This document shows positions 1-64,000 of a stretch of 64,000 nt of DNA, piece by piece (the first letter of the stretch is position 1; every line of letters starts with the position of its first letter). Made by a program: the position numbers and the translations under genes. Source of the stretch: a plasmid. The stretch lies in the sequence record NZ_CP090008.1. One strand, written 5' to 3'. The notes under the pieces were generated by a model, which was not told the origin of the DNA, did not search any database, and saw only the letters and a list, made by a program, of their open reading frames with translations.

Positions 1-14
1 ACGATTACTCTTTG

Positions 15-92
15 ACCCAAAATCGATAAGGTTGTCTATGCCGTATTATTGTAGCACCTTGTTTCAAACAAATACCAGATGAGGTGTTTTTT
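15..92. repeat. Left copy of ~80 bp direct repeat (second copy 34064..34141, ~85% identical); continues as diverged ~200 bp repeat ending in an IS3-type end remnant
   Basis: cccaaaatcgataaggttgtctatgccgtattattgta... matches 34067-34106 nearly base for base; downstream ACTTGACAAATGGT shared at 199 and 34239. Confidence 0.7.
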
Positions 93-169
93 AGCATGCC
101 CTTTTATGGATCAAAAAGTGTTAAAAATAAGACAGTAACCTCAGAATAGCTACTGTCTTATCTCTTTTT

Positions 170-230
170 TTACTTAAAGCCTTGATAGACTTGACAAATG
201 GTAGAAAAGAGTCGTTTTTCTTTGTGAAAC
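170..230 (-). mobile_element. Solo IS3-family end remnant (encodes OrfB C-terminal ...FSTICQVY on minus strand)
   Basis: Matches 3' end of intact IS3 OrfB at 34236-34262 (…FATICQVY) and third copy at 32945-32975. Confidence 0.5.
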
Positions 231-254
231 ATAGGGAACACCTCACAACTCTTC

Positions 255-290
255 TTATCTCTATTCTTATCTCTATTCTTATCTCTATTA
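255..290. repeat. Tandem repeat 3 x 12 bp (TTATCTCTATTC)
   Basis: Direct reading of sequence. Confidence 0.85.
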
Positions 291-542
291 TACGACTTTA
301 CACAAAGAAAAGCCCTTGGAAACTTTTGTTCCAAGGACTTTGTCTTCAATCTGAGGCCTTGATGATCAATGCTTTTTATATTGCTCAAAAGTCATTCAAC
401 TTTTATAAGCAAATAATATACTCCACTTATTGTGAGAGTGTGCATGAATATTTAAAGGATTAGAATGTGACATATGTGGGACTTGTTTTGAAATTAATAA
501 AATATGATAATTAATACAAGATAACTGAAGGAAGAAAAAATA

Positions 543-773
543 ATGAATGGGATAGGTTATATACTTAGGAGGTTACGGAAAGAAAAAGGGATTACACAGA
601 GAGTTATCTATACAAATCTTTGTAGTCGAAAGCAACTTTCTAGGATAGAAAATAATACATCTTTCCCATCAGTATATCTTTTATATCATATTTGCCAAAG
701 ATTAGAAGTGACAATAGATGAAGTTATCAAATTAACATTAGAAGGAGAAAGTAATGGCAATCAGCACAAGTGA
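543..773 (+). CDS. Small XRE-family helix-turn-helix transcriptional regulator (76 aa), first gene of cluster
   Basis: HTH_XRE signature (LRRLRKEKGITQRV...LSRIENN); overlaps start of next gene. Confidence 0.6.
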   Translation: MNGIGYILRRLRKEKGITQRVIYTNLCSRKQLSRIENNTSFPSVYLLYHICQRLEVTIDEVIKLTLEGESNGNQHK

Positions 774-1800
774 ATTAAAGTATGAATTACCGGTCGAATT
801 AGCTGCTCGACAACCTATAGAACTGACATCGAGTAGAAGGGATGGAACTAGATTAATAGTAGGTTTTAAAAACTCTCAAAAAATCATTGATGATGTTTTT
901 ACAAATTTTACTAACTATATAAATTCAGGAGACTTACTTATTTTAAATAATAGTAAAACAATTTCACCAATTTTTTATGCATATTCCGATAAATATGGAG
1001 AGGTGAAATTTCATATTAAGACTAAGACTGATTTAGGATATGTATCATATATCAGAATTAGAGAAGATTTAAAAGATAAAATTATTGGTGAGAACTTTAT
1101 TGTAACTGATGAAATAGAAGTATCTGTAAATAAACGAACTGAAGGCGATGAATTTTTGTGTAGTTTTAATTGTTCTGAAGAGGATTTGTATAACTATTTA
1201 TTAATTAATGGTGAGGCAGTGAAATCAATTTATACAAAGAAAAAATGGTCAATTGATTATTATCAAAATGAAGTTGCAAATAAATTAGGATCTTTTGAAA
1301 ACCCAGCAGCGAGTCGGCACTTTACTAATAAAATGTTAAATATTTTACGTGAAAAAGGGGTAAGAATCGCGTATATTACTTTAAATTGTGCTTCGGTTGA
1401 TACAAAAATTTTTGAGGATATTATAGAGAAACATGTTGTTTTTAAGGAATACTATGAGATCCCCGAAGAAACAGTAAGATTAATTCAAGAAACAAAATTA
1501 AACGGTAATAAGGTGTTTGCGGTTGGAACTACAGTTATTAGGACTTTAGAAAGCTGTAATTATGATAATTTCAGAATTACTTCCCCTTTAAAAAATTATA
1601 CTGATTTATATATTCATCCTGGACATAATTTTAAAGTAACAGATGCTTTAATTACAAATTTTCATGGATCAATGACTAGTAGACTTGCTCTTTCTGCAGC
1701 TGCAATTGGTGTGGATAATATTATGAATTTATACAAACATGCAATCGAAGAAAAATATTTATTTTATGAGTTTGGGGATGCGAATTTATTATTCATGTAG
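754..1800 (+). CDS. QueA-family protein (S-adenosylmethionine:tRNA ribosyltransferase-isomerase homolog), divergent, in non-tRNA-modification context
   Basis: Alignable along full length to QueA: YELPxELIA, GDLLxxNN, GNKVFAVGTTVIRTLES (cf. VGTTSVRSLES), ALITNFH, EEKYxFxxxGDA. Confidence 0.8.
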   Translation: MAISTSELKYELPVELAARQPIELTSSRRDGTRLIVGFKNSQKIIDDVFTNFTNYINSGDLLILNNSKTISPIFYAYSDKYGEVKFHIKTKTDLGYVSYIRIREDLKDKIIGENFIVTDEIEVSVNKRTEGDEFLCSFNCSEEDLYNYLLINGEAVKSIYTKKKWSIDYYQNEVANKLGSFENPAASRHFTNKMLNILREKGVRIAYITLNCASVDTKIFEDIIEKHVVFKEYYEIPEETVRLIQETKLNGNKVFAVGTTVIRTLESCNYDNFRITSPLKNYTDLYIHPGHNFKVTDALITNFHGSMTSRLALSAAAIGVDNIMNLYKHAIEEKYLFYEFGDANLLFM

Positions 1801-1831
1801 TTTAGTAAATAACTAGAAAGGGGGTGATGAT

Positions 1832-1906
1832 ATGAAGAAGTTGACATTGAAAGAACTGGTTGATAAAAATAATGATTTGCTCTCACGTTGCACAATCAAT
1901 AAATAA
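1832..1906 (+). CDS. Unannotated 24-aa peptide MKKLTLKELVDKNNDLLSRCTINK (candidate precursor/substrate peptide)
   Basis: ATG 8 nt after strong SD (GGGGGTGA); sits between QueA-like and PqqD-like genes; followed by hairpin 1925-1951. Confidence 0.5.
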   Translation: MKKLTLKELVDKNNDLLSRCTINK

Positions 1907-1972
1907 TTAACCACGGAAAAATCCAATGAAGAATGATATTATTTCTTCATTGGAGTTTATTTTGGAGGGCTT

Positions 1973-2239
1973 ATGCTTTATAAAGTTAATCGAGACGTAG
2001 AAATAACAGAAGAAAATGGATATCAAGTTATTCATAGATATTCAGATGATTCGTATTTTTCCTTAGAAAATGATACTTTGTTTATTTTATTGAGTTATAA
2101 TGGTTTAAATAAATTGCAAGATATTGCAAAAAGCTTTGCAAAATATAAAGGAATTTCTAATAACAAAGCTTTAGAATACGTAGAACAAATCCAAAAATAT
2201 TTAGTTTCAGAAGGAATAATTGTCATAGATGAGAACTAA
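1973..2239 (+). CDS. PqqD-like small protein (RiPP recognition element-type peptide chaperone), 88 aa
   Basis: Size and pattern typical of PqqD family (…LNKLQDIAKSF…YVEQIQKYLVSEGIIV); SD GGAGGG upstream. Confidence 0.55.
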   Translation: MLYKVNRDVEITEENGYQVIHRYSDDSYFSLENDTLFILLSYNGLNKLQDIAKSFAKYKGISNNKALEYVEQIQKYLVSEGIIVIDEN

Positions 2240-3095
2240 ATCTAAGTTATTTAATAATATAGCAGAAGATAATATAGACTCCCTTTATGTACAATTGTGT
2301 AATTTAATATATAAAAATGGTAAAGTTGTAATTTCGAGAGGCATGGAGGTAAAAGAATTAATTGGGGTTAACTTAATTTTAACTAATCCCAAAAGACGCT
2401 TTTTAGAAAATGCCAACAGAAAATTAAAACTATACTACGCTATTGGAGAATTCATATGGTATATGAGGGGGAGTAATAGTTTAGAGGAAATTCAGTATTA
2501 TGCCCCTAGCATGTCACAGTTTTCTGATGATGGTTCTATTCTTCAAGGAGCTTATGGACCTAAGATTGTAACTCAAATCGATAAATTGATTACACTGCTA
2601 AGACATGACAAGGGGACTCGTAGGGCAGTTTTACCTATTTATTCTGCGAGTGAATTAGGTAAAGATAGTAAAGATATCCCATGCACACTCACATTAGAGT
2701 TTTTGATTCGAGCTAATAAGCTTCATCTCATTGTCAATATGAGATCAAACGACATATTTTTGGGGCTTCCGTATGATATTTTTTCTTTCACAATGATTCA
2801 GGAATACATTGCAAATAAGATAGGTCTAAATTTAGGATATTATTATCATAATATCGGAAGCTTACATGTCTATAAGAAACATTTTGATAGAATAAAAGAA
2901 ATATCAACTATGAATATACATAAAACATCAGAATTCAATAACTCAAATTTAATCTTTAAAAATTTAAGTGATTTGTTAAACATTGAAAAATCAATTAGAA
3001 ACGGAAGTCCATACAATATGAGCAAGGAATTACTTAATAATTCGGATTTCAATAGAATAAAGATTGAACTAGAGAAATATAAGGATAGTAGGTGA
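2229..3095 (+). CDS. Thymidylate synthase (ThyA)/dNMP hydroxymethylase-family enzyme with catalytic Cys intact
   Basis: IPCTLTLEF…NMRSNDIFLGLPYDIFSFTMIQEYIA…SLHVY aligns to ThyA PCH…[20 protein letters not shown]…HLY. Confidence 0.8.
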   Translation: MRTKSKLFNNIAEDNIDSLYVQLCNLIYKNGKVVISRGMEVKELIGVNLILTNPKRRFLENANRKLKLYYAIGEFIWYMRGSNSLEEIQYYAPSMSQFSDDGSILQGAYGPKIVTQIDKLITLLRHDKGTRRAVLPIYSASELGKDSKDIPCTLTLEFLIRANKLHLIVNMRSNDIFLGLPYDIFSFTMIQEYIANKIGLNLGYYYHNIGSLHVYKKHFDRIKEISTMNIHKTSEFNNSNLIFKNLSDLLNIEKSIRNGSPYNMSKELLNNSDFNRIKIELEKYKDSR

Positions 3096-3098
3096 GAA

Positions 3099-3683
3099 AT
3101 GTCTATCGGAAAACTAATCTATATATGTGGAATTGATGGTTCTGGGAAAACAACATTAGCCAAGAATCTTTCTAATCATTTTGGTGATAAATCAATATTT
3201 TTGCCATTAAATAATTCAAAAAGATTCATTAATGAAATTGATAGTTTCTGTAAAGAGTATAATACAGACAGGTGGAGTATATTTTCAGAATATTTTAGGG
3301 GAAATATTTGGGCGTTAGAGCTAGTTTATTTTTGTGAAAATATTTTAAAACCCGCTCTAAAAAAGTACGAATATGTATTCATCGATAGATATTATATATG
3401 TAATGCTATATATTCTAATTTATTAGTCACTAATAAGTTGGTTAATAGACTGCATGAATTACTGATTAAACCAGACATGGTTTTTTATATCAATATTAAT
3501 CCAGAGATCGCTTTTGAAAGAATTTTAAAAAGGAATGAGCAAAAAACGCCGAAAGAAAGTTTGGACAATTTAAAATTAGCTTCTGATTTATATTCAAGAT
3601 ATCTTGAAGATAAAAGTTATTATGAATTAGACGGAGAGAAGTCAGAGAATCAAATTTTAAAGTCTGTATTACAAATTATTTAG
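3099..3683 (+). CDS. Thymidylate/dNMP kinase-like P-loop kinase
   Basis: Walker A GIDGSGKTT; DRY-type motif FIDRYYICNAIYS as in Tmk. Confidence 0.7.
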   Translation: MSIGKLIYICGIDGSGKTTLAKNLSNHFGDKSIFLPLNNSKRFINEIDSFCKEYNTDRWSIFSEYFRGNIWALELVYFCENILKPALKKYEYVFIDRYYICNAIYSNLLVTNKLVNRLHELLIKPDMVFYININPEIAFERILKRNEQKTPKESLDNLKLASDLYSRYLEDKSYYELDGEKSENQILKSVLQII

Positions 3684-3699
3684 AATTTAGGATTAAGAT

Positions 3700-4689
3700 A
3701 TGAAATTTGAAACAGTACTAGATTTTTATATATACTATTTGGAAATCCTTCTGAAAAGGGAAAAAAATCATACTAAAGTTGTCCCATTTTCGGAGATAGC
3801 TAATAAAGTCGAGGTTTTCAACAATAGTATTGAGATTGTTCAAGGAACTCATAGTAATATGCTATTTAGTAGATCTGAATTTAATTATAATGTAGTGCAT
3901 ATGCTATATTCTTTGAGTGGGAGAACAGATTCATATATATTAAAAAAATATAAAAGTTCATATTGGCGATATTCGAATGAGGGATTTTATGTCAATACAA
4001 TTGGGGAGCGGTTATATACTTTATATGGTAATCAAATTAAACGTTGTGTAAATTTTTTAAAAGAAAATATTTATACGTCAGATGCCGTTTGTTTTATGAA
4101 ATCTTTTGAAAATGAAAATATTGAATGTACTCTAAATCTTCATTTTTATTATAGAGATAATCGATTAAATTTGGAGTTATCATATAAAGGTTCTAGTTTA
4201 TTAGAGTATACTAACTCCGATCTATTTATTTATTCTTCTTTACTTTCATTAATGAGCCATTGGTTAGATGTGGAACCTGGAAGTTTATTTTTAAAATGTC
4301 ACTCGATTTTTATTTCAGAAAATGATCTAGAAAGAGCTAAGAAACTATTAGAAATTGGTAAATCGTTGAGAAATATTGGTATTTCAATGAATCATAGGTT
4401 TTCATCCAGTATTGAAACTTATCGTTCAGAATTTTCTGAAGCTATCAATAGAATAATTGCTTGGGATACTGTTGATATTACTCAGAGAGTTTCTGAGGAA
4501 TTAGAGTATATAAAAAAGTATTTTACTCCATATATTCAAGACTTGTTACTTATTCTTTTAGCGGATAGATTTCATCAAACTGATAGTGATTATAAAATAG
4601 TATTGAGTCAGCTCTCAGATAGGTCAATTGGGAAATTTAAGGAAACAATTGATAAAATACAATTTAATAAATTATTAGAGGTAATTTAA
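3700..4689 (+). CDS. Divergent ThyA-fold paralog (possible hydroxymethylase/methyltransferase or non-catalytic partner)
   Basis: IECTLNLHFYYRDNRLNLELSYKGSSLLEYTNSDLFIYSSLLSL resembles ThyA core (PCH…QRSxDxxLGxPFNIASY) but lacks the R-S-x-D phosphate motif. Confidence 0.4.
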   Translation: MKFETVLDFYIYYLEILLKREKNHTKVVPFSEIANKVEVFNNSIEIVQGTHSNMLFSRSEFNYNVVHMLYSLSGRTDSYILKKYKSSYWRYSNEGFYVNTIGERLYTLYGNQIKRCVNFLKENIYTSDAVCFMKSFENENIECTLNLHFYYRDNRLNLELSYKGSSLLEYTNSDLFIYSSLLSLMSHWLDVEPGSLFLKCHSIFISENDLERAKKLLEIGKSLRNIGISMNHRFSSSIETYRSEFSEAINRIIAWDTVDITQRVSEELEYIKKYFTPYIQDLLLILLADRFHQTDSDYKIVLSQLSDRSIGKFKETIDKIQFNKLLEVI

Positions 4690-4691
4690 AT

Positions 4692-4952
4692 TTGATAATT
4701 AAAAAGAGTCTTGCTGCTATACAACGTTCAGTATCAGGAAATGAATTTTTGTTAAATTTACTTACTGATAGGACTTTTCTCCTTAATGAAGTTTCTCTCT
4801 ATATTTGGAGTAATCTTGGAGAATGTAGTACTGAGGAAATAGCTGCAAATTTATCTAAAATGTATAATGAAAAAACCGAGATAATTCAAAATGATGTAGA
4901 TGAAGTTATTAATATTTTACAGGAAGAAGGGTTAATTGAAATTCTGAATTAA
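4692..4952 (+). CDS. Second PqqD-like small protein (RRE-type), 86 aa
   Basis: FLLNEVSLYIWSNLGECSTEEIAANL…DVDEVINILQEEGLIE is a textbook PqqD-family pattern. Confidence 0.65.
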   Translation: MIIKKSLAAIQRSVSGNEFLLNLLTDRTFLLNEVSLYIWSNLGECSTEEIAANLSKMYNEKTEIIQNDVDEVINILQEEGLIEILN

Positions 4953-4970
4953 GAGAGGTGGAGGATATTA

Positions 4971-5657
4971 ATGGCTGAAATTATTTATAGTATGATTGCT
5001 AATGAGATTTCAGAGCAATTGTCAGAGGATAATATTGTAATTTGGAAATCTGAGATGGATGGACTGGGGACCTCATTATCTGATATCGATGCATATTGTA
5101 TCTGCAAGGAAGAAAAAGTAATAAAAAGCTTTGTATATGAAGGGACACCGGTTGATATTGAATATGTGACTTCGGAAAGGCTAAAAGCTAAAATTAATAA
5201 AATTTATCAATACACTAATCATGGTGATATTTATAAAGGATTAGATGAAGATTTGAAATTATTTTACAGATTACAAAGAGGAGAGAAATCAGCTAAATTT
5301 TCATTGATTGGAGTTGAAGTTCCCACACTTGAGGAAATTTCTAAGATTGCAGCACAATATTATTATGAATTATTTTTAGGTCTGTATGAAGATGCTTATA
5401 AAATGTACCATGGGAAAAATAAATTAGATTCTTTTGTCCTTTCCCTAGAGACATTACAAATGTCTATTGCAACTTATTTAGCTAGGGTAGGGAAACCACA
5501 ATTTAAGAAAAAATGGCTATTTAAATATTTTAATATAGTAGCTAACAATTCCCTATATAAAGATTTAATTACACAATTAGAATCAACACAGGAATATGAT
5601 TTAATGGAATTCACAGAGAGTATACTAGTCAATTCAAAAAAGCTTCTAGAAATTTAG
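4971..5657 (+). CDS. Pol-beta superfamily nucleotidyltransferase (LinB/ANT-like)
   Basis: hG[GS]…DhDh motif: MDGLGTSLSDIDAYCI; helical C-terminal domain. Confidence 0.65.
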   Translation: MAEIIYSMIANEISEQLSEDNIVIWKSEMDGLGTSLSDIDAYCICKEEKVIKSFVYEGTPVDIEYVTSERLKAKINKIYQYTNHGDIYKGLDEDLKLFYRLQRGEKSAKFSLIGVEVPTLEEISKIAAQYYYELFLGLYEDAYKMYHGKNKLDSFVLSLETLQMSIATYLARVGKPQFKKKWLFKYFNIVANNSLYKDLITQLESTQEYDLMEFTESILVNSKKLLEI

Positions 5658-5679
5658 TATATTGAAAGGAGGTGAGATT

Positions 5680-5742
5680 ATGGTCTATAAAAAACCTATT
5701 GTTGAAGATATTAAATTAAGTGCCTCTGCATTACTTGTATAA
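5680..5742 (+). CDS. Unannotated 20-aa peptide MVYKKPIVEDIKLSASALLV (second candidate substrate/precursor peptide)
   Basis: Perfect SD AGGAGGTGA 7 nt upstream of ATG; followed by 12-bp perfect inverted repeat 5764-5775/5820-5831 plus T-run. Confidence 0.45.
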   Translation: MVYKKPIVEDIKLSASALLV

Positions 5743-5763
5743 TATCTTAGTATAAGTCGGAGA

Positions 5764-5831
5764 GTTGAACAGAATAATTATGTAGTTAATATGACTAACA
5801 GGAAGTATTACTACAAAAAATTCTGTTCAAC
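5764..5831 (+). terminator. Stem-loop (12-bp perfect arms GTTGAACAGAAT/ATTCTGTTCAAC) followed by T-rich tract; likely leaky terminator/attenuator after peptide gene
   Basis: Direct reading. Confidence 0.5.
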
Positions 5832-5857
5832 TTTCCATTTTTTATAGAGTAATAAAA

Positions 5858-6664
5858 ATGAGCAAAATTAGGTATATCATAATAAAGATACTATTACATC
5901 AATTTTACGGAATCAAAAATATAAAATTAATAAATTGTGTTAAAAATATGAATAAAGTTTATATTTTTGAAGATATCAACAAAAAGGTCAAAATGGTTTT
6001 AAAAGTAGAATCTGAAAGAAGAATTAATTCGATCAAGTACCAACATATATTTTCCAATTATGGGATATCGCCAAAAATAATTAAAACTAGAACAGGAAGA
6101 CAGTATATAAAGATTTATAGATTGGTAATATTTGTACAAGAGTATGTAACATCTAGTAAAAGAAAGGTCACTTCAACAGAGATTGTGGGATTTTTAAAAT
6201 ATTTTTACGGAAAAATGGATGAAATAAGAGAATATTTACCCGAAGTTTTGACTACTTATCCATTATATAAGCAAGGCGCATTAAGTAAATGGTTTTATGT
6301 AGTCCATGGTGATTTACGTCCACAAAATATTATCATTACCAGGGATAGTTTTAGCGTGATTGATTTTGAGTATTTAAGTCTAGGAATTCGAGAAACTGAA
6401 ATTCTCAAGTTAATTATAATAATTTGTAAATATCAAAGTAATTTGATTGAATCGCTATATTCTAAATTCTTAGAATCAGACGTAATAGAAATGCATATAG
6501 AGGAGGCGATAAGGGTTCTTTTGTATGATCTTCTTAAATCAAATTTTCCTGAAAAGGTCAAGAATAATATTCCAAAGAATTATTTTTTAGAAATAACTTC
6601 TGAAAGGGAGGCATTAATAAACTTTTGCCATACATATTTAAAAAGAAAGGAATCCCAAAAATGA
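5858..6664 (+). CDS. APH/choline-kinase-fold kinase (aminoglycoside phosphotransferase-like); true start may be internal (ATG 5948)
   Basis: Catalytic loop HGDLRPQNIII and IDFEY (DFE/DFG-like) motifs. Confidence 0.65.
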   Translation: MSKIRYIIIKILLHQFYGIKNIKLINCVKNMNKVYIFEDINKKVKMVLKVESERRINSIKYQHIFSNYGISPKIIKTRTGRQYIKIYRLVIFVQEYVTSSKRKVTSTEIVGFLKYFYGKMDEIREYLPEVLTTYPLYKQGALSKWFYVVHGDLRPQNIIITRDSFSVIDFEYLSLGIRETEILKLIIIICKYQSNLIESLYSKFLESDVIEMHIEEAIRVLLYDLLKSNFPEKVKNNIPKNYFLEITSEREALINFCHTYLKRKESQK

Positions 6665-7710
6665 TTTCAACTGAGATTGAGAAAAAATATCTACTTACAA
6701 AAGAAGAATTTCTATCCTTTAGTAGAGATTTTTTTAAAAGTGCAAAAATTCAAGAACAAACTAATTATTATTTTGATAGTTTAGATTTTTCACTATTAAA
6801 GAGAGGAATGACTCTTAGAATTCGAGAAAAATATGATAAATATATTTTAACATTAAAGAAAAAGAAATCAGTCAAAATAATTGTAGAATCGGAAGAAATT
6901 AATTTCGTAATTACACCGCAAGACTTTCAAGAGGCAATCTTAACTGGAGAATTTCCCCAAAATGTAAAGAAAGAACTAGACTCATTAATTCCCGAAAAGA
7001 AAATTTTTTATCTAGGTTTTCTAAAAACTAAAAGATATGTAATCGAAAAAAATTCTTTGATATATTGTTTAGATAAAAATAATTATTTTGGAAAGGAGGA
7101 TTTTGAATTAGAAATTGAAGGAACAGAGAAAGGACTAAAAGAAATTGAAATTGATATTTCCAAGAGCAAATCTAATAATGTTGGAAAATATGCTAGATTT
7201 ATTGATGAATTATTGAAAGGAAACGGTAATTATCTGATTAAAACTCAAGTGTCTGCAATTATTCTTAATAAAAGTAGCGATAAAGTTTGTCTTATTAAGA
7301 AGGATATTCCAACCTCAAGTATACATAATATGTGGCTTCCACCCGGTGGACATATCGATTTTGGAGAAAATTTAATAGATGCTGTCAAAAGAGAGGTCTA
7401 TGAAGAGACAGGGTTAGAAGTTACGGTTTCAAAATTATCTAGCATTGTATCGTTTCATCAAAAAAAGGCAGAGCAAGCTATTTGTTTCTTTTATGTCGCA
7501 GAATCCCAAAATATTAATGAAATAAATGTCACTGAGCCAGGCATTGAATGCAGGTGGTTTAATTTAAAAGATATACTAAGTGGAGATGATATAAATATGA
7601 CATCCTATCATAAGCTTATAATATCCGACTTGCAAGATAACAGGATTTTATATTTGAATTTAAAAAAATCTGATAATCAATATAATATTGAAAATATAGT
7701 TCATATTTAA
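6661..7710 (+). CDS. CYTH (triphosphate tunnel) - Nudix hydrolase fusion protein
   Basis: N-term EIEKKYLL (ExExK CYTH signature); C-term Nudix box GGHIDFGENLIDAVKREVYEETGLEV. Confidence 0.7.
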   Translation: MISTEIEKKYLLTKEEFLSFSRDFFKSAKIQEQTNYYFDSLDFSLLKRGMTLRIREKYDKYILTLKKKKSVKIIVESEEINFVITPQDFQEAILTGEFPQNVKKELDSLIPEKKIFYLGFLKTKRYVIEKNSLIYCLDKNNYFGKEDFELEIEGTEKGLKEIEIDISKSKSNNVGKYARFIDELLKGNGNYLIKTQVSAIILNKSSDKVCLIKKDIPTSSIHNMWLPPGGHIDFGENLIDAVKREVYEETGLEVTVSKLSSIVSFHQKKAEQAICFFYVAESQNINEINVTEPGIECRWFNLKDILSGDDINMTSYHKLIISDLQDNRILYLNLKKSDNQYNIENIVHI

Positions 7711-7894
7711 AAGATTAAAACTAGTTATATATAAAATCTAGGTATAACTGTTCCACTGAATTCCATAGATATAATTAGCTTCTTAAATGTAGGGCTATTT
7801 TATAGCTTGAATATACAATATAAGTGCACAATAAAAACTCATAAGATTTTCTAGTAAAATAGAATTGAACGAACTAGTTACGAAAGGAAATCTT

Positions 7895-8881
7895 ATGAGC
7901 TACCATCATTTTACTATAGATGAACGTGAAAGCATTCTCGTTTACCGTACGCATGACCTAAATTTTTCTCAAATTGCTAAATCACTTCATCGTCATTAGT
8001 CTAGCAGTAGTGGTGAGTGGCAACGACATCTTAAAGAAGGAAGCTATTCTCCAAGTCATGCATAGGAATCTTATCATATGGCTAAATCACACTGTGGGCG
8101 GAAACGTATGCTTGAAATAGATCACAATTTAAGCAATACCGTCAAACATCTATTTCTCGATTACCAATGGTCTCCCGAAGAAATAGAAGGTCGGTTGCGA
8201 TTAGAGTATGGAAAAACTGTTATTAGTTATCAAACAATCTATAGAGCCATTTACAGAGGGCATTTTGATGATAACTCACTATCTCATGGTGCTCGTGGTG
8301 TCATTCGAAAGCTCCGTCATCGTGGTAAAACACGTCATACAAAAGGTTATGTCGAAAATAGAGGGAAAATCTCTATATCTCATACAATTCACGAAAGACT
8401 AGAAGATGCTAATAACCGAACTAGAATAGGAGATTGGGAAGCCGATACTGTTGCAGGTAAAACTAGAAAAGCTTGTTTAGTGACTCTAACTGACCGTTAT
8501 TCTCGTTTTCTAAAAATCCAGAAGGTAGCTGTCAAGAAAAGCAAGTTGGTAATAGAAGCTATGGTAAAAATGTTAGAGCCCTTGACGAAGCATACAATAA
8601 CTCCTGATAGAGGGAAAGAATTCACGTATCATCAGAAATTGAGCGATCAATTGAACATTGAAGTCTATTTTCCTGACCCTCATGCTCCATGGCAACGAGG
8701 AACCAATGAGAACACGAAAGGATTACTTTGAGAGTATTTTCCAAAGGGTAGTGATCTAACATTGGTTGATGATCAGACTATTCAGCTGTGGGAGAACAAA
8801 CTTAATAATAGGCCACGAAAATGTCTTAACTGGAAAACACCTTATGAAGTATTCTATGGGGAAAGTATGCACTTAATTTGA
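7895..8881 (+). pseudogene. IS30-family transposase, inactivated (two in-frame stops near N-terminus, frameshift near C-terminus)
   Basis: MSYHHFTIDERESILVYRTHDLNFSQIAKSLHRH* …; DDE core …GDWEADTV…; C-terminal continues in another frame to 8881. Confidence 0.75.
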
Positions 8882-8953
8882 CAATTCAAGAGTAAAATAA
8901 ATTTAGAAGACATATTTTTATTTGATTTAAGTTATTTGATTTAAGGAGGCGAA

Positions 8954-9745
8954 ATGCTACTAGCTGTAATAAGAAGAAACTGGCAGATGTATAAAAGATA
9001 TTTTCCAGTAACATTGTTTTTTAATAGGGGTTTGGATGCTGGTTTTACTCTATTAGGTTTGTGGTTAATAGCGAATTTTTTATTCGCAAATAACATTAAA
9101 GTTGGTAATGCTATAGAGTACTCAGATTACTTCAGTTATGCTGCAGTAGGATTGGTTTATTATAATGCATCAATTGCTATTCTGATGAATGTAGGGAGAG
9201 CATTAATAACAGAAGTTAGAGAAGGCACTCTTGAAAGTACATTAGTATCTCCTTTTAACATTGTCTATTATTACTTAGGAATCTTTTTAGAGCAGTTTGT
9301 AAGGACCTTTTTGGAATTTCTATTTTCTTATATAATTGCTATTTTGCTCGGTGCAGATTTACAACAAATTACATTACTGATTTTATTGCTTGGCTTCTTA
9401 TATGTTTCGATTTGCTCTTTTTCGATGGGGGTATTCCTATCAAATATAATGTTGTGGTTTAGGGATACATTCATTAGTCAAAATACAATTTTTCTGATAA
9501 TCTTCTTGGTCTCAGGCATTACCTTTCCAATAGAATTATTGCCAAAATTTTTAAGGGTGATTAGTAATTTTATACCGTTAACATATTCTATTAAGGCAAT
9601 AAGAACCTTATATTTGGAAACCCAGACGAGTATGATCAATCTTAGCTTTATACAAGGTTTACTACTTTCAATATTATACTTCTTGATAGGGATTCTGGTA
9701 TATAATAAGGTTGAGAAAAAAATTGTAAGTGATGTTTCATATTAA
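8954..9745 (+). CDS. ABC-2 type transporter permease
   Basis: 6-TM hydrophobic profile, 263 aa, translationally coupled to ATPase. Confidence 0.6.
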   Translation: MLLAVIRRNWQMYKRYFPVTLFFNRGLDAGFTLLGLWLIANFLFANNIKVGNAIEYSDYFSYAAVGLVYYNASIAILMNVGRALITEVREGTLESTLVSPFNIVYYYLGIFLEQFVRTFLEFLFSYIIAILLGADLQQITLLILLLGFLYVSICSFSMGVFLSNIMLWFRDTFISQNTIFLIIFLVSGITFPIELLPKFLRVISNFIPLTYSIKAIRTLYLETQTSMINLSFIQGLLLSILYFLIGILVYNKVEKKIVSDVSY

Positions 9746-10744
9746 GTGAAGGAGAGAAATAAAATGTATGAAGTATTCAATATTTCAAAAGATTATGTAA
9801 CAAAAAAGAGAATAGGATTGTTTAAACATAAAAAAGAAGTTAAAAAAGCTATACAAGATGTAAATTTATCAGTCCCTAGAGGTAAAATTATTGGTGTTTT
9901 AGGAGAAAATGGTGCAGGGAAAACAACTTTAATAAAGATGATGACAACACTTCTATCAAGTGATACTGGAAAAATTTTGATAGATGGAGTTGACATTAAT
10001 CAAAATGTAAAAAATACTCGAAAAAGGATCAACATCATTAGTGGAGGAGAAAAAAATCTCTATTGGAGATTGACTGCAGTTGAAAATTTACTCTATTTTG
10101 CTTCTCTGTACGGTCTTCCAAAGAAAGAGGCATTACCTAAGATAGATAATTTATTGAATGAATTAGGGCTTTGGGAAAGTAAGGATACTCCTGTAGAAAA
10201 ATTTTCAAAGGGAATGAAGCAACGCTTACAAATTGCTAAAGGACTAATCAATGATCCAGAATATTTATTTCTTGATGAACCTACACTAGGTCTAGATGTC
10301 AGTATTGCTTACGAGTTGAGAAAAAAATTAAAAGAGATAGCGGCTAAGCGGAATACAGGAATTTTGTTAACAACTCACTACATGGCTGAAGCAGATGAAT
10401 TATGTGATTATATTTATTTTTTAAAACATGGTAAAGTAATTGTGTCAGGTACCAAAACACAGGTTTTTGAACAATTACAGATGACACCAGAGCTTCATGT
10501 CATCCTTTCAGATAGGGATGATGAAAATTCTTCAAAGCTGGCTCAAGTTAGTCGTTTATTTCCATGTATAATTTTGGAAAAATTTGGTAGTAGTATATTG
10601 TTGAAATTCTCTCTTTCAGAATATAATGTGCAGGATATAATAAAAAGCCTATATAATAATCAAATTGAAATTAAGGAAATAAGATATAATGAGCCTACTC
10701 TTGAAAATGTTATTCTAAATTTAGGAGGAAAGAGCTTAAAATGA
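9746..10744 (+). CDS. ABC transporter ATP-binding protein
   Basis: Walker A GENGAGKTT, signature FSKGMKQRL, Walker B LFLDEPT. Confidence 0.85.
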   Translation: MKERNKMYEVFNISKDYVTKKRIGLFKHKKEVKKAIQDVNLSVPRGKIIGVLGENGAGKTTLIKMMTTLLSSDTGKILIDGVDINQNVKNTRKRINIISGGEKNLYWRLTAVENLLYFASLYGLPKKEALPKIDNLLNELGLWESKDTPVEKFSKGMKQRLQIAKGLINDPEYLFLDEPTLGLDVSIAYELRKKLKEIAAKRNTGILLTTHYMAEADELCDYIYFLKHGKVIVSGTKTQVFEQLQMTPELHVILSDRDDENSSKLAQVSRLFPCIILEKFGSSILLKFSLSEYNVQDIIKSLYNNQIEIKEIRYNEPTLENVILNLGGKSLK

Positions 10745-11535
10745 ATTCGATAATAGTTAGTACTTTTAAGAGTGAATTTAGAAGAACATTTTTAAATGAC
10801 AGTATTAATAAATTTTATTTTTTTTCAATGATACTTTGGCCAATTATTTCTCTAATTCAAATTTTTTACAATATGCAAGCCTTTCCAATTACGGATATAC
10901 AAATAGCATCTCTAAGATATGAAGACCAATTAATTTATTTTATATTTATTGGTTATTGTGTTTACATCATTTTTTCAAATGCTGTTCAGAGTGCATGGAG
11001 GCTTGGTGGAGAACGATATCAAGGAACTCTTAGTCAAATTTTTATTGCTCCAATTAAAAAAAATCTATGGCTTTATGCACGTACCTTATCACTTATTTTA
11101 AGTAATTCATGGTTTTTTATCACTATTTTTATTATTGGAAATTTTGTCTATTCTGATGCTTATGAATATATTCTTGCGTCCACTTTTATTTTAGTTGTTG
11201 CATCCTGGATTTGGGCAAGTTTCTTAGGTAGTATTTGTATCAGTTTGAGAGATGCAACGGTAGTTTATGTATTATTGGAGAGCTCTCAAAATACTTTTAG
11301 TGGTGCTAAAGTTCCATTATCAAAATCACCTCGATTAATAAAAGTTATAGGGAGTTTATTTCCCATTAGCTACACAATTATTTATCTAAGAGATATACTT
11401 CTTTATAAAGAGATTATAAGTATAAGTGCTATTTGGTGCTTATGCATAAATATCTTTGTTATTTTATTAACGAAGATAGTGTTAGAAGTTGGAGAAAGAC
11501 ACATGAAAAAAGTGGGCAGTTTTGATTTATTTTGA
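10741..11535 (+). CDS. ABC-2 type transporter permease (second)
   Basis: Multi-TM, overlaps ATPase stop (ATGA). Confidence 0.6.
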   Translation: MNSIIVSTFKSEFRRTFLNDSINKFYFFSMILWPIISLIQIFYNMQAFPITDIQIASLRYEDQLIYFIFIGYCVYIIFSNAVQSAWRLGGERYQGTLSQIFIAPIKKNLWLYARTLSLILSNSWFFITIFIIGNFVYSDAYEYILASTFILVVASWIWASFLGSICISLRDATVVYVLLESSQNTFSGAKVPLSKSPRLIKVIGSLFPISYTIIYLRDILLYKEIISISAIWCLCINIFVILLTKIVLEVGERHMKKVGSFDLF

Positions 11536-11766
11536 ATCGTGCTTAACTAGCTATTTAAATTTAGAGTAATTATTTCATTTAATTTATATTTTATCAATAA
11601 TAAAGGGGTAGTACTAAGGAAAAATTATATAGAGAGTTAGCTGAATCCTCTTCGAAACTCAGTGAAAAATAGTTCAATTATTGTTTCGTCAGATCAACAC
11701 GATTTAATCATTTGATACAATGCTCATATCTTTCAATACTCAATTGTTTTTACAACTTTTGGATGT

Positions 11767-11976
11767 TTAATTTATACAGTCTACGATTTCTACCATATTT
11801 TCAACCTTGCAATCAAGTGCAATACATATTTTCAATAAAATATCAGTAGTGATATTTTCCCCTTTTCCTAATTTTGCTAGAGAAGAGGAGCTAATCCCTA
11901 CTTCTTGCCGGAGCTTTGTTTTGATTCAACCTTTATCAATGAGAAGTTTCCATAATTTATTATAACTAAACTTCAT
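11767..11976 (-). pseudogene. XRE-family HTH regulator with internal stop (MKFSYNKLWKLLIDKG*IKTKLRQEVGISSSSLAKLGKGENITTDILLKICIALDC…)
   Basis: Manual translation of minus strand. Confidence 0.6.
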
Positions 11977-12593
11977 CTGAGTTTTTTCCTTTGTTCCATG
12001 AAATACCGTAGAGTTCATTTCCGTTACTAGAGAGTCTCAGTACAGTATTTTCTGACAAGAGATGATTAGCTTCTGGATAATACGAGATAGCTTTATCAAA
12101 GGATAAAAAGACTTGTTTGTTCAATGATTTTGATTGGTCATATAGCTTCAACAGGGCTTCGGTTGCTTGGTAACTAATATTACTTAAGAGTAATGAATCA
12201 TGGGCAAGTGCTGGAAGATTAGTTAGATAGAGTATTGCTAAATCGTACAATATCATTCCTTTGAACTTAGTTCCTGTACCGTCGTCGTCAGGGGTATAGA
12301 AGGAATAGCTATTATAGGTTCTGAGGATAATTTGAGGAGCTTTGCGAATATCTGGATAAAGGAAATCATTGAATTCTCGCATTTTAGCATTGATTTTTCC
12401 TTCTAGCTCTATTAGAATGTGATCCAACGCTACTGTATTTTCAAAACTAATATATTCTGTTGGGTTTTCAATCCCATAAACAGATTGCAGTAGGTCTAGC
12501 CAAAAAGACTGGCTCTCTTGTCTTTCTCTACCACGGTTTTCCCAACGCTTAATAAAAGCCTTGGCTTGTTTTTTTCTGTTCTCTAGTGTTCAT
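11966..12593 (-). pseudogene. N-terminal fragment (frameshifted, truncated ~200 aa) of MmeI/PglX-like type IIG RM / BREX-type DNA methyltransferase
   Basis: …AFIKRWENRGRERQESQSFWLDLLQSVYGI…FENTVALDHILIELEGKI is the conserved N-terminus (PD-ExK region) of this family; stop after 16 codons then frame change; no MTase domain follows. Confidence 0.55.
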
Positions 12594-12705
12594 TACTACT
12601 AATTCTTTCTAAATAGACTCGGTGTCATTGTACCATATATTTCTACTGTATTTTAGTAGGTATTATCTACATTAACTAACTGTCAAGTGACTAGATATAA
12701 CTTGG

Positions 12706-12722
12706 GGGGTGTCACACCCCCT
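12706..12722. promoter_or_regulatory. 17-bp perfect GC-rich palindrome GGGGGTGTCACACCCCC ~35 bp upstream of -10 (TATACT) of gene 12765
   Basis: Direct reading. Confidence 0.4.
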
Positions 12723-12764
12723 AAGTCTCTTTTTTAAAACATAGAAAGGTGCTATACTAAGTCC

Positions 12765-13355
12765 ATGAAAAAAGATTCTAAGTACATTATTACTTTGGTG
12801 GTCATTTTCCTCGCTCTTGGAGTCATGTTTTTGGTCTCTGCCTTAATGAAGAAAAATGAACCGAAGAAAAAAATAACACCCCCTAGCACCGAACAGGTGA
12901 TTGAAGATTCATCCTCGGAAGACATTCTAAAAGAAGATAAGTATGAGAGATGGCGTAAAGAGGCACTTGCGACCTTAGAAACACAAACACCTGCAGATGA
13001 TGCTGACACGCAAACTGTAAAGAATGCTTTGAAAGAAATGTGTTCTTATGTTGAGACTGTTCAGAACGTAACCGATGTTAAGCCAGATTATCAAAATCAC
13101 TTAACTATTACTAGCACTAAGATGCAGTATGAGCTTGTAGCGAAATTCATGCTAGGTTATAAGTACTCTGATGCTAAAACGCAAGTATTTAAAGCTAAAG
13201 CGGACAATGTTCGTCAGTTTGTCCTTGAGGTTGCTAACCCAGATGGTGCAAAACTCTATTTCTGTGGGAATTACGTTATGGGAACAACTCAAATAGAAGT
13301 AACATCAGTTCATGGAGTAGCTGAAGCTGATCATGCTGAACATGGACATGATTAA
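12765..13355 (+). CDS. Hypothetical membrane-anchored secreted protein (N-terminal TM, His-rich C-terminus)
   Basis: ORF with N-terminal hydrophobic helix. Confidence 0.5.
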   Translation: MKKDSKYIITLVVIFLALGVMFLVSALMKKNEPKKKITPPSTEQVIEDSSSEDILKEDKYERWRKEALATLETQTPADDADTQTVKNALKEMCSYVETVQNVTDVKPDYQNHLTITSTKMQYELVAKFMLGYKYSDAKTQVFKAKADNVRQFVLEVANPDGAKLYFCGNYVMGTTQIEVTSVHGVAEADHAEHGHD

Positions 13356-13559
13356 ACGTAGTCAATCCGTCTTACATATCTTGTTTAGCTTCATCAAGAG
13401 ATGGAGCTTTTCTTTATCTATTCAACTCTAATAGGAATTTTTGTCCCTGTGTAAGTGCATATCTTCTTAATCCTTGATATAATAGTGCCATAGCACAGGG
13501 ATTAAAGAATTGGTGATAATAAGAGAATAGGATTAAAGAACGATTGGAGATGAGGAGTC

Positions 13560-14132
13560 ATGGAAAAAGAAACAAAGCGTCTTTTAAGGAAGTTGGTCAG
13601 ATTATTTGACGGACAGACTAAGGAATATCTTTTAAAATATACTGATGATGTTGCTGAGTTAAATATTGAAGAACAAAATAAACTAGCTCAAGAGTTACCG
13701 GCTAGACACTTAAGTGCTGAAATTTTAAGTGATATTCAACGAATTAAAAACGGTGAAGAACCACGTTTCTTTACTAAGGATGGACAATATAAGGGACTAT
13801 GTGTTGAAGAATACAACCAGCGTGACTTTATGACTCGTCAGCAACGTTACGTTCTAAGTTGGGCGTTTGGAATGCTACTCTTTTTGGCAGTCTTTACAAT
13901 TGTATCTTGGAACTTTGTTCCCAACGTTATCCAAAAAATGGAAACTAGTACATCACTATTGAACTATACTGAGAACTATGGCACTCGTCCTGAACAGGTC
14001 TTTGCAATGGTTGTATGTGGTGTTTTATTGATATTACTTTCGGTAGTTGTTTCACTAGTATGTTTGAAGAGGTATCGTAAAAATACTGAAGAACCTATCA
14101 ATGTTGTATTAACCGATGATTTGAGATTATAA
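13560..14132 (+). CDS. Hypothetical membrane protein (2 TM)
   Basis: ORF, hydrophobic segments. Confidence 0.45.
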   Translation: MEKETKRLLRKLVRLFDGQTKEYLLKYTDDVAELNIEEQNKLAQELPARHLSAEILSDIQRIKNGEEPRFFTKDGQYKGLCVEEYNQRDFMTRQQRYVLSWAFGMLLFLAVFTIVSWNFVPNVIQKMETSTSLLNYTENYGTRPEQVFAMVVCGVLLILLSVVVSLVCLKRYRKNTEEPINVVLTDDLRL

Positions 14133-14566
14133 AAGCTGAAGCTTAAGCTTTGGCTTTTTTGGTGTTTTTAAACTTGATCGCTACATGTTACTGGGAAAAT
14201 GTAGAGTGTCATAATGGGACTTTACGGTACTTGATATTTCCTAATTAAATAAATATATAGCCAGATCATTTTCAATGTTACATAATAAAAAGATAAAAGT
14301 ACATGTAACTCGCACTTTATTATTAATTTGTTTGTACATGATTGAATACAGGAACAGGTGCATTGTTAATGCGCTTGTTTTATATATCTATATTGATAAA
14401 ATATAATCATGAGATAAATAAAAAACTAAGGGAACAGAATTCAGTATCATTTTGATTTAATAGTCTTTCTGTTTTATCTAGTAAAATAGATATTTGGTTT
14501 AGCTAGATAAAGTAATCAAGGACTTTTAGTATAATGTGACGAATTCGGAAATGAAAGGAAAAAGTA

Positions 14567-14791
14567 ATGTTTGATAAGTTAGATTATAGTATGAAGATGA
14601 TGGCTCGAGAAATTGAAGGCCTAGAATTTGTTGAAGGAAAATACCTTCTGGATCCTAATGACCCTAAAGCTTTCAATTCGATGGAGGAAATTGAGCTTTA
14701 TAAGGAATTGGCGAAGAAGTCAGCTATTGAGTTTCTTAAGGAAGAACCAGAATATTCTTCAAATCCATTTGAAGAGCTTATGAAAGATTGA
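14567..14791 (+). CDS. Hypothetical small protein
   Basis: ORF with SD (GGAAAAAG). Confidence 0.35.
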   Translation: MFDKLDYSMKMMAREIEGLEFVEGKYLLDPNDPKAFNSMEEIELYKELAKKSAIEFLKEEPEYSSNPFEELMKD

Positions 14792-14903
14792 GGAGAAGTA
14801 GCATAGCCTATGGTTCCGTTACTAGAACTTCAATACAATTTATTGATAACAAATGGCAATTCACCATAGTTAATTATAGTTGTTAGTACTTGGGAGGTAA
14901 AAA

Positions 14904-15662
14904 ATGACTTCAGTAACAAACCTAATAAAGGTAGTGAAACAGCCTAGAGGTGGTTACATACCATTGAAGCAGTTTTCAGCGATTACCTTAGATGACGGAA
15001 AAACCTTGAATTCAGATGAGTCTGTATCGCCTGGACTTGTTGGTCTGGCTGTAGACTATCTAACACGTTTGATGAATGGTGCTCAGCCCAAAGAAGCGTT
15101 TAAGATTTCTTTAAATGGAGCGTATCTGGTTGGTGAATTTGATAAGGCTATTTCACTATTAGACCAAATTGTTGGACTAGATAATCAATCAATTGCTGCT
15201 GCATGTATTCTGGTGGGTTATGATGTTGCTTTTAGAGCAGGGCCTGCTCGTTTTATGACAGTTGATACTATTCACGCTGATGAAGCCACGATTGAAAATA
15301 TTCGTATCATGGTACAGCGAAGTCTACACTTCTTTGAAATCTATGGGCCAATCACTTTAGATGGATTTACATTCGACTCTGCATATACGGACACAATCAC
15401 ATCAGGTGATGGAGATTACTTAACCAAGGATACTCTCTGGGATTTCAAGGTCATAAAATCAAAACCAAATAAGGACTATACGCTGCAGGTTCTTATATAC
15501 TATTTAATGGGGATTCGTTCCAATCAACCAGAGTTCTTGAGTATATCAAAGCTGGGTTTCTTTAATCCACGACAAAATGTAGTTTATCAGACAGCCATAG
15601 CTGATATTCCTAAGGAAGTTATTGAGATTGTTGAAAAAAATGTTATTGGCTATCCAGACTAG
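14904..15662 (+). CDS. Hypothetical protein
   Basis: ORF with SD GGGAGG. Confidence 0.5.
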   Translation: MTSVTNLIKVVKQPRGGYIPLKQFSAITLDDGKTLNSDESVSPGLVGLAVDYLTRLMNGAQPKEAFKISLNGAYLVGEFDKAISLLDQIVGLDNQSIAAACILVGYDVAFRAGPARFMTVDTIHADEATIENIRIMVQRSLHFFEIYGPITLDGFTFDSAYTDTITSGDGDYLTKDTLWDFKVIKSKPNKDYTLQVLIYYLMGIRSNQPEFLSISKLGFFNPRQNVVYQTAIADIPKEVIEIVEKNVIGYPD

Positions 15663-15687
15663 ATAGTCTGGATTTTGGAGGTTCAAC

Positions 15688-15804
15688 ATGGAAATAGATC
15701 GTTACTGTAATAGTTGTCTAGGATACTATTCGTATGATATTGATGAAACAGATAATTACGAAAAGTGTCGTTGGTGTGGCTCAGAAGATACTGAAGAAGC
15801 CTGA
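15688..15804 (+). CDS. 38-aa zinc-ribbon peptide MEIDRYCNSCLGYYSYDIDETDNYEKCRWCGSEDTEEA
   Basis: CxxC…CxxC, SD GGAGG 7 nt upstream. Confidence 0.45.
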   Translation: MEIDRYCNSCLGYYSYDIDETDNYEKCRWCGSEDTEEA

Positions 15805-16616
15805 GGTTAAAGGTATCCCAATGCTATTTTCTCTCTTTGTTTTCATACACTCTTGATGCTTATTTGGAAGAGAGAGCTTTCAACACTAAATTTATCGCTT
15901 CATAGTAGGCTCTATAATTTCTGTAGTAGGTAAAACTACTGTAGAGATTATGGAGCTATTTTCTATTTTTGGGGAACAAATTACCAAAAAGCAGTTATCG
16001 AAAGAACATTAACTATATCTTTCCCTGAATACCAGTAGGAACAGACTACAAATATTACTTAAGTAGGAGATGGAAGGTTTACAACGACAGGACGAGACCT
16101 TACCCCGTAATTGGAAATTTATATTAAAGGATAGTGCAAGCGTACTTGATGGAGTGTTAGAAGAGAATGAGGCGAGGAAGCTTATTAATTTGCAAACTAA
16201 AAGCACTGTCACTTCGTACTTAGTGCCAGCAGAATAATTATTAAATAAACACCTCGCCCCAAGAATAGTGCCTAACTTCAAGTGATGAGAACTGCTGGTC
16301 AGGGGTCTGGACGAGATATAGCTTATCACTATCGTGAAACAAATCAAAGAAGCTGTGTACTGCAACAACTAGAGGAGCAGGTACAACACCGCCCTGTATC
16401 TTTAACTTTTGAATCACTGAGGGCTTTATTAAAGACAAGAAAAAGGAATTTATCAAGTAAACCTTGAAGTTGATAAAGCAACGTCTAAAAAATAGTTCAT
16501 TTTAAATGACTTTTGAAAATTTAGGGCTCTCTGCGCTTGCTCTTATAATTTCCTCTGTGCTACACTAATCTTAGTTTAAGAAAAGACGATTCAAATATCT
16601 ATGAAAGGAGAAAAAT

Positions 16617-17147
16617 ATGAACACACCTCGTATTAACCGATTTTTAGGTGAATGGTTGGACAGACAGACTAGCCCAGACTTTTTTAAAAAAGGTTTGATT
16701 CTTCTGAATGCATATGACTTTCTCGACAGTAAGGCGGATGCCATTCCTGGTCTCATCGCTCATAAAAAAAGCCCTCTACGTCGGCAATTAGATGAAGCTC
16801 TCGCTAGTCGTGGGTACTGTTATCTTAAGCCTATTAAAGTCAATGCTCAAAACTCCATTGAAGTAGAGAAGTACTATCGATTTGAAGCTACACCTAAAGG
16901 TTCCAATGAACCTATTACTTACTATGGTCTAGGTGCGTACTTTATTTACCGTGCTATATTCAATAATGAATTCGACATTGATTCTGGCTTTCAATATGAT
17001 GACGAAGAACTCTTTTATGAAGACATTGGATTTGATGCTCTATTCCATAATAAACCTGTTTTTCTATTAGGAAATACGCCCTCTGATGATATAGAGGTAT
17101 CTTGGCAGGATGTTGGGATCTCAATCCGTAGACGGGCCTTTAATTAG
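16617..17147 (+). CDS. Hypothetical protein
   Basis: ORF with SD AAAGGAG; terminator 17184-17207. Confidence 0.5.
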   Translation: MNTPRINRFLGEWLDRQTSPDFFKKGLILLNAYDFLDSKADAIPGLIAHKKSPLRRQLDEALASRGYCYLKPIKVNAQNSIEVEKYYRFEATPKGSNEPITYYGLGAYFIYRAIFNNEFDIDSGFQYDDEELFYEDIGFDALFHNKPVFLLGNTPSDDIEVSWQDVGISIRRRAFN

Positions 17148-17216
17148 TTAGACATCGAATACAATCCACGAATAGATTACATAAGAGCAGTATGCTCTTT
17201 TTTTGTGTTTTCATAG

Positions 17217-17230
17217 GGTGTCACTGGGTT
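17217..17230 (+). promoter_or_regulatory. Motif GGTGTCACTGGGTT, 21 nt upstream of TATTAT (-10) (copy 1 of 3)
   Basis: Identical 14-mer at 21256 and (reverse) 39595, each 21-22 nt from a -10 hexamer. Confidence 0.5.
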
Positions 17231-17294
17231 TGAGTCAGGGATGACTTTTGCTATTATCTGATTGTAATTTTTTTAGAAAGGAAATTGCTTATTT

Positions 17295-18605
17295 ATGGAT
17301 AAAAACAAACGTTCAATGATCCTAAAATCTGGAGCTTTTTTAACAGCCCTTGTAGCAACAGGTTTGGTTAATAATGGGGTATCAGCAGACGAAACTGCCG
17401 CACCAACTGGACCAACAGATAATGCTACTGTTGCGACTGGACACTCCGATACACTTCTTCCTCCCGCTTCATCAACACCAGCGACACCCGGTACCAATAC
17501 TACAGATGTCCCAACTGCTGAAGCACCTAAAGTTGACACTCCAAAAAATGAAGGTGTAACAACTGAGACACCTAAAGTAACTGACGGTTCTACTGGTACA
17601 GGTGTAGCTACACCTACGACTTCTGAAAATGCAAATACAACTGCTGAAACGTCTACAGTTACCTCTGAAGGAAGTGAAGGAAACTCTACTTCTGATACAA
17701 CTTCAACTGCATCAGAAACACCTACCCCTTCAGAGCACACAGTAACTGAAACTCCTACTAAGCCTAACGCTACGGATACTGCTAATACTAACCATAATAG
17801 TGAAAATAACACTAGCAGTAGCAGTGAAAGTTCAACAAATCCTGTTAATGATAAAGGGTCAACTGTTGCCACACCAACTCCAGCACCAACTGAAGGGAAT
17901 AACGCTTCAAGTTCTGAAGCACCTAGTGGCTCATCAACTTCAGCTGAATCTTCTTCAACAAGTTCAGAAACACCAAAAGTATCTGATGGAACATCTGGAA
18001 CAGGTGTAAGTTTGCCAAGTAGCGAAGGAACAACATCTTCTGAGAAATCATCAACCTCTCCAGAACTATCTGAAACTGCTATAAATACACCTCATATTCT
18101 TGACGGAACTAATGGAACTGGTGTCTCTACGCCATCTGAACATAAATCAGACAATCGTACAGAAGTAGCTTCAACTTCAGCAGCATCTTCAAACAAAGTA
18201 GTTGAGTCTCCTAAAACTGAAGAAACTCCTAAAGTTAGCGACACGAATGTTCAAGAAGCACCTAAACCAGGGGACGTTTCTCCTTCAACAAAACAAGTTG
18301 TACTTAATGTGACTCCTAGTCAACCAGTCGTCACAAATACTGGTTATAAAGTTGTCTCAACAAACAATAGTGATCTTATCGTACAAAACTTCGATGGTTC
18401 TGTAGCCTCAGTTCCAGCTTCACAGGCAGGAGGAGCAGTGAATGAGGATGGAACTGTCTCTGTTAAGACCGAGGCAGGAGAAATGGTAACACTTCCTGAA
18501 ACAGGGGAAGCTGGAACAAAACTCGTTACCTTTGGATTCTTGATTTTGGCAGCACTTGGTCTTCAACGTACAGCTGTAAAACAAGATAAATGGTACTCAA
18601 ACTAA
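17295..18605 (+). CDS. LPXTG cell-wall-anchored Ser/Thr-rich surface protein
   Basis: Signal peptide; LPETG + hydrophobic + basic tail; internal repeats TPKV(T/S)DG(S/T)(T/S)GTGV. Confidence 0.85.
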   Translation: MDKNKRSMILKSGAFLTALVATGLVNNGVSADETAAPTGPTDNATVATGHSDTLLPPASSTPATPGTNTTDVPTAEAPKVDTPKNEGVTTETPKVTDGSTGTGVATPTTSENANTTAETSTVTSEGSEGNSTSDTTSTASETPTPSEHTVTETPTKPNATDTANTNHNSENNTSSSSESSTNPVNDKGSTVATPTPAPTEGNNASSSEAPSGSSTSAESSSTSSETPKVSDGTSGTGVSLPSSEGTTSSEKSSTSPELSETAINTPHILDGTNGTGVSTPSEHKSDNRTEVASTSAASSNKVVESPKTEETPKVSDTNVQEAPKPGDVSPSTKQVVLNVTPSQPVVTNTGYKVVSTNNSDLIVQNFDGSVASVPASQAGGAVNEDGTVSVKTEAGEMVTLPETGEAGTKLVTFGFLILAALGLQRTAVKQDKWYSN

Positions 18606-18623
18606 GAAAGGTGATTATTTTAA

Positions 18624-21164
18624 ATGTTTAAAGACTCAAATAACACGAAAGGACATGGCTCTATTCGTAAGAATAAGGTCTATGGAGCAGTAGGTGTACT
18701 TGCACTCGGTGCTGCAGCAATCGTTGGAGGAACTTCTCAAGCATCCGCAGATGAAGTAACTGAAGCTCCTGTAAATTCAGAACCAGTTGCGACCTCACAA
18801 GCAAACGCAGACAGCCTTATGTCACAAGCTACAGCTGTTGCGACTTCAGATGTCTCTACTCCAACAACCATAGCGACTGCAACAAACACTACTGATTCAC
18901 AACCTACTGAAACAGTAGCAGAAGTAGCTACTACACAACCAGTAAGTACTAATGATAATAATGCTTACGCTGAAAAGGCTAATACATCTACTGAAGCTGA
19001 AAAGGTAACTATCGACAACACAGCTGTCACAGATGCAGTTGCTACTGCAAAAGACAGTGGGGTTAAAGTAACACAAGATGCTACGCAAGACAAAGGGACA
19101 CCAACCACAAGTGAAGACCTCGCAACAAAGCAAGCTGAAATCAAGGCCGACCAAAATGAACAAGTAGCTACAATCAAACAAGCTACCCAGGACGCATCTG
19201 GACGCCAATCAGCCTATGATGCAGCTGACAAAGCTCACGACACACTTGAAACTCAAGTAGACAAAGCGGTTAAAGATAGTAATGGACTTATTAAAGCTGA
19301 AGCTACTGAAATCTCAAGTGGGGATGGTAAAAATGTAGGTGATTACAACACCTATACTGAACAGGTTAACAAGCAGATTGCTTCGAACAAAGAAACCATC
19401 GACAAATTTAACAAAGATTATGCTGCTATGAAGGATAATGCTAACGTTAATGTTGATGGACGTGTGACAACACAAAATGTTGATCAATTGACTTACGGGA
19501 ACTCTGTTCAAAATGGTAGTGTTAATCCAGACGGCACCTTCTCATTCACGCACGATATGAATGACTCAGCTAATGATAGCTTGGGTGTTTTGGGTACAGG
19601 TACCCTTAATGGTAAGGTTAATTTCACGTCTGCTGCTAACGGAGACGGTTCGACAACCGTAACACTTAATAGTCTCGATTTGTGGAACTATGCTTATACA
19701 AGTAACCGTCTGAATACTGGTGTTAACCAAAATCTTAACTACCACGTTTACACAGACGGAGAAGAAATCTACTCAGTAAACCATGATGGTAACTCAAGCT
19801 TTGCGGAAGATATCAATCGTAGTATTGCACTTAACAAGTCCTATGTCTTGAAACCAGGCGAAACTACTGGTATTATCCCAATTCTTAACATCGATGATAA
19901 TTGGATTATCAATACTCATGGTCAGTTAAGTCTCGATTTCACTAATCCAAACACTGTACCATCAGCTACAGTTAAAAAGGTTAATGAACCTGTTAAACCA
20001 GAAATTCCATCAGCAAGTTATCATGACTACAGTATGAATTATCAACCAACTGTAACTAAGACTGTCCTCAACAGCGACGGTGAAAATGTTAATGGTAAGA
20101 TGATTCCTAAAAATGATGAACATACCTATGTTTTGAATAACGGAAACATCTTTGCCAATGCAAAGGTTGGCGATACTGTGACAACTCGTGATCCACTTGA
20201 ATTCGGAGAAGTTCCAAATATCGAAGCCAACAAGACTGAAAATGAGGCTAAAGGTTGGAACGTTGATTATGATGAGGCTTCTAAGACTTACACATTTACA
20301 GCCAAATATGATGGGAAAACTCTTGAAGCACCTACAATCAAGTTCGTAGCAACGGACGATAACGGTTTCTACGATAATACTTATAAAGCTGGTCGTAACG
20401 GTTACGAAACCTTCTCTGATACTGTCACTAACAAGACGCCAACAGCTCCTAAGCCACATAAGTCTGTTACAGACTCAAAAGGAAATGACATCGATGGCCA
20501 AACGACATCTGATGATAAAGTCAACTTCCATTTGACAACTGACTATAGTCCATATAAAGACATGGCCGCTTCTAAGAAAGCTCTCGAATTTGCACTTCTC
20601 GATGACGTGCAAGATGGTGCCTTCACTGTAGATGAAGATGCTATTACTATTCGCGATAGCAATAACAAAGATGTCAAAGAACTCTTTGATATGTATCACG
20701 TACTTTCGGATGAAGGACGTACTGATGCCATCAACAAGATCCTAGAAAAATCTGGTCTTAATCCAACTGGTGAGTTCTATCTCTGGGTAGCCAAAAATCC
20801 AGTTGATTATTACCAAAACTACATTCTTAAGAACAATAATGTAACAGTTAATCTCCCTGCTACATTGAAAGTCCCTGCAGGTACTACTGTAGAAAATGAT
20901 TTCTATCAGATTGATTTTGGTAATGCCTATAAATCAAATCTTGTTTCATTCGATACACCACCAGCAGCACCAGTAGGAGAGTCTGGCGGACCTACTTCTA
21001 CCCCAGTAACTCCAGTAGAAGAAGTGCCTGTCCAACAACAAGCTATTAAGGTTCTTCCTAATACTGGTGAAAAATCAACTTCAGCGTTTGCTGCAGTAGG
21101 AGCAGTTATTCTAGCTACTACACTAGGTATGCTTGGTTTCTCAAAACGTAGTAAAGAATGCTAA
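18624..21164 (+). CDS. Large LPXTG-anchored adhesin with YSIRK-like signal peptide
   Basis: GSIRKNKVYGAVGV signal; C-terminal LPNTG sorting signal. Confidence 0.8.
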   Translation: MFKDSNNTKGHGSIRKNKVYGAVGVLALGAAAIVGGTSQASADEVTEAPVNSEPVATSQANADSLMSQATAVATSDVSTPTTIATATNTTDSQPTETVAEVATTQPVSTNDNNAYAEKANTSTEAEKVTIDNTAVTDAVATAKDSGVKVTQDATQDKGTPTTSEDLATKQAEIKADQNEQVATIKQATQDASGRQSAYDAADKAHDTLETQVDKAVKDSNGLIKAEATEISSGDGKNVGDYNTYTEQVNKQIASNKETIDKFNKDYAAMKDNANVNVDGRVTTQNVDQLTYGNSVQNGSVNPDGTFSFTHDMNDSANDSLGVLGTGTLNGKVNFTSAANGDGSTTVTLNSLDLWNYAYTSNRLNTGVNQNLNYHVYTDGEEIYSVNHDGNSSFAEDINRSIALNKSYVLKPGETTGIIPILNIDDNWIINTHGQLSLDFTNPNTVPSATVKKVNEPVKPEIPSASYHDYSMNYQPTVTKTVLNSDGENVNGKMIPKNDEHTYVLNNGNIFANAKVGDTVTTRDPLEFGEVPNIEANKTENEAKGWNVDYDEASKTYTFTAKYDGKTLEAPTIKFVATDDNGFYDNTYKAGRNGYETFSDTVTNKTPTAPKPHKSVTDSKGNDIDGQTTSDDKVNFHLTTDYSPYKDMAASKKALEFALLDDVQDGAFTVDEDAITIRDSNNKDVKELFDMYHVLSDEGRTDAINKILEKSGLNPTGEFYLWVAKNPVDYYQNYILKNNNVTVNLPATLKVPAGTTVENDFYQIDFGNAYKSNLVSFDTPPAAPVGESGGPTSTPVTPVEEVPVQQQAIKVLPNTGEKSTSAFAAVGAVILATTLGMLGFSKRSKEC

Positions 21165-21255
21165 GATACCACCCACTTCTTAAAAAATCCTTTTCCCTAT
21201 TCTAAATTCATAATTCCCTAAAAGCACAGCTCACAAGAGTTGTGCTTTTTTAAGA

Positions 21256-21269
21256 GGTGTCACTGGGTT
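21256..21269 (+). promoter_or_regulatory. Motif GGTGTCACTGGGTT, 21 nt upstream of TATAAT (copy 2)
   Basis: See copy 1. Confidence 0.5.
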
Positions 21270-21412
21270 ACAAATAGATATTTGTTTTCCTATAATAAAG
21301 AAGTACTTTAAAACAAACTAGGAAGGAAGTTATTGCTTATATGAGAACTGATAATTTATATAATTATGAACTTATGAAATCAAGACCATATAGGTAGAAA
21401 GAAGGTATCTAT

Positions 21413-22066
21413 TTGAAAAATAATAAATTAATGTTCATGTTGCTGATGAAATGGTTTGCTGAAAGTATTTATTTCCTTGAAATCATATTTATAATAGCCA
21501 CTTCAGTTCTGTTATTAGCAAACAATATTTTCAATGTTTCAACAAAGACGATTCATATTGTCGCCCTGGTGTTACTAGTGTTTTATGTATGTATTGGTTT
21601 GTTATTAGCTAACCGAAAAAATAAATTTACGATGTCAGTTAATTACTTTAAATTGATAGGAGCACTAGCTTATATCGTCCTGATCACCACTCTAAAAGGT
21701 ATTGTGTTTGATATTTTGACACATCCACTGGTTACCTTAGAGATTGCACTTCCATATTTTTTAGCTATTGGCTTACGAAATTTCAGTAAGAGCCAGATAA
21801 CAAAAATCATTTTTGATGACCGTCATAACGCAAATATCAGAGGACGATTTGATTCTGTAGAAAATATAAAGGATTCTATGCGTACATCTATAGCTAGTAG
21901 CATTACTCCTGAATTTAATGGACTTATGGAAATCAGAGATGAAAAATTTAGGCAAGACACAAAGGGTAATGTAGCTGGAATGTTCAAGGTCTTGCTAAAA
22001 TCCGGATTTCTTGGGTTTAAACATATCCCATTGACTAAAGTAACACTGACATTTAACTTAGAATAA
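21413..22066 (+). CDS. Hypothetical integral membrane protein
   Basis: ORF, 4 TM. Confidence 0.5.
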   Translation: MKNNKLMFMLLMKWFAESIYFLEIIFIIATSVLLLANNIFNVSTKTIHIVALVLLVFYVCIGLLLANRKNKFTMSVNYFKLIGALAYIVLITTLKGIVFDILTHPLVTLEIALPYFLAIGLRNFSKSQITKIIFDDRHNANIRGRFDSVENIKDSMRTSIASSITPEFNGLMEIRDEKFRQDTKGNVAGMFKVLLKSGFLGFKHIPLTKVTLTFNLE

Positions 22067-22078
22067 GAGGTAATCACG

Positions 22079-22648
22079 ATGAAGAAAAATATTTTAACAA
22101 CGGAACAAGCAAGTTTTTTGAAGCAGTACAATTTCTCTCTATACCAGGAACGTTTTGAGGTACTATGTAAAGCTCAAAAAGCTGAAAAGGATGGGCATCT
22201 AAATTTTGCCTCGGACGATGAATATAAAACATTTATTGATGCTGTAATGACTGGAGAATGGTCTGAAGAACTCTTTATGATCAACCTATCAAATCCTATT
22301 GGATGTGAACATTTCCTTGCAGCACGAGAAGATGACAATGGCGGAATAATTTGGGATGTCGTCGATTATAGTGAGGGAGACCGCTTCACTAAAGAACAAA
22401 TCCAGACGATTGTTCCAGAGGCATATCGATATAGTGCCTTTATGGTCTCTGAGATTGCTGCAGACAAAGACTGGGGTCCAGAAGCTCAACACCAACGACT
22501 TGAACAAGCTAAAAAGCAAGCCCAAGAACATGAAAAGCCTATCGAGAACTTTCCAAAACCTCGTGTAATCACAGAAGAAGAAAGACATGATGACTATACA
22601 CAAAGTTCTATCAGAACAGTAGCAGCAACCTTGAGACCTGCACAATAA
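22079..22648 (+). CDS. Hypothetical cytoplasmic protein
   Basis: ORF, SD, followed by terminator. Confidence 0.5.
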   Translation: MKKNILTTEQASFLKQYNFSLYQERFEVLCKAQKAEKDGHLNFASDDEYKTFIDAVMTGEWSEELFMINLSNPIGCEHFLAAREDDNGGIIWDVVDYSEGDRFTKEQIQTIVPEAYRYSAFMVSEIAADKDWGPEAQHQRLEQAKKQAQEHEKPIENFPKPRVITEEERHDDYTQSSIRTVAATLRPAQ

Positions 22649-22695
22649 TCATAGGACTAGCTAAGGATAGCATATAGTGATGCTAAGTGTGAATA

Positions 22696-22770
22696 TAAAA
22701 AAAGACCAACATCATTTTTGATGTTGGTCTTCATTCTGAGCTGGACTGAGGTCCGGCTTTTTTTGATGAG
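22696..22770 (+). terminator. Tandem hairpins + T-run (rho-independent terminator)
   Basis: aagaccaacatcatttttgatgttggtctt … gctggactgaggtccggcttttttt. Confidence 0.6.
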
Positions 22771-23257
22771 TTTAAGTATTTTGTGTGAATATTATGAGCT
22801 TCTTTTCTAAAAGTTTGGAGTTACTTTATAAAATGATATTGAGTTTGTGTGTCGTATTTATGTATTGTGAAATAAATTGTGTTGATAATTTCTTTTATGG
22901 AGAGTATTTTTCAATTTTTAGGGAAAATTATACCGTTATTTAAAAAAATTTTAAAGAGTAGAATTATTTGGATGCTTTTAAGAAAAATTAAATTAGAAAT
23001 CATGATGAATATGTGAAGGTTTAGCTTTCTGCGTCCTCAAAAAATTAAAGGAAAATAAAACGAGCATATATTGGCATTTTCACTGCAATTGTAATGATTT
23101 TACGCTTTTTTAAATTGTGTAAAAACAGTTGTTTTTTAATTATCAATCTAATCTTAATAATAATTAAATGATAATAATAGTTCTAAAATATATTGAAAAA
23201 CCTTATTTTAAAAGAATTTATTAACTCGAAATAATGATTTAAATTTTCAAAAAATAC

Positions 23258-23400
23258 TTGACACCCTTAAATTTCGGGAGTAAAATTCTAATAGTTGTAA
23301 ATAATTATTCATCCAGGGTTAATTTCGCGCCAGCCTACGCGGGCGCGAATACGGGGTTAAACCCCGGAACCCCTTATTATTTTTGAAAACAAATTATTTT
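23258..23400 (+). promoter_or_regulatory. Consensus sigma-A promoter (TTGACA-17-TAAAAT) plus GC-rich structured 5' leader (hairpins TTCGCGCC…GGCGCGAA and GGGG…CCCC…CCCC+U-run)
   Basis: Direct reading; GC-rich palindromes in AT-rich intergenic DNA. Confidence 0.5.
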
Positions 23401-23417
23401 ATTGAGGGATAACACTT

Positions 23418-26192
23418 ATGAAAGAAACAAACAACAAAATGAAATTTATCGCTGGTACTGCTGCAATTGTAGCTGCGGCTTGTGCAACAGGTGTTGTAAA
23501 TGCTGATGAAGTAACAGTAACTACACCAGACACAAATGCTGTATCTGAAACACAAGCTCAATCAACCGTTACTGAACAACAAGTATCAGATGCAAAACAA
23601 AATATGGAAAAAGCTGAAACAGCCGCTGTTATTCAAGAATCAGCAACTGGTTTGGCTCAAAATCAAGTAAATGACGCTCAAAATCAAGTGAATGCTGCTC
23701 AAAGTCAAGTGACTGACGCACAAGCAACAGCAGCACAAGCGACACCTGAAGCCATCGCTCAAGCTACTAATGCGATCACAACAGCTGACAGTCACGTACC
23801 TGTTGCAGAAAAGGCAGTAACTGAAGCACAAGCTACCGCTACAAACGCTCAAACGGCTGTGACAAACCAAAAAGCTGTTGTATCAGACGCTCAAGCGGCT
23901 GCAGATAAGTCACAAGCTAAAAGTGACGCTGCTCAAGCAAAAGTAGATGCTCTTGCAAAAGAATCGACAGATGTATCAACAGCTCAAGATAATGTAACAG
24001 TGGCAGAAGCAACTGTAGTACGAGCTAAATCAGATGTGAAAACAGCTGAAACAAACCTTGAAACAGCTAAAAAGGCAGATTCAAAACTTGACCAAGCAAT
24101 TTCAGATGCAAACGGTTCCGTATCAACAGCTGAACAAGGTGTTAAAGATGCAAAACAAACTGTAACAGCCAAAGAAACTGTCGTAAGTCAAGCACAAGCA
24201 GCCTTTGACCAAGCAAAAGCGGCTGCAGATACTGTCAAACCATTAGCGACATGGGAATCAAAAGTTAATATTCCAGAAGAATACTTGAATGCATTGAAGA
24301 AATGGGTGAATGCTAAAGGTGCTGACCGCACGCAAGCAGCTAAAGACGCTCTTGCAATTTATAACGCGCTTCCAATCACAACAGATTCCAACATCATTAA
24401 CCAATATACTAAAATCGTACATGTTTATGATGGTGATATCCATTACGACGCAAACGATAATGGGATTTGTAATTACTTTTATCCAGACACAATTAAAGTA
24501 TATGATGATACTAAATATGATGTCGAAAATCTCCCAGAAAACGTGAACAATATTGTAAACCAATATTTTATAGATCAAGTTAATGCCTTTCGTCATGCAC
24601 TAGGTCTACCCGATGCAACACTTAACACTTTAATGATGGATGTTGCAAAAGCACGCGCAGTGAAATACAACGCATTACGTGATAACACTAATGACTTTGG
24701 TCCTGACCTCTCATTTTGGCTTTCAACACAAGCAGAAGTCAATCCCGAATTGAAGAACTTGCTTGTTATAGAAAACTTAACAAATCAACCTCACTTCAAA
24801 CCGTTCTCAGGTGATTTGGCATACAAACGATCTCATTATGCAACATTAAGCGAAATTCTAGAGGGTGTTCGTGAAGCTGTATTTTTATTCACAGTGGATG
24901 ATGGGACAAATTATTATGGTCATACAGCTAGTTTGACGGACTACGACCAACAAGGTATTTCAATGTACCTACAAGACAACAGTAATTCGTTTATTGAAGT
25001 TCCAGCAGAATTCAATGTTGTAAACGCAATGTCAAGATTGAGTGACGCTCAATTTAACCAAGACTTTGCAGGTGGTCATGTATATGATGTATTGTTAGCA
25101 GGTCGAGCAAACTTTGAGCCAAGTGTAGATGCATACAATAAAGTAGTATTGAAACAAACAACTGCAGGTGTTGCGTTGAAAGCTGCTCAAGAAGATGTTA
25201 CCGTAGCTAAAACAGCAGTCACAACGGCTCAAAAGGCTGTCGATGACGCAAAAGCAAAAGTAGCAGAGCTTGAATCACGTGAACGTCAAACACCAAAAGC
25301 AGAAGCTGAATTGAGTGCTGCTCAAGCTAAGTTGACAGAAGCTGAAGGTAAACTTGCAGTGGCTAAAGTTGTGCTTGCATCCGTAACAGCTGAAGAAGCA
25401 ACTAAAGCCCAAGCGCTTGCACAAGCAAAAGCAGATGCTAAAGTTGCAAAAGAAAAATCTGATGATGCAATGGTTGCACTTGCAACTGAACAAGCTAAAT
25501 TGGCAGAACTTAAATCAGTAGCTGAAAAAGCAAATAACGATGTTGTTAATGCTCAAAAAGCTCTTGACGACGCAAAATTGGCTGTAGAAGCTGCAAAAGC
25601 TCATAAAACTGAATTAGAAAATGCGCAAGCTAACCTTGCAGCCGCTCAAGTTAACCTTGCAGCCGCTCAAGTTAAACTTGTCAACGCTCAAGCTAAACTT
25701 GCCGCTGAACAAGCTAAACTTACAGACGCTCGTAGCAAATATGCATCAGCTAAATCAGAATATGAAACCGTGTTGACTAAATATGAAGTTCAAAAAGCGT
25801 TAGATGATGCTAAAAAAGGTAATATTGTGACACCTGATACTAAACCTGAAACTGGTAAAACTGACAATTCTAAGCCAGAAAATAAAGAAGTTGAGCCAGA
25901 AACTGACGTTGTAAAACCAAATCAAGGTGCAAAAGCTAAATATGACGATGTTGTGGCACCGAAAGTGGTAAGCAGTCAAGGCGAAGCAGCACCAGTATCA
26001 GTATCTAAATTCAACAAGACACAAGAACAAACAGTCAACACTGTAGCAGAAGCTACCGCAGTAGCTGTTAAAGCCGGACATCGTCACACACTTCCAGAAA
26101 CAGGTGATAATGATGGTGTTATTGCAAGTGTTGCAGGTATTGGTCTTCTTGGCCTTCTTGGATTTGTTGGTCGCAAACGTAAGGAAAACTAA
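23418..26192 (+). CDS. LPXTG-anchored alanine-rich coiled-coil surface protein with central globular domain (M-like / SEC10-PrgA-like architecture)
   Basis: Signal peptide, LPETG, long A/Q/K-rich heptad regions with tandem repeats (AQANLAAAQVNLAAAQVKL…). Confidence 0.75.
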   Translation: MKETNNKMKFIAGTAAIVAAACATGVVNADEVTVTTPDTNAVSETQAQSTVTEQQVSDAKQNMEKAETAAVIQESATGLAQNQVNDAQNQVNAAQSQVTDAQATAAQATPEAIAQATNAITTADSHVPVAEKAVTEAQATATNAQTAVTNQKAVVSDAQAAADKSQAKSDAAQAKVDALAKESTDVSTAQDNVTVAEATVVRAKSDVKTAETNLETAKKADSKLDQAISDANGSVSTAEQGVKDAKQTVTAKETVVSQAQAAFDQAKAAADTVKPLATWESKVNIPEEYLNALKKWVNAKGADRTQAAKDALAIYNALPITTDSNIINQYTKIVHVYDGDIHYDANDNGICNYFYPDTIKVYDDTKYDVENLPENVNNIVNQYFIDQVNAFRHALGLPDATLNTLMMDVAKARAVKYNALRDNTNDFGPDLSFWLSTQAEVNPELKNLLVIENLTNQPHFKPFSGDLAYKRSHYATLSEILEGVREAVFLFTVDDGTNYYGHTASLTDYDQQGISMYLQDNSNSFIEVPAEFNVVNAMSRLSDAQFNQDFAGGHVYDVLLAGRANFEPSVDAYNKVVLKQTTAGVALKAAQEDVTVAKTAVTTAQKAVDDAKAKVAELESRERQTPKAEAELSAAQAKLTEAEGKLAVAKVVLASVTAEEATKAQALAQAKADAKVAKEKSDDAMVALATEQAKLAELKSVAEKANNDVVNAQKALDDAKLAVEAAKAHKTELENAQANLAAAQVNLAAAQVKLVNAQAKLAAEQAKLTDARSKYASAKSEYETVLTKYEVQKALDDAKKGNIVTPDTKPETGKTDNSKPENKEVEPETDVVKPNQGAKAKYDDVVAPKVVSSQGEAAPVSVSKFNKTQEQTVNTVAEATAVAVKAGHRHTLPETGDNDGVIASVAGIGLLGLLGFVGRKRKEN

Positions 26193-26672
26193 TCAATTGA
26201 TTAGGGGCAAAGCATAAGGGTTGTAGAACGACGAGATTATAAACTTTCTTGAGCAAGCGAGTGATGGTTCGATAGCCGTAAATAAAGTGATTTTCCATAC
26301 AGAGTTGTTCGATTTTATCTGCTATTTCATCTCTTTTCTGAGAATTCTTATACTCCTGTTTCCAGCGGTAAAAGGTTGAGCGTTTGACACCGAAACACTC
26401 TAAAATGATTGATACAGGACACGTTTTCTTATACTCTTCCACTAGCTTGATAAGACTTACTTTGTAGATTCTCTTACCAAGCTCTGATACTTTTTTAGTA
26501 ATTCTACCTGCAAACGTAACTGTTCTACTTCGGATAACTGTTTCATCCCTTTACCATAGGTATATTGTTTCCCCACAGGTTGGTGGAAACGGTACAATTC
26601 ATCATTCTGAGGATAGCATATAGTGATGCTATCCTTTTTGTATTGAATCATATACCACGCGCAACACTTCAC
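26119..26672 (-). mobile_element. IS3-family remnant (OrfA fragment + OrfB N-terminal HTH fragment)
   Basis: …STFYRWKQEY… (HTH_21) and leucine-zipper OrfA C-term; truncated. Confidence 0.6.
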
Positions 26673-26791
26673 TTCACAACTCTAGTAATTTTCTTGAATA
26701 ATAATCAAAAGACTACTTTAAAATATGAGAATGTTTAAGTATAATAAAAACAGAATACTTAATAGGAAGTCCCCGTTAGCTATTTGGGGTA

Positions 26792-27997
26792 ATGAACACT
26801 TGGTTTTTGGAGATTAAAATGAAATCTGATTTTATGAAAAGAATTAATACAAGGAAAAGTGCCATAATTTCTCTTATCGCACTATTTTGTTTCGGTATAG
26901 GGTACTATGTACTTGCAATTTCACCACATCAAAGAGCGGTACAGTCATTTAATGAAGTAACAGCCAAAATTCAAAAAGAAAACCGTAGCTTAGAGGAAAC
27001 AATCAAAGTATCTAAGAAACTACTTAGTTGTAAAGATAAACCCTTAGACGAAAAGCTGACGGTTGAGTTAAAAAACGAAGTCTCAACTGCTGAAAAGAAG
27101 AAACAAGTAATTCCTAAAATTAAAAAGAAAACAAGCGACATCAATAAACAAGTTAAATCACTAAAAAAACCAATTAACTACACAACAGAGATAAAAGAAC
27201 TTCAAGATAAAAACCAGAAGTATTCAACAAGTGTTAAGCAGTTAAAACAAATTACAAATCCTTCCAATACATTTGTGGAAAGTCGTCTTAAGGAAATTGA
27301 TACGATTTCAGATGTTCAGTCAGCCACAGAAGATAATGATCCAAACCAAGGCTTAAACAAACAAGGAAGTTATACGGCAGCAGTTTATTTCTCTGACAAT
27401 GAAGTGACTAATCCAGTTGCTGGTGCTGATTTAGTAGCAAAAGGTACGGATGCAGGGGGATGCGTAGAGGTTTATAAAACGGTAGAAGATGCCAAAAAAC
27501 GAAATGACTATTTAAGTGCTTTCGATGGCCTTCCAACTGTCATTAACCCTGGTTCACACTATGTTTATGGAACGGTTGTTATTCGTGTCGCAGCATCATT
27601 AACGGCATCACAACAAAATGCTTTGACGCAAAAGATATATGAGAAGTTAATTGAGATTAAAGATGATAGCACAAGCAAAAACTCCTCAAAAACGGAAATC
27701 CCATCCTCTACGAAACCATCATCATCTAGTTCAAGCTCTACTCAAGCAACTGTTAGTGAATCAGCTCAGAGTAACACCAAAACGGTAGCTGGAAGTGCCC
27801 CAACAACACCTGCACAACAACAAGATCCTGGAGTTACCGAATCATCAAAAGAAACGATGTTGAATCCTGAATATCATAGCCATATTGATGAAAATGGTTA
27901 TAATTCACTCTTGGGTGCCTATGTCCTAGATAATAACAATGGGGGAAACAACTCTAATACTACTACCGAGTCGTCAGCAACAGAAAGTTCTGAATAA
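26792..27997 (+). CDS. Hypothetical membrane-anchored extracellular protein, coiled coil + Ser-rich C-terminus
   Basis: N-terminal TM; no LPXTG. Confidence 0.5.
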   Translation: MNTWFLEIKMKSDFMKRINTRKSAIISLIALFCFGIGYYVLAISPHQRAVQSFNEVTAKIQKENRSLEETIKVSKKLLSCKDKPLDEKLTVELKNEVSTAEKKKQVIPKIKKKTSDINKQVKSLKKPINYTTEIKELQDKNQKYSTSVKQLKQITNPSNTFVESRLKEIDTISDVQSATEDNDPNQGLNKQGSYTAAVYFSDNEVTNPVAGADLVAKGTDAGGCVEVYKTVEDAKKRNDYLSAFDGLPTVINPGSHYVYGTVVIRVAASLTASQQNALTQKIYEKLIEIKDDSTSKNSSKTEIPSSTKPSSSSSSSTQATVSESAQSNTKTVAGSAPTTPAQQQDPGVTESSKETMLNPEYHSHIDENGYNSLLGAYVLDNNNGGNNSNTTTESSATESSE

Positions 27998-28173
27998 GTT
28001 GCTTATAACTCTATACTCTATTTTAAAAAGAATTAGAAGACTACTGAAAACGCCAATTGCAGCTATTGGTGTTTTTTTACTATCAAAGCTATTGGCAACA
28101 CTGTATCACTTGAAAACCTCACCAAAATAGTCTATACTTTTGTTAGCTTATAAACTAACAAAAGAGGTGGCAC

Positions 28174-29589
28174 ATGGGATATTTTGATTATTCAAGAGAG
28201 CCAAGAAGCGATATCGCTTTTATCGATATGAAGTCTTTTTATGCTAGCGTCGAATGTGTTGAGAGAGGACTACATCCTTTAAAGACTTCTTTATGTGTTA
28301 TGAGTAGAGCTGATAACTCTGCAGGTCTTATCCTTGCTTCTTCACCGATATTTAAGAAAGTGTTTGGAAAATCAAATGTTGGAAGAGCATACGACCTCCC
28401 TTTTGATGTTCAAACAAGAAGGTTCTCGTATTACAATGCCAAGAGACAAGGACTGAGAACAGATCCAGAATACGTGCGATTCATTGAAGATTGGGCAAAA
28501 GTGACTTTCATCGTTCCTCCCAGAATGGACGAATATATCTCAGTTAATATGGAAATTCAAGGCATTTTTCAAAACTATGGTAGTCCTAACGATATTTACC
28601 CTTATTCTATAGACGAGGGTTTTATTGACCTGTCTAGTTCTCTTAATTACTTCGTGCCAGAAAAACAGTTGTCACGAAAACAAAAACTCGACCTTATTTC
28701 TGCGAGGATCCAGAGAGACATCTGGAGACAAACTGGCATCTATTCAACCGTTGGTATGTCCAACGCTAACCCCTTACTTGCTAAACTTGCCCTTGATAAT
28801 GAAGCAAAGAAAACACCAACCATGAGAGCTAATTGGTCTTATGAGGACGTGGAGCAGAAGGTATGGTCTATTCCAAACATGACAGATTTCTGGGGTATCG
28901 GTAAAAGAATGGAGAAACGCTTCAACACGTTAGGTATCTACTCAATCAAAGACTTGGCAAATGCTAACCCAGATATCTTGAAGAAAGAATTAGGAGTAAC
29001 TGGTCTTCGATTATGGTTTCATGCTAATGGTATTGATGAAAGTAACGTTCATAAACCCTATAAACCAAAATCAAAAGGTCTAGGCAACTCCCAGGTTCTT
29101 CCTAGAGACTATTTTAGACAACGAGATATTGAAATTGTCCTTAGAGAGATGGCCGAGCAAGTTGCTATCCGACTGAGAAAGATAGGCAAGAAAGCGACTG
29201 TTGTTTCAATACACCTTGGCTACTCTAAGCATGAGAACAAGCGTTCTATCAATACCCAAATGAAAATTGAACCAACGAATAACACCGACATGCTGACAAA
29301 CTATGTGTTGAAGTTATTCCATAATAAATACACTTCAGGAGCAATCCGAAGTGTAGCGGTTAATTATTCTGGGTTTGTAGATGAATCTTTTGGATTAATC
29401 TCACTATTCGATGATGTCGAACAAATTGAAAAAGAAGAAAGGCTTCAGACAGCAATAGATTCTATCAGAGACCAATTTGGCTTTACCTCTCTACTAAAAG
29501 CTAATGCACTGGATAGTGCATCGAGGAGTATTGCCAGAAGTAGGCTCATCGGAGGACATTCTGCTGGAGGATTGGATGGTTTAAAATGA
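28174..29589 (+). CDS. Y-family (UmuC/DinB-like) translesion DNA polymerase
   Basis: IAFIDMKSFYASVE (cf. DmdxFFAsvE) and overall length. Confidence 0.8.
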   Translation: MGYFDYSREPRSDIAFIDMKSFYASVECVERGLHPLKTSLCVMSRADNSAGLILASSPIFKKVFGKSNVGRAYDLPFDVQTRRFSYYNAKRQGLRTDPEYVRFIEDWAKVTFIVPPRMDEYISVNMEIQGIFQNYGSPNDIYPYSIDEGFIDLSSSLNYFVPEKQLSRKQKLDLISARIQRDIWRQTGIYSTVGMSNANPLLAKLALDNEAKKTPTMRANWSYEDVEQKVWSIPNMTDFWGIGKRMEKRFNTLGIYSIKDLANANPDILKKELGVTGLRLWFHANGIDESNVHKPYKPKSKGLGNSQVLPRDYFRQRDIEIVLREMAEQVAIRLRKIGKKATVVSIHLGYSKHENKRSINTQMKIEPTNNTDMLTNYVLKLFHNKYTSGAIRSVAVNYSGFVDESFGLISLFDDVEQIEKEERLQTAIDSIRDQFGFTSLLKANALDSASRSIARSRLIGGHSAGGLDGLK

Positions 29590-29945
29590 TTGATCGTTCT
29601 TATTTACCATTTCAAGCAGCAAGAGAATATCAGGACCCTGGGATGCAGAAGTGGATGGGGTTCTTTCTGTCCGAGCATACCTCATCATTACATGCTGCTA
29701 AAAATCGTGTTGACTTCTCAACAGACCTAAGTAAGCCTCAGAAACTCTTATTACTTTCTCAACTCTATGCCAACCAACTTAAAGGGCAGTTCACTATCAA
29801 ACATAGAGATAGAAAAGTTACTTTATTCGGCGAAGTGAGAGAACTGTCTCATAAGGAAATATCAATAAAGACTAGTGAAGGGTATAGATTAGTCCAACTC
29901 GACAATATTCTTCAAATTCAGCTTTTGGAAAATCACATATACTAA
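29586..29945 (+). CDS. YolD-like protein (UmuD'-equivalent partner of Gram-positive Y-polymerases)
   Basis: GMQKWMGFFLSEHTSSL ~ YolD G.IKW…MLPEH; overlapping stop/start with polymerase. Confidence 0.5.
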   Translation: MIDRSYLPFQAAREYQDPGMQKWMGFFLSEHTSSLHAAKNRVDFSTDLSKPQKLLLLSQLYANQLKGQFTIKHRDRKVTLFGEVRELSHKEISIKTSEGYRLVQLDNILQIQLLENHIY

Positions 29946-29996
29946 AAAAGCAACAACCTATATTTGTGGTTGTTGCTTTTAACCATGAACAATAAT

Positions 29997-30173
29997 TTAT
30001 TCATTTTTCTCCATTTCGGCTAATGCGGATAAGACACCATCCTCATAGCCTTCTTCACGACCTTCTTTAAAGCCTTCATCATGGCCTTTAATACATCCAG
30101 CATTATATCCTTCTTCGTAACCTTCTTCATAGCCTTGAGTATAGCCTTCTAAGTATTTGTTATTTTCTGGCAT
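29997..30173 (-). CDS. Unannotated 58-aa low-complexity protein with (E/Q)GY(E/N)EGY repeats
   Basis: MPENNKYLEGYTQGYEEGYEEGYNAGCIKGHDEGFKEGREEGYEDGVLSALAEMEKNE. Confidence 0.35.
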   Translation of the reverse strand: MPENNKYLEGYTQGYEEGYEEGYNAGCIKGHDEGFKEGREEGYEDGVLSALAEMEKNE

Positions 30174-30264
30174 TGTTCTTTTTTCCTTTGTTTTTGTATA
30201 CAGAATTGTATTTTATCTGTACACTATTAGTTTATACCATTTGGCTCTCTAAAAAGGAGCATTA

Positions 30265-30654
30265 TTACATTGATATTGTTTCGTTTCTAATAGGTTGACT
30301 AAAATCAACCGTAATGATGTTATCATCTTTATCAAGAATAACATCAGGATCTTTATCTGCCTCATTCAATAGGTTTTCAGCATATTCCTTTGCTTTAGTT
30401 TGCTTGGTGGCTTCAAATTCCTTATTACTTTTAAATTTATTCCATAAAACTTTAGCTAATGTTTTTGTAACATAGGCACCACTACAAATGATTGCACACA
30501 TTTTCACGGCATCTTTACGACCATCATCGTAACCATCATCGTAAATTTTCTCAATTAATTTTTCTGGACCACCATGAATACTTGCTATCTTAGCTAATGC
30601 TCCATAATCCCATTCCTCATCAATTTCTTTGAACTCTTTTTTAATTTCATTCAT
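30265..30654 (-). CDS. Hypothetical protein
   Basis: ORF with SD. Confidence 0.45.
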   Translation of the reverse strand: MNEIKKEFKEIDEEWDYGALAKIASIHGGPEKLIEKIYDDGYDDGRKDAVKMCAIICSGAYVTKTLAKVLWNKFKSNKEFEATKQTKAKEYAENLLNEADKDPDVILDKDDNIITVDFSQPIRNETISM

Positions 30655-30714
30655 TGTTTATTTCTCCTTTATCTTTGTTAAGTATAGTATAAAGGAAATT
30701 ATTTATGTTGTCGT

Positions 30715-31593
30715 TCACAGTTTGTGAACTTTTTTTACAGTTTCTAGGAAGTGTATAGCATATGGGTTATTAATCCTAGCCAAGTCATAAATTAATTTAT
30801 AACCAATCAATTGATTAGTTGCAAAGTCCTCATCATTATCGACTAAGTCACAAATATACCTTAAAACAAAAAAGTAATCAGCAACCTTACTGTATTTTTG
30901 AGTTTCCTTTAGTAATTCAATATTAGGTAAAAAAAACTCATTAATTGCTTTCTTAAATAGAGGTGTTTTTATCTCATTATCATTGATGTTGGGTAAAACA
31001 ACATCCGTAATCAGAGCTTTTATATCCTTTTTATTTTTATTTTTGTTCGATTTAAAATCTTTCATTTGGTTACTAAATTTATCACTAAAAGTAGTAGAAT
31101 AACGAAGAAGCTTGAGGCTCAAGACATTTACTAGAATAACTAAAAATGTATCACTATTTTCTTTATATTCAGTTAATGCCTTACCGTAAGTATCTGCAAT
31201 AAAATCAATATCAACTGTTTCTTTTTCTTCAAGAGAACCAAAAAGTAATTTTTCATGTTCCTTATAAGCTTTAAGATATTCTGGACAGTAGGTGTCATCT
31301 AATTCATATACAGGGAAAATTTTTATCATTTCCTGCAAAATTCTATCTGGATTGTTTATAAATGCAACTAAATCAGGAGAAGTATTAGAAAAATCTACTG
31401 ACAATAAAGAATCTACTGTAACCCCATAGCGCTTAGCAATACTCTTGAGTATCTCATCATCATTTGGTTTTCGAGTACCACTCTCATACTGAGAAATTGT
31501 ACTGTTTCCCACGTGTAATGCTTCTGCCAAACTTTCCTGTGTTTCTCCGAAAGACGATCTTAATAATTTTAAATTACTTGCAAAATAGTCCAT
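30715..31593 (-). CDS. XRE-family HTH transcriptional regulator with C-terminal helical domain (ICE/island regulator)
   Basis: N-terminal HTH LLRSSFGETQESLAEALHVGNSTISQYESG. Confidence 0.7.
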   Translation of the reverse strand: MDYFASNLKLLRSSFGETQESLAEALHVGNSTISQYESGTRKPNDDEILKSIAKRYGVTVDSLLSVDFSNTSPDLVAFINNPDRILQEMIKIFPVYELDDTYCPEYLKAYKEHEKLLFGSLEEKETVDIDFIADTYGKALTEYKENSDTFLVILVNVLSLKLLRYSTTFSDKFSNQMKDFKSNKNKNKKDIKALITDVVLPNINDNEIKTPLFKKAINEFFLPNIELLKETQKYSKVADYFFVLRYICDLVDNDEDFATNQLIGYKLIYDLARINNPYAIHFLETVKKVHKL

Positions 31594-31689
31594 AATCTAA
31601 ATCTCCATTTTCTTCCTATTAGAATTGCTACAATATGATATGTACATTACAATATGCATCGTGTATAGCAATATTGAAGTGACAATCAA

Positions 31690-32763
31690 TTACAAGTCAC
31701 TTAGTGCTTCCTTAGTTGTCTCTGCAGCTACGTGTGCATATACCTCTACCATTGCAGTCCCCTTGTGTCCCAATTGTTGAGAGACTAGGAGGCTGTCTTT
31801 TGTTTGCTCATATAGACGTGTCGCAAGTGTGTGTCGCAGTTTGTGAGGAGTAGTGGGTTTACCATAGGCGGTAGATAGCTTCTTCACCAAAAGCTCGACA
31901 GAACGTGTTCCAAGCCTTGCAGGCACTTTATTTTGAGTCGTTAAGAAGAATGCTTTATCTGAATCACTTGCTGAGTAACGTCCCTTCCTAATTTCTAAAT
32001 AACGCTCGATATAAGGTACACCAAACGGAGCTATATTTACAACGTCCTTTTTCCCACCTTTTCGAATAACTGTAATCGTCCTTGTGGCTAGATTGACATC
32101 TTGCATATCTAGGTTGACTAATTCAGATAAACGGACTCCAGTAGATAATAGAAGTGCTATGACAGCAAGATCCCTCTCTTTATTTTTAACAAACGATACC
32201 TGGGCACGTTTTGAGATTTTCTTTTCATGCTCATTGTCGATATAATCTAGGAAAGACTGTGTATCGTTTAGAAAGAGTTTTTCTTTCATGTTATCTGCAC
32301 GACTAGCTAAGGTATCTTTAGGTTTCTTGATTTTCACCTTAACCATGACATTTCGGTAGAAATAAGGCTCACCCTCGTCGTCCTCAGTTTCTTGAGTAAG
32401 ATACTTAAACAAACTAGAGAGGGCATCTTTAGTTCGAATAATGCTGACTTCAGATATTGAACGACGCTCAGTATTTTCACGAAGATAAACAAAGTAGCCT
32501 TCGATAACAGACTTTGGTAAATGGGCCAGCTCATCAATATGAACATCAGCAATCGTATCATAGTCGGCATAACGTACAGTTTCACCCAATTTCTCATGAT
32601 CGCTAATCAACCATTCAAAAAATCGTCTATATTCCTTTAAATACTCATACAGTGTCTTGTAGCTATATGGAATAACGAGCTTTGCTTGATAATATTCCTT
32701 AACATACCAAGGCATAATCTCAAGCAACTCGTTTATATTTTTCATAAGTGTTTCTTGTTTCAT
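31690..32763 (-). CDS. Tyrosine site-specific recombinase (integrase)
   Basis: C-terminal R…HxxR…Y box: HKLRHTLATRL…LGHKGTAMVEVYAHV. Confidence 0.85.
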   Translation of the reverse strand: MKQETLMKNINELLEIMPWYVKEYYQAKLVIPYSYKTLYEYLKEYRRFFEWLISDHEKLGETVRYADYDTIADVHIDELAHLPKSVIEGYFVYLRENTERRSISEVSIIRTKDALSSLFKYLTQETEDDEGEPYFYRNVMVKVKIKKPKDTLASRADNMKEKLFLNDTQSFLDYIDNEHEKKISKRAQVSFVKNKERDLAVIALLLSTGVRLSELVNLDMQDVNLATRTITVIRKGGKKDVVNIAPFGVPYIERYLEIRKGRYSASDSDKAFFLTTQNKVPARLGTRSVELLVKKLSTAYGKPTTPHKLRHTLATRLYEQTKDSLLVSQQLGHKGTAMVEVYAHVAAETTKEALSDL

Positions 32764-32920
32764 ATTAGCCTCAAATCTAACAATTTTCTTGTTAGTAGTA
32801 GTTTATCATAACTAATATGTGTATTCAACAAATACTTATTTTCCGAATATATATTTTTCAAGTGATATTTACTTATATAACCATATAATTTTGGCCCCAA
32901 AAAATTAGACAATTTATTTA

Positions 32921-32975
32921 AGCAAAGGACTTAGTTCTGTATTGCACAAGACTAAGTCCTTTGCTACCATTTGTC
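32921..32975 (-). repeat. Third copy of IS3-end/‘ccgtattat’ junction repeat with perfect 14-bp-arm hairpin (GCAAAGGACTTAGT…ACTAAGTCCTTTGC)
   Basis: Direct comparison to 190-215 and 34236-34300. Confidence 0.5.
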
Positions 32976-33099
32976 AAGTATAATACGGTTTCTAACTCAA
33001 CATTATTTCTGAAAGTGTATGAATGGAATTTTCTGAGGAATAGTTCAAGCAGTTTTTCTGACATTTAAGCATATAAAAACGACACCTTATCTGGTATTT

Positions 33100-33875
33100 T
33101 TTGAAACAAGGTGTTAGAACTATAAGGCATAGACGACTTTAATGACTTTGGGCTAAAGTATAGTCGTAAAGTTTATTATGCATTATAAGATAATACATTG
33201 TCCTAATTGTGAATACATTTGTACAGAATTTTTCTTGCATAAGGAGTCCCACGTTTGGTGGTATGTTCTTGACCTAGGAAATCTGCTAATTCATAGTGTC
33301 TGAGATCAATACCGATAAAAGCACTGTTTTGATTAGCAGACTTAAAGCGACGAATGTCTCCTAATTCGTCAATAACGCTTGTAGCCGTTGTTTCTTTGAT
33401 CTCAGGAATACAGAGAAGAATCTCATATTTAGGTAGAGACTTAGCTAACTCTACCAACTGTTCTAAAACTTGTTCCCGATGGTTTGTCAATCTTATAAAT
33501 TCCTATACATTATACTTAACCTCTTCTATCATAGGAGAGGTTTTTGAAATGATATAATAAGATTGCTTTGCCAGTCCAACTAACTTCTCAGCCAAGTTAC
33601 CTACTCTGTTCTCTGAAATGCGTTTAGAGGTTGACTGACGAATAGTCTCTTTCAACTCAACTTCTGATAATTCCAGCACCCAATGCTTTGTTGGGAATAT
33701 GGAACTGTTCGCATTATGTGGCTCTTTGTCTTGAATGATTCCTTATTTTAGTGATTTCATTTTCAATACTCGACGTCTACTCTAAAGGACTTATCGACTT
33801 AACAAGGCGCCTCTACTTTAACATAACGAAAAAGTAGTGAGGAAATCTCGTCGGAACTTTCCTCACTACTAATCT
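33100..33875 (-). mobile_element. IS110-family element remnant, internally deleted (C-terminal transposase fragment + 5' end hairpin)
   Basis: 95-aa ORF with IS110 C-terminal domain; 5' structures match reverse complement of 59276-59405. Confidence 0.6.
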
Positions 33876-33879
33876 TAGT

Positions 33880-34060
33880 ATGTTTTCAGTGTTTAGAGTG
33901 ATGAAAATACATTTCCTAAAGTTGACAAAGTGCAACTTTTATGAGAAGCGAAAAAGGCAATCGACAATAGCTTCAATGAAGCCACATGTGATTGCCTCTA
34001 TACATCGTCTCATTCAGACAATGTATACACCATTACACATAACAAGCTTTACAATTATAC
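33880..34060 (+). mobile_element. IS110-family 3'-end fragment (…NFYEKRKRQ; shared end ATACATCGTCTCATTCAGACAATGT with 60392-60416)
   Basis: Sequence identity to end of IS110 pseudogene at 60340-60416. Confidence 0.55.
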
Positions 34061-34063
34061 TTC

Positions 34064-34141
34064 TACCCAATATCGATAAGGCTGTCTATGCCGTATTATT
34101 GTAATGCTTTATCAAAAAAATCACCAGATAAGGTGTTGGTT
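34064..34141. repeat. Right copy of ~80 bp direct repeat (partner 15..92)
   Basis: See feature at 15. Confidence 0.7.
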
Positions 34142-34239
34142 TAGTGTTCACTTTTTACACTAAACTTTAGTTCAAAAAAAAGAAAATTTCCTTAGTTTGA
34201 CTATGGAACTCAAACTATTTTTCATCAAATACATTGATA

Positions 34240-35600
34240 TACTTGACAAATGGTCGCAAAAGATTTAATTCTGTATTGTACAGGACTGAGCCCTTTTAGT
34301 TTTACCTTAATGCGTTTGTTGTTGTAATAATCAATATAGTCTATAATAGCTTGTTCCAATTGGCTAAGCGACTTAAATGCTCTCACATAACCATTAAAAC
34401 ATTTCCGATTTTAAAATTCCAAAGAAGGATTCCATCATTCCATTATCTGGGCTGTTCCCTTTACGTGACATGGATGGTTGAATCCCTTTATCCTTTAAAA
34501 AATGATAATAATACCGGTGTTGATATTGCCAGCCTTGATCGCTATGGAGAATTGTATGTTCGTAATGGTTCTCTGTGAAGGCTTGTTCCAACATCATTTT
34601 CACTTGTGCTAAGTTCGGTGACGTAGAAAGATTGTAAGCAATAATTTCACTGTTAAAACCATCTAAAACTGGTGATAAATAGAGCTTTTGGCTACTTGCT
34701 GGAATGGCAAATTCCGTCACATCTGTATAGCACTTTTCCATTGGTTTAGATCCTTTAAATTGACGTTGAATAAGGTTATCTGCTTTCTTGCCAATATCTC
34801 CTCGGTATGAAGAGTATTTACGTTTTCGACGAATTCTAGCGATTAAACCAAGTACTTTCATAAGACGTTGCACCTTCTTATGATTTACCACAAAACCACG
34901 ATTTCTCAATGTAAGAGTAATGCGACGATAGCCATAATTTCCTTTGTGTTCAGTAAAAATAGCTTGAATTTCAGCTTTGATAGTTTGATTATTATCCGTT
35001 TGATCCAGCTGTTTTAAGTGGTAATAATAGGTCGAACGAGCAAGCTTAATAATCTTTAGAAGAATCTCTAAAGCAAACTCTGTTACCAATCCTCGAACAA
35101 TTTCCGTTTTTCTTCTTGCTCTTTCTCGTCCCTCAATCGGAGTTCTCTCAACTTTTTTAGAACAGCGTTCTCTGCTCTCAAGTACTCATTTTCTGCTTGA
35201 AGTCGCTCTAGCTCTGTCATCTCTTCAGGTTTCTTCTTTGGCTTACGTCCCATTTTAGGCGGTCTCCCTCTTGTTTTCTCAACAATAGTATACCCATTTT
35301 TCTTGTACTGTGCTATCCAATTGTTAAGCAAACCTTGATTTGAGAGGCCATAGTCCAAGCAAACACTTTGTTGGGAACAACCTTCAAGCAGAACTTTATC
35401 AAGCATTTCTCGTTTTAATTTAGGAGAATAGTAACGCTTCTTTCCCTTTTTGACGATGTTTATTCCATAACGGTCAATTAATTTCACCATGTACTTTAGA
35501 CCAGAAACATTCACCCCAAATTGATTTGAAAGTCGCTTAAAGCTTTCTCAGTTCATATATTTGAACTTTATCTTCATAAGTCAATTTCATAATAAAAACA
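34240..35600 (-). mobile_element. IS3-family insertion sequence (OrfA 35083..35514, OrfB 34394..35089), both reading frames carry additional frameshifts -> probably inactive
   Basis: OrfA HTH+leucine zipper, OrfB DDE (…HSDQGWQYQ…); N-term [16 protein letters not shown] out of frame; OrfB C-term …SPVQYR in shifted frame. Confidence 0.75.
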
Positions 35601-35710
35601 CCCCAAGTTAGATTTTTTCTGTCTAACCTTTTGAGGTGCAGTTCAATAAAGGCTCTTTTCATTTTCTTGTGGTTAATTGCATGCTCATAACATTTTAGAC
35701 CAACTTTTAG

Positions 35711-36820
35711 TTATGAATAACCTTTTGGTCGGACAGGAAGCTGCTCTTTATCAATAATTATATTAAACTGTACGATAAAATTTTTATTTTCATCTTGAGC
35801 AATCTCTCTTTTAATCTTAATTGGTATATTATACTCATACGGATTTGAATATAAGTCTGTGTACTTTAGCTCTAAATCTCCCGCTTCTTGAAATTCAGTA
35901 CTCAAACCATTTTGATTTTTAAAATACCAATCAAAAATAAATTTTAGTTCTGTAGTCTTTCCTTTCGGAACTGAAAGGTAATTTATGTTTATTATCTCAC
36001 TTTCATTATAAGAAGACATAATACCTTTAGGAATAAATTTTATGGTAGACAAAATTGCTGACTGTAATCCAATATTATTAATGCTTAATATAAAAGACGT
36101 ATATAATTTACAGATTTCTTGTTTATTCACTTCAGTATTTATATCTTTATCTAATTTATTTAACTCACTTTTTATGTTAGTTTTTTCGAGCTCTGCTTTC
36201 TTTCTCGTTTCCTCATGTTGTGTAAAATTACTTAGTGCGTTTGTTTTAACAAATCTAACTCTCAAATCTTCTCTCTTGGTATGGTACTCCTCAAGACGTT
36301 TAGATAGTTTATCCTTGAATTTATCTTTGAGATTATTTCCAAATACGAAAGAACCGATATCATGATAGCTATTTCTGTTATTTTCAGAATTTAAATTAAT
36401 TGAAAAGGTAAAAATAGGTAAGCTACTTTCCCTCCTTTCTTCTTTTGACTTTTCAGTCTCGTGTTTTAATGTCCAGTAAACACCTAAAACCGTAACTACA
36501 CCTCCTATAACTGCTCCATAGTAGCCTAAAGTATCTGCGTTAGCAAATAATTTATTTTCTTCAAATAATCCGAAATACCATAAACCGACCGGACATATAA
36601 AAATAAATATAACAGTAAAAATCAACACTACTACTAGTGAGGGACCGACATGCTTTTTTATTTTCTTAGTAACATCATATTTCTTATTTAGTTTGGGTAT
36701 AGATATTACCAAACTAAATAAAAAAAAGGTGAAAATTGATAATCCACCAATCACGGCCAAAATTACTACTATAATATTTAGAGATATCCTTGTTGTATCA
36801 GAAATTACTAATTCTATCAT
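35711..36820 (-). CDS. Hypothetical membrane protein (N-terminal TM helices, C-terminal soluble domain)
   Basis: ORF, hydrophobicity. Confidence 0.5.
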   Translation of the reverse strand: MIELVISDTTRISLNIIVVILAVIGGLSIFTFFLFSLVISIPKLNKKYDVTKKIKKHVGPSLVVVLIFTVIFIFICPVGLWYFGLFEENKLFANADTLGYYGAVIGGVVTVLGVYWTLKHETEKSKEERRESSLPIFTFSINLNSENNRNSYHDIGSFVFGNNLKDKFKDKLSKRLEEYHTKREDLRVRFVKTNALSNFTQHEETRKKAELEKTNIKSELNKLDKDINTEVNKQEICKLYTSFILSINNIGLQSAILSTIKFIPKGIMSSYNESEIININYLSVPKGKTTELKFIFDWYFKNQNGLSTEFQEAGDLELKYTDLYSNPYEYNIPIKIKREIAQDENKNFIVQFNIIIDKEQLPVRPKGYS

Positions 36821-36893
36821 TTTAAAATTCCTTACAATTCTTTCATCTATTCAAAAAAGCTGATTTCTCAGCTTTTTTAATCAATCATAGAGC

Positions 36894-37112
36894 TTAATTA
36901 CTTTTGAATTGCATCGCTTCATCACTCTGCACAAATTCTCGTTGAGCATCTGTTAATTCCTCAAGTTCATCACAGCCAATAAGTCCAAAAGCCTCCATAC
37001 CATCTTTTGTACTTACGATGTATGCCTCAAGTTCCCTAGCTTTGTCAACGTCTGACACTAAGTAAATATTTTTTTTAGTCATTACTTCATCGGCCATTTT
37101 TATCTCCTTCAA
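36894..37112 (-). CDS. Hypothetical small protein
   Basis: ORF with SD AAGGAG. Confidence 0.4.
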   Translation of the reverse strand: MKEIKMADEVMTKKNIYLVSDVDKARELEAYIVSTKDGMEAFGLIGCDELEELTDAQREFVQSDEAMQFKSN

Positions 37113-37126
37113 CCCTTTAGTAGTGT

Positions 37127-38119
37127 TTAATCTTCCCCCAATTTATCATGTTGGGCCCTAAAGGCGTATAATGGATCAAAATTTGAATCAAGTTTATTGT
37201 CGTCGTCAGCTTGTTCAGCCATCTTAGCATTTAAACTATTTTCCATCCTCCCAATACAATCCATTACCTTCCTTATCATTGTAAGGGTTTCAGAAGTAAT
37301 TTTCAAGACCTCGCTTGAATTTTCATTGTTTTTAATTGTATCTGAGCTTTTCATTTTCTGCTTTAGACATTCTTCAATTTCGTCTAAACGTAGCTCTTTC
37401 ATGCTTTGTTGAGGTTCTGCAGTGGCTGATACTGGATCTAGAGGTTTTATGTTATCAACCGTCAAGTCTTCAATTTTTGTGACGTTCATAATGACCTTAG
37501 CACGTGCTTCTTCTTTTCCATTATGACCTGGTATATAGATATAGTTGTTGCTACCAAAAAATGATTGTTGGGTAATATCATTTTTAGCTAAACACTCAAA
37601 TAAAGAATCGTGTCCCTCTACTAAACTGTTAGCAAAATAAATATTTCTCGTGTCTCGAAAAAGTTGGGTATTAAAAATAAATGGTCTGTTCTTAGGGAAA
37701 TTATTGACGTGAGGAGAATGGAAAAAATGCTCTGTTGATAGGTAATGTACGTAAGGGACCTTACTGAGTAGCTGAGACAAAGTATTCGTATCCATCTGAG
37801 CTTGCTCATCAAAGAGAAAGATGTCTGTAATGTGGCTTGTTGGAGACGTGACTAACTCAATACCCTTTTTTAAATAGCCCGCTAGCAGAACGGAATGGTT
37901 TTTCTCATCCTCTAGGTCTGCATGATTGTGGGTAATCGTAATCTTAGCTTTATCTTCTAAATACGATAGAGCATTCCAAGAAATATGTGACTTAAATCCC
38001 ATAATAGCTACTCTATGGTCTTTAGATTTTGCAAAGTTAGTCAGCTTATGAAAAAAGGGAGAGGCTTCAAAAGGAGATAGGACGTAGGTATCAATATAGA
38101 TATTAAGCATCAGTATCAC
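37127..38119 (-). CDS. Hypothetical protein (mobile-element associated)
   Basis: ORF. Confidence 0.45.
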   Translation of the reverse strand: MILMLNIYIDTYVLSPFEASPFFHKLTNFAKSKDHRVAIMGFKSHISWNALSYLEDKAKITITHNHADLEDEKNHSVLLAGYLKKGIELVTSPTSHITDIFLFDEQAQMDTNTLSQLLSKVPYVHYLSTEHFFHSPHVNNFPKNRPFIFNTQLFRDTRNIYFANSLVEGHDSLFECLAKNDITQQSFFGSNNYIYIPGHNGKEEARAKVIMNVTKIEDLTVDNIKPLDPVSATAEPQQSMKELRLDEIEECLKQKMKSSDTIKNNENSSEVLKITSETLTMIRKVMDCIGRMENSLNAKMAEQADDDNKLDSNFDPLYAFRAQHDKLGED

Positions 38120-39533
38120 CTTCTTCTTGATTTAACTCTTCTAGTTCAGCGTCTTTGATTAGTGGACGCTCATTAAACGCTTCATTCATTCTAAAAGGCA
38201 TGTATTTGGCCACACGACCACCTTCGGTTGTGTTTTGACTTCTGATAACAACTAGAGACTTATCAATCCCTTCTTCTGCAGCAAGCTCTAGATTGAGGAA
38301 AATAATGTTATTAAGGTTCTTATAGCCACCATTTTCAATAAGCATATATTTGTCTTCAATTTCTTGAATATCGTCAAAATTATCAACGATAATCAATAGA
38401 TAACGTTTGTTGCCTTCTTCATCTAAACCATCCTCGAAACGTCCAAAGTGTTTAAAGACGTTGAGCAATTTATCAAGATCACTGGTATCACCTACGTTAG
38501 TGATATAAGGATACACATCAAAAAGATTCTTTGCACCGTCATCTTCCTTTTTATTGAGAGCTAACTGACCGATAAAGAGATATCTAGGAACATGGACCGT
38601 ATACGTACGCTCTTTCTTCTTCGCCTTTTTGGCTTGTAATTCTGATTTTCGTTTCTCCATACCAGAAAGAGGACTTGTACTCTCACTCTTTTCTTGTGTC
38701 TTTGTCACTGTATACGTGAACTTCTCCAGTTTTGACGTAGGAACAAAATAGGCATAGTTTTGATTAAATTTAAAGTTCTGATAGGCATCTACGACCTTCC
38801 AGTATCGAATAGGAGAGTAGTTATCTTCTTCCCGAAGGATATCTTTCCATTTATAAGTGAAGTTTCTGCTGATCTTATTTGCTAGTAAGAGTAGCATTGT
38901 TCCATGACTGTAAATAGAGTAACTTGTCGCAAGAGCCCCAGGAGTGTCTTCACGTTCGAACTCCCACTCTTGAATTAAGTAAAACTCTCTGAGCCGTTTG
39001 AGATGCGGTTTGATTTTAGGAATCGGTAAACCAAACTCCCTTGAAATTTGAAGTAGTTGAACATTTCGGAAAGTAGCTATAAATAGTAGGATATCCATAT
39101 CTAACTGGTTTAGTTGCTTACTTATTAACTCGTAATCTGTTTCTTGACTATAGTTGATTTGAATGATGTAATCCTCTTGAAGTTGCAAATGGAAAGGAAA
39201 GTCATTGTTTGGATAAACTTGTTTCAGTAATGGTGTCGAGGCATACTTCTTATAATAGTCGTCCGAAAATCGAGAGACAGTATTCAATGTTGCTTTTCCA
39301 TTGATTGTTCTTACCCCAAAACGACGTAGTCTTTCATTGAATTTTTTAACGAAGTCTTGATAGGCTTCCAGTGCTTCAGCAGAAGGCTTTTCTCCTGTTT
39401 CAGATAATCGAACTGTCCCATCAGGCATGAGAGTGACTTCTTCCCCATTAAATTTTTTCTTCGGATAAAGTGGGAAATTGATTTTCTTAGCAATATTTTG
39501 TAACCATTTTTTATTACCTGGTGTTCTTGTCAT
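38103..39533 (-). CDS. Hypothetical protein (likely starts at ATG 39533 with SD AGAAGGA; track ORF uses upstream TTG)
   Basis: ORF; promoter with GGTGTCACTGGGTT motif upstream. Confidence 0.45.
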   Translation of the reverse strand: MTRTPGNKKWLQNIAKKINFPLYPKKKFNGEEVTLMPDGTVRLSETGEKPSAEALEAYQDFVKKFNERLRRFGVRTINGKATLNTVSRFSDDYYKKYASTPLLKQVYPNNDFPFHLQLQEDYIIQINYSQETDYELISKQLNQLDMDILLFIATFRNVQLLQISREFGLPIPKIKPHLKRLREFYLIQEWEFEREDTPGALATSYSIYSHGTMLLLLANKISRNFTYKWKDILREEDNYSPIRYWKVVDAYQNFKFNQNYAYFVPTSKLEKFTYTVTKTQEKSESTSPLSGMEKRKSELQAKKAKKKERTYTVHVPRYLFIGQLALNKKEDDGAKNLFDVYPYITNVGDTSDLDKLLNVFKHFGRFEDGLDEEGNKRYLLIIVDNFDDIQEIEDKYMLIENGGYKNLNNIIFLNLELAAEEGIDKSLVVIRSQNTTEGGRVAKYMPFRMNEAFNERPLIKDAELEELNQEEGDTDA

Positions 39534-39594
39534 TTGTCTAGTCCTTCTCTTCAATTTTTTGGAACCATTATACTAAACCTCATATACCTTTTTT

Positions 39595-39608
39595 AACCCA
39601 GTGACACC
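39595..39608 (-). promoter_or_regulatory. Motif GGTGTCACTGGGTT (minus strand), 22 nt upstream of TATAAT (copy 3)
   Basis: See copy 1. Confidence 0.5.
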
Positions 39609-40147
39609 CACACACAAATTAGAACTCAAAACCAAGAGCCATATTGATATACTTCTCTAATAATGTATACTTGATAAATTGCAAGAATAAGTGCAACATT
39701 TACTCGAACTCTTCTATTAGGGCTTCACAAGCAGTTCTGTAAGGTAAACATTTTCGTGGTCGGTGATTGATATCATATAACGCCTTGTTCAAAGCCTCAT
39801 CAGAGATAGTCGCTAAATCTGTTTTCTTTGGGAAATTGGCGTACCAAGCCTAAATCTTCCAAGTGTTTCTTTGGGTTGTCGAATTTTTCCTTTATGGCGA
39901 AGGACGCTCAAATCCAGATCAATCAAACCAGCATAGAGCCAGTTATAACAATAAAACTTATTACGATTAAACCTCTACTCCAACCAGAAATCGAGCCTTC
40001 ACTTTGTTAAACATGACTCACTTCTTTATTAGTGAAAGCCACATCATATCAAGATTAGTTTGGAGATTTTATCACTGGAAAAATATGATTAACTACAAAT
40101 TATGGTATACTAATGATAATAAATTGTTATCGGTAGGAGAAGTGAAA

Positions 40148-41131
40148 ATGAACAACCAGTATCTTGAAAATAATTACAAAATTAAGTTAATTAAGACATC
40201 ATCCGATACTGACTATATTGATTCTGTTAAAATTTATTCAAGAGTTACTCCTTCAGACATTAGAACAAACACAAATGAACTAACATATTGGTTAGATAAT
40301 AAAACTGTAGGATTTGAGAGCTACTTTTTTTCTCTCTTCCTAAATGATACAAATATTGGCTTAGCAATGTGTACATACTTAAAGTCCACTAAAACAGTCG
40401 TAATTGAGTATATAGCTGTTGAAGATGCATACAGAAAAAATAATACTTACCTTAGCTATTTAAATGAACTGAGAATGTTTATATCAAGCTTATTAGAGGT
40501 CACATATTTCATTTGTGAAATCAGTAATAAGAATAACGGAGTTGAAGTTGACGATGAGAGTAAAATATTTAAAACTATTCTATCAATAGAGAATTTTTTC
40601 ACTATAGATGCTGATTACCATACACCACCTTTAGGGATTAATAATGAGTTCAGCAGCTTCGAAGCTAAATTAATGATTAATTCAAATACTAACATAAAGA
40701 CGATTCCCAAAGAGACTTATATTAGAGTTATCCGATCTTTATATTTTGAATACTATATAAATTGGTATACACCGTTTTTTAGTGAAAGTGAAAGACTTCG
40801 ATACAATAAGCAAATCCAAAATACTTTTGCTAGTATTCAAAATAAACTTGAAGAGTTACCTGAACCACTGCAGTTTATTGAAGTTAATAAGGATAAAATC
40901 AAAAGTGCAGGTGGCGTTGAAAAGCTACCTGCACCTAAAAAGAAACTAAACAATAATTTAACATCTATATTTATATCAATATTCGTTTTTCCAATTATTG
41001 TCATTGCGTATTATAAAGTATTTAATTTCTTTGGAATTGATACAACTACAAACTTTACCCCAATAATTGGTGGAATTTCTAGCATAATCGTTAGCATACT
41101 CCCATTTTTACTAAAAAAAGATACTGTCTAG
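40148..41131 (+). CDS. Hypothetical protein with possible GNAT-like N-domain and C-terminal TM segment
   Basis: SD GGAGAAG before ATG 40148; weak GNAT-like motif VIEYIAVEDAYRKNN. Confidence 0.35.
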   Translation: MNNQYLENNYKIKLIKTSSDTDYIDSVKIYSRVTPSDIRTNTNELTYWLDNKTVGFESYFFSLFLNDTNIGLAMCTYLKSTKTVVIEYIAVEDAYRKNNTYLSYLNELRMFISSLLEVTYFICEISNKNNGVEVDDESKIFKTILSIENFFTIDADYHTPPLGINNEFSSFEAKLMINSNTNIKTIPKETYIRVIRSLYFEYYINWYTPFFSESERLRYNKQIQNTFASIQNKLEELPEPLQFIEVNKDKIKSAGGVEKLPAPKKKLNNNLTSIFISIFVFPIIVIAYYKVFNFFGIDTTTNFTPIIGGISSIIVSILPFLLKKDTV

Positions 41132-41841
41132 TGAATTTTAGTACATTTCAAAATTATATTGCTAGAACAGTTGCGGATTCCTGGAAAAAATCTAACAATC
41201 TTATCTAGTCCAGTGAACTTTGCTGCAAGATCGTAGTTATTCGTTATTCTAAGGATGATAGAACTTATTATATGGAACTGATATTTGGTATCAATTTGAA
41301 ACCCCTGAGATTTTAATATATTTTCAATATACTTTATCGAAAATATCCAATTACTATGCCTAGTCTTTAAATAATCCGTTTCTATAATTGAAACGGATTT
41401 TTTGTATTTATTACTTCCGAAATACTCAAAACTATCACTAGGTTCAAACTCTAAATACAAAGTTCCTTTAACTTTTAACACACGTTCAAATTCACTGATT
41501 ACTTTGTTAGCATCACAATAATTTATTACAGAACCTACACAAACAATATGATTAAAGTAATTATCTCTCATAGGAATATTCTCAATATTTCCGATAATTT
41601 TGTCAGAAATTCTACATAAGGTTTTCTCAGCTATATCCATATGGATTGTATGACCCGATAAACCATATGTATTGCCCCCAGAACCAGCATTTAGAATAAT
41701 ATCATCATTATTAAAAGAGCAATTATTCTTTAAAAATAATTCAATAGATTTATTTGTATATCGATACCAGTTATCATACCAAATGGCTTCGTGTTCATTA
41801 TAAAACTTTTCTATTTCAACTAAATCTAGCTTTTCATTCAC
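41128..41841 (-). CDS. Class I SAM-dependent methyltransferase
   Basis: Motif I-like LNAGSGGN, Methyltransf_11/23-like size. Confidence 0.55.
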   Translation of the reverse strand: MNEKLDLVEIEKFYNEHEAIWYDNWYRYTNKSIELFLKNNCSFNNDDIILNAGSGGNTYGLSGHTIHMDIAEKTLCRISDKIIGNIENIPMRDNYFNHIVCVGSVINYCDANKVISEFERVLKVKGTLYLEFEPSDSFEYFGSNKYKKSVSIIETDYLKTRHSNWIFSIKYIENILKSQGFQIDTKYQFHIISSIILRITNNYDLAAKFTGLDKIVRFFPGIRNCSSNIILKCTKIH

Positions 41842-41914
41842 TACACTTCTCCTACCGATAACAATTTATTATCACTATACGAAGCACTCAAATAGGTTTA
41901 TAATAGCATGATTA

Positions 41915-42829
41915 TTGATAAAGGAGATTTTTATGGATTATAAACTTATTTCTACTTACTTAGATTATTGCAAAACTCATAAGCGTTTGAGTTCACACAC
42001 GATTCGCGCTTATAAGAATGATCTTATGCAATTTTATAACTCAGACTATGATAATGTCGAATCCTATATAGAACAGTTGACACGATCTAACATAAAAACG
42101 AATACATTAAGAAGAAAAATTGCTTGTATGAAGGTGTTTTATAACTATCTAAAATACCAGAACATAATTGAAGAGAATCCCTTCAATCAATTGCACTTTC
42201 AATTTAGAACTGAAAAAGTATTGCCTAAAACGATTCCGTATGACATTCTGAAAAGCATTTTTATATATTTAGAACGGAAAGTAATTGTATCTAAAACTGA
42301 CTATCAAAAACAACACGCTGAAAGAAATCTACTAATTATTTCCCTTTTACTTTCAACAGGTATCAGAATTTCTGAACTTTGTCACATTCACCTCAAAGAT
42401 ATTAATCTTTCCAATAAGACACTCCATATTATAGGAAAAGGTAAGAAAGAGCGTATCCTATTTTTAGGAGATCAAACAACCTTCAATTTATTAGAAACAT
42501 ATATAAATAAAAACGGAAAGGAATCTAATGATTTCCTATTCCCAGGGAAACATTCGCCTAAACCATTGTCAGAGCAAAGTGTACGTTTAATTTTAAAGAG
42601 AATCGTTGAACAAAATAGCTTATCTAAAACTATTACACCACATATGTTTAGACATAGCTTTGCAACAATGCTTCTAGATAATGATGTAGATATTCGATAC
42701 ATTCAACAAATTCTTGGACACAGTTCTATATCAGTCACACAAATCTATACTCACGTATCTCATTCAAAACAAAAAGAAATACTTAGTTCTTTTAATCCTA
42801 TGTCAGTGATTCATTCTGAAATCGAGTAA
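41915..42829 (+). CDS. Tyrosine recombinase (XerC/D-like integrase)
   Basis: HMFRHSFATMLLDN…LGHSSISVTQIYTHV. Confidence 0.85.
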   Translation: MIKEIFMDYKLISTYLDYCKTHKRLSSHTIRAYKNDLMQFYNSDYDNVESYIEQLTRSNIKTNTLRRKIACMKVFYNYLKYQNIIEENPFNQLHFQFRTEKVLPKTIPYDILKSIFIYLERKVIVSKTDYQKQHAERNLLIISLLLSTGIRISELCHIHLKDINLSNKTLHIIGKGKKERILFLGDQTTFNLLETYINKNGKESNDFLFPGKHSPKPLSEQSVRLILKRIVEQNSLSKTITPHMFRHSFATMLLDNDVDIRYIQQILGHSSISVTQIYTHVSHSKQKEILSSFNPMSVIHSEIE

Positions 42830-43175
42830 GAGACATTCCAGGAGGTTACAGTTTACTTCATCTTAAATTAATGTTTGTAGTTCGACTTCAGTTAATAGAT
42901 TTTATACTCAACAAAAGCAAAAATCATACAAAACTCCACTTTGAATCAGCAGTTATACTAGATTCCGTATTAAGAACTCCATAATTGTTTTTCTAAAATA
43001 TAACTTTCAAATATCCTTAAATATTGATGAGGAAAAACTCAAGCTCTGAAGAAAATGGAGTAAATCTTCCTACAAGAAAACGCATAGTATCAAGTTTCAA
43101 TACCTAATACTATGCGTTTTTCTGATTTTAAAGACTTTTTTTATCCTAAATAGACTATATTTTAAAATTCGTGTT

Positions 43176-43946
43176 CTAACCACCATTTCGATTGGTTAAA
43201 TCTTTCAATCTTTCTTCCCCAGATTTAAGCATCTCTTTCTCAACTTGATTCCATTCTCCAAATAGTAAATCATGAAGAACGGTTGCTGCTGAAGTTGTAT
43301 TTTCTTTTGAATCATATACACAACTTCTATCTCGTTGATAAATTTGAATTCTTTCAAAGATAGATAGTTCTTCCAATTGTCGTGTATTATCAACTAGATG
43401 ATTTACAATGAAATCATGATGTTCTTTTGGAGTTGCGCGTGCTTGATTTGGATTGATAGCGTACAGTTCTTCGTATCGGATAAGGGTGCTTAGATAGGAC
43501 AATTCGGGCTTTGTTGCGATTATGGCTAATTGTACTTCATATCCCTTATTTTTCAAGAGTTGTGCCGTTTTCTTTGGAATATCAACTGTTCGTAGAGTTC
43601 CCTCTATCAAAAGATTGTATCCCAAACTACTCAATTTTGTTACTAAAGACTCTACCATTTTCCCTGCAAAATCTTTGGTGTATTCAACGCTATCTTTGCC
43701 ATATTCTTGCTGAAGTTCTAAATAGTGTGGATGCTGAGAGCGAAAACTATCGCCATCTATGATAACAATATTTCCTTGAAATTCTTTCTGTTTAATACGA
43801 TGAATTGTAGTCTTGCCAGCACCACTTTGCCCTCCAAGCAAAATCGCTATAGGTTGCTTACTGGACTTTTTTCCTCTTGTCAGAGAACGAAGATTCCGTG
43901 CTAAAGCATGTTTGAATTCGCTATCAGTATAATCTTGGATTTCCAT
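43176..43946 (-). CDS. pezT: Zeta/PezT toxin (UDP-GlcNAc kinase)
   Basis: GGQSGAGKTT Walker A, IIDGDSFRSQHPHY; near-identical in my recollection to pneumococcal PezT. Confidence 0.85.
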   Translation of the reverse strand: MEIQDYTDSEFKHALARNLRSLTRGKKSSKQPIAILLGGQSGAGKTTIHRIKQKEFQGNIVIIDGDSFRSQHPHYLELQQEYGKDSVEYTKDFAGKMVESLVTKLSSLGYNLLIEGTLRTVDIPKKTAQLLKNKGYEVQLAIIATKPELSYLSTLIRYEELYAINPNQARATPKEHHDFIVNHLVDNTRQLEELSIFERIQIYQRDRSCVYDSKENTTSAATVLHDLLFGEWNQVEKEMLKSGEERLKDLTNRNGG

Positions 43947-44422
43947 TAGGCTACCATCCGTTTTTCAGATATCTCTAACATGCGTTCAATTCCATCCAAA
44001 TAGCCGCTATATCTCTCTATTTCATCAAAAGTTTCTACTAAATAGATATTCGTATGAATCAAGTCAGATAGATCATCACTCATTAAAATCCAAGGATTAG
44101 ATTCTTCATCAATGCTAATTCCCTGTCTATCTTGATAACGATAGAGTCGAGATAGTAGATTAGCACCCCTTTCTTTCACAATTTCAATTTTTAAAGTCAA
44201 TTCATAATCTTCAACAGGATTGAGCATTTTGTCTTCTCCTACAATATCGACATAAGATACATTAAATTTCTGACAAATGATGTCTATTAATTCGGTTGAG
44301 ACTGAACTCGTTCCATTTTCATAACGACTCAGACTATTTCGTGAAATACCTACAATCCGTGCAAATTCGGGTTGTGTTAAGTCATGTGTTTTACGTAAGG
44401 ATTTTATGTTCTTTCCAATCAT
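43946..44422 (-). CDS. pezA: PezA antitoxin (HTH-XRE + epsilon-like domain), 158 aa
   Basis: N-terminal HTH; overlaps pezT start by 1 nt. Confidence 0.8.
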   Translation of the reverse strand: MIGKNIKSLRKTHDLTQPEFARIVGISRNSLSRYENGTSSVSTELIDIICQKFNVSYVDIVGEDKMLNPVEDYELTLKIEIVKERGANLLSRLYRYQDRQGISIDEESNPWILMSDDLSDLIHTNIYLVETFDEIERYSGYLDGIERMLEISEKRMVA

Positions 44423-44468
44423 GGCAAACTCCTTTATTTTTATAATTCAATTATAGCATAAAAAAGCA

Positions 44469-44762
44469 TTACGCACCAATTTTGGTGCGTAATTGGCTTT
44501 TTTTCTTAAATCTCTCTAGATTCTTCTCCAATTGTTCCTTATGAAGTTGATTCTTAGCTTCCTTTAATGTGTCGTCCAGAGTTTCTTCTCTGTAAGTTGA
44601 TTCTGTTTTTATTTGTTCTGATTCTTGTTCTGGAGTGAAAATGATATCTAACAGTCTGTCAATTTTTTCAAGATTTTGGACGGGCATATCAGATAGTCTA
44701 TGAATTAGCTTCTTGAATATATCACTATTGTCTTGATTCTTCTTAAAAAATGTTGTAAACAT
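44469..44762 (-). CDS. Hypothetical small protein
   Basis: ORF. Confidence 0.4.
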   Translation of the reverse strand: MFTTFFKKNQDNSDIFKKLIHRLSDMPVQNLEKIDRLLDIIFTPEQESEQIKTESTYREETLDDTLKEAKNQLHKEQLEKNLERFKKKSQLRTKIGA

Positions 44763-44799
44763 CTATAACCTCTCAAAAAAAGCAGTCTCTTTGGACTGC

Positions 44800-45183
44800 T
44801 CAGTGTAATTCTGAAATCGCATCATAAATTGACTGTAATTTCTTATTATCTTTATTCTTTGTGTCAATCAAAGTATGTAGCTCTTCAATTTTCTTTTGAC
44901 TACTTTGAATATCGCTATTATTATCTGCAATAAGTCTTTTAAGATGTTGCTGATAACTGGTAGTGATATCTGTCTCTTTTCCTGTTCTAACCTCTGTAAC
45001 TTTGGGTTTAGAACTAAAATTTGATTCCGTCACAGGTGCTTGTTTGCGCTTTTGAAAAGCTGCTTCATAATTTACATCATTACCCCCTTGATGATTTCCA
45101 AATAAGGCCGCAATTTTATCTGGATCTTCTTGATTTTCTGATTTACTTTCTAATGGTTGATTAAAATTCCAATCTTTTGTCAT
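44800..45183 (-). CDS. Hypothetical protein
   Basis: ORF. Confidence 0.4.
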   Translation of the reverse strand: MTKDWNFNQPLESKSENQEDPDKIAALFGNHQGGNDVNYEAAFQKRKQAPVTESNFSSKPKVTEVRTGKETDITTSYQQHLKRLIADNNSDIQSSQKKIEELHTLIDTKNKDNKKLQSIYDAISELH

Positions 45184-45413
45184 TCACTCATTTCATCCTT
45201 TCTAAATTCAGAATCATCGAATTGTCTTTCTTTACCAAAGGCATGGTCAAGAGCTTCTTCAAAACTCATGTGACTGATGCTTTGACGCCTTTTGAACGTC
45301 GCAAACATCGCTGTCTCCAGTTGTTCTTTGTAAGCAGCTAGTTTTTCTGTCTCTCTTGCTACCTTGCTTTCTTGCCTAGTGACCTTTTCTTCTAAGCGTT
45401 TGATTATGGTCAT
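45180..45413 (-). CDS. Hypothetical small protein
   Basis: ORF, overlapping stop/start. Confidence 0.4.
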   Translation of the reverse strand: MTIIKRLEEKVTRQESKVARETEKLAAYKEQLETAMFATFKRRQSISHMSFEEALDHAFGKERQFDDSEFRKDEMSE

Positions 45414-45463
45414 ATATGATCCTCCTTCATTCTGATATTAGCTAAAACATCTTGATTTTGTTA

Positions 45464-46549
45464 TCACAATTCTAAACATTGAGAGGTTTGTCTTACTGGT
45501 GGATTTCCAAAAGTCTCTTTCACAGTCTCAAGCATAAATTGTAAATCTGATTTCTTTTCACTAAGAATATCGTTCCAGTCTATTTTTTCTTTCCTAGACT
45601 CATTATTAGGTAAATCCAGTAAAACAGGCAATCCTGATTGAGATAACTTATCAGAAAAAGCTTTTCCTGCATCATCACAATCTACCGCCAATATCAGTAA
45701 AACAGGATGATTATCAAAATAGGTAGTGGTATCACGAATTGTATTGAACAAAGGCAATAACTTTGAAGGTGTTACTGTATCTAAGAATTCCAACTTCTGA
45801 TTTTCTTCAGCTATCAGTCGTAAAGTTTGATAAGCCACAACAGACCTTTTTAATCCCTCCATAGATACCAAACGAACATCTGATAAACTTTGTTTGTGCA
45901 GCTCGTAATAACTCATTAAGTCGATGAACGATTCACAAAAGACCAGTCTATTTGGTTTACCAATGTCAAAGGAGATTCCAACATGTCCATGGCTTCCTTT
46001 TAGAATTGTTTTTAACCTCTCTCTAGGAAGAGAGTGATTCTTATAAATACCTTGTAAGCTTGCTGCCTGCAGCTTGTGACGATGATCAAAGCTTTTAAAA
46101 ACAATAACAGGTTCAACAGTTTCATTTGTTTTCCAACTGGCTTGTGCCATCAAACCTTCTTGTATCATCTTTTCTATGATTTCTTCTGAGATTCCTCTAC
46201 ATTTTGTTAAGTAATATCTTGCCAGACTACAGTTAGAATCTTCTACTCTCTTTAAAGGATAATAAAATAGTCTCTCTCTTTTTTCTTGAACAGCTTCTTT
46301 TTGAAAAGGTTCTTCAGAAAGAAAAGCTAGAGCTTCTTTAAAAGAAATTCCCTTAACAAGTCGAACAAAATCAATGACATCACCTTGAATATCTCTTGAA
46401 AACCATTTAAAAGTATTGGTAGTTGAAAAAATCCGAAATGAATCATGTTCAGGATGTTCATAGACACTGCTAGAAACTTGTTTAAAGGAGATACCTAAAC
46501 GACTTGCTACATCAAGAATTGAAATTTGCTTACATTCTTCTATTTCCAT
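45464..46549 (-). CDS. DnaG-like primase (CHC2-like N-terminus with degenerate Zn finger + Toprim domain)
   Basis: ISILDVASRLGI… but Cys ligands replaced (EHPEHDSF / WFSRDIQGDVIDF); Toprim E…DxD: LVFCESFIDL… AVDCDDAG. Confidence 0.6.
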   Translation of the reverse strand: MEIEECKQISILDVASRLGISFKQVSSSVYEHPEHDSFRIFSTTNTFKWFSRDIQGDVIDFVRLVKGISFKEALAFLSEEPFQKEAVQEKRERLFYYPLKRVEDSNCSLARYYLTKCRGISEEIIEKMIQEGLMAQASWKTNETVEPVIVFKSFDHRHKLQAASLQGIYKNHSLPRERLKTILKGSHGHVGISFDIGKPNRLVFCESFIDLMSYYELHKQSLSDVRLVSMEGLKRSVVAYQTLRLIAEENQKLEFLDTVTPSKLLPLFNTIRDTTTYFDNHPVLLILAVDCDDAGKAFSDKLSQSGLPVLLDLPNNESRKEKIDWNDILSEKKSDLQFMLETVKETFGNPPVRQTSQCLEL

Positions 46550-46558
46550 GCAATATCA

Positions 46559-47195
46559 TCATTTTGTCGTAGTATTTGGCAGTGATGGTATTGAGGATGA
46601 TTCTTCTAAAGTTTTAGGAGTGGCCTTATCTAAATCATCCAACCCAGATTTCCAAACCTGTACTTGATTGACCAATAACTTACCTGGTAGTTTCGAATAA
46701 GACAACTTAACCGTTCTGGTTTCTGTCTGATTGGTCTTTGATTGGTTGGCATTCTTTAAATCAGATACATAGGTTACATTATAAGAGACCATGGCAATGG
46801 CTTGATTCGTAGTCTGATTGACAAAGATATCAGCTTTTTCAAAATGATAATCCAAAATCCTTATACACTTGGTTCATGGCATCATTTTGACTTGTCAATT
46901 CTTGAGAATAAGCCGATTCAGTCATATAAGGTTGAATACGTGTATTATTTTCTCCGAGCTTTTCTTTCGTATAGTACTGAGTCAAAAATTCTTTTACAGT
47001 ATCCGATGACAAAATACTTGCTTTATCTTCTGCTTGTTTGTCCTCTACAAGTTTAGCTGCAGCCAATTCGATTTCTTTGCGACTTTGTTTAGCAGTAGAA
47101 TGTTGACCAGCAGTATATCCCATCATGAGAATAAAACTAGTTGCAGCCACTGCTCCAACACTAATTAAGGCTTTAGTTTTGAGTTTATTTAACAT
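46559..47195 (-). pseudogene. Membrane-anchored hypothetical protein split into two overlapping ORFs (118 aa + 98 aa) by frameshift
   Basis: Adjacent ORFs overlap 46839-46855 in different frames. Confidence 0.4.
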
Positions 47196-47306
47196 CTTAG
47201 ACCTTCTTTCTAAAAAAACTAGGTCAAGAATAGCAGATAAATCTTGAAAAAAGTATCACAGAGCCGTAAAAATGCCACCCGAAGGTGGCCAATATAACTT
47301 ACAAAA

Positions 47307-49430
47307 TTAGTAATCCGTCTGATAAAGTTTTTTATACAAACCATTTTTCATATTCAATAGTTCTGTATGACTTCCTTGTTCTACAATTTCTCCTTTATCC
47401 ATTACAAAAATCTGGTTAGAATCGATAATGGTAGAAAGTCGATGTGCAATAACAATAATTGTAATATTTTGTTCTTTAAATTTCTGCATAATCTCTTTTT
47501 CATTAACATTATCTAGATAACTTGTGGCTTCATCTAAAAGTATTATTTTAGGTTTCTTAACTAGCGCTCTTGCTAAAATTATTCTCTGACGTTGCCCTCC
47601 TGACAGATTCATTCCCATTTCTGAAACTAAAGTATTATACCCCATGGGCATTTCCATAATTTCATCATGGATATTAACTAACTTACAAATTTTTGTCATT
47701 TCTTCCTCTGAGACTGAGATATCTCCAGCAATATTCTCATGTATGGTTTTATTAAATAAAGTCATGTCTTGTGGGACAATGCCAATTTGTTGACGAAGAT
47801 ACTGTTTATCCAACAAATTATAATCTAAGTCATCAAATAAAATACTACCTGAGGATGCTGGAAATAAACCTATCAATAATTTGGAAAGGGTACTTTTACC
47901 TGATCCAGAAGAGCCAACAATTGCTACCTTTTCCCCTTTCTTTATTTCAATAGACACATTAGAGAGTACTTTTTTACTATCTCTAGTATATGAAAATGAA
48001 ACATTTTTAAGTGCGATTTCCCCATTTAAGTCGTGTTTCACTACACCATTTATTTCAGTTTCTTCATCTAAAATCTCTAAAATCCGAGATAAAAATGTTT
48101 TGCTATTGTAGAATGCTACAATCGTATCAAAAATACTATTAATCTTACCAAATAATAGAGATGACAAAGAATATACTGCAAAAATTCCACCTAACTTATT
48201 ACCTAAATGATTATCTGGCAACAACATAATAAATAATAGGATAAATGGAGATATAAAAGTGATAATTGAAAATAACGAATTAACAACACTTGAGAACAAT
48301 TCACTGGCTCTATATCTATAAAGATACTTATCTAAATAACCTTTCCATTGTTTAAACGTTCGAACTTCAAATCCTTCCATTTTTATTCCCATCATAGAAT
48401 AAATCATTTCGATTTGTTTATTTTGGAGATCATTCTGAGCTATCACAAAAGATTTACTTTTTTGTTCCAAATTCTTTCTAGTCAATAGAAGCAACAACAA
48501 ATTTATTACCACTAACATAAGAGCGATAATCGCCACGAAAAAATCAATATATAGAAAGTAAAACAAAATACAAATTACAAAACCAATATCTAATATTCCT
48601 AGTACAACCTGATTTGTAAATAATTGCCGAATTCTACCCAAACCATTTATAGAATAAATTAAATCACCACTACTTCTAGTAGAGAAAAATTTATATGGTA
48701 ATTGAAATAAACGACCAATTACACTATTATTCAGTCTTTTATCTATATCGTTTGTCAGATTAATAGAAAGATATCTCTGACCGAGCATTATAATAAAGTA
48801 TAGTAATGTAAAAATAATAAAATTGAGCGCTAAAATTGCTGGATTAAACTGATTACCACCTGTTGCTTGATTTAATAGCTGTTGCGTCCATATAGGTAGA
48901 ATAAAGCTAACCGCATAACTTACAAAAGTTAGAAATAACAGAGGTACAAAATATTGCCAAGATTGCCAAAGTTGCGCATAAATCTCTCCGTAATTCTCTT
49001 TTGATTTTTGTTTTATTACTCTATCACTGCTAGAAATACTAATTAAAAATTCTGAGAAACCGGCTGAGAACTCATTTAAATCATATCTTAATTTTCCGAG
49101 TTCAGGATCAATTACCCAAACAAATTTAGAAGTTACTTTTTCTACAACAACAAAATGCTTACTCTCCCACAATGCAATGGCTGGAACTTTTATCTGTTTA
49201 TATACATCTGGTCTATCTTTTGGAAAACGGAATGATTTCACTTTAAATCCCATATTTTCTAACAGTTCAATTAAATTTTGAAAACTAGTTCCATCCCTCC
49301 CTGTTTCTTTTAGATTTCTCAGATCTTTAACGGAAATTTCGTGATTATAAAAACTCGACACCATCGCAACACAGCATAATCCACACTCTGTTTTTTGGTG
49401 TTGTTCGATAAACGGGATGTTTCTTTTCAT
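47307..49430 (-). CDS. lanT: Bacteriocin/lanthipeptide ABC exporter with N-terminal C39 peptidase domain (LanT)
   Basis: QKTECGLCC (C39 catalytic Cys), 6 TM, Walker A GSSGSGKST, LSGGQRQR. Confidence 0.85.
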   Translation of the reverse strand: MKRNIPFIEQHQKTECGLCCVAMVSSFYNHEISVKDLRNLKETGRDGTSFQNLIELLENMGFKVKSFRFPKDRPDVYKQIKVPAIALWESKHFVVVEKVTSKFVWVIDPELGKLRYDLNEFSAGFSEFLISISSSDRVIKQKSKENYGEIYAQLWQSWQYFVPLLFLTFVSYAVSFILPIWTQQLLNQATGGNQFNPAILALNFIIFTLLYFIIMLGQRYLSINLTNDIDKRLNNSVIGRLFQLPYKFFSTRSSGDLIYSINGLGRIRQLFTNQVVLGILDIGFVICILFYFLYIDFFVAIIALMLVVINLLLLLLTRKNLEQKSKSFVIAQNDLQNKQIEMIYSMMGIKMEGFEVRTFKQWKGYLDKYLYRYRASELFSSVVNSLFSIITFISPFILLFIMLLPDNHLGNKLGGIFAVYSLSSLLFGKINSIFDTIVAFYNSKTFLSRILEILDEETEINGVVKHDLNGEIALKNVSFSYTRDSKKVLSNVSIEIKKGEKVAIVGSSGSGKSTLSKLLIGLFPASSGSILFDDLDYNLLDKQYLRQQIGIVPQDMTLFNKTIHENIAGDISVSEEEMTKICKLVNIHDEIMEMPMGYNTLVSEMGMNLSGGQRQRIILARALVKKPKIILLDEATSYLDNVNEKEIMQKFKEQNITIIVIAHRLSTIIDSNQIFVMDKGEIVEQGSHTELLNMKNGLYKKLYQTDY

Positions 49431-49442
49431 ATCTAACCCCCA

Positions 49443-52397
49443 TTAATTTAAAAGTAGTATATCATTTAATCTAGTCCTACTTTTTCTATCATTAGCCATC
49501 AATATTCCCATTTCTCCTGTCAAAATCCCCCAATCATCACATTCATAAGTTTCTTTATCCAAAAGATATGAACTACTTTCAGTAGCTATTCTATTTTCTA
49601 TATCAACAGAATAGCCTAAAATAGAATCTAAAATGACTAGGTTCCCGATACTTCCATGACAGATTGAATTATCTAAAGTAGAATCTTGATTTAAAATTTT
49701 ATTGGAATAATCTTGAACTTCGGTCTTTAAAAATTTGTCAGGAAATTCATTAGTTTCTAAATAGTTCTTGGCATTAACTATTCCCACAATACCATTACAC
49801 CATGAATAATACTTGACATTATTTCTTAAAGGAAAACAATTTTTTCCACATAGTAACGAACGTTCTTTGTCAAGATATTCTTTTATACAAGAAATAATGG
49901 AAGTTTTTGCATCAGATTTGCATGTGTTAGATAAAGAATATCTATAAAGTTGCGTAATAATGCCATAATTACCATGAGCATATCCAGGATCATTTTCAAT
50001 CCAAAATCCATCTTTTTTATATTTTTCTAGTATTTTTTGAACTACACCTTCAGACAATTTCTGAGTCAACTCAGTTACCCGAGAACTATCGAGCATTGTT
50101 TTCTGGATTTTTATCAGTACTCCTAAAATTCCTGCTAAACCACCTATTATATCTAAATTGTCAATATTTCGTAGATGTCTAAATGTTGATGACAATGTTT
50201 CATATATAATCTCTTCGATATCTTCAACAAATGGAGTACCTTCTTCTCTCAACACACACAATGTATATAAGTATCCATATACACCAGTAAAAGCACCTAA
50301 CTGGTGTACAGGGAAATTCCCTTGTAATTCTTTTATATAGTTATTGGTATAATTGATAACCCCAGGTAAAAGCGTCCGTAATCTAGTATCATCTATGCTT
50401 GTTATTCCTAAAATCATACCAGAAGTTCCACTATATAGACTATAATCCATTGGATATATCTCATAATTTTTATTCATAGCCACCATCGATAACCAACTAA
50501 TCTCAGTATTAAATTCAAATTTAGCTGATGAAATTCGATTGATTATATTTGAAGTAATAGTCTCAGTATTCGTGTGTTCTTCAGATATCCTAGATTTCTT
50601 TGGAAATAACTCGCTCCCCATAAAAGCCATATTTATAATTCGTTTTTGTCTGAGTAAATTATCATCTGATAAACTAGTTATTCTATTTAAAACTTTATTA
50701 ACAATACTATGTCCGTCTAAAGAACAAATATATCGACCTAGTCCATTACGAATTTCATTGCTACTTGTATTCGCATAAAATATTGGAATATCACCTTTTC
50801 TAAACTGACAAACCTCATCTTTCATCATAACATTATCAAAGAAATTAGCAACATCACCATATTCAAACAAACGAAGCAAATACATTTCAAAATCATATTT
50901 ATTTTTTAACAATTCTGGGTGGTGACTTGTTTCAAGAAATTGTGCATAAACATTGGTATTTCGATAAATATATCTCGTCTCACAATTCTCAAAATATTTA
51001 ACGATCATCCTAGAAACTATATCTCTATTTTGTAAAACAACTTTGTAAATAGTTTCAAATCCTCTTTGAACCTCGTTGAGATAATTAGAACACGATACGT
51101 TATTCCCTTTATATCTTACTGTGCTAGGGAAATCCCCGACCATTTTAAATACTTTTTCAATTCTAATTTCATCAGTCCCAACATTAGCCAGTTGATGGGA
51201 TAAATAAGGTGATTCTCGTCTTTCGCCTGAATTTAATGCTCCAATTTCCATTCCTTTGTCATTATTCGCTGAATAAAGACTCATTGGTAATATTCCCACA
51301 CTATAAACTGAGTTAGTTACAAAATTATAAATATTTTGTGAATTGGAAGTGATATTTACAGGTTCACTAAAATGCAATATCGTCTCATTATCAATAAGAT
51401 AAGGGTATTCTTGACAAGCTAAAATATTTTCACCATGATAATCTTTAGCACCAAAAATATGTAAAAATGCTAAAAGTTTTCCCATGTTTGTATAATAAGC
51501 TTCTACCTCCTGAAGTGAATTGCATTCTTTTTCTTCTATAAATTCTACAAAGCTATAAGAATCTTTACTCAATGTTTTAGGGACGAATAATGATTCTGAA
51601 AGTCCAAAACGATGAGCAAATTCTTTAGAAAATAAGCTCAAATTAACATCAATAGACATATTCCTTGGTTTGTAAACCAGCTTTTTCTTAGTATTTAATC
51701 TAAGAATACAGACGCTTTTACCATTAGAGTGAGTATCACCTGCATTAAAATCAATACTTGATAATTTTAAATCCTTATAATTAAAATAACTTTCTAAATC
51801 TAGTAGATTCTCTTCAAAATTAAGGATAATTTGTTCAATATAGTCCAAGATGTTAGAAATCTTTTTATCTAATAACTCAAACAAAACGGGATACTTTTTA
51901 TAAAACTCCAGGATGTAATCTCTATCCTTTAATAAAGTATTGATAAAATAATTATATCTCTTTTTACTGTCTTCACCTTTTAAACGAGACGCTCTCCTTA
52001 AATCATTAATCTCTAAAACAACCGTTCTGTAGCTCATATTCATACAAATTTCAAAAAATACTGATTCAATATCTAGAATAAATTCATTTGTATTAGTTAT
52101 ACATTGCGCTTTATTTAAAAAGCTAGTTAATCGCTCTAAGTATTTAAAGCAAATTGGTTTAAATAAATCTAGCCAATGAATACTTACTCTGAGTTTTTCC
52201 TGAGGGTTATATTCATCATATAAGATTGTTCCTAACTCTCGCTCAATATAATCTTTTCCCCACTGCTCGTACTGAAGAAATTTTTCTTCCCAATCTTGTA
52301 GACTATCTCCAGAGGTAGTCTTTAAAAATTCATCTAACTGCTCATCATCTTCGATATTATTAAATAAACTTAACCATTTTTCAGACACCATAGACAT
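49443..52397 (-). CDS. lanM: Class II lanthipeptide synthetase LanM (dehydratase + LanC-like cyclase)
   Basis: ~985 aa; C-terminal LanC motifs (SWCNG, CHGSIGN); SD AAGGAGG before ATG at 52397. Confidence 0.85.
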   Translation of the reverse strand: MSMVSEKWLSLFNNIEDDEQLDEFLKTTSGDSLQDWEEKFLQYEQWGKDYIERELGTILYDEYNPQEKLRVSIHWLDLFKPICFKYLERLTSFLNKAQCITNTNEFILDIESVFFEICMNMSYRTVVLEINDLRRASRLKGEDSKKRYNYFINTLLKDRDYILEFYKKYPVLFELLDKKISNILDYIEQIILNFEENLLDLESYFNYKDLKLSSIDFNAGDTHSNGKSVCILRLNTKKKLVYKPRNMSIDVNLSLFSKEFAHRFGLSESLFVPKTLSKDSYSFVEFIEEKECNSLQEVEAYYTNMGKLLAFLHIFGAKDYHGENILACQEYPYLIDNETILHFSEPVNITSNSQNIYNFVTNSVYSVGILPMSLYSANNDKGMEIGALNSGERRESPYLSHQLANVGTDEIRIEKVFKMVGDFPSTVRYKGNNVSCSNYLNEVQRGFETIYKVVLQNRDIVSRMIVKYFENCETRYIYRNTNVYAQFLETSHHPELLKNKYDFEMYLLRLFEYGDVANFFDNVMMKDEVCQFRKGDIPIFYANTSSNEIRNGLGRYICSLDGHSIVNKVLNRITSLSDDNLLRQKRIINMAFMGSELFPKKSRISEEHTNTETITSNIINRISSAKFEFNTEISWLSMVAMNKNYEIYPMDYSLYSGTSGMILGITSIDDTRLRTLLPGVINYTNNYIKELQGNFPVHQLGAFTGVYGYLYTLCVLREEGTPFVEDIEEIIYETLSSTFRHLRNIDNLDIIGGLAGILGVLIKIQKTMLDSSRVTELTQKLSEGVVQKILEKYKKDGFWIENDPGYAHGNYGIITQLYRYSLSNTCKSDAKTSIISCIKEYLDKERSLLCGKNCFPLRNNVKYYSWCNGIVGIVNAKNYLETNEFPDKFLKTEVQDYSNKILNQDSTLDNSICHGSIGNLVILDSILGYSVDIENRIATESSSYLLDKETYECDDWGILTGEMGILMANDRKSRTRLNDILLLN

Positions 52398-52508
52398 AAT
52401 GATTTCCTCCTTAATTACTAATAGATTATCAAATTTACCGTTTATTAGAATGAGTAATATGTGCAATTTTTGTAAATAAATTAAAAAAGCTGCATCTTCT
52501 GCAACTTT

Positions 52509-53105
52509 TTAATCTGGTGGAAAATAGCCCAACTGCTCAGCGATATGAATCGCCTCCTGCCTGTTAGTCACTCCAAATTTTGAAAAGATATTGGCCAAGT
52601 GATTGGAAACTGTACGTTTACTCACATCGACCTTGTCACAGACATCATCAATGGTCAAGCCATTTCTAACCAATTCTAGTATCTCGATTTCTCGTGGTGT
52701 TAGCACCTCTACCATCACTTCATCTGAAAAGACCTTACCACCTAGATAAATCTTTTCCAGTTTTTTCACCAACTCATCTGGGTTCATGCTTTTATCCAGA
52801 AAACCATAAGCCCCCATAGCTTTAGCTCGGTGTTCATACATCTTTTTGCTGTATCCCGTCAAAATTACAACCTTACTAGAGCAACCATTGTCGATAATCT
52901 CTTGTGCCAAGGTCAGCCCATCATCTTGATACAGACTCGTCAGGTTGATGTCAATCAAAATAATGTCGTAGTCATTAAAAGCAATCTTCGAAATAGTCGA
53001 AAAATTATCCACTAACTGGACCTTTTTAATGTTTTCCGATAACTCTAAAATCATCTTGATACTTTGGCTAAATAATTTATGATCATCAATTAACAAAATT
53101 TTCAT
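52509..53105 (-). CDS. lanR: LuxR/NarL-family response regulator
   Basis: REC domain MKILLIDDH…; C-terminal HTH LuxR (ILELVRNGLTIDDVCDKVDVSKRTVSNH). Confidence 0.8.
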   Translation of the reverse strand: MKILLIDDHKLFSQSIKMILELSENIKKVQLVDNFSTISKIAFNDYDIILIDINLTSLYQDDGLTLAQEIIDNGCSSKVVILTGYSKKMYEHRAKAMGAYGFLDKSMNPDELVKKLEKIYLGGKVFSDEVMVEVLTPREIEILELVRNGLTIDDVCDKVDVSKRTVSNHLANIFSKFGVTNRQEAIHIAEQLGYFPPD

Positions 53106-54660
53106 AACACAACTCCTTATCAATCGGGAGAGAAATTTCTACACGAAATCTCTTATTATTTTCAAAAATCTGCATCTGACCACCTAAAACACTAATTTTA
53201 TTAGACATATTTTTCAAGCCATAACCTAAGGATTTTTCTGTTTGAAGGCAGTCATTTTCAGAAATGATAAAAATAGCGTCATCATGCACATCAATCTTCA
53301 AAGAAATCGTTCCACCACTAGCGTACTTAACGGCATTGGTCGCCAACTCCTCAACCAGACGATAGGCAATTTTATCGTAAGGAGATAAAAGCCTAAAGTG
53401 GTCAGGAAACTGTGTGACGACTTCATTTTCTGCGTGATAGCGCTTGACAATCCGATTAATCAGCCCTTGATACTGGATGTCTAACTGCTCGTCTGTTTCT
53501 ACCATTGGCTGATAATAATCCATCCGCTCACGAATCCGCTGAACCAACTCCTCTGTCACCAGATTGATCTGTTCACCAAAAGCTTGATTGCTACTATATT
53601 GATTGAAATTTTTTATCGCCATCACATTTTGCAGGATTTCATTGTGAAGAAATTCGGAGAACTGTTGTTCTGTGTCTTCATTTGCCAGCAGACTTTTCAC
53701 CATACGATTACGCTTTAAAAAGAGAACTTTTACATAATCCCTAGCATCTAGCATTTCAGCAGAACGAAAGAGGCGAATCAATTCTTCCGAACAAATCCCG
53801 AACAATAGTAACATGATATTCAAGACCAAAAAGCTCGTGTTTAAGTCTAGACGAAAAATGATGAAAATACCTACTAACAAAAATATAACTAGTAAAAACA
53901 AGTGTGAAAAAGCTTTTATATAGGACAATTTCAACTCTGATACCTTTTTTTGAAGAGAGCTGACAATCGTTTTGAAGTGTACAAAAGCTAAGATACCAAG
54001 AATTTCTAGATACCAGACTAGGTTCATCACTCCTGAGCCCATCGTATTGATATACAAAAAGAAATAAGAAAGAGGCAATATCAAAGCTAATATCCACAAA
54101 TTTCGTCTCTGATACTTGAGCTTGCTTTTCAACTCTTTATGATATAAAATCAGTAAAATCAAGGGAACAAGGTTTAAAAAGAAAGACGCAAACAAGGACA
54201 GAAATAGAAAAATTGAAGGACTTAACAGATACGAACTAATGGTGATTAGTGTCAACACAAAGGACACACTCAACAGTTCTTCTCCTATTTTCTCTCCCAG
54301 AAAGATAATAGACAGAGAACTATACACCAATAAAAAAGAGTTGAGCGGATGAAGAATATCAAAAAAGTACAACAGGGTGCTCGCAACTCCTTGATTAAAT
54401 ATGGATTGCCAGCTAATGAGAAACATCATCAGGAGCAACCAAAGTTTCAACTCACTATACCGAAAGGTCACAATATTACAAATATAGCTAAATACAATTA
54501 AGGCAATAATCAGCAATAAAACCATCTGTAAGGAAAAATCTGTCGAAAAATCCAGAGGAATCCTATAATAAATATAAATCATCAAAGTTAGATGATTAAA
54601 AATCGTCAACCACCACAATAAAAGTGAGTTTTTCGATATCAATTTGACAAACTGTTTCAT
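53086..54660 (-). CDS. lanK: Membrane sensor histidine kinase (HisKA_3/NarL-partner type)
   Basis: Multi-TM N-terminus; C-terminal ATPase G-boxes. Confidence 0.7.
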   Translation of the reverse strand: MKQFVKLISKNSLLLWWLTIFNHLTLMIYIYYRIPLDFSTDFSLQMVLLLIIALIVFSYICNIVTFRYSELKLWLLLMMFLISWQSIFNQGVASTLLYFFDILHPLNSFLLVYSSLSIIFLGEKIGEELLSVSFVLTLITISSYLLSPSIFLFLSLFASFFLNLVPLILLILYHKELKSKLKYQRRNLWILALILPLSYFFLYINTMGSGVMNLVWYLEILGILAFVHFKTIVSSLQKKVSELKLSYIKAFSHLFLLVIFLLVGIFIIFRLDLNTSFLVLNIMLLLFGICSEELIRLFRSAEMLDARDYVKVLFLKRNRMVKSLLANEDTEQQFSEFLHNEILQNVMAIKNFNQYSSNQAFGEQINLVTEELVQRIRERMDYYQPMVETDEQLDIQYQGLINRIVKRYHAENEVVTQFPDHFRLLSPYDKIAYRLVEELATNAVKYASGGTISLKIDVHDDAIFIISENDCLQTEKSLGYGLKNMSNKISVLGGQMQIFENNKRFRVEISLPIDKELCYENFVN

Positions 54661-54740
54661 AAGTATCCACTTCCTGAACTACTTTAATATCAGTATAACA
54701 CAATACCAGAATTGTCGGATAGGCAACTCTGGTATTTGAC

Positions 54741-56756
54741 TTATTTTTCAATAATTTGCCAACTTACTCTGTAAGTCACTAGCAGGTAAAGGACAAAGAG
54801 TAAAACCGCTACTCCCAGATAGGTGATATCAATAGAAATGCTGGTATTAGCGAAATTCTCAAAATAGCCCAAAAGAGCTGTACTCAAGGCAAGTGCTAGC
54901 GGACCAGCGATAACCAGCGGAACCAAGAAATAACTTAGAATCTGTTGCAAAAGAATAGAGCGATTTTGCTTTCTCTTATTCCCAAGAAGGTATAAGATTT
55001 GATAATCATTGACACTTTCCAAAGAACTTGTAGAAGTTTGAAGTGACAAGATACTGAGGGAAATAATGATAAAAATAACACTGACAAAAATCATGACAAA
55101 GACGATGACGCCCATAAATCCAAGATAAATCTCAAAAATTCTTCCTTTCGTTTGATAGGTGAACGGATTCAACTCTGCTCCATCACGAGTGAAGTAGTAT
55201 TTTTCTATCCACTGACTTAAGAATGTTTCTACTTTCCGTTTGTCGATATTTTCTTTGAAATTGGCAACATAGGTCGTGTGGTCTTCCATCAATCCAACTA
55301 CTACCTTATCTGGTACAATTAAGGTTCCTGTGTCATTTGTACCCACTGACGATAAAAAGTAAACTGTTTCAAGTGGCTTTGAAGACGCAAGATTAAGAGA
55401 ATAACCGTTAATCATGAGGGTTTTTGTCGTTAATAGAAAGTCCTGAATCTGCTTGGCAGTTCCTTTATAGTTAGCATTGACCAGAAATTGGTTATCTGCC
55501 AAGTCAACCTCTCTTTCACCTTGCAGTTTGCGGAGATGATTGTAGGCAGAAATTCCTAAAATCGGTACTTTTGATTTAGGAAGTTCCTTATCATGCGCCC
55601 AGAGATTGCTAGTATCAATCAAATCTTTATAGGTTAAATCACTAGAATAGATAGGATAGCTGTACTCCTCTTTGAAGAGGTTAAAGTCAAATCCATCTGC
55701 TTTCAATCTGTCTTTGACAGATTCCTGAGAAAACTGGAACTCTTGACCACGATAAAGATTGACAGATACGTCATAAGGTGAGTATTTGTTCAGCTCTCGG
55801 TTCATAGTCGTATAGGCACTACCACTAAAAACTAGTAAGCTGAGAGCCAGTGTCAAGGTCAAGGATAAGACAGCCAACGTGACCGAATTACTATCAGCTT
55901 GTTTTGAAAATTGACGAATTTTAAAACTGTTTAGTTTGTTATAGTAGGTTTGAGGCAGTTTTCTAAGGGAAACCAAGATAAAATGGCTCAAGGTATTGTA
56001 AAATAAAATCACAAAAATCACGAAGACAGATACTAGCAAGATACCCCAACTTTTCAAGAGTGATAGATGGTGATAGTCTGAAAAATAGAAAGCACCAAAA
56101 CCGATAACAGCTGTCGAAAGAATAAAGAGAAGTGCTTGAAGAACTGGCTTGCCTTTTGCCAAGACAGATTTCTTGACCCCATTTTCTTGAATGAGTGCAA
56201 TGATATTCTGCTTTCTAAAGGTAAGAATGTCCATGACACCAACAATAAAACTGGTTACCAAATAGGAATAAACTAGTAAGATGACAGACTTGCTATCAAA
56301 GAAAAGCAGACTACCAAAGTAATTGGCCATAAAAAACTCAGATGCAATCTTAGCTAGAATGACCAGTAAGATCACTCCAAGCAAGAAACCTAGAATCAAG
56401 GAAAAGATATTGACCAGCATGGTTTCAAAGAACAGGGTACGGATAATCTGCCTCTTCTTCATTCCCAGCGTTGCATAAAGTCCCAGCTCTTTCTTGCGCC
56501 GTCCCAGGACAAAGTTTGTGGAATAAACGACGAGAAAGGCAATCGCCGATAGAATCAGATAGGAAAGCAAGCCCATGTACTGGCTCATCACCGTCGTTAA
56601 CATTTCCTTTGCTCCTGATAAACTTTGCATCACTGGATGGCTAGGTAAAGCATTAAAAGCGTAGAGCAAGCTATAAATCAAGGTCAGACTGAAAAAATAG
56701 ATGGTATAGGTCTGTAAATTTCGAAATACATTTCGTAAAATCAATTTTGGATACAT
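54741..56756 (-). CDS. FtsX-family ABC permease (lantibiotic immunity/efflux, 671 aa)
   Basis: 10-TM FtsX-like architecture with large extracellular domain. Confidence 0.7.
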   Translation of the reverse strand: MYPKLILRNVFRNLQTYTIYFFSLTLIYSLLYAFNALPSHPVMQSLSGAKEMLTTVMSQYMGLLSYLILSAIAFLVVYSTNFVLGRRKKELGLYATLGMKKRQIIRTLFFETMLVNIFSLILGFLLGVILLVILAKIASEFFMANYFGSLLFFDSKSVILLVYSYLVTSFIVGVMDILTFRKQNIIALIQENGVKKSVLAKGKPVLQALLFILSTAVIGFGAFYFSDYHHLSLLKSWGILLVSVFVIFVILFYNTLSHFILVSLRKLPQTYYNKLNSFKIRQFSKQADSNSVTLAVLSLTLTLALSLLVFSGSAYTTMNRELNKYSPYDVSVNLYRGQEFQFSQESVKDRLKADGFDFNLFKEEYSYPIYSSDLTYKDLIDTSNLWAHDKELPKSKVPILGISAYNHLRKLQGEREVDLADNQFLVNANYKGTAKQIQDFLLTTKTLMINGYSLNLASSKPLETVYFLSSVGTNDTGTLIVPDKVVVGLMEDHTTYVANFKENIDKRKVETFLSQWIEKYYFTRDGAELNPFTYQTKGRIFEIYLGFMGVIVFVMIFVSVIFIIISLSILSLQTSTSSLESVNDYQILYLLGNKRKQNRSILLQQILSYFLVPLVIAGPLALALSTALLGYFENFANTSISIDITYLGVAVLLFVLYLLVTYRVSWQIIEK

Positions 56757-56768
56757 ACTCTCCTCCTC

Positions 56769-57506
56769 CTATCTGGTACGGCTGTAAATCTCTTGCAAAT
56801 ACTGTTCATTAGATAAGCTGTTACGTTCCAAATCATCCATAATCTTTCCATCGCTAAGTAGCACCATCCGTGAAGAGTACTTGGCTGCGGCAGGGTCATG
56901 CGTAACCAGTAAAATGGTAATACCAAAACTTTTATTGATTTCCTGCAAAAGTACCATCAGTTTTTCAGAATTGGCAGAGTCCAAGGCTCCTGTCGGCTCA
57001 TCTGCGATAATCAGTTTAGAATCATCAATCAAGGCTCTAGCAGTTGCCACGCGTTGCCGCTGACCACCTGATAACTGATTAGGAAACTTATCTTTTAAGT
57101 TTTGGATGGCCAACTTATCCAAAATTTCCTCAATCTTATCCTGATGTTTTTTGATAGTTTTCCCCTGAATTTGAAGAGGTAGAACAATATTTTCATAAAC
57201 TGTCAAGGTTTCCACCAAGTTGTAAGCTTGGAAAATATAGGAAATGTTTTTAGCACGATAGTCAGCTAGTTCATTTTCCTTGGCATGGATGATGTCAAAA
57301 TCTTCAAATCGAATCTCACCTGATGTTGGTTTATCAATCGTTGAAATACAGTTGAGAAGTGTTGTTTTTCCACTACCACTAGCCCCCATAATTGCCAGAA
57401 ATTCACCTTTTTCAACGGACAAGTTCACATCTAATAAAGCATGAACGATATTATCCCCTTGACCAAATGTTTTCGTTAAGCCTGTCACATTAAGCTGTTT
57501 CATCAT
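56769..57506 (-). CDS. ABC transporter ATP-binding protein (partner of FtsX permease)
   Basis: GASGSGKTT, LSGGQRQR, IIADEPTGALD. Confidence 0.85.
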   Translation of the reverse strand: MMKQLNVTGLTKTFGQGDNIVHALLDVNLSVEKGEFLAIMGASGSGKTTLLNCISTIDKPTSGEIRFEDFDIIHAKENELADYRAKNISYIFQAYNLVETLTVYENIVLPLQIQGKTIKKHQDKIEEILDKLAIQNLKDKFPNQLSGGQRQRVATARALIDDSKLIIADEPTGALDSANSEKLMVLLQEINKSFGITILLVTHDPAAAKYSSRMVLLSDGKIMDDLERNSLSNEQYLQEIYSRTR

Positions 57507-57597
57507 TTCATTCCTCCGTTTCTTTTTTACACTCTCATTATACGGTTTCTTTCAAGGTTTGCCATGAGTATTTTGTGCAATATATTTATGCTATAAA

Positions 57598-57630
57598 AAA
57601 AGCCGATACTTTTTAGGTATCGGTCGATAT
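57598..57630 (-). terminator. Rho-independent terminator on minus strand between structural-peptide genes and immunity ABC genes (attenuator position)
   Basis: ACCGATACctaaaaaGTATCGGcttttttta on minus strand. Confidence 0.6.
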
Positions 57631-57633
57631 TGA

Positions 57634-57741
57634 TTATTTTCGATTGTTTCTTTTTTTCATAAAGTAAACAATCCCTATGACAATAACTCCTAAGACCAGT
57701 ACAGGTGCATAGAAGTCTAGTGTTCCAATAATCCCTTCCAT
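57634..57741 (-). CDS. Unannotated 35-aa single-TM peptide MEGIIGTLDFYAPVLVLGVIVIGIVYFMKKRNNRK
   Basis: SD GGAGG 8 nt upstream; between lanA1 and ABC ATPase. Confidence 0.5.
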   Translation of the reverse strand: MEGIIGTLDFYAPVLVLGVIVIGIVYFMKKRNNRK

Positions 57742-57772
57742 TTTATCCTCCTGTCAAAGAATAGAGGTGGTT

Positions 57773-57949
57773 TTATCCACAGCGCACGTTTGGCGAAGTA
57801 CATTCATAAGAATGTGTAAACCACCAACCACAGCGACCCTGTACTGTTAATCTAACAGCCGTACTCCACCCAGCAGCAGATTTACCATTCAACTCTTGGC
57901 TATTAATTTCATAATCCAAAGAATCAATCTCAAAGTTATCTTGTTTCAT
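57773..57949 (-). CDS. lanA1: Lanthipeptide precursor LanA1 (58 aa; core …STAVRLTVQGRCGWWFTHSYECTSPNVRCG)
   Basis: Leader EIDSLDYEINSQELNGKSAAG; Thr/Ser + 3 Cys core; TxSxEC motif. Confidence 0.75.
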   Translation of the reverse strand: MKQDNFEIDSLDYEINSQELNGKSAAGWSTAVRLTVQGRCGWWFTHSYECTSPNVRCG

Positions 57950-58035
57950 TTGTATTTATCCTCGTAAATATAACACTAAATCAAAGTGTTGTCAATGTTT
58001 TGTAATAAAATACTAGAATTTTCCTTTTGTTTTAT

Positions 58036-58218
58036 CTAACAATGAACATTATTTGTCGTACACTCATAGGAACAGGTGAAACACAATCCACAGCGACCTG
58101 CTAGTGTCATTTTAAAAGCTGTGTACCACCAGCCAGATCCTGAGGTACCATTGAGTTCCTGATTGTCAATTTCAAATTCAAGCGTATCAATCTCAGTATT
58201 TACTTTTTTACTTTTCAT
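58036..58218 (-). CDS. lanA2: Lanthipeptide precursor LanA2 (60 aa; MKSKKVNTEIDTLEFEIDNQELNGTSGSG|WWYTAFKMTLAGRCGLCFTCSYECTTNNVHC)
   Basis: Paralog of A1/A3/A4; SD GGAG. Confidence 0.75.
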   Translation of the reverse strand: MKSKKVNTEIDTLEFEIDNQELNGTSGSGWWYTAFKMTLAGRCGLCFTCSYECTTNNVHC

Positions 58219-58379
58219 AATTTTACTCCGTAAATTTCTTTCATTCCGTTCATATTTTCCGTAAACCTGTATATAGTCCTTCAGTCTACTCTCAAACCAA
58301 AGGACTATAACAAGTTTCAAATTGAAAAATGAATCCTATAGAAACAAATCTACATCAAACTTTTTAGTGGTGAGAAAAA

Positions 58380-58562
58380 CTAGCCACACTTCACATTGTT
58401 CGTTGTGCATTCATAAGATCCTGTAAACCAACGTCCACAACGTCCCGCCAATGTAAGTTGAACAGCTGTAAACCAACCAGAACCTGATTTACCAGAAAGC
58501 TCTTGGTTTTTTACTTCAAAATCAAGTGTATCAATTTCTTTACGATTGTTATTTTTTCTCAT
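58380..58562 (-). CDS. lanA3: Lanthipeptide precursor LanA3 (…GKSGSG|WFTAVQLTLAGRCGRWFTGSYECTTNNVKCG)
   Basis: ORF track; conserved leader and core. Confidence 0.8.
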   Translation of the reverse strand: MRKNNNRKEIDTLDFEVKNQELSGKSGSGWFTAVQLTLAGRCGRWFTGSYECTTNNVKCG

Positions 58563-58719
58563 TTTCTTCTACTCCTACTCACTATGGTTTAAACCTAGTT
58601 CTATACTCTCCAAAGAAAATGAAAATTTAAGTAAAAGAATCATTAAAAACAGTTTAATTTCTACAAAGTTATATTAACTTAAAATTTCATTTTCAAATTG
58701 ATGAGCATCGAAATCTAGG

Positions 58720-58902
58720 CTATCCGCATTTCACATTGTTCGTTGTGCATTCGAAAGAACCTGTGAACCAACGTCCACAACGTCCCGCCAATGTAAGTTG
58801 AACAGCTGTAAACCAACCAGAACCTGATTTCCCGGAAAGTTCTTGGTTTTCAACCTCGAAACTTAGAGAATCAATCTCTGGACGACTTGTATTTTTAGCC
58901 AT
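58720..58902 (-). CDS. lanA4: Lanthipeptide precursor LanA4 (…GKSGSG|WFTAVQLTLAGRCGRWFTGSFECTTNNVKCG)
   Basis: ORF track; 1 aa different core from A3. Confidence 0.8.
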   Translation of the reverse strand: MAKNTSRPEIDSLSFEVENQELSGKSGSGWFTAVQLTLAGRCGRWFTGSFECTTNNVKCG

Positions 58903-59049
58903 AAGGTTGCCTCCTTCCTTCTTTTAGATGATCATCTTTACAGTAACTAGTATAAACTCTAGTATTGGCTAAGTAATGAGTAAATCGTGCAAGTTTCTTA
59001 TTTTCGAGAAAAATTTTTATAGTGCCCAAAAAAAAACCTGCCAAATTAA

Positions 59050-59072
59050 TTTTTGGTAGGGTTTTTGGTAGG
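59050..59072. promoter_or_regulatory. Tandem direct repeat TTTTTGGTAGG x2 (12-bp phase) overlapping -35 region of lanA operon promoter; candidate response-regulator box
   Basis: On coding (minus) strand: CCTACCAAAAA-C-CCTACCAAAAA then ~30 nt then TATAAA. Confidence 0.5.
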
Positions 59073-59275
59073 AAACTAAATTAATTTATCAGTTTCTAAA
59101 ATGTGTTCACGATTCTAAAAGGCTGATACTATAGTATTCCGAATTCTATTTGGTATATGCCTCTTATTTAAGACTAATTATATCTCCCGCATTTGCTAAT
59201 AACAGTAAAGTGCTTCTTCAGAAAAACTTATATTAAATTCGTATTAAGCATATAGTAAACATATTAAGACTAGTA

Positions 59276-60440
59276 GTGAAGAAATTTCCGACGGGAGAGA
59301 GTACTCACTACTTTTTCTTTATGTTAAAGTAGTGGTGTCTTGTAAAGTCGTAGGAATCTATGGTACTAGACGTCGAGTATTGAAAATGAAATCACTAAAA
59401 CATGGAATTATTCAAGACAAAAGAGGTAATGTCATGCGTGCAGTATTTGGAATTGATGTAAGTAAAACAAGTTCTGAGGTGGCAATTTTAGTCAACTGTT
59501 AGAAGGTTCATGGCTACACCATACTCAATGATGCCACTGGATTCAATAGCCTGTTGGGTGACTTAAAAACTGTTCATAATCCTGAGATTATATTTGAGAC
59601 TACAGGCTTCTATTCTCGACGTCTTCAAGCCTTTCTTGAGGAATATAGTTACGCTTACACTCAGCTAAATCCGCTGGAAGCTAAGAAGTAATTGAATAGT
59701 TTGTGAGTTCGTAAAGCAGATAAAATTGACGCTGAAAAGTTGGCTAATTCTTAGCTTGTGCACAATCGTAAACCAACTTACGTGCAGCAAGAAGTTTATC
59801 AACACCTACGTGATTTAAGCCGTTTCTATCAAAATATGAATGAAGATCTTGTTCGAGCTAAAAATCGTCTGCACAAGGTTCTACAAATCACTTTTCCTGA
59901 ATTGGAGAATCTATTATCCACACCTACTTGAGAGCAATATTGGAACTTAGTGATGGCTTTTCCATGCAAAGAGTTTGTATTAAGCATATCTCTAAGTGAC
60001 TTGTGTGAGATTATCCAGCAATCTACCTCAAAACGTATCTCTTAAAAGAGTATTGCTTACCTGACTGATAAACTTTTAAAACTCGCTAAACAATCTTTTT
60101 GTGCAATCAAGAAAACCTCTCCAATGCTTGAAGAGGTTCGTTCCTATTCTCAAGAATTACTTCGTCTTTCTGAACGCAGACAAGTTGTCTTAAACGACAT
60201 GGTAGCTCTAGCTCAGCCTTTACCAGAGCATGACATCTTACGGTCAATTCCTGACATCGCAGAAACCACAGTGAAATCTAACATAGGCGAATTGGGAAAT
60301 ATTCGTTGCTTTCAGTCTACCAATTCATGCAATATTGCTGACTTTTATGAGAAACGAAAAAGACAATACCTTTAACAAATCCTCATGCAGTTCCATCAAT
60401 ACATCGTCTCATTCAGACAATGTTTTACCTCAAGTACCTA
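59276..60440 (+). pseudogene. IS110-family insertion sequence with multiply interrupted transposase (several in-frame stops)
   Basis: MRAVFGIDVSK… (DEDD N-domain) with stops; C-terminal 83-aa ORF; 5' hairpin AGTAGTGA…TCACTACT. Confidence 0.7.
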
Positions 60441-60673
60441 ACCTTTATCATCCCTGCTAAAAAAACGATCAAGTTTGACTATCCATTTAATTGTATCTCC
60501 TTATAAATAGGGTCTCGTTTTTTTGAGTGATTAATTTCTAAGTTACTATGAAGAATATAGCATTAGCTTTAAACACCCCTTCACATAATATTTTGTGTCT
60601 AAAAAGTATTGATTTGTCTTAGGCCTGAAAAGTACTTAAAATTATATCCCTTCCCCTTTATTCATTCTAAATA

Positions 60674-61402
60674 CTATTTAAATACTACACTTTCTGAGTT
60701 GTATAATAGTTTACCGCTAGAGAAACGAAGTTGAGAACTCCTTAAAAATCTTTTTTCAATCACTTCATCTACTGCAGCATCGTCAAAATGGATGACTTCT
60801 CCGACTTTTTTCAAACATCCAGCTTCACTTGAATCAAGTAAGCTAAAGATTTTCGCTAGATCTGGAACTTCTCCGACACCAGCGTATTTAAACAATTCGG
60901 CTAGAGGAATGTAATTAGTTAGCGTCTTAAGTGGTAAATTCTTAACATATTCCCTACAACCTTTCATGAAGGCTAATTTTTTTACTTCATTTTGTTGACG
61001 ACTATTTGTCAAACTAGAAATCCTTACTTGGACTTCTTTTGAAGCTAGGTTATTTTGTCCCGCAAGCAACATATCAAATAGCATATATTGATAGTACGTT
61101 GATATCACATCTTTAGCTATGGCTTTAGCTTCAGTCTCTGGTTTTCCCTCTTCGATTAGCTTTCTCCAGAGTTTATCAGAAATATCTCTAGTTGCCTGAT
61201 AAAACCATGGTGATCCAAACTTCTTATATCGAGTAATTGCAAATGGTCCTTCTGAATCAAGCATATACTCAATAATGGTTCGGCATAGGTCATCATTAAA
61301 TTTATAAATAAATGATTCTAACTTTTCTTCTAGGTCTTCTAAAGTAATTATCTTTGGATTATTGGCTGCTGTTGTCATTGTCCTACTCTTATTTTCAATC
61401 AA
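60674..61402 (-). CDS. Hypothetical protein downstream of Cro-like regulator
   Basis: ORF. Confidence 0.45.
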   Translation of the reverse strand: MIENKSRTMTTAANNPKIITLEDLEEKLESFIYKFNDDLCRTIIEYMLDSEGPFAITRYKKFGSPWFYQATRDISDKLWRKLIEEGKPETEAKAIAKDVISTYYQYMLFDMLLAGQNNLASKEVQVRISSLTNSRQQNEVKKLAFMKGCREYVKNLPLKTLTNYIPLAELFKYAGVGEVPDLAKIFSLLDSSEAGCLKKVGEVIHFDDAAVDEVIEKRFLRSSQLRFSSGKLLYNSESVVFK

Positions 61403-61445
61403 AAAAATTGGTATTTACTTCGTTACACTTGATTAGTAATTAATA

Positions 61446-61634
61446 TTATCTTGTTCCTAAAATATCGTCAGTAGATACACCAAAATACTCGGCTATAGCT
61501 ATAACGTTTTCCATACGTATATTAGCTCCATTCTCCCACTTGTCAATAGTCCCTGCATCGACATCTAGGTCATGAGCTAAGGTTTTCTTTGACAATTTCC
61601 GTCGTTGTCTCAAGTCCGAAATAATATTTCCCAT
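61446..61634 (-). CDS. Small XRE/Cro-like HTH regulator (62 aa)
   Basis: LSKKTLAHDLDVDAGTIDKWENG. Confidence 0.7.
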   Translation of the reverse strand: MGNIISDLRQRRKLSKKTLAHDLDVDAGTIDKWENGANIRMENVIAIAEYFGVSTDDILGTR

Positions 61635-61983
61635 GTATATATAACCTGCCTAATCAATATAGTCCTGAAATGATTTTACTATTTTTATGGCAAACAATCA
61701 AGAAAAGTTCATAATAAAATTACACCTAACTCATATTTTTTTAATTAAAAAGCTATGATTTTCTACTAAAACATGGATTTGTTTTAATTATAACTTAGCG
61801 TTAAATTAGTAATTATTTCATTTTCATTCAGTTTGCAACCGTCTTATATAGATATTTTATACAGTCTATAAAGTCTTTTGAATACTGTTATTTCTACATT
61901 TGTTTATTGTTTCTAAAACTGCTATAATGATTTTGATTATAAAAAATTATAATTTTTTTAGGAAGATGTTATAGGGATAATAC

Positions 61984-62778
61984 ATGAAAGAGTGTAAAGA
62001 TAGTAATAATTTAATGGGGGAAATGTTTACTGACCGATTAATTAAACTCCGACAAGCTAGAGGTTGGACTAAAAAGGAATTTAGTGCCAAAATAGGGAAA
62101 ACACAACAAACCGTTGGAAAGTGGGAAAACGGAAGTAATGCCCCTACATTCAAAGATCTTGTGAAGTTAGTTGGATTATTTGGGGTGACGTCAGACTACT
62201 TACTAGGATTATCGGACTCACCAAGCAAGTACGCTTACCCACCAATTAATGACAATAAGCAAGAGCAAGTAGAGGAAATGTTTAAGGAACTTGATGAAGG
62301 AAACCAAGATGCGACTGTTGATTTCATAGAAAATCGATTAGATAATCAGCACATCTCTAAAGAAATCAAAGAAAACGACCTTAAAAAACAAATAGGCATT
62401 AACGAGGAACGACCAACAAAAAGGGTCAGTATTTATGCTAGAGTCGATGCACAAGGCTTTGAATTATCAGAAGTCCCAGTTGACTGTCTTGACTACCCTG
62501 TGCCTATACCAGTACATGATATAGCACTTAAGGTTGTCGGTAATTCCATGGAACCTATTTTTTTCGATGATGAAGTGATATTTGTTATGAAGAACTCTAT
62601 CCTCCGAACAGGTGATATCGCTATTATACGGTTAGATAGTCGGTACTGCGTAATGAAGGTATGTAAAAATAGCGAAAATGGTGACATTATTCTTAACTCG
62701 CTAAATACTGATGAGACAGCTATCACTCTTACCAAGAAGAAAAGCTGCACTATCTTTGGTAAAGTTGTCCTAATGTAA
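61984..62778 (+). CDS. CI/LexA-like repressor: N-terminal HTH-XRE + C-terminal S24 peptidase domain
   Basis: HTH WTKKEFSAKIGKTQQTVGKWENG; S24 motif VVGNSMEP; divergent from Cro-like gene across 350-bp AT-rich region. Confidence 0.75.
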   Translation: MKECKDSNNLMGEMFTDRLIKLRQARGWTKKEFSAKIGKTQQTVGKWENGSNAPTFKDLVKLVGLFGVTSDYLLGLSDSPSKYAYPPINDNKQEQVEEMFKELDEGNQDATVDFIENRLDNQHISKEIKENDLKKQIGINEERPTKRVSIYARVDAQGFELSEVPVDCLDYPVPIPVHDIALKVVGNSMEPIFFDDEVIFVMKNSILRTGDIAIIRLDSRYCVMKVCKNSENGDIILNSLNTDETAITLTKKKSCTIFGKVVLM

Positions 62779-62847
62779 GTTTGGTCTTTAAATAGTAAAG
62801 AAGTATAAGTAAAACTTTATAATCCATATAATAGCGAATACAAGAGA

Positions 62848-62878
62848 AAACGGCAACCCCAATAGAGTTGCCGTTTTC
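62848..62878 (+). terminator. Rho-independent terminator
   Basis: AACGGCAACcccaatagaGTTGCCGTTttct. Confidence 0.65.
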
Positions 62879-63172
62879 TGCAGTACATAACTTACAGAAA
62901 TAAAAGAAAGTAACTTCATTATACTTTCTTTCTGCTAAAATCTCAATAGTTGCAAAATATATCTTAACTTAACCTTCAGCTATTTTTTTAAGCAATATGA
63001 ATCTCAAAATAATAAGGAGAAACGTAAATTGACTTAGATCAGTGATTTTGATAAAATTGTGTTAGAAAAAAGAAGTTGAGGAGTCACTCAACTTCCATGT
63101 AAAGCCGTTAAAAAGACGGTGGCTAGTTTAAACGAAGATAATCCGTCTTACTTCGCCAAAAGTGGGGACGGA

Positions 63173-63277
63173 TTATTTTTTGTCATCGTCTTTAAAGAGT
63201 TTGTAGCATAAACCTATTAGAACGATGGTAAAACTACCTAAGCCTAGGATGGTTTGCACAATCTCAAACGCTGTCAA
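63173..63277 (-). CDS. Candidate Fst/Ldr-like type I toxin peptide (34 aa; (M/L)TAFEIVQTILGLGSFTIVLIGLCYKLFKDDDKK), TTG start
   Basis: SD GGAGAG; single TM + charged DDDKK tail; convergent hairpin/terminator 63138-63182 suits antisense RNA. Confidence 0.35.
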   Translation of the reverse strand: MTAFEIVQTILGLGSFTIVLIGLCYKLFKDDDKK

Positions 63278-64000
63278 AATGACTCTCCTTTCTACTAGAT
63301 TTTGAATGCTTGCCCATAGGCATCACTCCTCTCTAATGAATGAAAGCCACCGTCTATCACTTTTCTGCATAAAAGAGTATATCAAATCCATATGATAAAT
63401 CTATATATAATAGTTTAGCTCCTTCCATTGCGAAAAAGAGCTAATATTTTTATTTTCAAATAGACTTTCAACTTGATAAAACATTAATCGAAAAAGTTAC
63501 TTTTCATCCTTCAAAAATTTATTTTAAACATAGAAGTATCACGCTAGCCACAACTTTCCCGCTAAAATTGTTCACAAAGTAACAATTGTCATTACCCCTG
63601 TGCTCCCGCACCTCAAGCAAAAACGCAAGAGAAACTCTTACGTTTTTGTTGCATTAATATTCCACAGTTTACTTATCTATCTTGGGAGATGGTACATAGA
63701 TAAACTATCTAAGAAGTAATATAGCACAATATAATCTAAATGGCAATCGTCATATAATCTAATTCTATTGTTTTCTCATTTACAAAGTAATTATTTAGCC
63801 ACATAAATCTAATTATCAATTCGTCATCAAAATCTAAAATATTATTAGATTACTAATTATGAACATCTTTGAGTTGAGGTATCCTTAATTACAATTTAAC
63901 TAGTCATAGATTAAAATGAGGTTTACCAAATGTCCAATTTTTGTTTTTAAATCTATTATACAAGTAATTATTCTGAAATAGAGTGAAGGGCTTGTTTGAA

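Follow-up and report, generated by a model that had tools for sequence, protein, structure and literature searches.

A rare, mobile gene cluster of Streptococcus salivarius probably encodes a ribosomal peptide and pyrimidine-nucleotide natural-product pathway

Within a 64,000-nucleotide stretch of a Streptococcus salivarius plasmid (NZ_CP090008.1; hereafter the window), a cluster of ~11 kb at positions 543-11535 probably encodes a natural-product pathway that unites an RRE-dependent peptide with pyrimidine-nucleotide chemistry. It brings two small ribosomal peptides, together with their putative chaperones, into the company of enzymes whose ordinary role lies in modifying tRNA and DNA nucleotides. 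The most likely product, as predicted from gene content, would be an exported small ribosomal peptide covalently linked to a modified (deoxy)cytidine nucleotide; if true, this represents a new kind of exported peptide-nucleotide natural product. The ribosomal-peptide hallmarks noted in the initial annotation of this DNA were substantiated by two PqqD-type RREs, two conserved families of short peptides, an exporter and, in relatives, CPBP/Rce1-like proteins. The proposed pyrimidine-nucleotide tailoring module is likewise present, with ThyA1 and Tmk identified. The claimed co-directional gene list was confirmed: all genes lie on the + strand, and 12/12 protein genes are intact, as are the two peptide ORFs, the sole exception being an IS30 remnant. 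Profile-HMM searches against Pfam and NCBIfam supported most of the assignments, with the first PqqD-like protein and the nucleotidyltransferase requiring extra work. Counterparts of the cluster occur in about ten Firmicutes that are distantly related, with examples in S. mitis, Gemella, a Geobacillus plasmid (CP020031), Brevibacillus panacihumi, Bacillus cereus and several metagenomic contigs (individual loci are given L numbers below).

The first gene encodes an XRE-type HTH regulator (543-773; HTH_19/HTH_3, HTH_19 E 8e-9), an ortholog of which (45% identity) occupies the equivalent position in L009. Its 3' end overlaps by 20 nt the start of a QueA-family paralog with the SAM ribosyltransferase-isomerase fold (754-1800). 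The description of this protein as a bona fide QueA-family member stands (Pfam Queuosine_synth, 248 bits; 34-37% identity to T. maritima and B. subtilis QueA), but it scores below both NCBIfam QueA equivalog cutoffs (225 bits, cutoff 324). Among the copies whose gene context was examined, cluster-associated QueAs form a distinct 13-leaf clade separate from 111 housekeeping QueAs. The paralog retains 61 of the 108 columns most conserved among the latter. Positions 540-7710 had been read as a single AT-rich operon. Their AT-richness is clear, with a GC content of 26-29% within the cluster vs 37-41% further downstream in the window; their unity is not, as a terminator-like hairpin with a U run at 5758-5846 probably divides the region into two transcription units.

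Both of the short peptide genes that had been proposed are real, conserved and possess a coding signature, and each is followed by a hairpin. PepA (1832-1906), a candidate precursor peptide of 24 aa (MKKLTLKELVDKNNDLLSRCTINK) with a Cys-centred core, is preceded by a strong SD sequence (GGGGGTGA). Its S. mitis counterpart, MKKLTLKELVNKASDLLACCNATK, is conserved in length and position; leader changes between the two species are mostly synonymous, and indels appear directly past the stop codon. A [SNA][KRS]C core is found in all positional homologs (L009, L061, L010, L012 and L057), with the Cys present in 7/7 PepA variants and the core tripled in L010 and L012. This single Cys is the candidate conserved modification site. 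Because its flanking residues vary, a nucleophile for QueA is not evident in PepA. The hairpin directly after PepA (1918-1966; dG -19.8 kcal/mol, z = -4.3) carries a U-rich tail and has a structural equivalent of diverged sequence in S. mitis (dG -23.1, z = -5.5).

PepB (5680-5742, starting at ATG 5680 behind the strong SD sequence AGGAGG) is a second conserved short peptide of 20 aa, MVYKKPIVEDIKLSASALLV, containing a Y-x-x-P motif. In six versions of the cluster (S. salivarius, S. mitis, L009, L010, L012 and L061), the nucleotidyltransferase gene is immediately followed by a peptide of this type, with the pattern Y-[KEVR]-x-P; the only invariant possible nucleophiles of PepB are Tyr and Lys. 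YxxP is a characterised recognition sequence for lasso-type RREs (PMC12710340). PepB could instead serve as a regulator or be a membrane peptide. No counterpart of the long hairpin that follows it (5758-5846; dG -36 kcal/mol, z = -7.7) turned up within 143 nt of the end of PepB in S. mitis.

The presence of two PqqD-like RREs was verified by different routes. RRE2 (4692-4952) matches PF05402 directly (44 bits, E 2e-11), and its nearest NCBIfam models are lasso PqqD chaperones, albeit at scores under their cutoffs. The window copy of RRE1 (1973-2239), a discrete PqqD-like peptide-binding protein, gave no direct Pfam match, but 4 of 8 orthologs match PF05402 and hhalign aligns the family with RRE2/PqqD at a probability of 98.7% (E 2e-16). 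As the window PepA has no clear YxxP motif, the pairing of RRE1 with PepA is only assumed.

The properties of PepA also accommodate a different, rather unlikely reading whereby the peptide is a carrier on whose Cys a small nucleoside/amino-acid metabolite is assembled, the Cys-nucleoside conjugate being freed by proteolysis and exported in place of the peptide. Such a role would suit a Cys that is the only invariant core residue, and a core cassette, F-[SN]-K-C-R, that occurs three times per precursor in Geobacillus and Brevibacillus; core repeats, however, occur too in ordinary multi-core RiPPs. Similarly, L009, L010 and L061 encode Rce1/CPBP-type intramembrane proteins that might serve as the protease, yet Rce1-like proteins encoded with bacteriocins more often provide immunity, and the window cluster contains no protease gene. 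In L057 the Cys of the PepA homolog is C-terminal, with an adjoining HFCD flavoprotein and further genes for an ATP-grasp enzyme, a carrier protein and a PLP decarboxylase.

The preferred reading, an exported peptide-nucleotide conjugate, includes a set of nucleotide enzymes. ThyA1 (2229-3095; Thymidylat_synt, 104 bits) had been noted as a thymidylate synthase-family enzyme with an intact catalytic Cys. Fold and Cys152 hold, and the assignment can be refined to a cytosine-nucleotide C5-hydroxymethylase of the MilA/T4 gp42 type, MilA being its best PDB match (E 4e-37). Invariant residues comprise Cys152, Glu74, His213, Tyr215, Asp183 (cytosine) and Arg131 with Ser173 (deoxy-type). On the basis of the published determinants Arg131/Ser173/Asp183, ThyA1 is predicted to prefer dCMP over CMP, a specificity that would fit DNA metabolism and a natural product equally well. 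Tmk (3099-3683) is a P-loop nucleoside-monophosphate kinase with the motifs GIDGSGKTT and DRY; the proposed thymidylate kinase likeness is corroborated by Thymidylate_kin (80 bits) and by thymidylate kinases as best PDB matches. Its TIGR00041 score is 81.3 bits against a cutoff of 83.25. The divergent paralog ThyA2 (3700-4689) matches Thymidylat_synt exactly at the cutoff (24.3 bits), and its relationship is confirmed by orthologs and by an AF2 model with a TM of 0.71-0.74 to MilA vs about 0.5 to thymidylate synthases. It retains the invariant nucleophile Cys143 and Asp174, has lost the (S/A)-N-D motif, and is rare: only 12 representatives were recovered at E < 1e-10 among 1.84 billion. As the phosphate-binding arginines are degenerate in the window copy, ThyA2 may fail to bind a 5'-nucleotide or may lack catalytic activity.

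The window copy of the predicted nucleotidyltransferase (NTase; 4971-5657, 228 aa) was not matched by Pfam directly. Its fold was nonetheless confirmed by AF2 (pLDDT 87) and Foldseek, which refine it to a kanamycin-nucleotidyltransferase-like protein (best matches 3c18 and ANT(4') 6un8/1kny, probability 1.0). G33, S37-D38-I39-D40 and D62-x-E64 are invariant (pattern G..SDID...DxE), the gene always follows RRE2, and about 6 sequence clusters only exist in 5.8 billion proteins. The APH fold of the kinase at 5858-6664 stands (PF01636, 25.5 bits), all kinase catalytic residues (K49, H150-x-D152-x4-N157 and D169) being invariant across orthologs. The best PDB matches of its family profile are the choline kinase LicA (4r77, E 1e-10) and YtaA, which suggests a choline-kinase/CotS-like enzyme, closer to small-molecule alcohol kinases than to peptide kinases. 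Its stop codon is overlapped by the start (ATG 6661) of the CYTH-Nudix gene (6661-7710; TTG 6625 is also possible). Both domains of this claimed fusion were matched (CYTH E 3e-21, NUDIX E 2e-15), with an ExExK motif and a complete Nudix box; they are encoded by two separate genes in L009, L010, L012 and L061. Catalytic motifs are kept in the hydroxymethylase, both kinases, the NTase, and the CYTH and Nudix domains.

These activities can be arranged into a putative pathway. Nudix/CYTH, or MazG in a reduced relative, together with ThyA1 would convert dCTP/dCMP to 5-hydroxymethyl-dCMP, like T4 gp56 and gp42; Tmk would raise the 5'-phosphate level by analogy with T4 gp1, and the APH kinase would phosphorylate a primary alcohol, most plausibly 5-CH2OH. 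The following three assignments are tentative, and each is individually more apt to be wrong than right. RRE1 would bind PepA and offer its Cys to ThyA2, whose own Cys would activate the pyrimidine such that the peptide thiol adds at the C5 exocyclic methylene to form a thioether. The QueA paralog would then move a SAM ribosyl-derived unit to an amine of the PepA-pyrimidine intermediate, instead of to tRNA, and RRE2 with the NTase would nucleotidylate, or join, PepB. CYTH-Nudix might additionally restrict a toxic pool of modified NTP, the ABC-2 pump would export the product, and the XRE regulator would control the operon. A 'Trojan horse' activity, secretion and the product structure are purely inferential. 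The nucleotide part is a separable sub-pathway, as Clostridia MAGs demonstrate: they carry a reduced module, MazG-APH-ThyA1-Tmk-unkX, without peptide genes.

The three-gene ABC-2 exporter reported past the IS30 pseudogene was confirmed by Pfam (8954-11535: permease 8954-9745, ATPase 9746-10744, permease 10741-11535). Orthologous transporters lie at the cluster end in S. mitis, L009 and L010 and ahead of QueA in L061; a secreted product fits this exporter and the Rce1/CPBP proteins of relatives. The IS30-family transposase remnant (7865-8731; rve and HTH_32 matches) is an insertion outside the system. It is 96.9% identical, ungapped, to L004; other S. salivarius contigs have intact copies of 328-338 aa at this position, and the S. 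mitis variant lacks the element. This insertion may uncouple the exporter in the window strain. S. salivarius, the cluster host, is a human commensal.

A nucleic-acid-directed function, which we regard as very unlikely, would have the cell's own DNA or RNA modified (5-hm-dC-derived hypermodification plus a queuosine-like unit), or nucleotide pools depleted or poisoned against phage, with the peptides as regulators. It could draw on the deoxy-type determinants of ThyA1, on the phage-like character of Tmk, Nudix/MazG and the relatives' cytidine deaminase and UDG-like unkX, on weak matches of the Tmk and Nudix proteins to the PADLOC candidate models PDC-M51B and PDC-S07, and on the setting of streptococcal and plasmid copies amid IS elements, AbiEii and restriction genes. 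However, no positive evidence emerged for the nucleotide-modifying defence module once offered as an alternative: PADLOC returned no known defence system, and 0/80 viral loci that encode the nearest relatives of ThyA1 carry QueA, RRE, ThyA2, APH, Tmk, NTase or CYTH. The cluster also lacks a DNA transglycosylase, glycosyltransferase or polymerase, and such a function would have no use for the pair of RREs, the two conserved peptides, the dedicated exporter or the CPBP proteins.

Comparison of neighbourhoods argues for joint function. At least five genera share the gene set, in shuffled order but with a constant repertoire; protein identity to relatives is 22-49%, with synteny and orthology kept, and the recurrence is not a chance juxtaposition. 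QueA, RRE1, ThyA2, ThyA1 and Tmk are universal in full variants, and APH occurs wherever the locus does not run off a contig end. By these sequence comparisons, the S. salivarius cluster belongs to a rare conserved Firmicutes family as its streptococcal member. It is a mobile, horizontally acquired, strain-variable biosynthetic gene cluster. A chance mosaic of housekeeping paralogs and a decayed bacteriocin locus in an IS-rich island, as the AT-rich region, with IS110, ISL3 and IS30 elements at its edges or inside it, and the degenerate IS30 copy might suggest, is scarcely credible and largely refuted by this co-conservation, the intact ORFs, the invariant catalytic residues and the 99.95% cluster identity between strains.

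The resemblance to microcin C that had been suggested was rejected: that system has ThiF/MccB, MccC/E/F and a heptapeptide ending in Asn, whereas the cluster has none of these. Neither lasso machinery nor a phage cassette was found in it. The claim that no system of such composition had been described held for open-access papers and bioRxiv, where no published description was found, and for PADLOC. ThyA1 shares its Arg/Ser deoxy-type determinants with the T4 dCMP hydroxymethylase gp42, and Tmk, Nudix/MazG and the cytidine deaminase and UDG-like unkX of relatives recall phage hydroxymethyl-pyrimidine pathways.

All large open reading frames (ORFs) between 543 and 11535 are + strand genes that are closely spaced or overlap at their junctions. 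The GC content of this cluster is 26-29%, lower than the 37-41% of DNA further downstream in the window. Profile-HMM searches (Pfam, NCBIfam) bore out the gene list of the initial annotation, matching a QueA-like Queuosine_synth protein (754-1800), two Thymidylat_synt proteins, ThyA1 (2229-3095) and the borderline ThyA2 (3700-4689; 24.3 bits, exactly the cutoff), a Thymidylate_kin (Tmk-like) protein (3099-3683), a PqqD protein, RRE2 (4692-4952; PF05402, E 2e-11), an APH-fold kinase (5858-6664), a CYTH–NUDIX fusion (6625/6661-7710) and an ABC-2 permease/ATPase/permease trio (8954-11535). Profile searches also placed an XRE-type HTH regulator at 543-773 and an IS30-type transposase remnant at 7865-8731 (both + strand). 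Two further listed proteins lack a direct Pfam match in the window: the second PqqD-like RRE (RRE1, 1973-2239), which is backed by hhalign and by its orthologs, and the nucleotidyltransferase (NTase, 4971-5657, 228 aa), which is backed by invariant motifs and an AF2 model. The only two sizeable intergenic gaps in the cluster are filled by short + strand ORFs, each with a strong Shine-Dalgarno (SD) site: PepA (1832-1906; MKKLTLKELVDKNNDLLSRCTINK) and PepB (5680-5742; MVYKKPIVEDIKLSASALLV).

The IS30 transposase in the window is split into ORFs of 44 and 217 aa. It is 96.9% identical to an intact copy at the same site in another Streptococcus salivarius contig, and the ungapped alignment indicates that the transposase was inactivated by substitutions. 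The element looks more diverged than its surroundings, the 99.95% identity across the cluster having been measured against a different strain, CP066093.1. In the S. mitis version there is no IS30 and the transporter directly abuts the CYTH–Nudix gene, from which we conclude that the exporter is part of the cluster and that the IS was inserted later. Other S. salivarius contigs carry ISL3 and IS110 transposases upstream of the cluster. Upstream of the cluster in the window, 3-4 tandem copies of a 12-nt unit (CTATTCTTATCT; 249-289) are flanked by terminator-like hairpins at 123-165 and 309-341, and at the downstream edge of the AT-rich island a 153-aa ORF on the - strand (11966-12427), which matches the C-terminal DUF2326 domain only, is probably a truncated remnant. 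A search for island borders as flanking direct repeats returned just short AT-rich chance repeats, and an Rfam scan of 1-12500 (E <= 0.1) gave no riboswitch or other RNA match. Consensus promoter scanning of the AT-rich cluster DNA was uninformative, the counts equalling those of shuffles, and a consensus terminator scan missed both hairpins, after PepA and after PepB, that folding later revealed.

The exact cluster proteins occur in S. salivarius (complete genome CP066093.1), S. intermedius and hundreds of metagenomic contigs, and in the assembly collection 1192 index blocks contain the QueA-like protein in identical form. Public records label the cluster proteins in generic terms ('tRNA ribosyltransferase-isomerase', 'thymidylate synthase', 'hypothetical protein'). 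Among 185,579 species representatives the cluster was not found in any genome titled S. salivarius and hence looks like an accessory island. The relatives of the QueA-like protein ranking above housekeeping QueAs (39-76% identity versus ~37%) all reside in the same kind of cluster: on a Logan contig (L009), on Geobacillus thermodenitrificans plasmid CP020031 (L010) and in Brevibacillus panacihumi (L012). When the 185,579 species genomes were scanned with a ThyA1 alignment, the full set came up only in Brevibacillus, one Gemella MAG and three Streptococcus genomes of the mitis group; four Clostridia MAGs carried a reduced module. HMMER, run exhaustively with ThyA2, recovered only 12 representatives at E < 1e-10 among 1.84 billion; their contexts show either the architecture of the window (type I; L061/L062) or a second one (type II; L057/L058 and Bacillus cereus L059/L063).

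QueA, RRE1, ThyA2, ThyA1 and Tmk are present in 9/9 full variants, and the APH kinase in all loci except those cut off by a contig end. This constant core, whose genes are all orthologous across clusters (22-49% identity by BLAST), establishes a real co-conserved system that recurs elsewhere. The type I clusters, the window included, add RRE2, NTase, CYTH, Nudix and the ABC-2 exporter. In the type II clusters the core is accompanied by ABC exporters, an NTP_transf_5 nucleotidyltransferase and a carrier protein, and by a further set of enzymes: an Orn/DAP decarboxylase, a cytidine deaminase, an acyl-CoA dehydrogenase, an ATP-grasp protein and an HFCD flavoprotein. In L057 (1357-18469) and in L059/L063 (B. 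cereus GCA_025516385.1), QueA–RRE1–ThyA2 and ThyA1–Tmk–unkX are kept and the lone peptide is Cys-terminated. The family is small, with ~10 variants in two architectures.

Several loci depart from this pattern. Brevibacillus L012 has a dCMP/cytidine deaminase gene upstream of the cluster (6788-7294), and its second Tmk-like kinase (17376-18002), second NTase paralog (19936-20763) and third PqqD gene (20921-21038) suggest a duplicated RRE–NTase module. In the Gemella MAG, the genes for QueA, ThyA2 and the ABC permease seem broken into several ORFs, reflecting either true pseudogenisation or an assembly/frameshift error. The four uncultured Clostridia MAGs (L016, 8726-12178; also L017, L019 and L020) carry MazG–APH–ThyA1–Tmk–unkX without QueA, RRE, ThyA2 or a peptide gene, possibly a free-standing pathway to 5-hydroxymethyl-pyrimidine nucleotides. 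The unkX protein, also present in the Geobacillus, Brevibacillus and type II clusters, is weakly UDG-like.

The QueA-like protein had been described as a bona fide QueA-family member. Its fold is indeed full-length and the Pfam match, at 248 bits, is not spurious; against the NCBIfam equivalogs, however, it scored only 225.5 bits (NF001140, cutoff 324) and 215.4 bits (TIGR00113, cutoff 267). Furthermore, a neighbour-joining tree built from 124 QueA sequences groups the eight that come from clusters in a single 13-leaf clade, the remaining leaves being the same proteins under search ids and one sequence of unknown context. These sub-cutoff scores and the separate clade speak against a housekeeping QueA (tRNA oQ34 synthase). 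Every clade member with an examined context lies in a cluster of the window's type, always adjoining a short peptide gene, an RRE and ThyA2. The window paralog shares its full-length fold with QueA, the tRNA preQ1(34) SAM ribosyltransferase-isomerase, and differs from it in equivalog score, clade and neighbours. Of the 108 columns that housekeeping QueAs conserve best, the paralog keeps 61, the C-terminal H-x-P/S...F-G-D region among them, and so looks catalytically competent. Isoelectric point and net charge, used as a proxy for tRNA binding, did not differ between cluster and housekeeping QueAs and thus argue neither for nor against such binding. Most 'clade-specific' residues of the cluster QueAs are common to a 16-member housekeeping sub-lineage and are thus lineage markers, not functional ones. 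To our knowledge, QueA has so far been characterised only on tRNA.

ThyA1 most resembles the mildiomycin-pathway CMP 5-hydroxymethylase, MilA (E 4e-37), thymidylate synthases being far more distant; its phage relatives, annotated as pyrimidine hydroxymethylases, reach <= 44% identity. The determinants of hydroxymethylase activity in MilA numbering are the nucleophile Cys, Glu68, His216, Tyr218 and Asp186, with Lys133'/Ala176 as the ribo-specific pair (PMC5175136). Via the ThyA1–MilA alignment, these were carried onto columns invariant among ThyA1 orthologs. ThyA1 possesses the nucleophile Cys152 with Glu74, His213, Tyr215 and the cytosine-selecting Asp183, all invariant in four orthologs. At the ribose-selecting positions, however, it has Arg131/Ser173 in place of the Lys133'/Ala176 of MilA and BcmA; Arg/Ser is the deoxy-type pair, as in T4 dCMP hydroxymethylase and thymidylate synthase. 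ThyA1 is therefore predicted, by this two-residue rule, to convert dCMP to 5-hm-dCMP. ThyA2 retains Cys143 and Asp174, whilst its (S/A)-N-D motif is lost and its phosphate-binding arginines are degenerate. The AF2 model of ThyA2 (pLDDT 76) matches MilA over its full length, C-terminal helical domain included (TM 0.71-0.74), compared with a TM of only ~0.5 for thymidylate synthases. All NCBIfam ThyA scores of ThyA1 and ThyA2 were far under the cutoff, and Asp183/Asp174 replace the uracil-selecting Asn (E. coli N177), which speaks against a true ThyA (dUMP to dTMP). The initial annotation, which saw a thymidylate-synthase-family enzyme with its catalytic Cys and a divergent paralog, was thus right about the family, both proteins being MilA-like; by these criteria neither would be a true ThyA, and the divergent paralog keeps its Cys as well.

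The NTase has an invariant G33, S37-D-I-D40 and D62-x-E64, and its confident AF2 model (pLDDT 87) matches the kanamycin nucleotidyltransferase ANT(4') and the NTase-like protein 3c18; the Brevibacillus paralog gives weak matches to NTP_transf_2 and Polbeta. The family comprises ~6 sequence clusters in 5.8 billion proteins. Its only distant relative outside the clusters, P0198 (392 aa; NCBI/JGI), carries a CYTH domain on the same polypeptide, an architecture that hints at a functional NTase–CYTH link. The APH-fold kinase retains Lys49, H150-x-D152-x4-N157 and D169, and its family profile comes closest to LicA, a choline kinase, and to YtaA/CotS, all of them kinases of small-molecule alcohols. 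The Tmk-like protein has a P-loop and a DRY motif, its best PDB matches being thymidylate kinases, and the CYTH and Nudix domains contain an ExExK motif and a complete Nudix box, respectively.

Downstream of QueA, or of ThyA2 in type II, each variant has a short ORF. The PepA sequences are MKKLTLKELVNKASDLLACCNATK in S. mitis, ...LVFSSCGSK in L009, ...VAFSKCGEMVS in L061, MVYTTPKLLIVGNLEEM...VFSKCRSDMAFAKCRADLAFSKCRG in Geobacillus, MKQYECPELLLVGDLEEM...FNKCRTDFNKCRTDLTFSKCRA in Brevibacillus and MKEYRKPKLNETKLQNPSEFAAIVGKVGC in L057. The PepA core contains one Cys, the sole invariant residue, in the context [F/L]-[S/N/A]-[K/R/S]-C. This core is present in triplicate in two genera, and in the variant with an additional HFCD-family flavoprotein gene the Cys is C-terminal. 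A second ORF of ~20 aa, PepB, lies directly 3' of the NTase gene in all type I clusters examined: MAYKKPIVKDIKLSASTILR in S. mitis, MKKYKKPSIKVLRINAACLVT in L009, MKKYEKPQVIVIKMPTAIVEI in Geobacillus, MNKYVSPELKALKISAAKLVA in L061 and, as a double version of 37 aa, MKEYKKPKLILVKKINDIKYEKPLLKQTKMPVATMLI in Brevibacillus. In DNA alignments of S. salivarius with S. mitis, the SD, start and stop of both peptides are kept, changes in the leaders are mostly synonymous and indels begin right after each stop. Hairpins are typical after the precursor genes of bacteriocin operons. A hairpin with a U-rich tail lies 3' of PepA in both S. salivarius (z = -4.3) and S. mitis (z = -5.5), sequence divergence notwithstanding, and a very strong terminator-like hairpin (dG -36 kcal/mol, z = -7.7) lies 3' of PepB in S. 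salivarius.

YxxP occurs in the PepB of each type I variant examined and in the PepA of L010, L012 and L057, whose leaders, like PepB, open with Y-x-x-P-x-L; the window PepA has just a loose L-x-x-L. Y-x-x-P is the characterised recognition sequence of lasso-type RREs, and across RiPP classes PqqD-like RREs bind a wider motif, W/Y/L-x-x-P/L/I (PMC12710340). By profile comparison RRE1 is PqqD-like: it aligns with the RRE2 family at 98.7% in hhalign (E 2e-16), and 4/8 of its orthologs match PF05402. RRE1 adjoins ThyA2, with QueA beside both, in every non-streptococcal variant, a stop-start overlap joining RRE1 and ThyA2 in three loci, and the order RRE2, NTase, PepB is invariable; this adjacency supports pairing RRE1 with ThyA2 and RRE2 with NTase and PepB. 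Judged as a RiPP cluster, the locus has short precursor genes, conserved in position, length, motif and coding signature, together with a PqqD-like RRE.

We class the locus as an RRE-dependent peptide natural-product cluster. It probably encodes an RRE-dependent peptide and pyrimidine-nucleotide natural-product pathway. More tentatively, it may represent a new RiPP class, in which an RRE-guided ThyA2 would join a peptide Cys to C5 of a 5-hydroxymethyl-(deoxy)cytidine nucleotide, the QueA paralog would perform the first non-tRNA SAM ribosyl transfer of its family, and the hybrid would be exported; this is possible, albeit unlikely as a whole. We know of no ThyA-fold enzyme reported as an RRE-partnered peptide-modifying enzyme. 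In the mechanism that we consider most likely for the pathway, Nudix/CYTH and ThyA1 would furnish 5-hm-dCMP, Tmk would add to the 5'-phosphate level and the APH-like kinase would phosphorylate the 5-CH2OH. RRE1 would bring PepA to ThyA2, whose own Cys would add at C6 and expel the leaving group, and the PepA thiol would add to the resulting C5 exocyclic methylene. The equivalent intermediate of thymidylate synthase provides a precedent for thiol trapping, though we hold this step to be doubtful. Comparably speculative are the transfer of a SAM ribosyl-derived unit to an amine of the intermediate by the QueA paralog, and, with odds no better, the role of PepB as substrate of RRE2 and NTase. CYTH–Nudix would also keep the modified dNTP out of DNA, and the ABC-2 pump would export the product.

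A serious variant of this scheme is that the peptide acts as a scaffold from which a small Cys–nucleoside conjugate is released; support for it comes from the accessory enzymes of type II, from the CPBP proteases and from the triplication of the PepA core. The deoxy-type ThyA1 suggests instead a role in nucleic-acid modification or defence, a reading that leaves the RREs, peptides and exporter without explanation. It also finds no support from PADLOC v2, which recognised no described defence system and returned weak single-protein matches only (generic HTH, Tmk-like PDC-M51B, Nudix PDC-S07), or from the 80 viral loci in which ThyA1 has its closest relatives, which held no other cluster family bar one weak Nudix match in L073. 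The viral collections, with many hydroxymethylase relatives and none accompanied by the rest of the cluster, speak against a phage cassette for DNA pyrimidine hypermodification. Against a functionless mosaic stands the co-conservation of the genes across genera.

If the hybrid pathway is real, its product would be made by common human oral and gut streptococci, and SAM ribosyl-transfer chemistry would reach natural products through a conserved QueA paralog coupled to a ThyA-fold enzyme, an RRE and a peptide. The carriers (S. salivarius, S. intermedius, the S. mitis group and Gemella) are abundant human commensals, so any bioactive product could matter for microbiome competition, and the small, sharply defined family makes heterologous expression tractable.

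The suspicion that this is not a known annotated pathway held up against the defining tests for microcin C, lasso peptides and mildiomycin/bacimethrin. A literature search covering open-access papers and bioRxiv found no description of the gene set and no described counterpart to its tailoring set as a whole (the QueA paralog, two MilA-fold enzymes, two kinases, NTase and CYTH–Nudix). A class III-V lanthipeptide is ruled out, as the kinase is choline-kinase-like and there is no lyase or cyclase. Among the MilA/BcmA CMP hydroxymethylases, ThyA1 finds its nearest sequences and ThyA2 its nearest fold, and both keep the nucleophile Cys and cytosine-selecting Asp. Conversely, ThyA1 has Arg/Ser ribose determinants and a predicted dCMP substrate, and its setting is one of peptide genes instead of a nucleoside-antibiotic pathway. 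The cluster lacks the MilB/BcmB N-glycosidase, which rules out a mildiomycin- or bacimethrin-like pathway.

The T4 route to hm-dC nucleotides employs the gp56 dCTPase, gp42 dCMP hydroxymethylase and gp1 dNMP kinase, and the cluster has a like trio of NTP pyrophosphohydrolase (Nudix/MazG), hydroxymethylase and NMP kinase. In phage thymidine hypermodification, 5-HMUDK activates 5-hmdU before nucleophilic substitution (PMC8989533); the extra alcohol-type kinase of the cluster could similarly activate the 5-CH2OH. Unlike these pathways, the cluster was not seen in the viral loci, has no glucosyltransferase or DNA-acting enzymes and is joined to RREs, peptides and an exporter.

With lasso peptides the cluster shares discrete ~90-aa PqqD proteins as RREs, YxxP in PepB and in the PepA of L010, L012 and L057 and, in type II variants, an NTP_transf_5 nucleotidyltransferase; it is ruled out as a lasso cluster because the Asn-synthetase-like cyclase and the B2 transglutaminase-like leader peptidase are absent in the window and related loci. 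The initial annotation likened the product to microcin C, but the cluster does not qualify as a member of that family: profile searches gave no ThiF-family match on any ORF in 543-11535, hence no ThiF/E1-like MccB, MccC/D/E/F are missing, and there is no ~7-aa precursor ending in Asn, the window PepA being 24 aa with a C-terminal Lys and PepB 20 aa with a C-terminal Val. The conserved site is instead an internal or C-terminal Cys, and recognition would be RRE-dependent. What the cluster presumably shares with MccA/MccB is the attachment of a nucleotide to a short ribosomal peptide, followed by export. Moreover, in a Bacillus amyloliquefaciens variant of microcin C, homologs of the tRNA-modification enzymes CmoA/CmoB decorate the cytidine; the use of a tRNA-modification fold such as QueA would thus have a precedent.

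Follow-up and report, generated by a model that had tools for sequence, protein, structure and literature searches.

A QueA-like protein in a candidate RiPP-type gene cluster on a streptococcal megaplasmid

Results

Genes and features of the cluster

We analysed a 64,000-nucleotide stretch of plasmid DNA (sequence record NZ_CP090008.1), referred to here as the window. Close to its start lies a set of genes on one strand, which includes a QueA-like protein, a short predicted precursor peptide, two PqqD-family peptide-recognition proteins (RRE1 and RRE2), several enzymes with nucleotide-related folds and an exporter (Table 1). The 3′ end of the HTH regulator gene overlaps the start codon of the QueA-like gene by 20 nt, and a gene of this kind was conserved upstream of the QueA-like paralog in the Streptococcus mitis and Gemella loci.

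Table 1. Coordinates of the cluster features in the window and the basis of each assignment
Feature	Position	Strand	Basis
Xre/Cro-type HTH regulator	543..773	+	Pfam HTH_19 7.8e-09, HTH_3 1.1e-07
QueA-like protein, 348 aa, candidate class-defining peptide maturase	754..1800	+	PF02547, AF2 model, clade signature
Predicted precursor peptide gene, 24 aa, MKKLTLKELVDKNNDLLSRCTINK	1832..1906	+	Strong ribosome-binding site, homologous short ORFs
12-bp hairpin and U-rich tail, attenuator/terminator-like	1922..1963	+	RNA fold, right after precursor stop codon
RRE1, PqqD-like peptide-recognition protein paired with QueA-like enzyme	1973..2239	+	phmmer to orthologs
TS1, thymidylate-synthase-fold enzyme closest to MilA (cytidylate C5-hydroxymethylase)	2229..3095	+	PDB MilA 5b6d
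dTMP-kinase-like P-loop nucleotide kinase	3099..3683	+	Pfam Thymidylate_kin 2.4e-22
TS2, divergent thymidylate-synthase-fold protein, degenerate active site	3700..4689	+	Pfam Thymidylat_synt 2e-05
RRE2, second PqqD-family peptide-recognition protein	4692..4952	+	Pfam PqqD (PF05402) 2.4e-11
ANT-like (Pol-beta fold) candidate nucleotidyltransferase, 228 aa, paired with RRE2	4971..5657	+	Motif GLGTSLSDIDAY, AF2 model
APH/choline-kinase-fold phosphotransferase	5858..6664	+	Pfam APH 1.3e-05
CYTH-NUDIX fusion: triphosphate-tunnel domain and nucleotide pyrophosphohydrolase	6625..7710	+	CYTH 3.1e-21, NUDIX 1.9e-15
Frameshifted transposase remnant, IS30-like by inspection	7865..8731	+	ORFs 7865-7999, 8078-8731
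ABC-2 type exporter	8954..11535	+	Permease 8954-9745, ATPase 9746-10744, third ORF 10741-11535

The precursor ORF is preceded by GAAAGGGGGTGA and has its sole Cys at position 20; its S. mitis and Gemella ortholog reads MKKLTLKELVNKASDLLACCNATK. Analysis of the RNA fold showed that the hairpin behind it has an energy of −19.8 kcal/mol (z −3.9; 0 of 200 shuffles folded as well), and a strong hairpin was found 3′ of the precursor ORF in nine of nine loci, namely the window and all eight others examined. RRE1 itself gave no Pfam match. In phmmer comparisons it was linked to its PF05402-bearing ortholog from Geobacillus (1e-07) and to the RRE of a type B cluster (1.5e-04). The HTH regulator, the short ORF and RRE1 bear out the earlier sequence-only reading of this DNA, which had placed the QueA-like gene between an HTH regulator and a peptide/PqqD pair.

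When TS1 was compared with PDB sequences, it was closer to MilA (5b6d, 3.9e-37) than to thymidylate synthases (about 1e-19). MilA and BcmA are CMP 5-hydroxymethylases from nucleoside-antibiotic pathways (mildiomycin, bacimethrin), and T4 dCMP hydroxymethylase is a further comparable enzyme. TS1 retains the equivalents of Glu68, Cys155, His216 and Tyr218, and shares with MilA these catalytic residues and the Asp that specifies cytosine. It differs in that Arg and Ser replace MilA Lys133 and Ala176, changes that accompany a preference for deoxyribose substrates (PMC5175136). A further difference from MilA-type clusters is that TS1 lies in a peptide cluster beside a second, degenerate protein of the same fold. 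This protein, TS2, keeps the Cys and Asp equivalents alone, the Glu, Arg-Arg, Arg, His and Tyr being lost in the streptococcal forms, and a sequence search of the PDB gave no match to it. The neighbouring kinase scored 81.3 bits against TIGR00041, slightly below the cut-off of 83.25.

For the 228-aa protein next to RRE2, a sequence search of the PDB gave nothing useful, and its orthologs had sub-threshold Polbeta and NTP_transf_2 matches. The best match of its AF2 model (pLDDT 72) was the nucleotidyltransferase-like structure 3c18 (3.5e-04), and Foldseek also returned kanamycin nucleotidyltransferase, HalB, AAD(9) and LinB, with E-values from 3.5e-04 to 1e-02. The model rests on a shallow alignment, because the protein database search gave three close homologs only. 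The modelled fold is thus weak but consistent evidence that the partner of RRE2 is an ANT-like nucleotidyltransferase. Orthologs of the phosphotransferase in other type A loci carry PF01636. The CYTH-NUDIX gene perhaps starts at 6661; the two domains are encoded by separate genes in Geobacillus and Brevibacillus, and locus L009 has a faint MazG-like match (PF12643) instead.

In the window, the biosynthetic genes and the exporter are separated by the transposase remnant, and this copy of the cluster may therefore be poorly expressed. The S. mitis loci have no such remnant, and there CYTH-NUDIX is directly followed by the ABC genes. Comparison with the Geobacillus cluster by phmmer matched the ABC permease (6.1e-16) and the ATPase (4.3e-69) and found no match for the third ORF, whose assignment as a second permease is purely positional and follows from the corresponding place in the S. 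mitis loci. The Geobacillus cluster also has a CPBP-type protein.

The QueA-like protein has the complete QueA fold

We found that residues 6–346 of the QueA-like protein aligned with positions 2–322 of the 322-position Pfam model PF02547 (Queuosine_synth; E 1.4e-73), and that its PDB matches were the QueA chains 1vky (3.2e-51), 1yy3 (6.6e-45) and 1wdi. All five motifs cited in the sequence-only reading were present: YELPVEL (10–16), GDLLILNN (59–66), GTTVIRTLES (258–267), ALITNFH (298–304) and EEKYLF (332–337). That reading had also proposed structure prediction as a check. The AF2 model (pLDDT 88.9) had the same two-domain fold as QueA, and Foldseek matched it to QueA structures only (1vky, 1wdi and 1yy3; E 2e-28 to 2e-24), so that the description of a full-length QueA-family protein holds from end to end and the predicted fold is that of QueA alone. 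The 'insertion-rich middle' ascribed to the protein was rejected, because the lengths in the alignments were near equal (348 aa compared with 347 and 346 for crystallised QueAs) with small indels only. The least conserved part is the beta-barrel domain, approximately residues 70–150.

The protein belongs to a clade separate from housekeeping QueA

To place the protein within its family we used 4,230 representatives with E below 1e-30. Paralogs of the QueA-like type were rare, a few dozen among these, and bit scores dropped from 546 to about 340 over roughly 17 representatives before reaching the canonical plateau. In a neighbour-joining tree the paralogs formed one bipartition (bootstrap 188/200), with hosts among oral streptococci, Bacillales, Clostridia, Actinomycetota and Acetobacteraceae. 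Furthermore, the window protein fell under the curated cut-offs of both NCBIfam QueA equivalogs, with 225.5 bits against 324 for NF001140 and 215.4 bits against 267.45 for TIGR00113. Canonical QueA and the clade have the two-domain fold, length and domain order in common, and differ in that they share 30–38% sequence identity and separate in the tree.

We then compared individual residues. When 34 paralogs were set against the 36 columns that are at least 95% conserved in canonical QueA, 29 columns, among them the GTT..R..E, TNFH and FGD blocks, were retained by 90% or more of the paralogs, whereas seven had changed; 14 positions were changed overall, and the canonical motifs PLPPYI and GTFRP were lost. 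The fixed changes from canonical QueA to the clade are A182E, S339E, L188R, T172N, V69T, P158S and M344T. Every paralog has E182 and E339, and nearly all have R188, N172, T69, S158 and T344. The clade signature appears in the window protein as YQN (170–172), GSFENPAASRHF (179–190) and FYEFGD (337–342). Net charge and pI were tried as a proxy for lost tRNA binding and were uninformative, because canonical QueAs are as acidic as the paralogs.

The genomic context was also different from that of queA. A canonical Bacillota context is, for example, ruvAB-queA-tgt-yajC, and a queA context with tgt was present in loci L026 and L027. None of the paralog loci examined had tgt adjoining the QueA-like gene. 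When the main ORFs of 100 aa or more in the 64-kb window, leaving out ORFs nested inside longer ones, were scanned against Pfam, no TGT or QueC, QueD, QueE, QueF or QueG domain was found, in agreement with the earlier remark that no tgt, queF or queG lies nearby. The sequence-only reading had held that the case for recruitment would fail if this were the only queA of its genome; in the one genome checked, Brevibacillus panacihumi W25 (GCA_000503775.1), the paralog coexists with a canonical queA beside tgt, the two copies being 38% identical.

The window replicon is a megaplasmid of the Streptococcus salivarius type, and a lanthipeptide locus lies on it as well. When the cluster was searched against PLSDB by megablast, its flanks alone matched and no near-identical cluster was found. 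PLSDB contains seven related streptococcal megaplasmids with the backbone of the window replicon, and the paralog was absent from all of them. The region 543–11535 is best read as cargo of a bacteriocin megaplasmid.

These comparisons bear on the explanation that the gene is a housekeeping queA captured by a mobile element and still modifying tRNA. Such a copy would account for the QueA fold, for the many conserved residues that are kept and for the queA label that PGAP gives to the ortholog on Geobacillus plasmid pGeo12a. It is contradicted by the sub-cut-off equivalog scores, by the distinct clade with its fixed signature changes, by the canonical queA-tgt pair coexisting in B. panacihumi W25, by the seven backbone-sharing megaplasmids that lack the paralog, and by the linkage of the paralog nearly always to an RRE and a precursor and never to tgt, and we regard it as extremely improbable. 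Judged by sequence, the QueA-like protein is not a housekeeping QueA. The proposal that a QueA homolog was recruited outside tRNA-queuosine metabolism is thus supported by scores and clade, by a megaplasmid stretch free of tgt and que genes, by the PqqD/RRE and precursor linkage, and by the second, canonical copy in B. panacihumi.

A PqqD-type protein and a Cys-containing peptide accompany the clade

Examination of related loci revealed that a PqqD-type gene lies directly 3′ of the QueA-like paralog in 16 of 17 informative loci, spread over four phyla, and that 15 of these loci contain a short Cys-containing precursor ORF as well. The adjacency was seen in the window, in L001, L002, L006, L007, L008 and L009, in the S. 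mitis loci L011–L013 and the Gemella locus L014, and in L015–L018, L020, L021 and L025; the related locus L024 has no RRE beside the paralog. The short ORFs are homologous and have strong ribosome-binding sites. Their leaders share the motif Y-x-[KTCQ]-P-x-L and their cores the motif [A/S/K/R]-C with an invariant Cys, and in 15 loci such ORFs lie at the equivalent place. Some contain repeated cores (FSKCRSD/FAKCRAD/FSKCRG). The Y-x-x-P-x-L type motif of most lineages resembles the leaders of lasso peptides, and the Y-x-x-P motif is absent from the streptococcal leaders. The conserved linkage to a candidate peptide chaperone and a precursor suggests that the substrate of the QueA-like protein is a peptide rather than tRNA; of the nucleotide and peptide candidates considered earlier, the comparative data point to the peptide.

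Three cluster architectures, types A, B and C, share the QueA-like/RRE/precursor core and differ in their tailoring genes. The window cluster is of type A, and some type A loci contain an Orn/DAP-decarboxylase-like gene, with a dCMP-deaminase-like gene also in Brevibacillus. Type B tailoring genes encode a glycosyltransferase, a PIG-L deacetylase and a radical SAM enzyme; one type B locus, L017, is from Acidimicrobiia. Types B and C have no thymidylate-synthase-fold or nucleotide-kinase genes. A gene for an AlkZ-like DNA glycosylase is often present in types B and C and is absent from the type A cluster of the window.

The type A gene content raises the question of whether the QueA-like protein acts on a nucleobase or nucleotide intermediate, with the RRE and peptide serving as scaffold or carrier. 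An example would be 5-aminomethyl-cytosine made from the product of the MilA-like enzyme, as the pyrimidine counterpart of the preQ1 aminomethyl group, and in canonical QueA chemistry the attack is indeed made by a primary amine on a base-attached methylene. The MilA-like hydroxymethylase, kinases and nucleotidyltransferase of type A, together with the decarboxylase-like and deaminase-like genes of some loci, would fit such a substrate. However, types B and C keep the trio of QueA-like protein, RRE and precursor without thymidylate-synthase-fold or nucleotide-kinase genes, and the peptide with its invariant Cys is the sole element common to all architectures, which makes a nucleobase substrate unlikely.

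A second alternative is that the locus works inside the cell as a nucleotide-based anti-phage defence or toxin system, the small ORF being incidental. The locus lies on mobile elements, its enzymes modify and hydrolyse nucleotides, and PADLOC gave weak matches to PDC-M51B (kinase, 2.7e-14) and PDC-S07 (NUDIX domain, 6.7e-11). These two matches are generic, however; the QueA-like, TS-like and PqqD proteins had no PADLOC match, and the core cluster proteins matched no defined anti-phage system in PADLOC. With the small ORFs conserved across phyla in position, ribosome-binding site, leader motif and Cys, and with two RREs, a dedicated ABC exporter and the CPBP-type protein to be explained, we consider defence very unlikely.

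Comparison with known peptide pathways

The cluster resembles RRE-dependent RiPP pathways (PqqD/PqqE, lasso B1 and others) in having a discrete PqqD-family protein beside a modifying enzyme, and a short leader-core precursor with a dedicated exporter. It differs from them in that the catalytic partner has the QueA fold and belongs to none of the radical SAM, YcaO, protease or cyclase types. Among the cluster proteins there was no B2 transglutaminase-like protease or Asn-synthetase-like cyclase, and lasso PqqD models gave weak, below-cut-off matches from the cluster PqqD proteins only. Nor did the ten cluster proteins include an MccB-type ThiF/E1-like adenylyltransferase. Both the lasso and the microcin C types were rejected, because their defining enzymes are absent.

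Microcin C-type compounds are peptide-nucleotide 'Trojan horse' antibiotics, and a carboxymethyl-cytidine variant from Bacillus uses CmoA/CmoB-like homologs of tRNA-modification enzymes. The window cluster is alike in that it would combine a ribosomal peptide with a modified cytidine nucleotide, and in recruiting tRNA-modification homologs to a peptide pathway. The differences are that the candidate coupling enzyme here is an ANT-like protein of the Pol-beta fold with its own RRE, and that the precursors, in which a Cys is conserved, are longer.

AlkZ-like genes that lie within biosynthetic gene clusters mark epoxide genotoxins and form a self-resistance family (PMC9040887). Clusters for azinomycin B, hedamycin and trioxacarcin are of this kind, and an AlkZ-like gene likewise often accompanies the QueA-like core in types B and C. 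Canonical QueA yields an epoxide, the warhead type against which these glycosylases guard (PMC9040887). The known AlkZ-associated clusters differ in making polyketide or non-ribosomal products, not ribosomal peptides.

Discussion

Taken together, we think it likely that the region 543–11535 is a RiPP-type cluster, carried as megaplasmid cargo, in which the QueA-like protein is the maturase and not a tRNA enzyme. To our knowledge, preQ1 in tRNA is the only substrate described for QueA, whose use of SAM as ribosyl donor is among the most unusual roles of this cofactor. In the literature searched on QueA homologs, RiPP/PqqD systems and RRE mining we found no published QueA-like enzyme in a peptide cluster.

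In the pathway that we propose, RRE1 would bind the leader of the 24-aa precursor and hand the precursor to the QueA-like enzyme, a role assigned because of the strict adjacency of the two genes. As the QueA catalytic core is kept, SAM is most likely retained as ribosyl donor, and adenine and methionine would be released. An epoxy-dihydroxycyclopentyl group (+114.03 Da) would be placed on a nucleophile of the core peptide, for which the thiol of the invariant Cys is the favoured acceptor. In type A clusters the MilA-like hydroxymethylase and the dTMP-kinase-like kinase may supply an activated 5-hydroxymethyl-(deoxy)cytidine nucleotide, which RRE2 and the ANT-like nucleotidyltransferase would couple to a hydroxyl of the modified peptide. 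CYTH-NUDIX could then clear surplus modified nucleotide, and the ABC-2 transporter could export the peptide-nucleotide product.

That QueA chemistry is probably applied to a peptide, and probably at Cys, is a statement about reaction type and acceptor atom that we infer from gene content and conserved residues. An alternative is that SAM binding is kept and a different reaction is performed on the peptide, in which, for example, some other portion of SAM is transferred or the ribosyl group is attached without isomerisation, so that no epoxy-carbocycle forms. The seven changed columns, the two new invariant glutamates and the loss of PLPPYI and GTFRP leave room for such a change, and the PDB contains no ligand-bound QueA structure in which the catalytic residues are mapped. 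Since 29 of the 36 columns are kept, including the GTT..R..E, TNFH and FGD blocks, and an epoxide product would agree with the AlkZ-like resistance genes seen in types B and C, we judge a different SAM chemistry improbable.

The most specific form of the proposal is that the clade, with its RRE, places the isomerised SAM ribosyl on the invariant Cys thiol as an S-linked epoxy-dihydroxycyclopentyl group, followed by nucleotidylylation in type A and retained as an epoxide warhead in types B and C. We put this forward tentatively and consider it somewhat doubtful as a whole. In the window, the carbocycle or a neighbouring hydroxyl would be O-nucleotidylylated with the 5-hydroxymethyl-(deoxy)cytidine nucleotide, yielding a hybrid antibiotic made of peptide, carbocycle and nucleotide. 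In types B and C the retained epoxide would act as a DNA-alkylating warhead, countered by the AlkZ-like glycosylases.

For annotation, the housekeeping-queA label on the paralog, seen in the one annotated record checked, that of pGeo12a with its tRNA-modification GO terms, can mislead reconstructions of the queuosine pathway. The QueA-like enzyme may represent new biochemistry. If the proposal is true, an S-linked epoxy-dihydroxycyclopentyl Cys would be a new post-translational modification that defines a new RiPP class, one with three or more tailoring variants, and QueA chemistry would be extended to peptides. The paralog would then be a new genome-mining marker, and the groups that bear it may hold new antibiotic or genotoxin scaffolds.

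The QueA-like protein and its neighbours in the window

The product of window 754-1800 had been read from the sequence alone as a full-length QueA-family protein with five QueA motifs, and both points held: PF02547 is covered end to end, and all five motifs were found, at residues 10-16, 59-66, 258-267, 298-304 and 332-337. In the PDB it matched the crystallised QueAs 1vky (3.2e-51), 1yy3 (6.6e-45) and 1wdi (1.2e-36). The structure prediction that the sequence-only reading had called for was made with AlphaFold2 from an alignment of 20 clade members (mean pLDDT 88.9), and its significant Foldseek matches in the PDB were QueA structures only (E 2e-28 to 2e-24). An insertion-rich middle region, also claimed, was not borne out, as the protein has the length of canonical QueA and aligns with small indels only; its central beta-barrel domain shows low conservation instead.

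The flanks are as described earlier, with an Xre-type HTH gene before the QueA-like gene and a peptide ORF and a PqqD-like gene after it. The absence of tgt and que genes was likewise borne out: among the other main, non-nested ORFs of at least 100 aa in the 64 kb, Pfam models detected no Tgt or QueC/D/E/F/G domain. About 250 bp 5′ of the HTH gene lies a perfect 12-bp tandem repeat, a possible operator or iteron-like site.

Features of the window (RRE, peptide-recognition element; TS, thymidylate-synthase-fold protein)
Feature	Position	Strand	Remarks
Tandem repeat	252-289		TTCTTATCTCTA, 3.2 copies
Xre-type HTH gene	543-773	+	Overlaps start codon of QueA-like gene
QueA-like ORF	754-1800	+	348 aa; PF02547 (Queuosine_synth) whole-model match, E 1.4e-73
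Precursor ORF	1832-1906	+	24 aa, MKKLTLKELVDKNNDLLSRCTINK; ribosome-binding site GAAAGGGGGTGA upstream
RRE1, small PqqD-like gene	1973-2239	+	3′ of precursor ORF
TS1	2229-3095
TS2	3700-4689
RRE2	4692-4952		PqqD (Pfam), E 2.4e-11
228-aa protein	4971-5657		Candidate nucleotidyltransferase
Transposase remnant	7865-8731		Frameshifted, IS30-like by inspection; between CYTH-NUDIX and ABC exporter genes
ABC-2 exporter	8954-11535		3′ of transposase remnant
PezAT-like zeta toxin/epsilon antitoxin	43176-44422	-	Zeta_toxin 2.7e-62, Epsilon_antitox 9.2e-33
Class II lanthipeptide locus	47307-57506	-	Complete-looking
C39-peptidase ABC transporter	47307-49430	-	Lanthipeptide locus
LanM	49443-52466	-	DUF4135 + LANC_like
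LuxR-type response regulator, histidine kinase	52509-54660	-	Lanthipeptide locus
FtsX/ABC immunity-type genes	54741-57506	-	Lanthipeptide locus

Three cluster architectures

Protein searches found few closer relatives (76% and 39-45% identity), among them proteins of Brevibacillus panacihumi, Bacillus cereus and a Geobacillus thermodenitrificans plasmid; the bulk of QueAs showed at most 38%. Contig look-ups and a species-representative genome scan, annotated with our own script, revealed three recurring architectures around the QueA-like gene. Of 17 informative loci, 16 have a PqqD-type gene directly 3′ of the QueA-like gene; L024 does not.

Architectures around the QueA-like gene (parentheses as in the annotation)
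Type	Hosts	Gene order
A	Window, S. mitis, Gemella MAG, Geobacillus plasmid pGeo12a, Brevibacillus, B. cereus, two metagenomic lineages	QueA-like, precursor, PqqD, TS, APH, TS, (NUDIX), dTMP-kinase-like, (weak UDG-like), PqqD, nucleotidyltransferase-like, (CPBP), CYTH, ABC
B	Eubacterium, Ca. Stoquefichus, Glycomyces, Micromonosporaceae, Acidimicrobiia, Acetobacteraceae, one metagenomic lineage	(TldD/PmbA), QueA-like, PqqD, precursor, GT4 glycosyltransferase, PIG-L deacetylase, ABC, radical SAM, AlkZ-like
C	L025 (mobile element within a 4.3-Mb chromosome)	PqqD, precursor, QueA-like, PqqD, unknown, AlkZ-like, FAD oxidoreductase, MFS, PPTase

In type B the GT4 glycosyltransferase is related to MshA/BshA and the PIG-L deacetylase to BshB1, and together with the radical SAM gene (L007, L015, L016 and L020) the set is reminiscent of the early reactions in mycothiol and bacillithiol biosynthesis, and also of the hopanoid cyclitol-ether trio HpnI/HpnK/HpnJ. 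An Acetobacteraceae MAG (L021 9767-12373) carries a tandem QueA-like pair with a PqqD-like gene and a 28-aa precursor ORF in between. Split genes, which are either decaying copies or assembly errors, were seen for QueA-like and TS2 in the Gemella MAG (L014 556-1408 and 3513-4498) and for the APH-like kinase in one S. mitis strain (L011 11136-11956).

A paralog clade distinct from canonical QueA

The gene might be a captured housekeeping queA. RefSeq/PGAP gives that label to the paralog on pGeo12a (G. thermodenitrificans T12, L022, NZ_CP020031.1 28609-29643), naming it 'tRNA preQ1(34) S-adenosylmethionine ribosyltransferase-isomerase QueA' with tRNA-modification GO terms and leaving the adjacent 51-aa three-core precursor ORF unannotated. 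Capture of a housekeeping gene is contradicted by the model cut-offs, the clade, the gene context and the presence of a canonical copy alongside a paralog in one genome. The window protein reaches neither of the two NCBIfam cut-offs for QueA equivalogs. When 1.84 billion representative proteins were searched with a profile, 4,230 QueA-family representatives emerged (E <1e-30), whose bit scores fell from 546 to ~340 over roughly 17 entries before a canonical plateau near 310. In a neighbour-joining tree all 28 paralogs assigned by context or signature shared one bipartition (bootstrap 188/200); two further sequences from the canonical comparison set grouped with them, one of which, P0120, was recognized by its sequence signature as the protein of an Acidimicrobiia type B locus (L017). 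Canonical queA of Brevibacillus lies in the context ruvAB-queA-tgt-yajC, and in a single assembly, B. panacihumi W25 (GCA_000503775.1), a canonical copy adjoining tgt (P0378, scaffold KI629782.1) coexists with a paralog in a type A cluster beside Tn7-like genes (P0008, scaffold KI629786.1), the two being 38% identical. Some S. mitis strains carry a 76%-identical cluster, and queCDE are among the core genes of that species (PMC6722419).

In 130 canonical representatives, 36 columns showed conservation of ≥95%; of these, 29 were retained in at least 90% of 34 paralogs. In all, 14 canonical-conserved positions were changed. A182E and S339E occurred in all 34; L188R, T172N, V69T, P158S and M344T were further changes, and the PLPPYI and GTFRP motifs were lost. 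The catalytic core thus looks intact, with defined positions remodelled. This conservation pattern would be expected if the SAM chemistry were kept and the acceptor altered; the PDB holds no ligand-bound QueA structure. A different SAM-dependent reaction is also possible, as the seven changed columns are among the most conserved.

Precursor peptides with an invariant cysteine

Short ORFs with strong ribosome-binding sites adjoin the QueA-like/PqqD pair in 15 of 16 PqqD-linked loci; the truncated B. cereus locus L008 showed no such ORF. A common leader motif (for example KYSKPELFKISL, YERPEFTRVEL, VYVKPVLMDV and YTTPKLLIVG) unites the peptides of type B, type C and the type A clusters of Bacillales. 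The cores are GLA[LM][AS]C in type B, AFSC in type C, F[SNA]KCR in three copies per precursor in Geobacillus and Brevibacillus, and LLSRC or LLACC in streptococci. All contain an invariant Cys, the only universal nucleophile, Lys showing no conservation. The precursor stop codon is followed by a stable hairpin, both in the window (-19.8 kcal/mol, z -3.9) and in all eight other loci examined, an arrangement known from the structural genes of bacteriocins.

Tailoring genes and exporter of the window cluster

The genes between 543 and 7710 are tightly packed on one strand in the order HTH, QueA-like, precursor, RRE1, TS1, dTMP-kinase-like, TS2, RRE2, 228-aa protein, APH-fold kinase and CYTH-NUDIX fusion. 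In the PDB the nearest match of TS1 (3.9e-37) was MilA, which hydroxymethylates CMP at C5 on the route to mildiomycin; genuine thymidylate synthases matched at ~1e-19. With residue roles taken from PMC5175136, TS1 retains the equivalents of Glu68, Cys155, His216 and Tyr218, has Asp where cytosine is specified, and carries Arg and Ser at two positions linked to deoxyribose preference. Streptococcal TS2 retains the Cys and Asp equivalents only.

The 228-aa protein carries the motif G-x-G-T-S...D-I-D, and its orthologs gave sub-threshold Pol-beta nucleotidyltransferase matches. Its model, of moderate confidence (pLDDT 72), best matched nucleotidyltransferase-like 3c18, the kanamycin nucleotidyltransferase ANT(4′), HalB, AAD(9) and LinB, weak but consistent signs of a putative nucleotidyltransferase. 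Bacillales type A clusters encode an extra 228-235-aa protein (L002 15500-16186, L006 15484-16191, L008 7553-8239), which in each locus gave weak, below-cut-off matches (E 9e-4 to 0.03) to the uracil-DNA glycosylase superfamily; the window cluster has no counterpart of it.

In the orthologous S. mitis loci the exporter directly follows the biosynthetic genes. Since the transposase remnant is present here and absent there, export may be uncoupled in the window copy. Generic PADLOC matches are the one sign that the locus might be a defence system, and precursor, RREs and exporter argue against it.

The host replicon

From 8 to 56 kb the backbone shares 92-98% identity with megaplasmids of Streptococcus salivarius (CP015284, CP018188, MN480762 and others); no PLSDB plasmid contains the cluster at the megablast level. 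With the lanthipeptide locus on the same megaplasmid, these results mark the QueA-like gene as cargo of a bacteriocin-bearing megaplasmid. The window also contains an antigen I/II adhesin, a Y-family polymerase and the zeta/epsilon pair, probably a plasmid-maintenance module.

A proposed pathway

Adenine and methionine are by-products of the canonical QueA reaction, which creates an epoxy-dihydroxycyclopentyl group (net C5H6O3, +114.03 Da). We propose that RRE1 would present the precursor to the QueA-like enzyme, for which SAM would be the ribosyl donor, as in QueA. The Cys thiol is the likeliest acceptor, with an alpha-amine freed by leader cleavage as the alternative. In type A, an activated 5-hydroxymethyl-(d)cytidine nucleotide would come from TS1 and the dTMP-kinase-like enzyme, and RRE2 with the ANT-like transferase may couple this nucleotide to one of the hydroxyls on the modified peptide. 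CYTH-NUDIX, in whose place L009 has a faint MazG-like match, would clear surplus nucleotide, and the ABC-2 system would export the product. That the QueA-like enzyme instead acts on an aminomethyl-pyrimidine intermediate might be attractive for type A, but fits types B and C poorly, both having no nucleotide enzymes.

In types B and C, an AlkZ-like gene (PF06224) is recurrent (L007 15230-16267, L016 10325-11362, L025 10490-11617, L015 and L021). In biosynthetic gene clusters such genes, of a self-resistance DNA glycosylase family, are markers of epoxide genotoxins (PMC9040887), and their recurrence hints that the QueA-derived epoxide may be retained in these products as a DNA-alkylating warhead.

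In the literature covered, which included RRE-mining papers and left subscription-journal work mostly outside its scope, no account of a peptide cluster with a QueA-like enzyme came to light. We classify the window cluster as a RiPP-type pathway, its proposed class-defining maturase coming from a family earlier tied to tRNA only.

Follow-up and report, generated by a model that had tools for sequence, protein, structure and literature searches.

The small open reading frame pepA, which lies between a QueA-like gene and the gene for a PqqD-fold protein (RRE1) in a plasmid-borne cluster of Streptococcus salivarius, looks like a real, conserved small gene and like one of two precursor-type peptides that this cluster encodes. 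We consider it likely that pepA is translated and that it specifies a RiPP-type precursor, or at least a substrate peptide, and the product of the S. salivarius cluster is probably a modified peptide of an unknown kind. The window analyzed here is the whole 64,000-nucleotide stretch of plasmid DNA (NZ_CP090008.1); all coordinates refer to it, and all of the features described are on the plus strand. The precursor reading, which the first-pass annotation had put forward, is supported by conservation of the ORF, by its synteny with the QueA-like and RRE genes, by the fold of the RRE and by the hairpin that follows the ORF. Among the features looked for in an RRE-dependent RiPP precursor, an ORF with a translation signal, coding conservation, a division into leader and core and a PqqD-like RRE are present. 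The case is built on gene-like conservation, the RRE fold, synteny and enzyme families, each of which was observed, and it is made without expression, translation or mass-spectrometry evidence.

The pepA ORF occupies positions 1832-1906, with its ATG at 1832 and its stop codon at 1904-1906, and its 24 codons specify the precursor-type peptide MKKLTLKELVDKNNDLLSRCTINK. Residues 1 to about 17 make up the leader, and the remaining SRCTINK makes up the core, in which Cys20 is conserved. The SD sequence GGGGGTGA is found at 1820-1827, so that the ATG lies 4 nt past the end of this 8-mer and 7 nt past its GGGGG run. A 24-aa ORF with a strong SD had been described at this position, which the sequence bears out, with a spacing of 8 nt, which it does not: the distance from the 8-mer is 4 nt. 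An ORF listing of this AT-rich DNA gives dozens of frames of 20-45 codons in the window by chance, and with so many present the length of pepA alone amounts to no more than chance. It is conservation that lifts the gene above this level, with the exclusivity of its SD adding to the argument, as GGRGGTGA is found at just two sites in the 64 kb, each of them 4 nt 5′ of the ATG of pepA or of the second peptide gene, pepB. pepA is absent from the gene calls of the NCBI record CP066093.1 (the gene list of L007).

Within Streptococcus, the five lineages and genomes with a complete cluster of the Streptococcus type all have pepA intact. L012 encodes an identical peptide from a gene with two synonymous changes. 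Comparison with the S. mitis type, whose cluster enzymes are 58-76% identical to those of the window, reveals 20 nucleotide changes in pepA; all five that fall in the first 10 codons are synonymous (P about 3e-4), and the gene retains its reading frame and its length (P = 0.002). At the protein level, variation in the Streptococcus comparison is confined to the C-terminal 14 residues, the first 10 being invariant. As the genus has only two sequence types of pepA, few independent changes underlie these statistics; in both types one antisense frame is also open. The locus L011 was considered as a disrupted pepA, which would count against coding, and was rejected because it differs from L015 solely by two homopolymer A insertions in a frameshift-rich assembly, where queA is found in four pieces.

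More distant clusters were reached with the QueA-like protein as search handle, since RRE1 gave too few matches to be usable for this purpose (four proteins by a word-based homology search, and five by an exhaustive HMMER search of 1.84 billion representatives). A scan of genome contigs with the nucleotidyltransferase of the cluster as query returned S. mitis-type loci only, and a metagenome scan with a narrower RRE alignment returned a single locus. At least nine lineages, which include Streptococcus, a Geobacillus plasmid, Brevibacillus and metagenomes, have a small ORF preceded by a GGAGGTGA-type SD, either in the same slot as pepA or directly after the RRE, the second cluster type being the one in which the peptide gene is downstream of the RRE. 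Positional homologues of pepA were found in the distant loci L021, L022, L024 (Geobacillus pGeo12a), L026 (Brevibacillus), L028, L029, L031 and L032, with GGGAGGTGA as the SD in L022 and GGAGGTGA-type sequences in the others, and they are shared across lineages without DNA similarity. The enzymes of the distant clusters are just 27-49% identical to those of the window, and all nine enzyme types are orthologous by BLASTP, which indicates a functional operon rather than a chance neighborhood. The constant neighbors of the small ORF are the QueA-like SAM enzyme and the RRE. The first-pass annotation had suggested asking whether the small ORF co-occurs with the PqqD-like gene in homologous loci; this comparison was carried out, and the ORF passed in Streptococcus and in the distant clusters alike. 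In the B. cereus locus L027 the PqqD gene directly follows the QueA-like gene and no small ORF was seen, but the contig stops 1.2 kb further on and the locus carries no weight either way. The relatives are located on plasmids and conjugative elements of Bacillales and in metagenomes.

All pepA-type peptides possess a leader-like N-terminus, and most lineages outside Streptococcus carry the YxxPxL RRE-binding motif, of which streptococcal pepA lacks the Tyr and the Pro (MKKLTLKEL vs MKKYTKPEL). Cysteine is found in the cores of the family, in contexts such as DLLSRC, DLLACC, GLAL[SA]CCHK, FSSCGSK and three repeats of F[SAN]KCR; triple short core repeats are a feature of the Bacillales precursors.

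The conserved enzymatic partner of pepA is the QueA-like gene upstream of it (754-1800), a role that the first-pass annotation had missed. The gene encodes a paralogue of the SAM ribosyltransferase-isomerase QueA, which it resembles in its full-length family match (PF02547 at 1e-73) and in its best PDB matches, the solved QueA structures 1vky and 1yy3. It differs from housekeeping QueA in falling under the NCBIfam QueA equivalog cut-offs (225 and 215 bits vs 324 and 267), in having RRE and peptide genes as neighbors and in its inferred substrate, which is a peptide and not a tRNA. The protein is 38-45% identical to other RRE-linked QueA-like proteins and about 30% identical to the other QueA copies of the plasmid collection. 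These RRE-linked paralogues always lie beside a PqqD gene and a small Cys peptide, often on mobile elements. We infer that the enzyme is an RRE-dependent modifier of pepA.

RRE1 (1973-2239), of 88 aa, is a divergent PqqD-fold protein of peptide-binding type. Pfam, NCBIfam and PDB sequence searches returned nothing for RRE1 or for the 228-aa nucleotidyltransferase, and both were placed only by structure prediction and Foldseek. The AlphaFold (AF2) model of RRE1 (pLDDT 82) superposes with a TM of 0.84 on TbiB1 and 6jx3_B, leader-bound RREs of lasso-peptide pathways, and also matches PqqD, so that the "PqqD-like RRE" initially proposed to lie downstream of the ORF is valid at the level of the fold. 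MccB, with its RRE-like domain, is among the weaker fold matches, and the UniRef name of the protein is "PqqD family protein". RRE2 (4692-4952) is a canonical PqqD-family protein (PF05402 at 2e-11) with weak matches to lasso PqqD chaperones, and hhalign aligns RRE1 with RRE2 only weakly (probability 15%, E = 0.0018). A protein identical to RRE1 is indexed in 1806 assembly-collection blocks and on more than 900 contigs, the majority of them from human-associated S. salivarius.

RRE1 is followed by a MilA-like CMP 5-hydroxymethylase of the ThyA superfamily (2229-3095), which matches the MilA structure 5b6d at 4e-37, compared with about 1e-19 for thymidylate synthases, and keeps the catalytic Cys motif; by a dTMP-kinase-like nucleoside-monophosphate kinase (3099-3683; PF02223 at 2e-22, just under the TIGR00041 cut-off); and by a second, highly divergent ThyA-like protein (3700-4689), recognized through PF00303 at 2e-5 and BLASTP orthology. 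Among the four distant full clusters, L021, L024 and L026 have an orthologue of the latter, of 333 aa, immediately after the RRE, and the orthologue in L022 has 303 aa. Beyond RRE2 lies the Pol-beta/ANT(4′)-like nucleotidyltransferase (4971-5657), identified from an AF2 model (pLDDT 72) and Foldseek; its fold matches are kanamycin nucleotidyltransferase and 3c18, and its orthologues weakly match Polbeta/NTP_transf_2. After RRE2 and the nucleotidyltransferase comes pepB (5680-5742), a second precursor-type gene that had also escaped earlier notice, which encodes MVYKKPIVEDIKLSASALLV and whose SD, GGAGGTGA at 5668-5675, was located in the search for GGRGGTGA. The pepB peptide has a leader with a YxxPxL-type motif and a hydrophobic C-terminus, and its homologues are MAYKKPIVKDIKLSASTILR, MKKYKKPSIKVLRINAACLVT and MKKYEKPQVIVIKMPTAIVEI. 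A terminator-like hairpin follows at 5759-5845, where a 17-bp outer stem (5759-5775/5820-5836) precedes AUUUUUUAU; it is strong (-36 kcal/mol, z = -6.3) and is kept in L012.

The remaining genes encode an APH/choline-kinase-like small-molecule kinase (5858-6664; PF01636), with orthologues in all full clusters; a CYTH-NUDIX fusion of a triphosphate tunnel enzyme and a nucleotide pyrophosphohydrolase (6625-7710; PF01928, PF00293), whose two parts are separate genes in the distant clusters; and an ABC-2 type exporter consisting of a permease, an ATPase and a second permease (8954-11535), assigned by Pfam on the identical genes in L001-L010. An IS30-family element splits the biosynthetic from the transporter genes in the window, so this copy of the cluster may be impaired; the S. 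intermedius version in L012 is free of the element. The S. salivarius cluster lacks a gene for a leader peptidase. With PADLOC, the similarities were merely of a generic kind, to P-loop and NUDIX proteins, which leaves a known defense system unsupported.

These components suggest a pathway in which the binding, the modified residue, the chemistry and the final product are all inferred. The N-terminal part of pepA, MKKLTLKELVDKNNDLL, would serve as a leader bound by the adjoining RRE1, which would present the core SRCTINK with its Cys20 to the QueA-like SAM enzyme and possibly also to the ThyA-like enzymes. For pepB, the inferred partners are RRE2 and the ANT-like nucleotidyltransferase. The MilA-like hydroxymethylase, the NMP kinase, the APH-like kinase and the CYTH-NUDIX protein may supply or trim a modified cytosine nucleotide, and the ABC-2 transporter may either export the product or protect the producer. 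It is conceivable, and we offer it only tentatively, that the cluster represents a new class of RiPPs, where a hypermodified cytosine nucleotide is linked to two ribosomal peptides or decorates them. QueA-type SAM ribosyl transfer and isomerization would then act on the conserved Cys of pepA and not on tRNA-bound preQ1, the divergent ThyA-like enzyme or the ANT-like nucleotidyltransferase would link 5-hydroxymethyl-cytidylate to the peptide, and the outcome would be a peptide-nucleotide hybrid from an abundant human commensal.

Comparison with characterized systems reveals partial resemblances. As in the lasso B1 and PqqA-PqqD pathways, the gene for a short ribosomal peptide adjoins that for a free-standing PqqD-fold protein of about 90 aa, and as in lasso pathways a YxxPxL-type leader is found in pepB and in most pepA relatives outside Streptococcus. 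This type of leader motif is known from lasso leaders and is similar to the N-terminus of PqqA. Unlike the known RRE RiPPs, the cluster in S. salivarius is without a lasso cyclase, B2 protease, radical SAM PqqE, YcaO, LanM or other known class-defining enzyme, and its partner enzymes are QueA-like, ThyA-like and ANT-like, none of which we found described for RiPPs. For the lasso peptides, Pfam and NCBIfam searches of the ten cluster proteins revealed neither the Asn-synthetase-like cyclase (C) nor the transglutaminase-like B2; for PQQ, the cluster holds no radical SAM PqqE and no PqqB/C, and neither peptide has an E-x3-Y core. The protein at 2229-3095 is like the CMP 5-hydroxymethylases MilA and BcmA of mildiomycin and bacimethrin biosynthesis, catalytic Cys motif included, whereas those pathways yield free nucleobase or nucleoside products without precursor peptides or RREs. 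The combination of a short ribosomal peptide with nucleotide-handling enzymes and an exporter is shared with microcin C, and by analogy a peptide-nucleotide conjugate is a plausible product. The transferase is of Pol-beta/ANT type, in contrast to the ThiF/MccB-like adenylyltransferase of microcin C; Pfam and NCBIfam gave no ThiF-family match, and the two peptides end in Lys and Val, not in Asn.

The same abundance of small-molecule nucleotide enzymes (MilA-like hydroxymethylase, NMP kinase, APH-like kinase, CYTH and NUDIX) dominating the cluster could point to another role for pepA and pepB, that of scaffolds of the pearlin/PEARL type, from which a nucleoside- or nucleobase-amino-acid conjugate would be cleaved off and the peptide recycled. 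The peptides are very short (20-24 aa) with variable ends of 4-7 residues, the relatives encode proteases, either CPBP or TldD/PmbA-like, and the triple core repeats of the Bacillales precursors would suit repeated release of a unit. We nevertheless regard this as unlikely, as there is no aminoacyl-tRNA-dependent ligase, nor any other enzyme known to extend a scaffold, and the S. salivarius cluster is without a protease. A peptide product would be just as compatible with ABC-2 exporters and RRE pairs, and sequence alone cannot separate the two readings.

Between pepA and the RRE1 gene there is a hairpin at 1922-1954, composed of a 12-bp core stem (1922-1933/1943-1954) and a 9-nt loop, which folding and shuffling confirm as real and as slightly larger than the 1925-1951 originally assigned to it. 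Its minimum free energy is -19.8 kcal/mol (z = -3.9), and none of 200 shuffled sequences folds as well. Pairing of an A-tract with a U-tract (1914-1921/1956-1964) extends the stem as far as the RRE1 SD at 1964-1969, and the U-rich tail at 1955-1963, GUUUAUUUU, is an interrupted U-tract. A generic terminator scan did not call the hairpin, the stem having too few G-C pairs (three only). A hairpin is found 3′ of the small ORF in every lineage that has an ORF between the QueA-like and RRE genes (z -2.5 to -5.5); the sequences are unrelated between lineages, and two compensatory changes are seen within Streptococcus. In its position directly 3′ of a precursor ORF and 5′ of biosynthetic genes, and in the conservation of structure and not of sequence, the element is like the leaky terminators of lantibiotic and bacteriocin operons, from which it differs in its weak A/U-rich stem, its interrupted U-tract and the position of pepA, which does not head the operon. 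Of the attenuator-type hairpin suggested by the first-pass annotation, a conserved hairpin with a weak U-tract remains; an attenuator has not been established. The hairpin is a conserved RNA element that most likely acts as a leaky terminator or 3′-end stabilizer, a function that is inferred only, and that might keep the precursor message above that of the enzymes.

This geometry invites the question of whether pepA is a cis-acting regulatory uORF whose translation controls the hairpin and thereby sets read-through or RRE1 translation by attenuation. Its stop codon lies 15 nt 5′ of the core stem and falls within the A-tract/U-tract extension, whose predicted outermost pairs reach the RRE1 SD, and hairpin and ORF go together in all lineages where the ORF precedes the RRE. 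A regulatory frame of this kind is nevertheless very improbable, given that the amino acids of pepA are under purifying selection, with 5/5 leader changes synonymous, and that RRE-binding-type motifs and a conserved Cys core are common to clusters unrelated in their DNA. The hairpin showed no alternative, antiterminator pairing, and an Rfam search of positions 1-12000 at a permissive E-value detected no leader or riboswitch. In the second cluster type, where the peptide gene is 3′ of the RRE, there is nothing comparable to attenuate.

A precursor peptide also accounts better for the cluster than a secreted pheromone of the streptococcal short-hydrophobic-peptide type, with which pepA and/or pepB would autoinduce the operon through its first gene. 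This gene (543-773; Pfam HTH_19/HTH_3), which overlaps the QueA-like gene, encodes an XRE-type HTH regulator, and an HTH protein of 75-76 aa is likewise encoded 5′ of the QueA-like gene in L012 and L021. An HTH-headed operon, small peptides with strong SDs and the hydrophobic C-terminus of pepB are all in keeping with signaling, but we give the idea hardly any credence: the 76-aa regulator is a bare HTH without a peptide-binding (Rgg/TPR-like) domain, a PqqD-fold RRE goes with each peptide, which is a feature of enzymatic modification pathways, and the triad of peptide, RRE and QueA-like protein exists without the XRE regulator in Bacillales and metagenomic clusters. Least credible of all is an ORF that AT-rich intergenic DNA contains by chance, with only the hairpin or the DNA conserved, as the many short ORFs of the window and the open antisense frame might suggest, for the frame, length, start, SD and leader residues of pepA are kept, its leader changes are synonymous only, and positional homologues persist in at least nine lineages without DNA similarity.

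Our literature searches, which do not extend to subscription-only papers, turned up no account of the cluster, of the peptide sequences or of QueA-like enzymes acting in RiPP pathways, and no curated family describes the cluster. Neither precursor gene is picked up by standard pipelines, which label the key enzyme "QueA", an annotation gap that makes the cluster invisible to RiPP mining tools. If pepA is the substrate of the QueA-like enzyme, this would be, as far as we could find, the first case of queuosine-type SAM ribosyl transfer recruited to peptide modification, and also the first RiPP pathway built on enzymes of the thymidylate-synthase family and nucleotide kinases. The triad of QueA-like enzyme, RRE and Cys peptide constitutes a directly testable in vitro system. 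As the cluster is common and has relatives on mobile elements and in metagenomes, an antibiotic or signaling product would matter for the microbial ecology of the oral cavity and the gut.

The small open reading frame pepA (1832-1906) has a start region that reads GAAAGGGGGTGATGAT-ATG in the window sequence, with the SD 8-mer GGGGGTGA at 1820-1827 and the ATG at 1832, and translation of the frame gives MKKLTLKELVDKNNDLLSRCTINK before a TAA stop at 1904-1906. The small ORF and SD proposed in the first-pass annotation are thus confirmed, except that the ATG lies 4 nt past the 8-mer and not 8 nt. Only two GGRGGTGA sites exist in the 64-kb window, before pepA and before a second small ORF, pepB, neither of which is called as a gene in NCBI record CP066093.1. 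According to the ORF listing a 24-codon frame is by itself unremarkable in the AT-rich DNA of the window, and pepA is judged a gene because of its conservation, not its length. An antisense frame over pepA (1813-1926, minus strand; 37 aa) is also open in the S. salivarius and S. mitis types; it lacks an SD, shows 9 amino-acid differences across 24 aligned codons, and is taken to arise incidentally from the AT-rich coding sequence.

The operon containing pepA is co-directional on the plus strand, and runs from an XRE HTH regulator (543-773) and a QueA-like protein (754-1800; PF02547 at 1e-73, under the NCBIfam QueA equivalog cut-offs) through pepA to RRE1, an 88-aa protein without Pfam or NCBIfam match (1973-2239), ThyA-like 1 (2229-3095), a dTMP-kinase-like protein (3099-3683), ThyA-like 2 (3700-4689; weak match), the canonical PqqD, RRE2 (4692-4952; PF05402 at 2e-11), a 228-aa protein without match (4971-5657), pepB (5680-5742), an APH-like kinase (5858-6664), CYTH-NUDIX (6625-7710) and an ABC-2 exporter (8954-11535). 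The host is Streptococcus salivarius, since NCBI and UniRef give this name to the identical 88-aa and QueA-like proteins, and CP066093.1 contains the locus. An IS30-family transposase (7865-8880), broken into at least two ORFs and annotated HTH_38/rve in locus L001, separates the biosynthetic CYTH-NUDIX gene from the transporter genes; the related locus L012 has no insertion there, and the S. salivarius copy, which has no protease gene, may be polar-disrupted by the element. Upstream of the operon lies a perfect 12-bp tandem repeat, TTCTTATCTCTA (252-289, 3.2 copies), flanked by terminator-like hairpins at 123-165 and 309-341. On the minus strand, a 153-aa ORF (11966-12427) matches the start of a DUF2326 protein and looks truncated; its L012 counterpart is 552 aa long and forms a conflict-system-like trio with the MC7 and CTD11 genes downstream of it.

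Sequence methods, including Pfam and NCBIfam, give no assignment for RRE1, which is a sequence outlier with only 5 matches among 1.84 billion representatives and aligns to the cluster's canonical PqqD by hhalign only weakly, albeit collinearly. Its AlphaFold model (pLDDT 82) comprises four N-terminal strands, three helices and a short C-terminal strand, and its best Foldseek matches in the PDB are two lasso RREs with bound leader, 6jx3_B and TbiB1 (TM 0.84), with PqqD ranking next and RRE domains (ThcOx, MccB, CteB) after it. As regards fold, this bears out the earlier description of the neighbor as an RRE-type PqqD homolog.

Divergent clusters were found by searching with the 228-aa protein. 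In L012, where the enzymes are 60-98% identical, the pepA peptide is identical with 2 synonymous changes, and in the S. mitis-type clusters (L015, L017-L020; enzymes 43-76% identical) pepA encodes MKKLTLKELVNKASDLLACCNATK, keeping the length, start and stop of the window gene across 20 nucleotide differences. Between the window and S. mitis types all five differences in the first 10 codons are synonymous (P = 3e-4, randomization), and for the whole ORF the probability of at most 8 amino-acid changes without a stop is 0.002. Locus L011 was considered as a disrupted pepA and rejected: two single-A homopolymer insertions are all that sets it apart from L015, and because the same assembly also breaks queA into four pieces, the frame break is treated as a presumed sequencing error.

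Between pepA and RRE1 a hairpin with a 12-bp core stem (1922-1933/1943-1954) and a 9-nt loop can be extended through A-tract/U-tract pairing (1914-1921/1956-1964); it folds at −19.8 kcal/mol (z = −3.9; 0 of 200 shuffles as stable), and its tail, GUUUAUUUU, leads into the RRE1 SD (GGAGGG, 1964-1969) and start at 1973. A generic terminator scan passed it over, its stem being too poor in G-C pairs, and Rfam holds no matching family. The S. mitis-type hairpin has a 19-bp stem (−23.1 kcal/mol, z = −5.5). Fourteen shared stem pairs are fully paired in all three Streptococcus sequence types, and both of the varying positions change on the two sides together (G-C to A-U, C-G to U-A), with the shuffle control for covariation being weak with three sequences (54/500). 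Unrelated hairpins (z −2.5 to −3.7) occupy the pepA-RRE spacer of the distant loci L021, L022, L024 and L026, only some of them with U-tracts. We conclude that a conserved RNA structure is present between pepA and the RRE gene. The hairpin first noticed is confirmed as a structure, while its reading as an attenuator is not demonstrated; by analogy with precursor-proximal hairpins of bacteriocin operons, it may be a leaky terminator, a 3′ stabilizer or a processing site.

The best-conserved gene of the cluster is QueA-like, and its product served as the query for distant clusters. This retrieved a paralogue set at 38-45% identity, apart from the remaining QueA matches at ~37% or less (other QueA copies in the plasmid collection are ~30% identical), and in every paralogue context retrieved a PqqD gene lies directly downstream. 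Type 1 clusters, namely L021, L022/L023, L024/L025 (Geobacillus thermodenitrificans plasmid pGeo12a) and L026 (Brevibacillus panacihumi), have orthologues of all window enzymes at 27-49% identity, and between QueA-like and PqqD, in the same slot as pepA, a small ORF with a GGAGGTGA-type SD (GGGAGGTGA in L022). The peptides are MDKRNTFTEIIEKNDKKELAGLVFSSCGSK (L021), MERYANTGESFVMYLKTEVDRPEMNDCNVILCV (L022), MVYTTPKLLIVGNLEEMSLFIQSSEGVFSKCRSDMAFAKCRADLAFSKCRG (L024) and MKQYECPELLLVGDLEEMVSYLNEFSTFNKCRTDFNKCRTDLTFSKCRA (L026). The two Bacillales homologues (L024 11059-11214; L026 11057-11206) have one leader and then three tandem F[SAN]KCR[SAGT] core repeats, resembling multi-core RiPP precursors.

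Type 2 clusters (L028 10001-11480; L029 2785-9671; L031 5635-14436; L032 5739-14197) encode, in order, a TldD/PmbA-like protease, QueA-like, PqqD, peptide, GT4 glycosyltransferase, PIG-L deacetylase, ABC transporter and radical SAM protein. ThyA and kinase genes are absent from them, and they share with the window cluster only the triad of QueA-like, PqqD and Cys-peptide (core LAL[SA]CCHK), the peptide gene following the RRE (MKKYTKPELKKISMLSKLHGLALSCCHKDIR; MKKYTKPQIKKISMLSNLQGLALSCCHKTV; ...MKYSKPVLVKVDLITDLEGLALACCHKTVE). The L028 cluster adjoins conjugation (TraC/TraG-like) genes and that of L031 a LanM-like gene. Comparison of the type 2 N-terminus with that of streptococcal pepA (MKKYTKPEL vs MKKLTLKEL), and of the core GLALACC with DLLACC (S. 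mitis) and DLLSRC (window), shows that type 2 peptides connect both ends of streptococcal pepA with the family. The conserved unit is the triad of QueA-like enzyme, RRE and Cys-core peptide, found in at least nine lineages without detectable DNA similarity. In lasso leaders a YxxPxL-type motif, resembling the PqqA N-terminus, is the element bound by PqqD-like RREs. Most pepA relatives outside Streptococcus carry such a motif at the N-terminus; streptococcal pepA has lost its Tyr and Pro.

The unannotated pepB encodes MVYKKPIVEDIKLSASALLV, with a perfect SD, GGAGGTGA, at 5668-5675, a canonical YxxPxL-type leader and a 3′ terminator-like hairpin (−36 kcal/mol, U6 tail), the unit spanning 5668-5845. 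It is kept in all homologous clusters, where the second PqqD and the 228-aa nucleotidyltransferase always precede it; the streptococcal C-termini are SSVLI, SSVLV or STILR, and distant homologues include MKKYKKPSIKVLRINAACLVT, MKKYEKPQVIVIKMPTAIVEI and MKEYKKPKLILVKKINDIKYEKPLLKQTKMPVATMLI. In Brevibacillus panacihumi (L026 20790-21038) a third mini-peptide, MYKAPKLKSVKLLAGMENA, with SD GGAGGTGA, lies directly upstream of a third PqqD, and the module of small YxxPxL peptide and PqqD appears to be iterated there.

ThyA-like 1 keeps the catalytic Cys motif and matches the CMP 5-hydroxymethylase MilA at 4e-37, against ~1e-19 for thymidylate synthases, which points to putative 5-hydroxymethyl-cytosine nucleotides. 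Genes of the dCMP/cytidine-deaminase family at the edges of two related clusters (L012 15692-15922; L026 6788-7294) are consistent with cytosine-nucleotide chemistry, though outside the conserved core. The model of the 228-aa protein is a two-domain Pol-beta/ANT(4′)-type nucleotidyltransferase (modest TM, 0.42-0.45), and its orthologues have weak Polbeta and NTP_transf_2 matches. Of the four distant full clusters, three (L021, L024, L026) carry a 333-aa ThyA-like gene directly after the RRE, to which ThyA-like 2 is orthologous, and the orthologue in L022 has 303 aa, so that a ThyA-like protein always adjoins an RRE. The QueA-like enzyme, and not either ThyA-like protein, is inferred to be the primary partner of pepA, mainly because type 2 clusters keep the triad without any nucleotide enzymes. 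In the proposed pathway, whose chemistry has not been shown, RRE1 would hand pepA to the QueA-like enzyme, acting on or near the conserved Cys, and RRE2 would hand pepB to the nucleotidyltransferase. The nucleotide donor would come from the hydroxymethylase, the NMP kinase and the APH-like kinase, and trimming, immunity or export may fall to CYTH-NUDIX and the ABC-2 system.

The window cluster differs from the lasso pathway in lacking a cyclase and B2 protease, from the PQQ pathway in lacking PqqB/C/E, and from the microcin C pathway in lacking a ThiF-type enzyme and C-terminal Asn on its peptides, and PADLOC assigns it to no defence system. A literature search that left most subscription journals outside found no QueA-like enzymes with precursor peptides, none of the peptide sequences and not this gene combination; an earlier description is therefore not excluded. 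In architecture the cluster corresponds to an RRE-dependent RiPP pathway, and it shows the membership features open to computational testing, with an ABC-2 exporter but without a leader peptidase. Without expression or product data, the conservation check across homologous clusters, which the first-pass annotation had itself named as a possible refutation of the small ORF, supports the original proposal of a RiPP precursor gene with an RRE neighbor and downstream hairpin. We regard pepA as one of a pair of precursor genes in a cluster family that is widespread and unannotated; as far as we found, the enzyme set of this family has not been described for RiPPs, and the finding is of greater interest than first stated.
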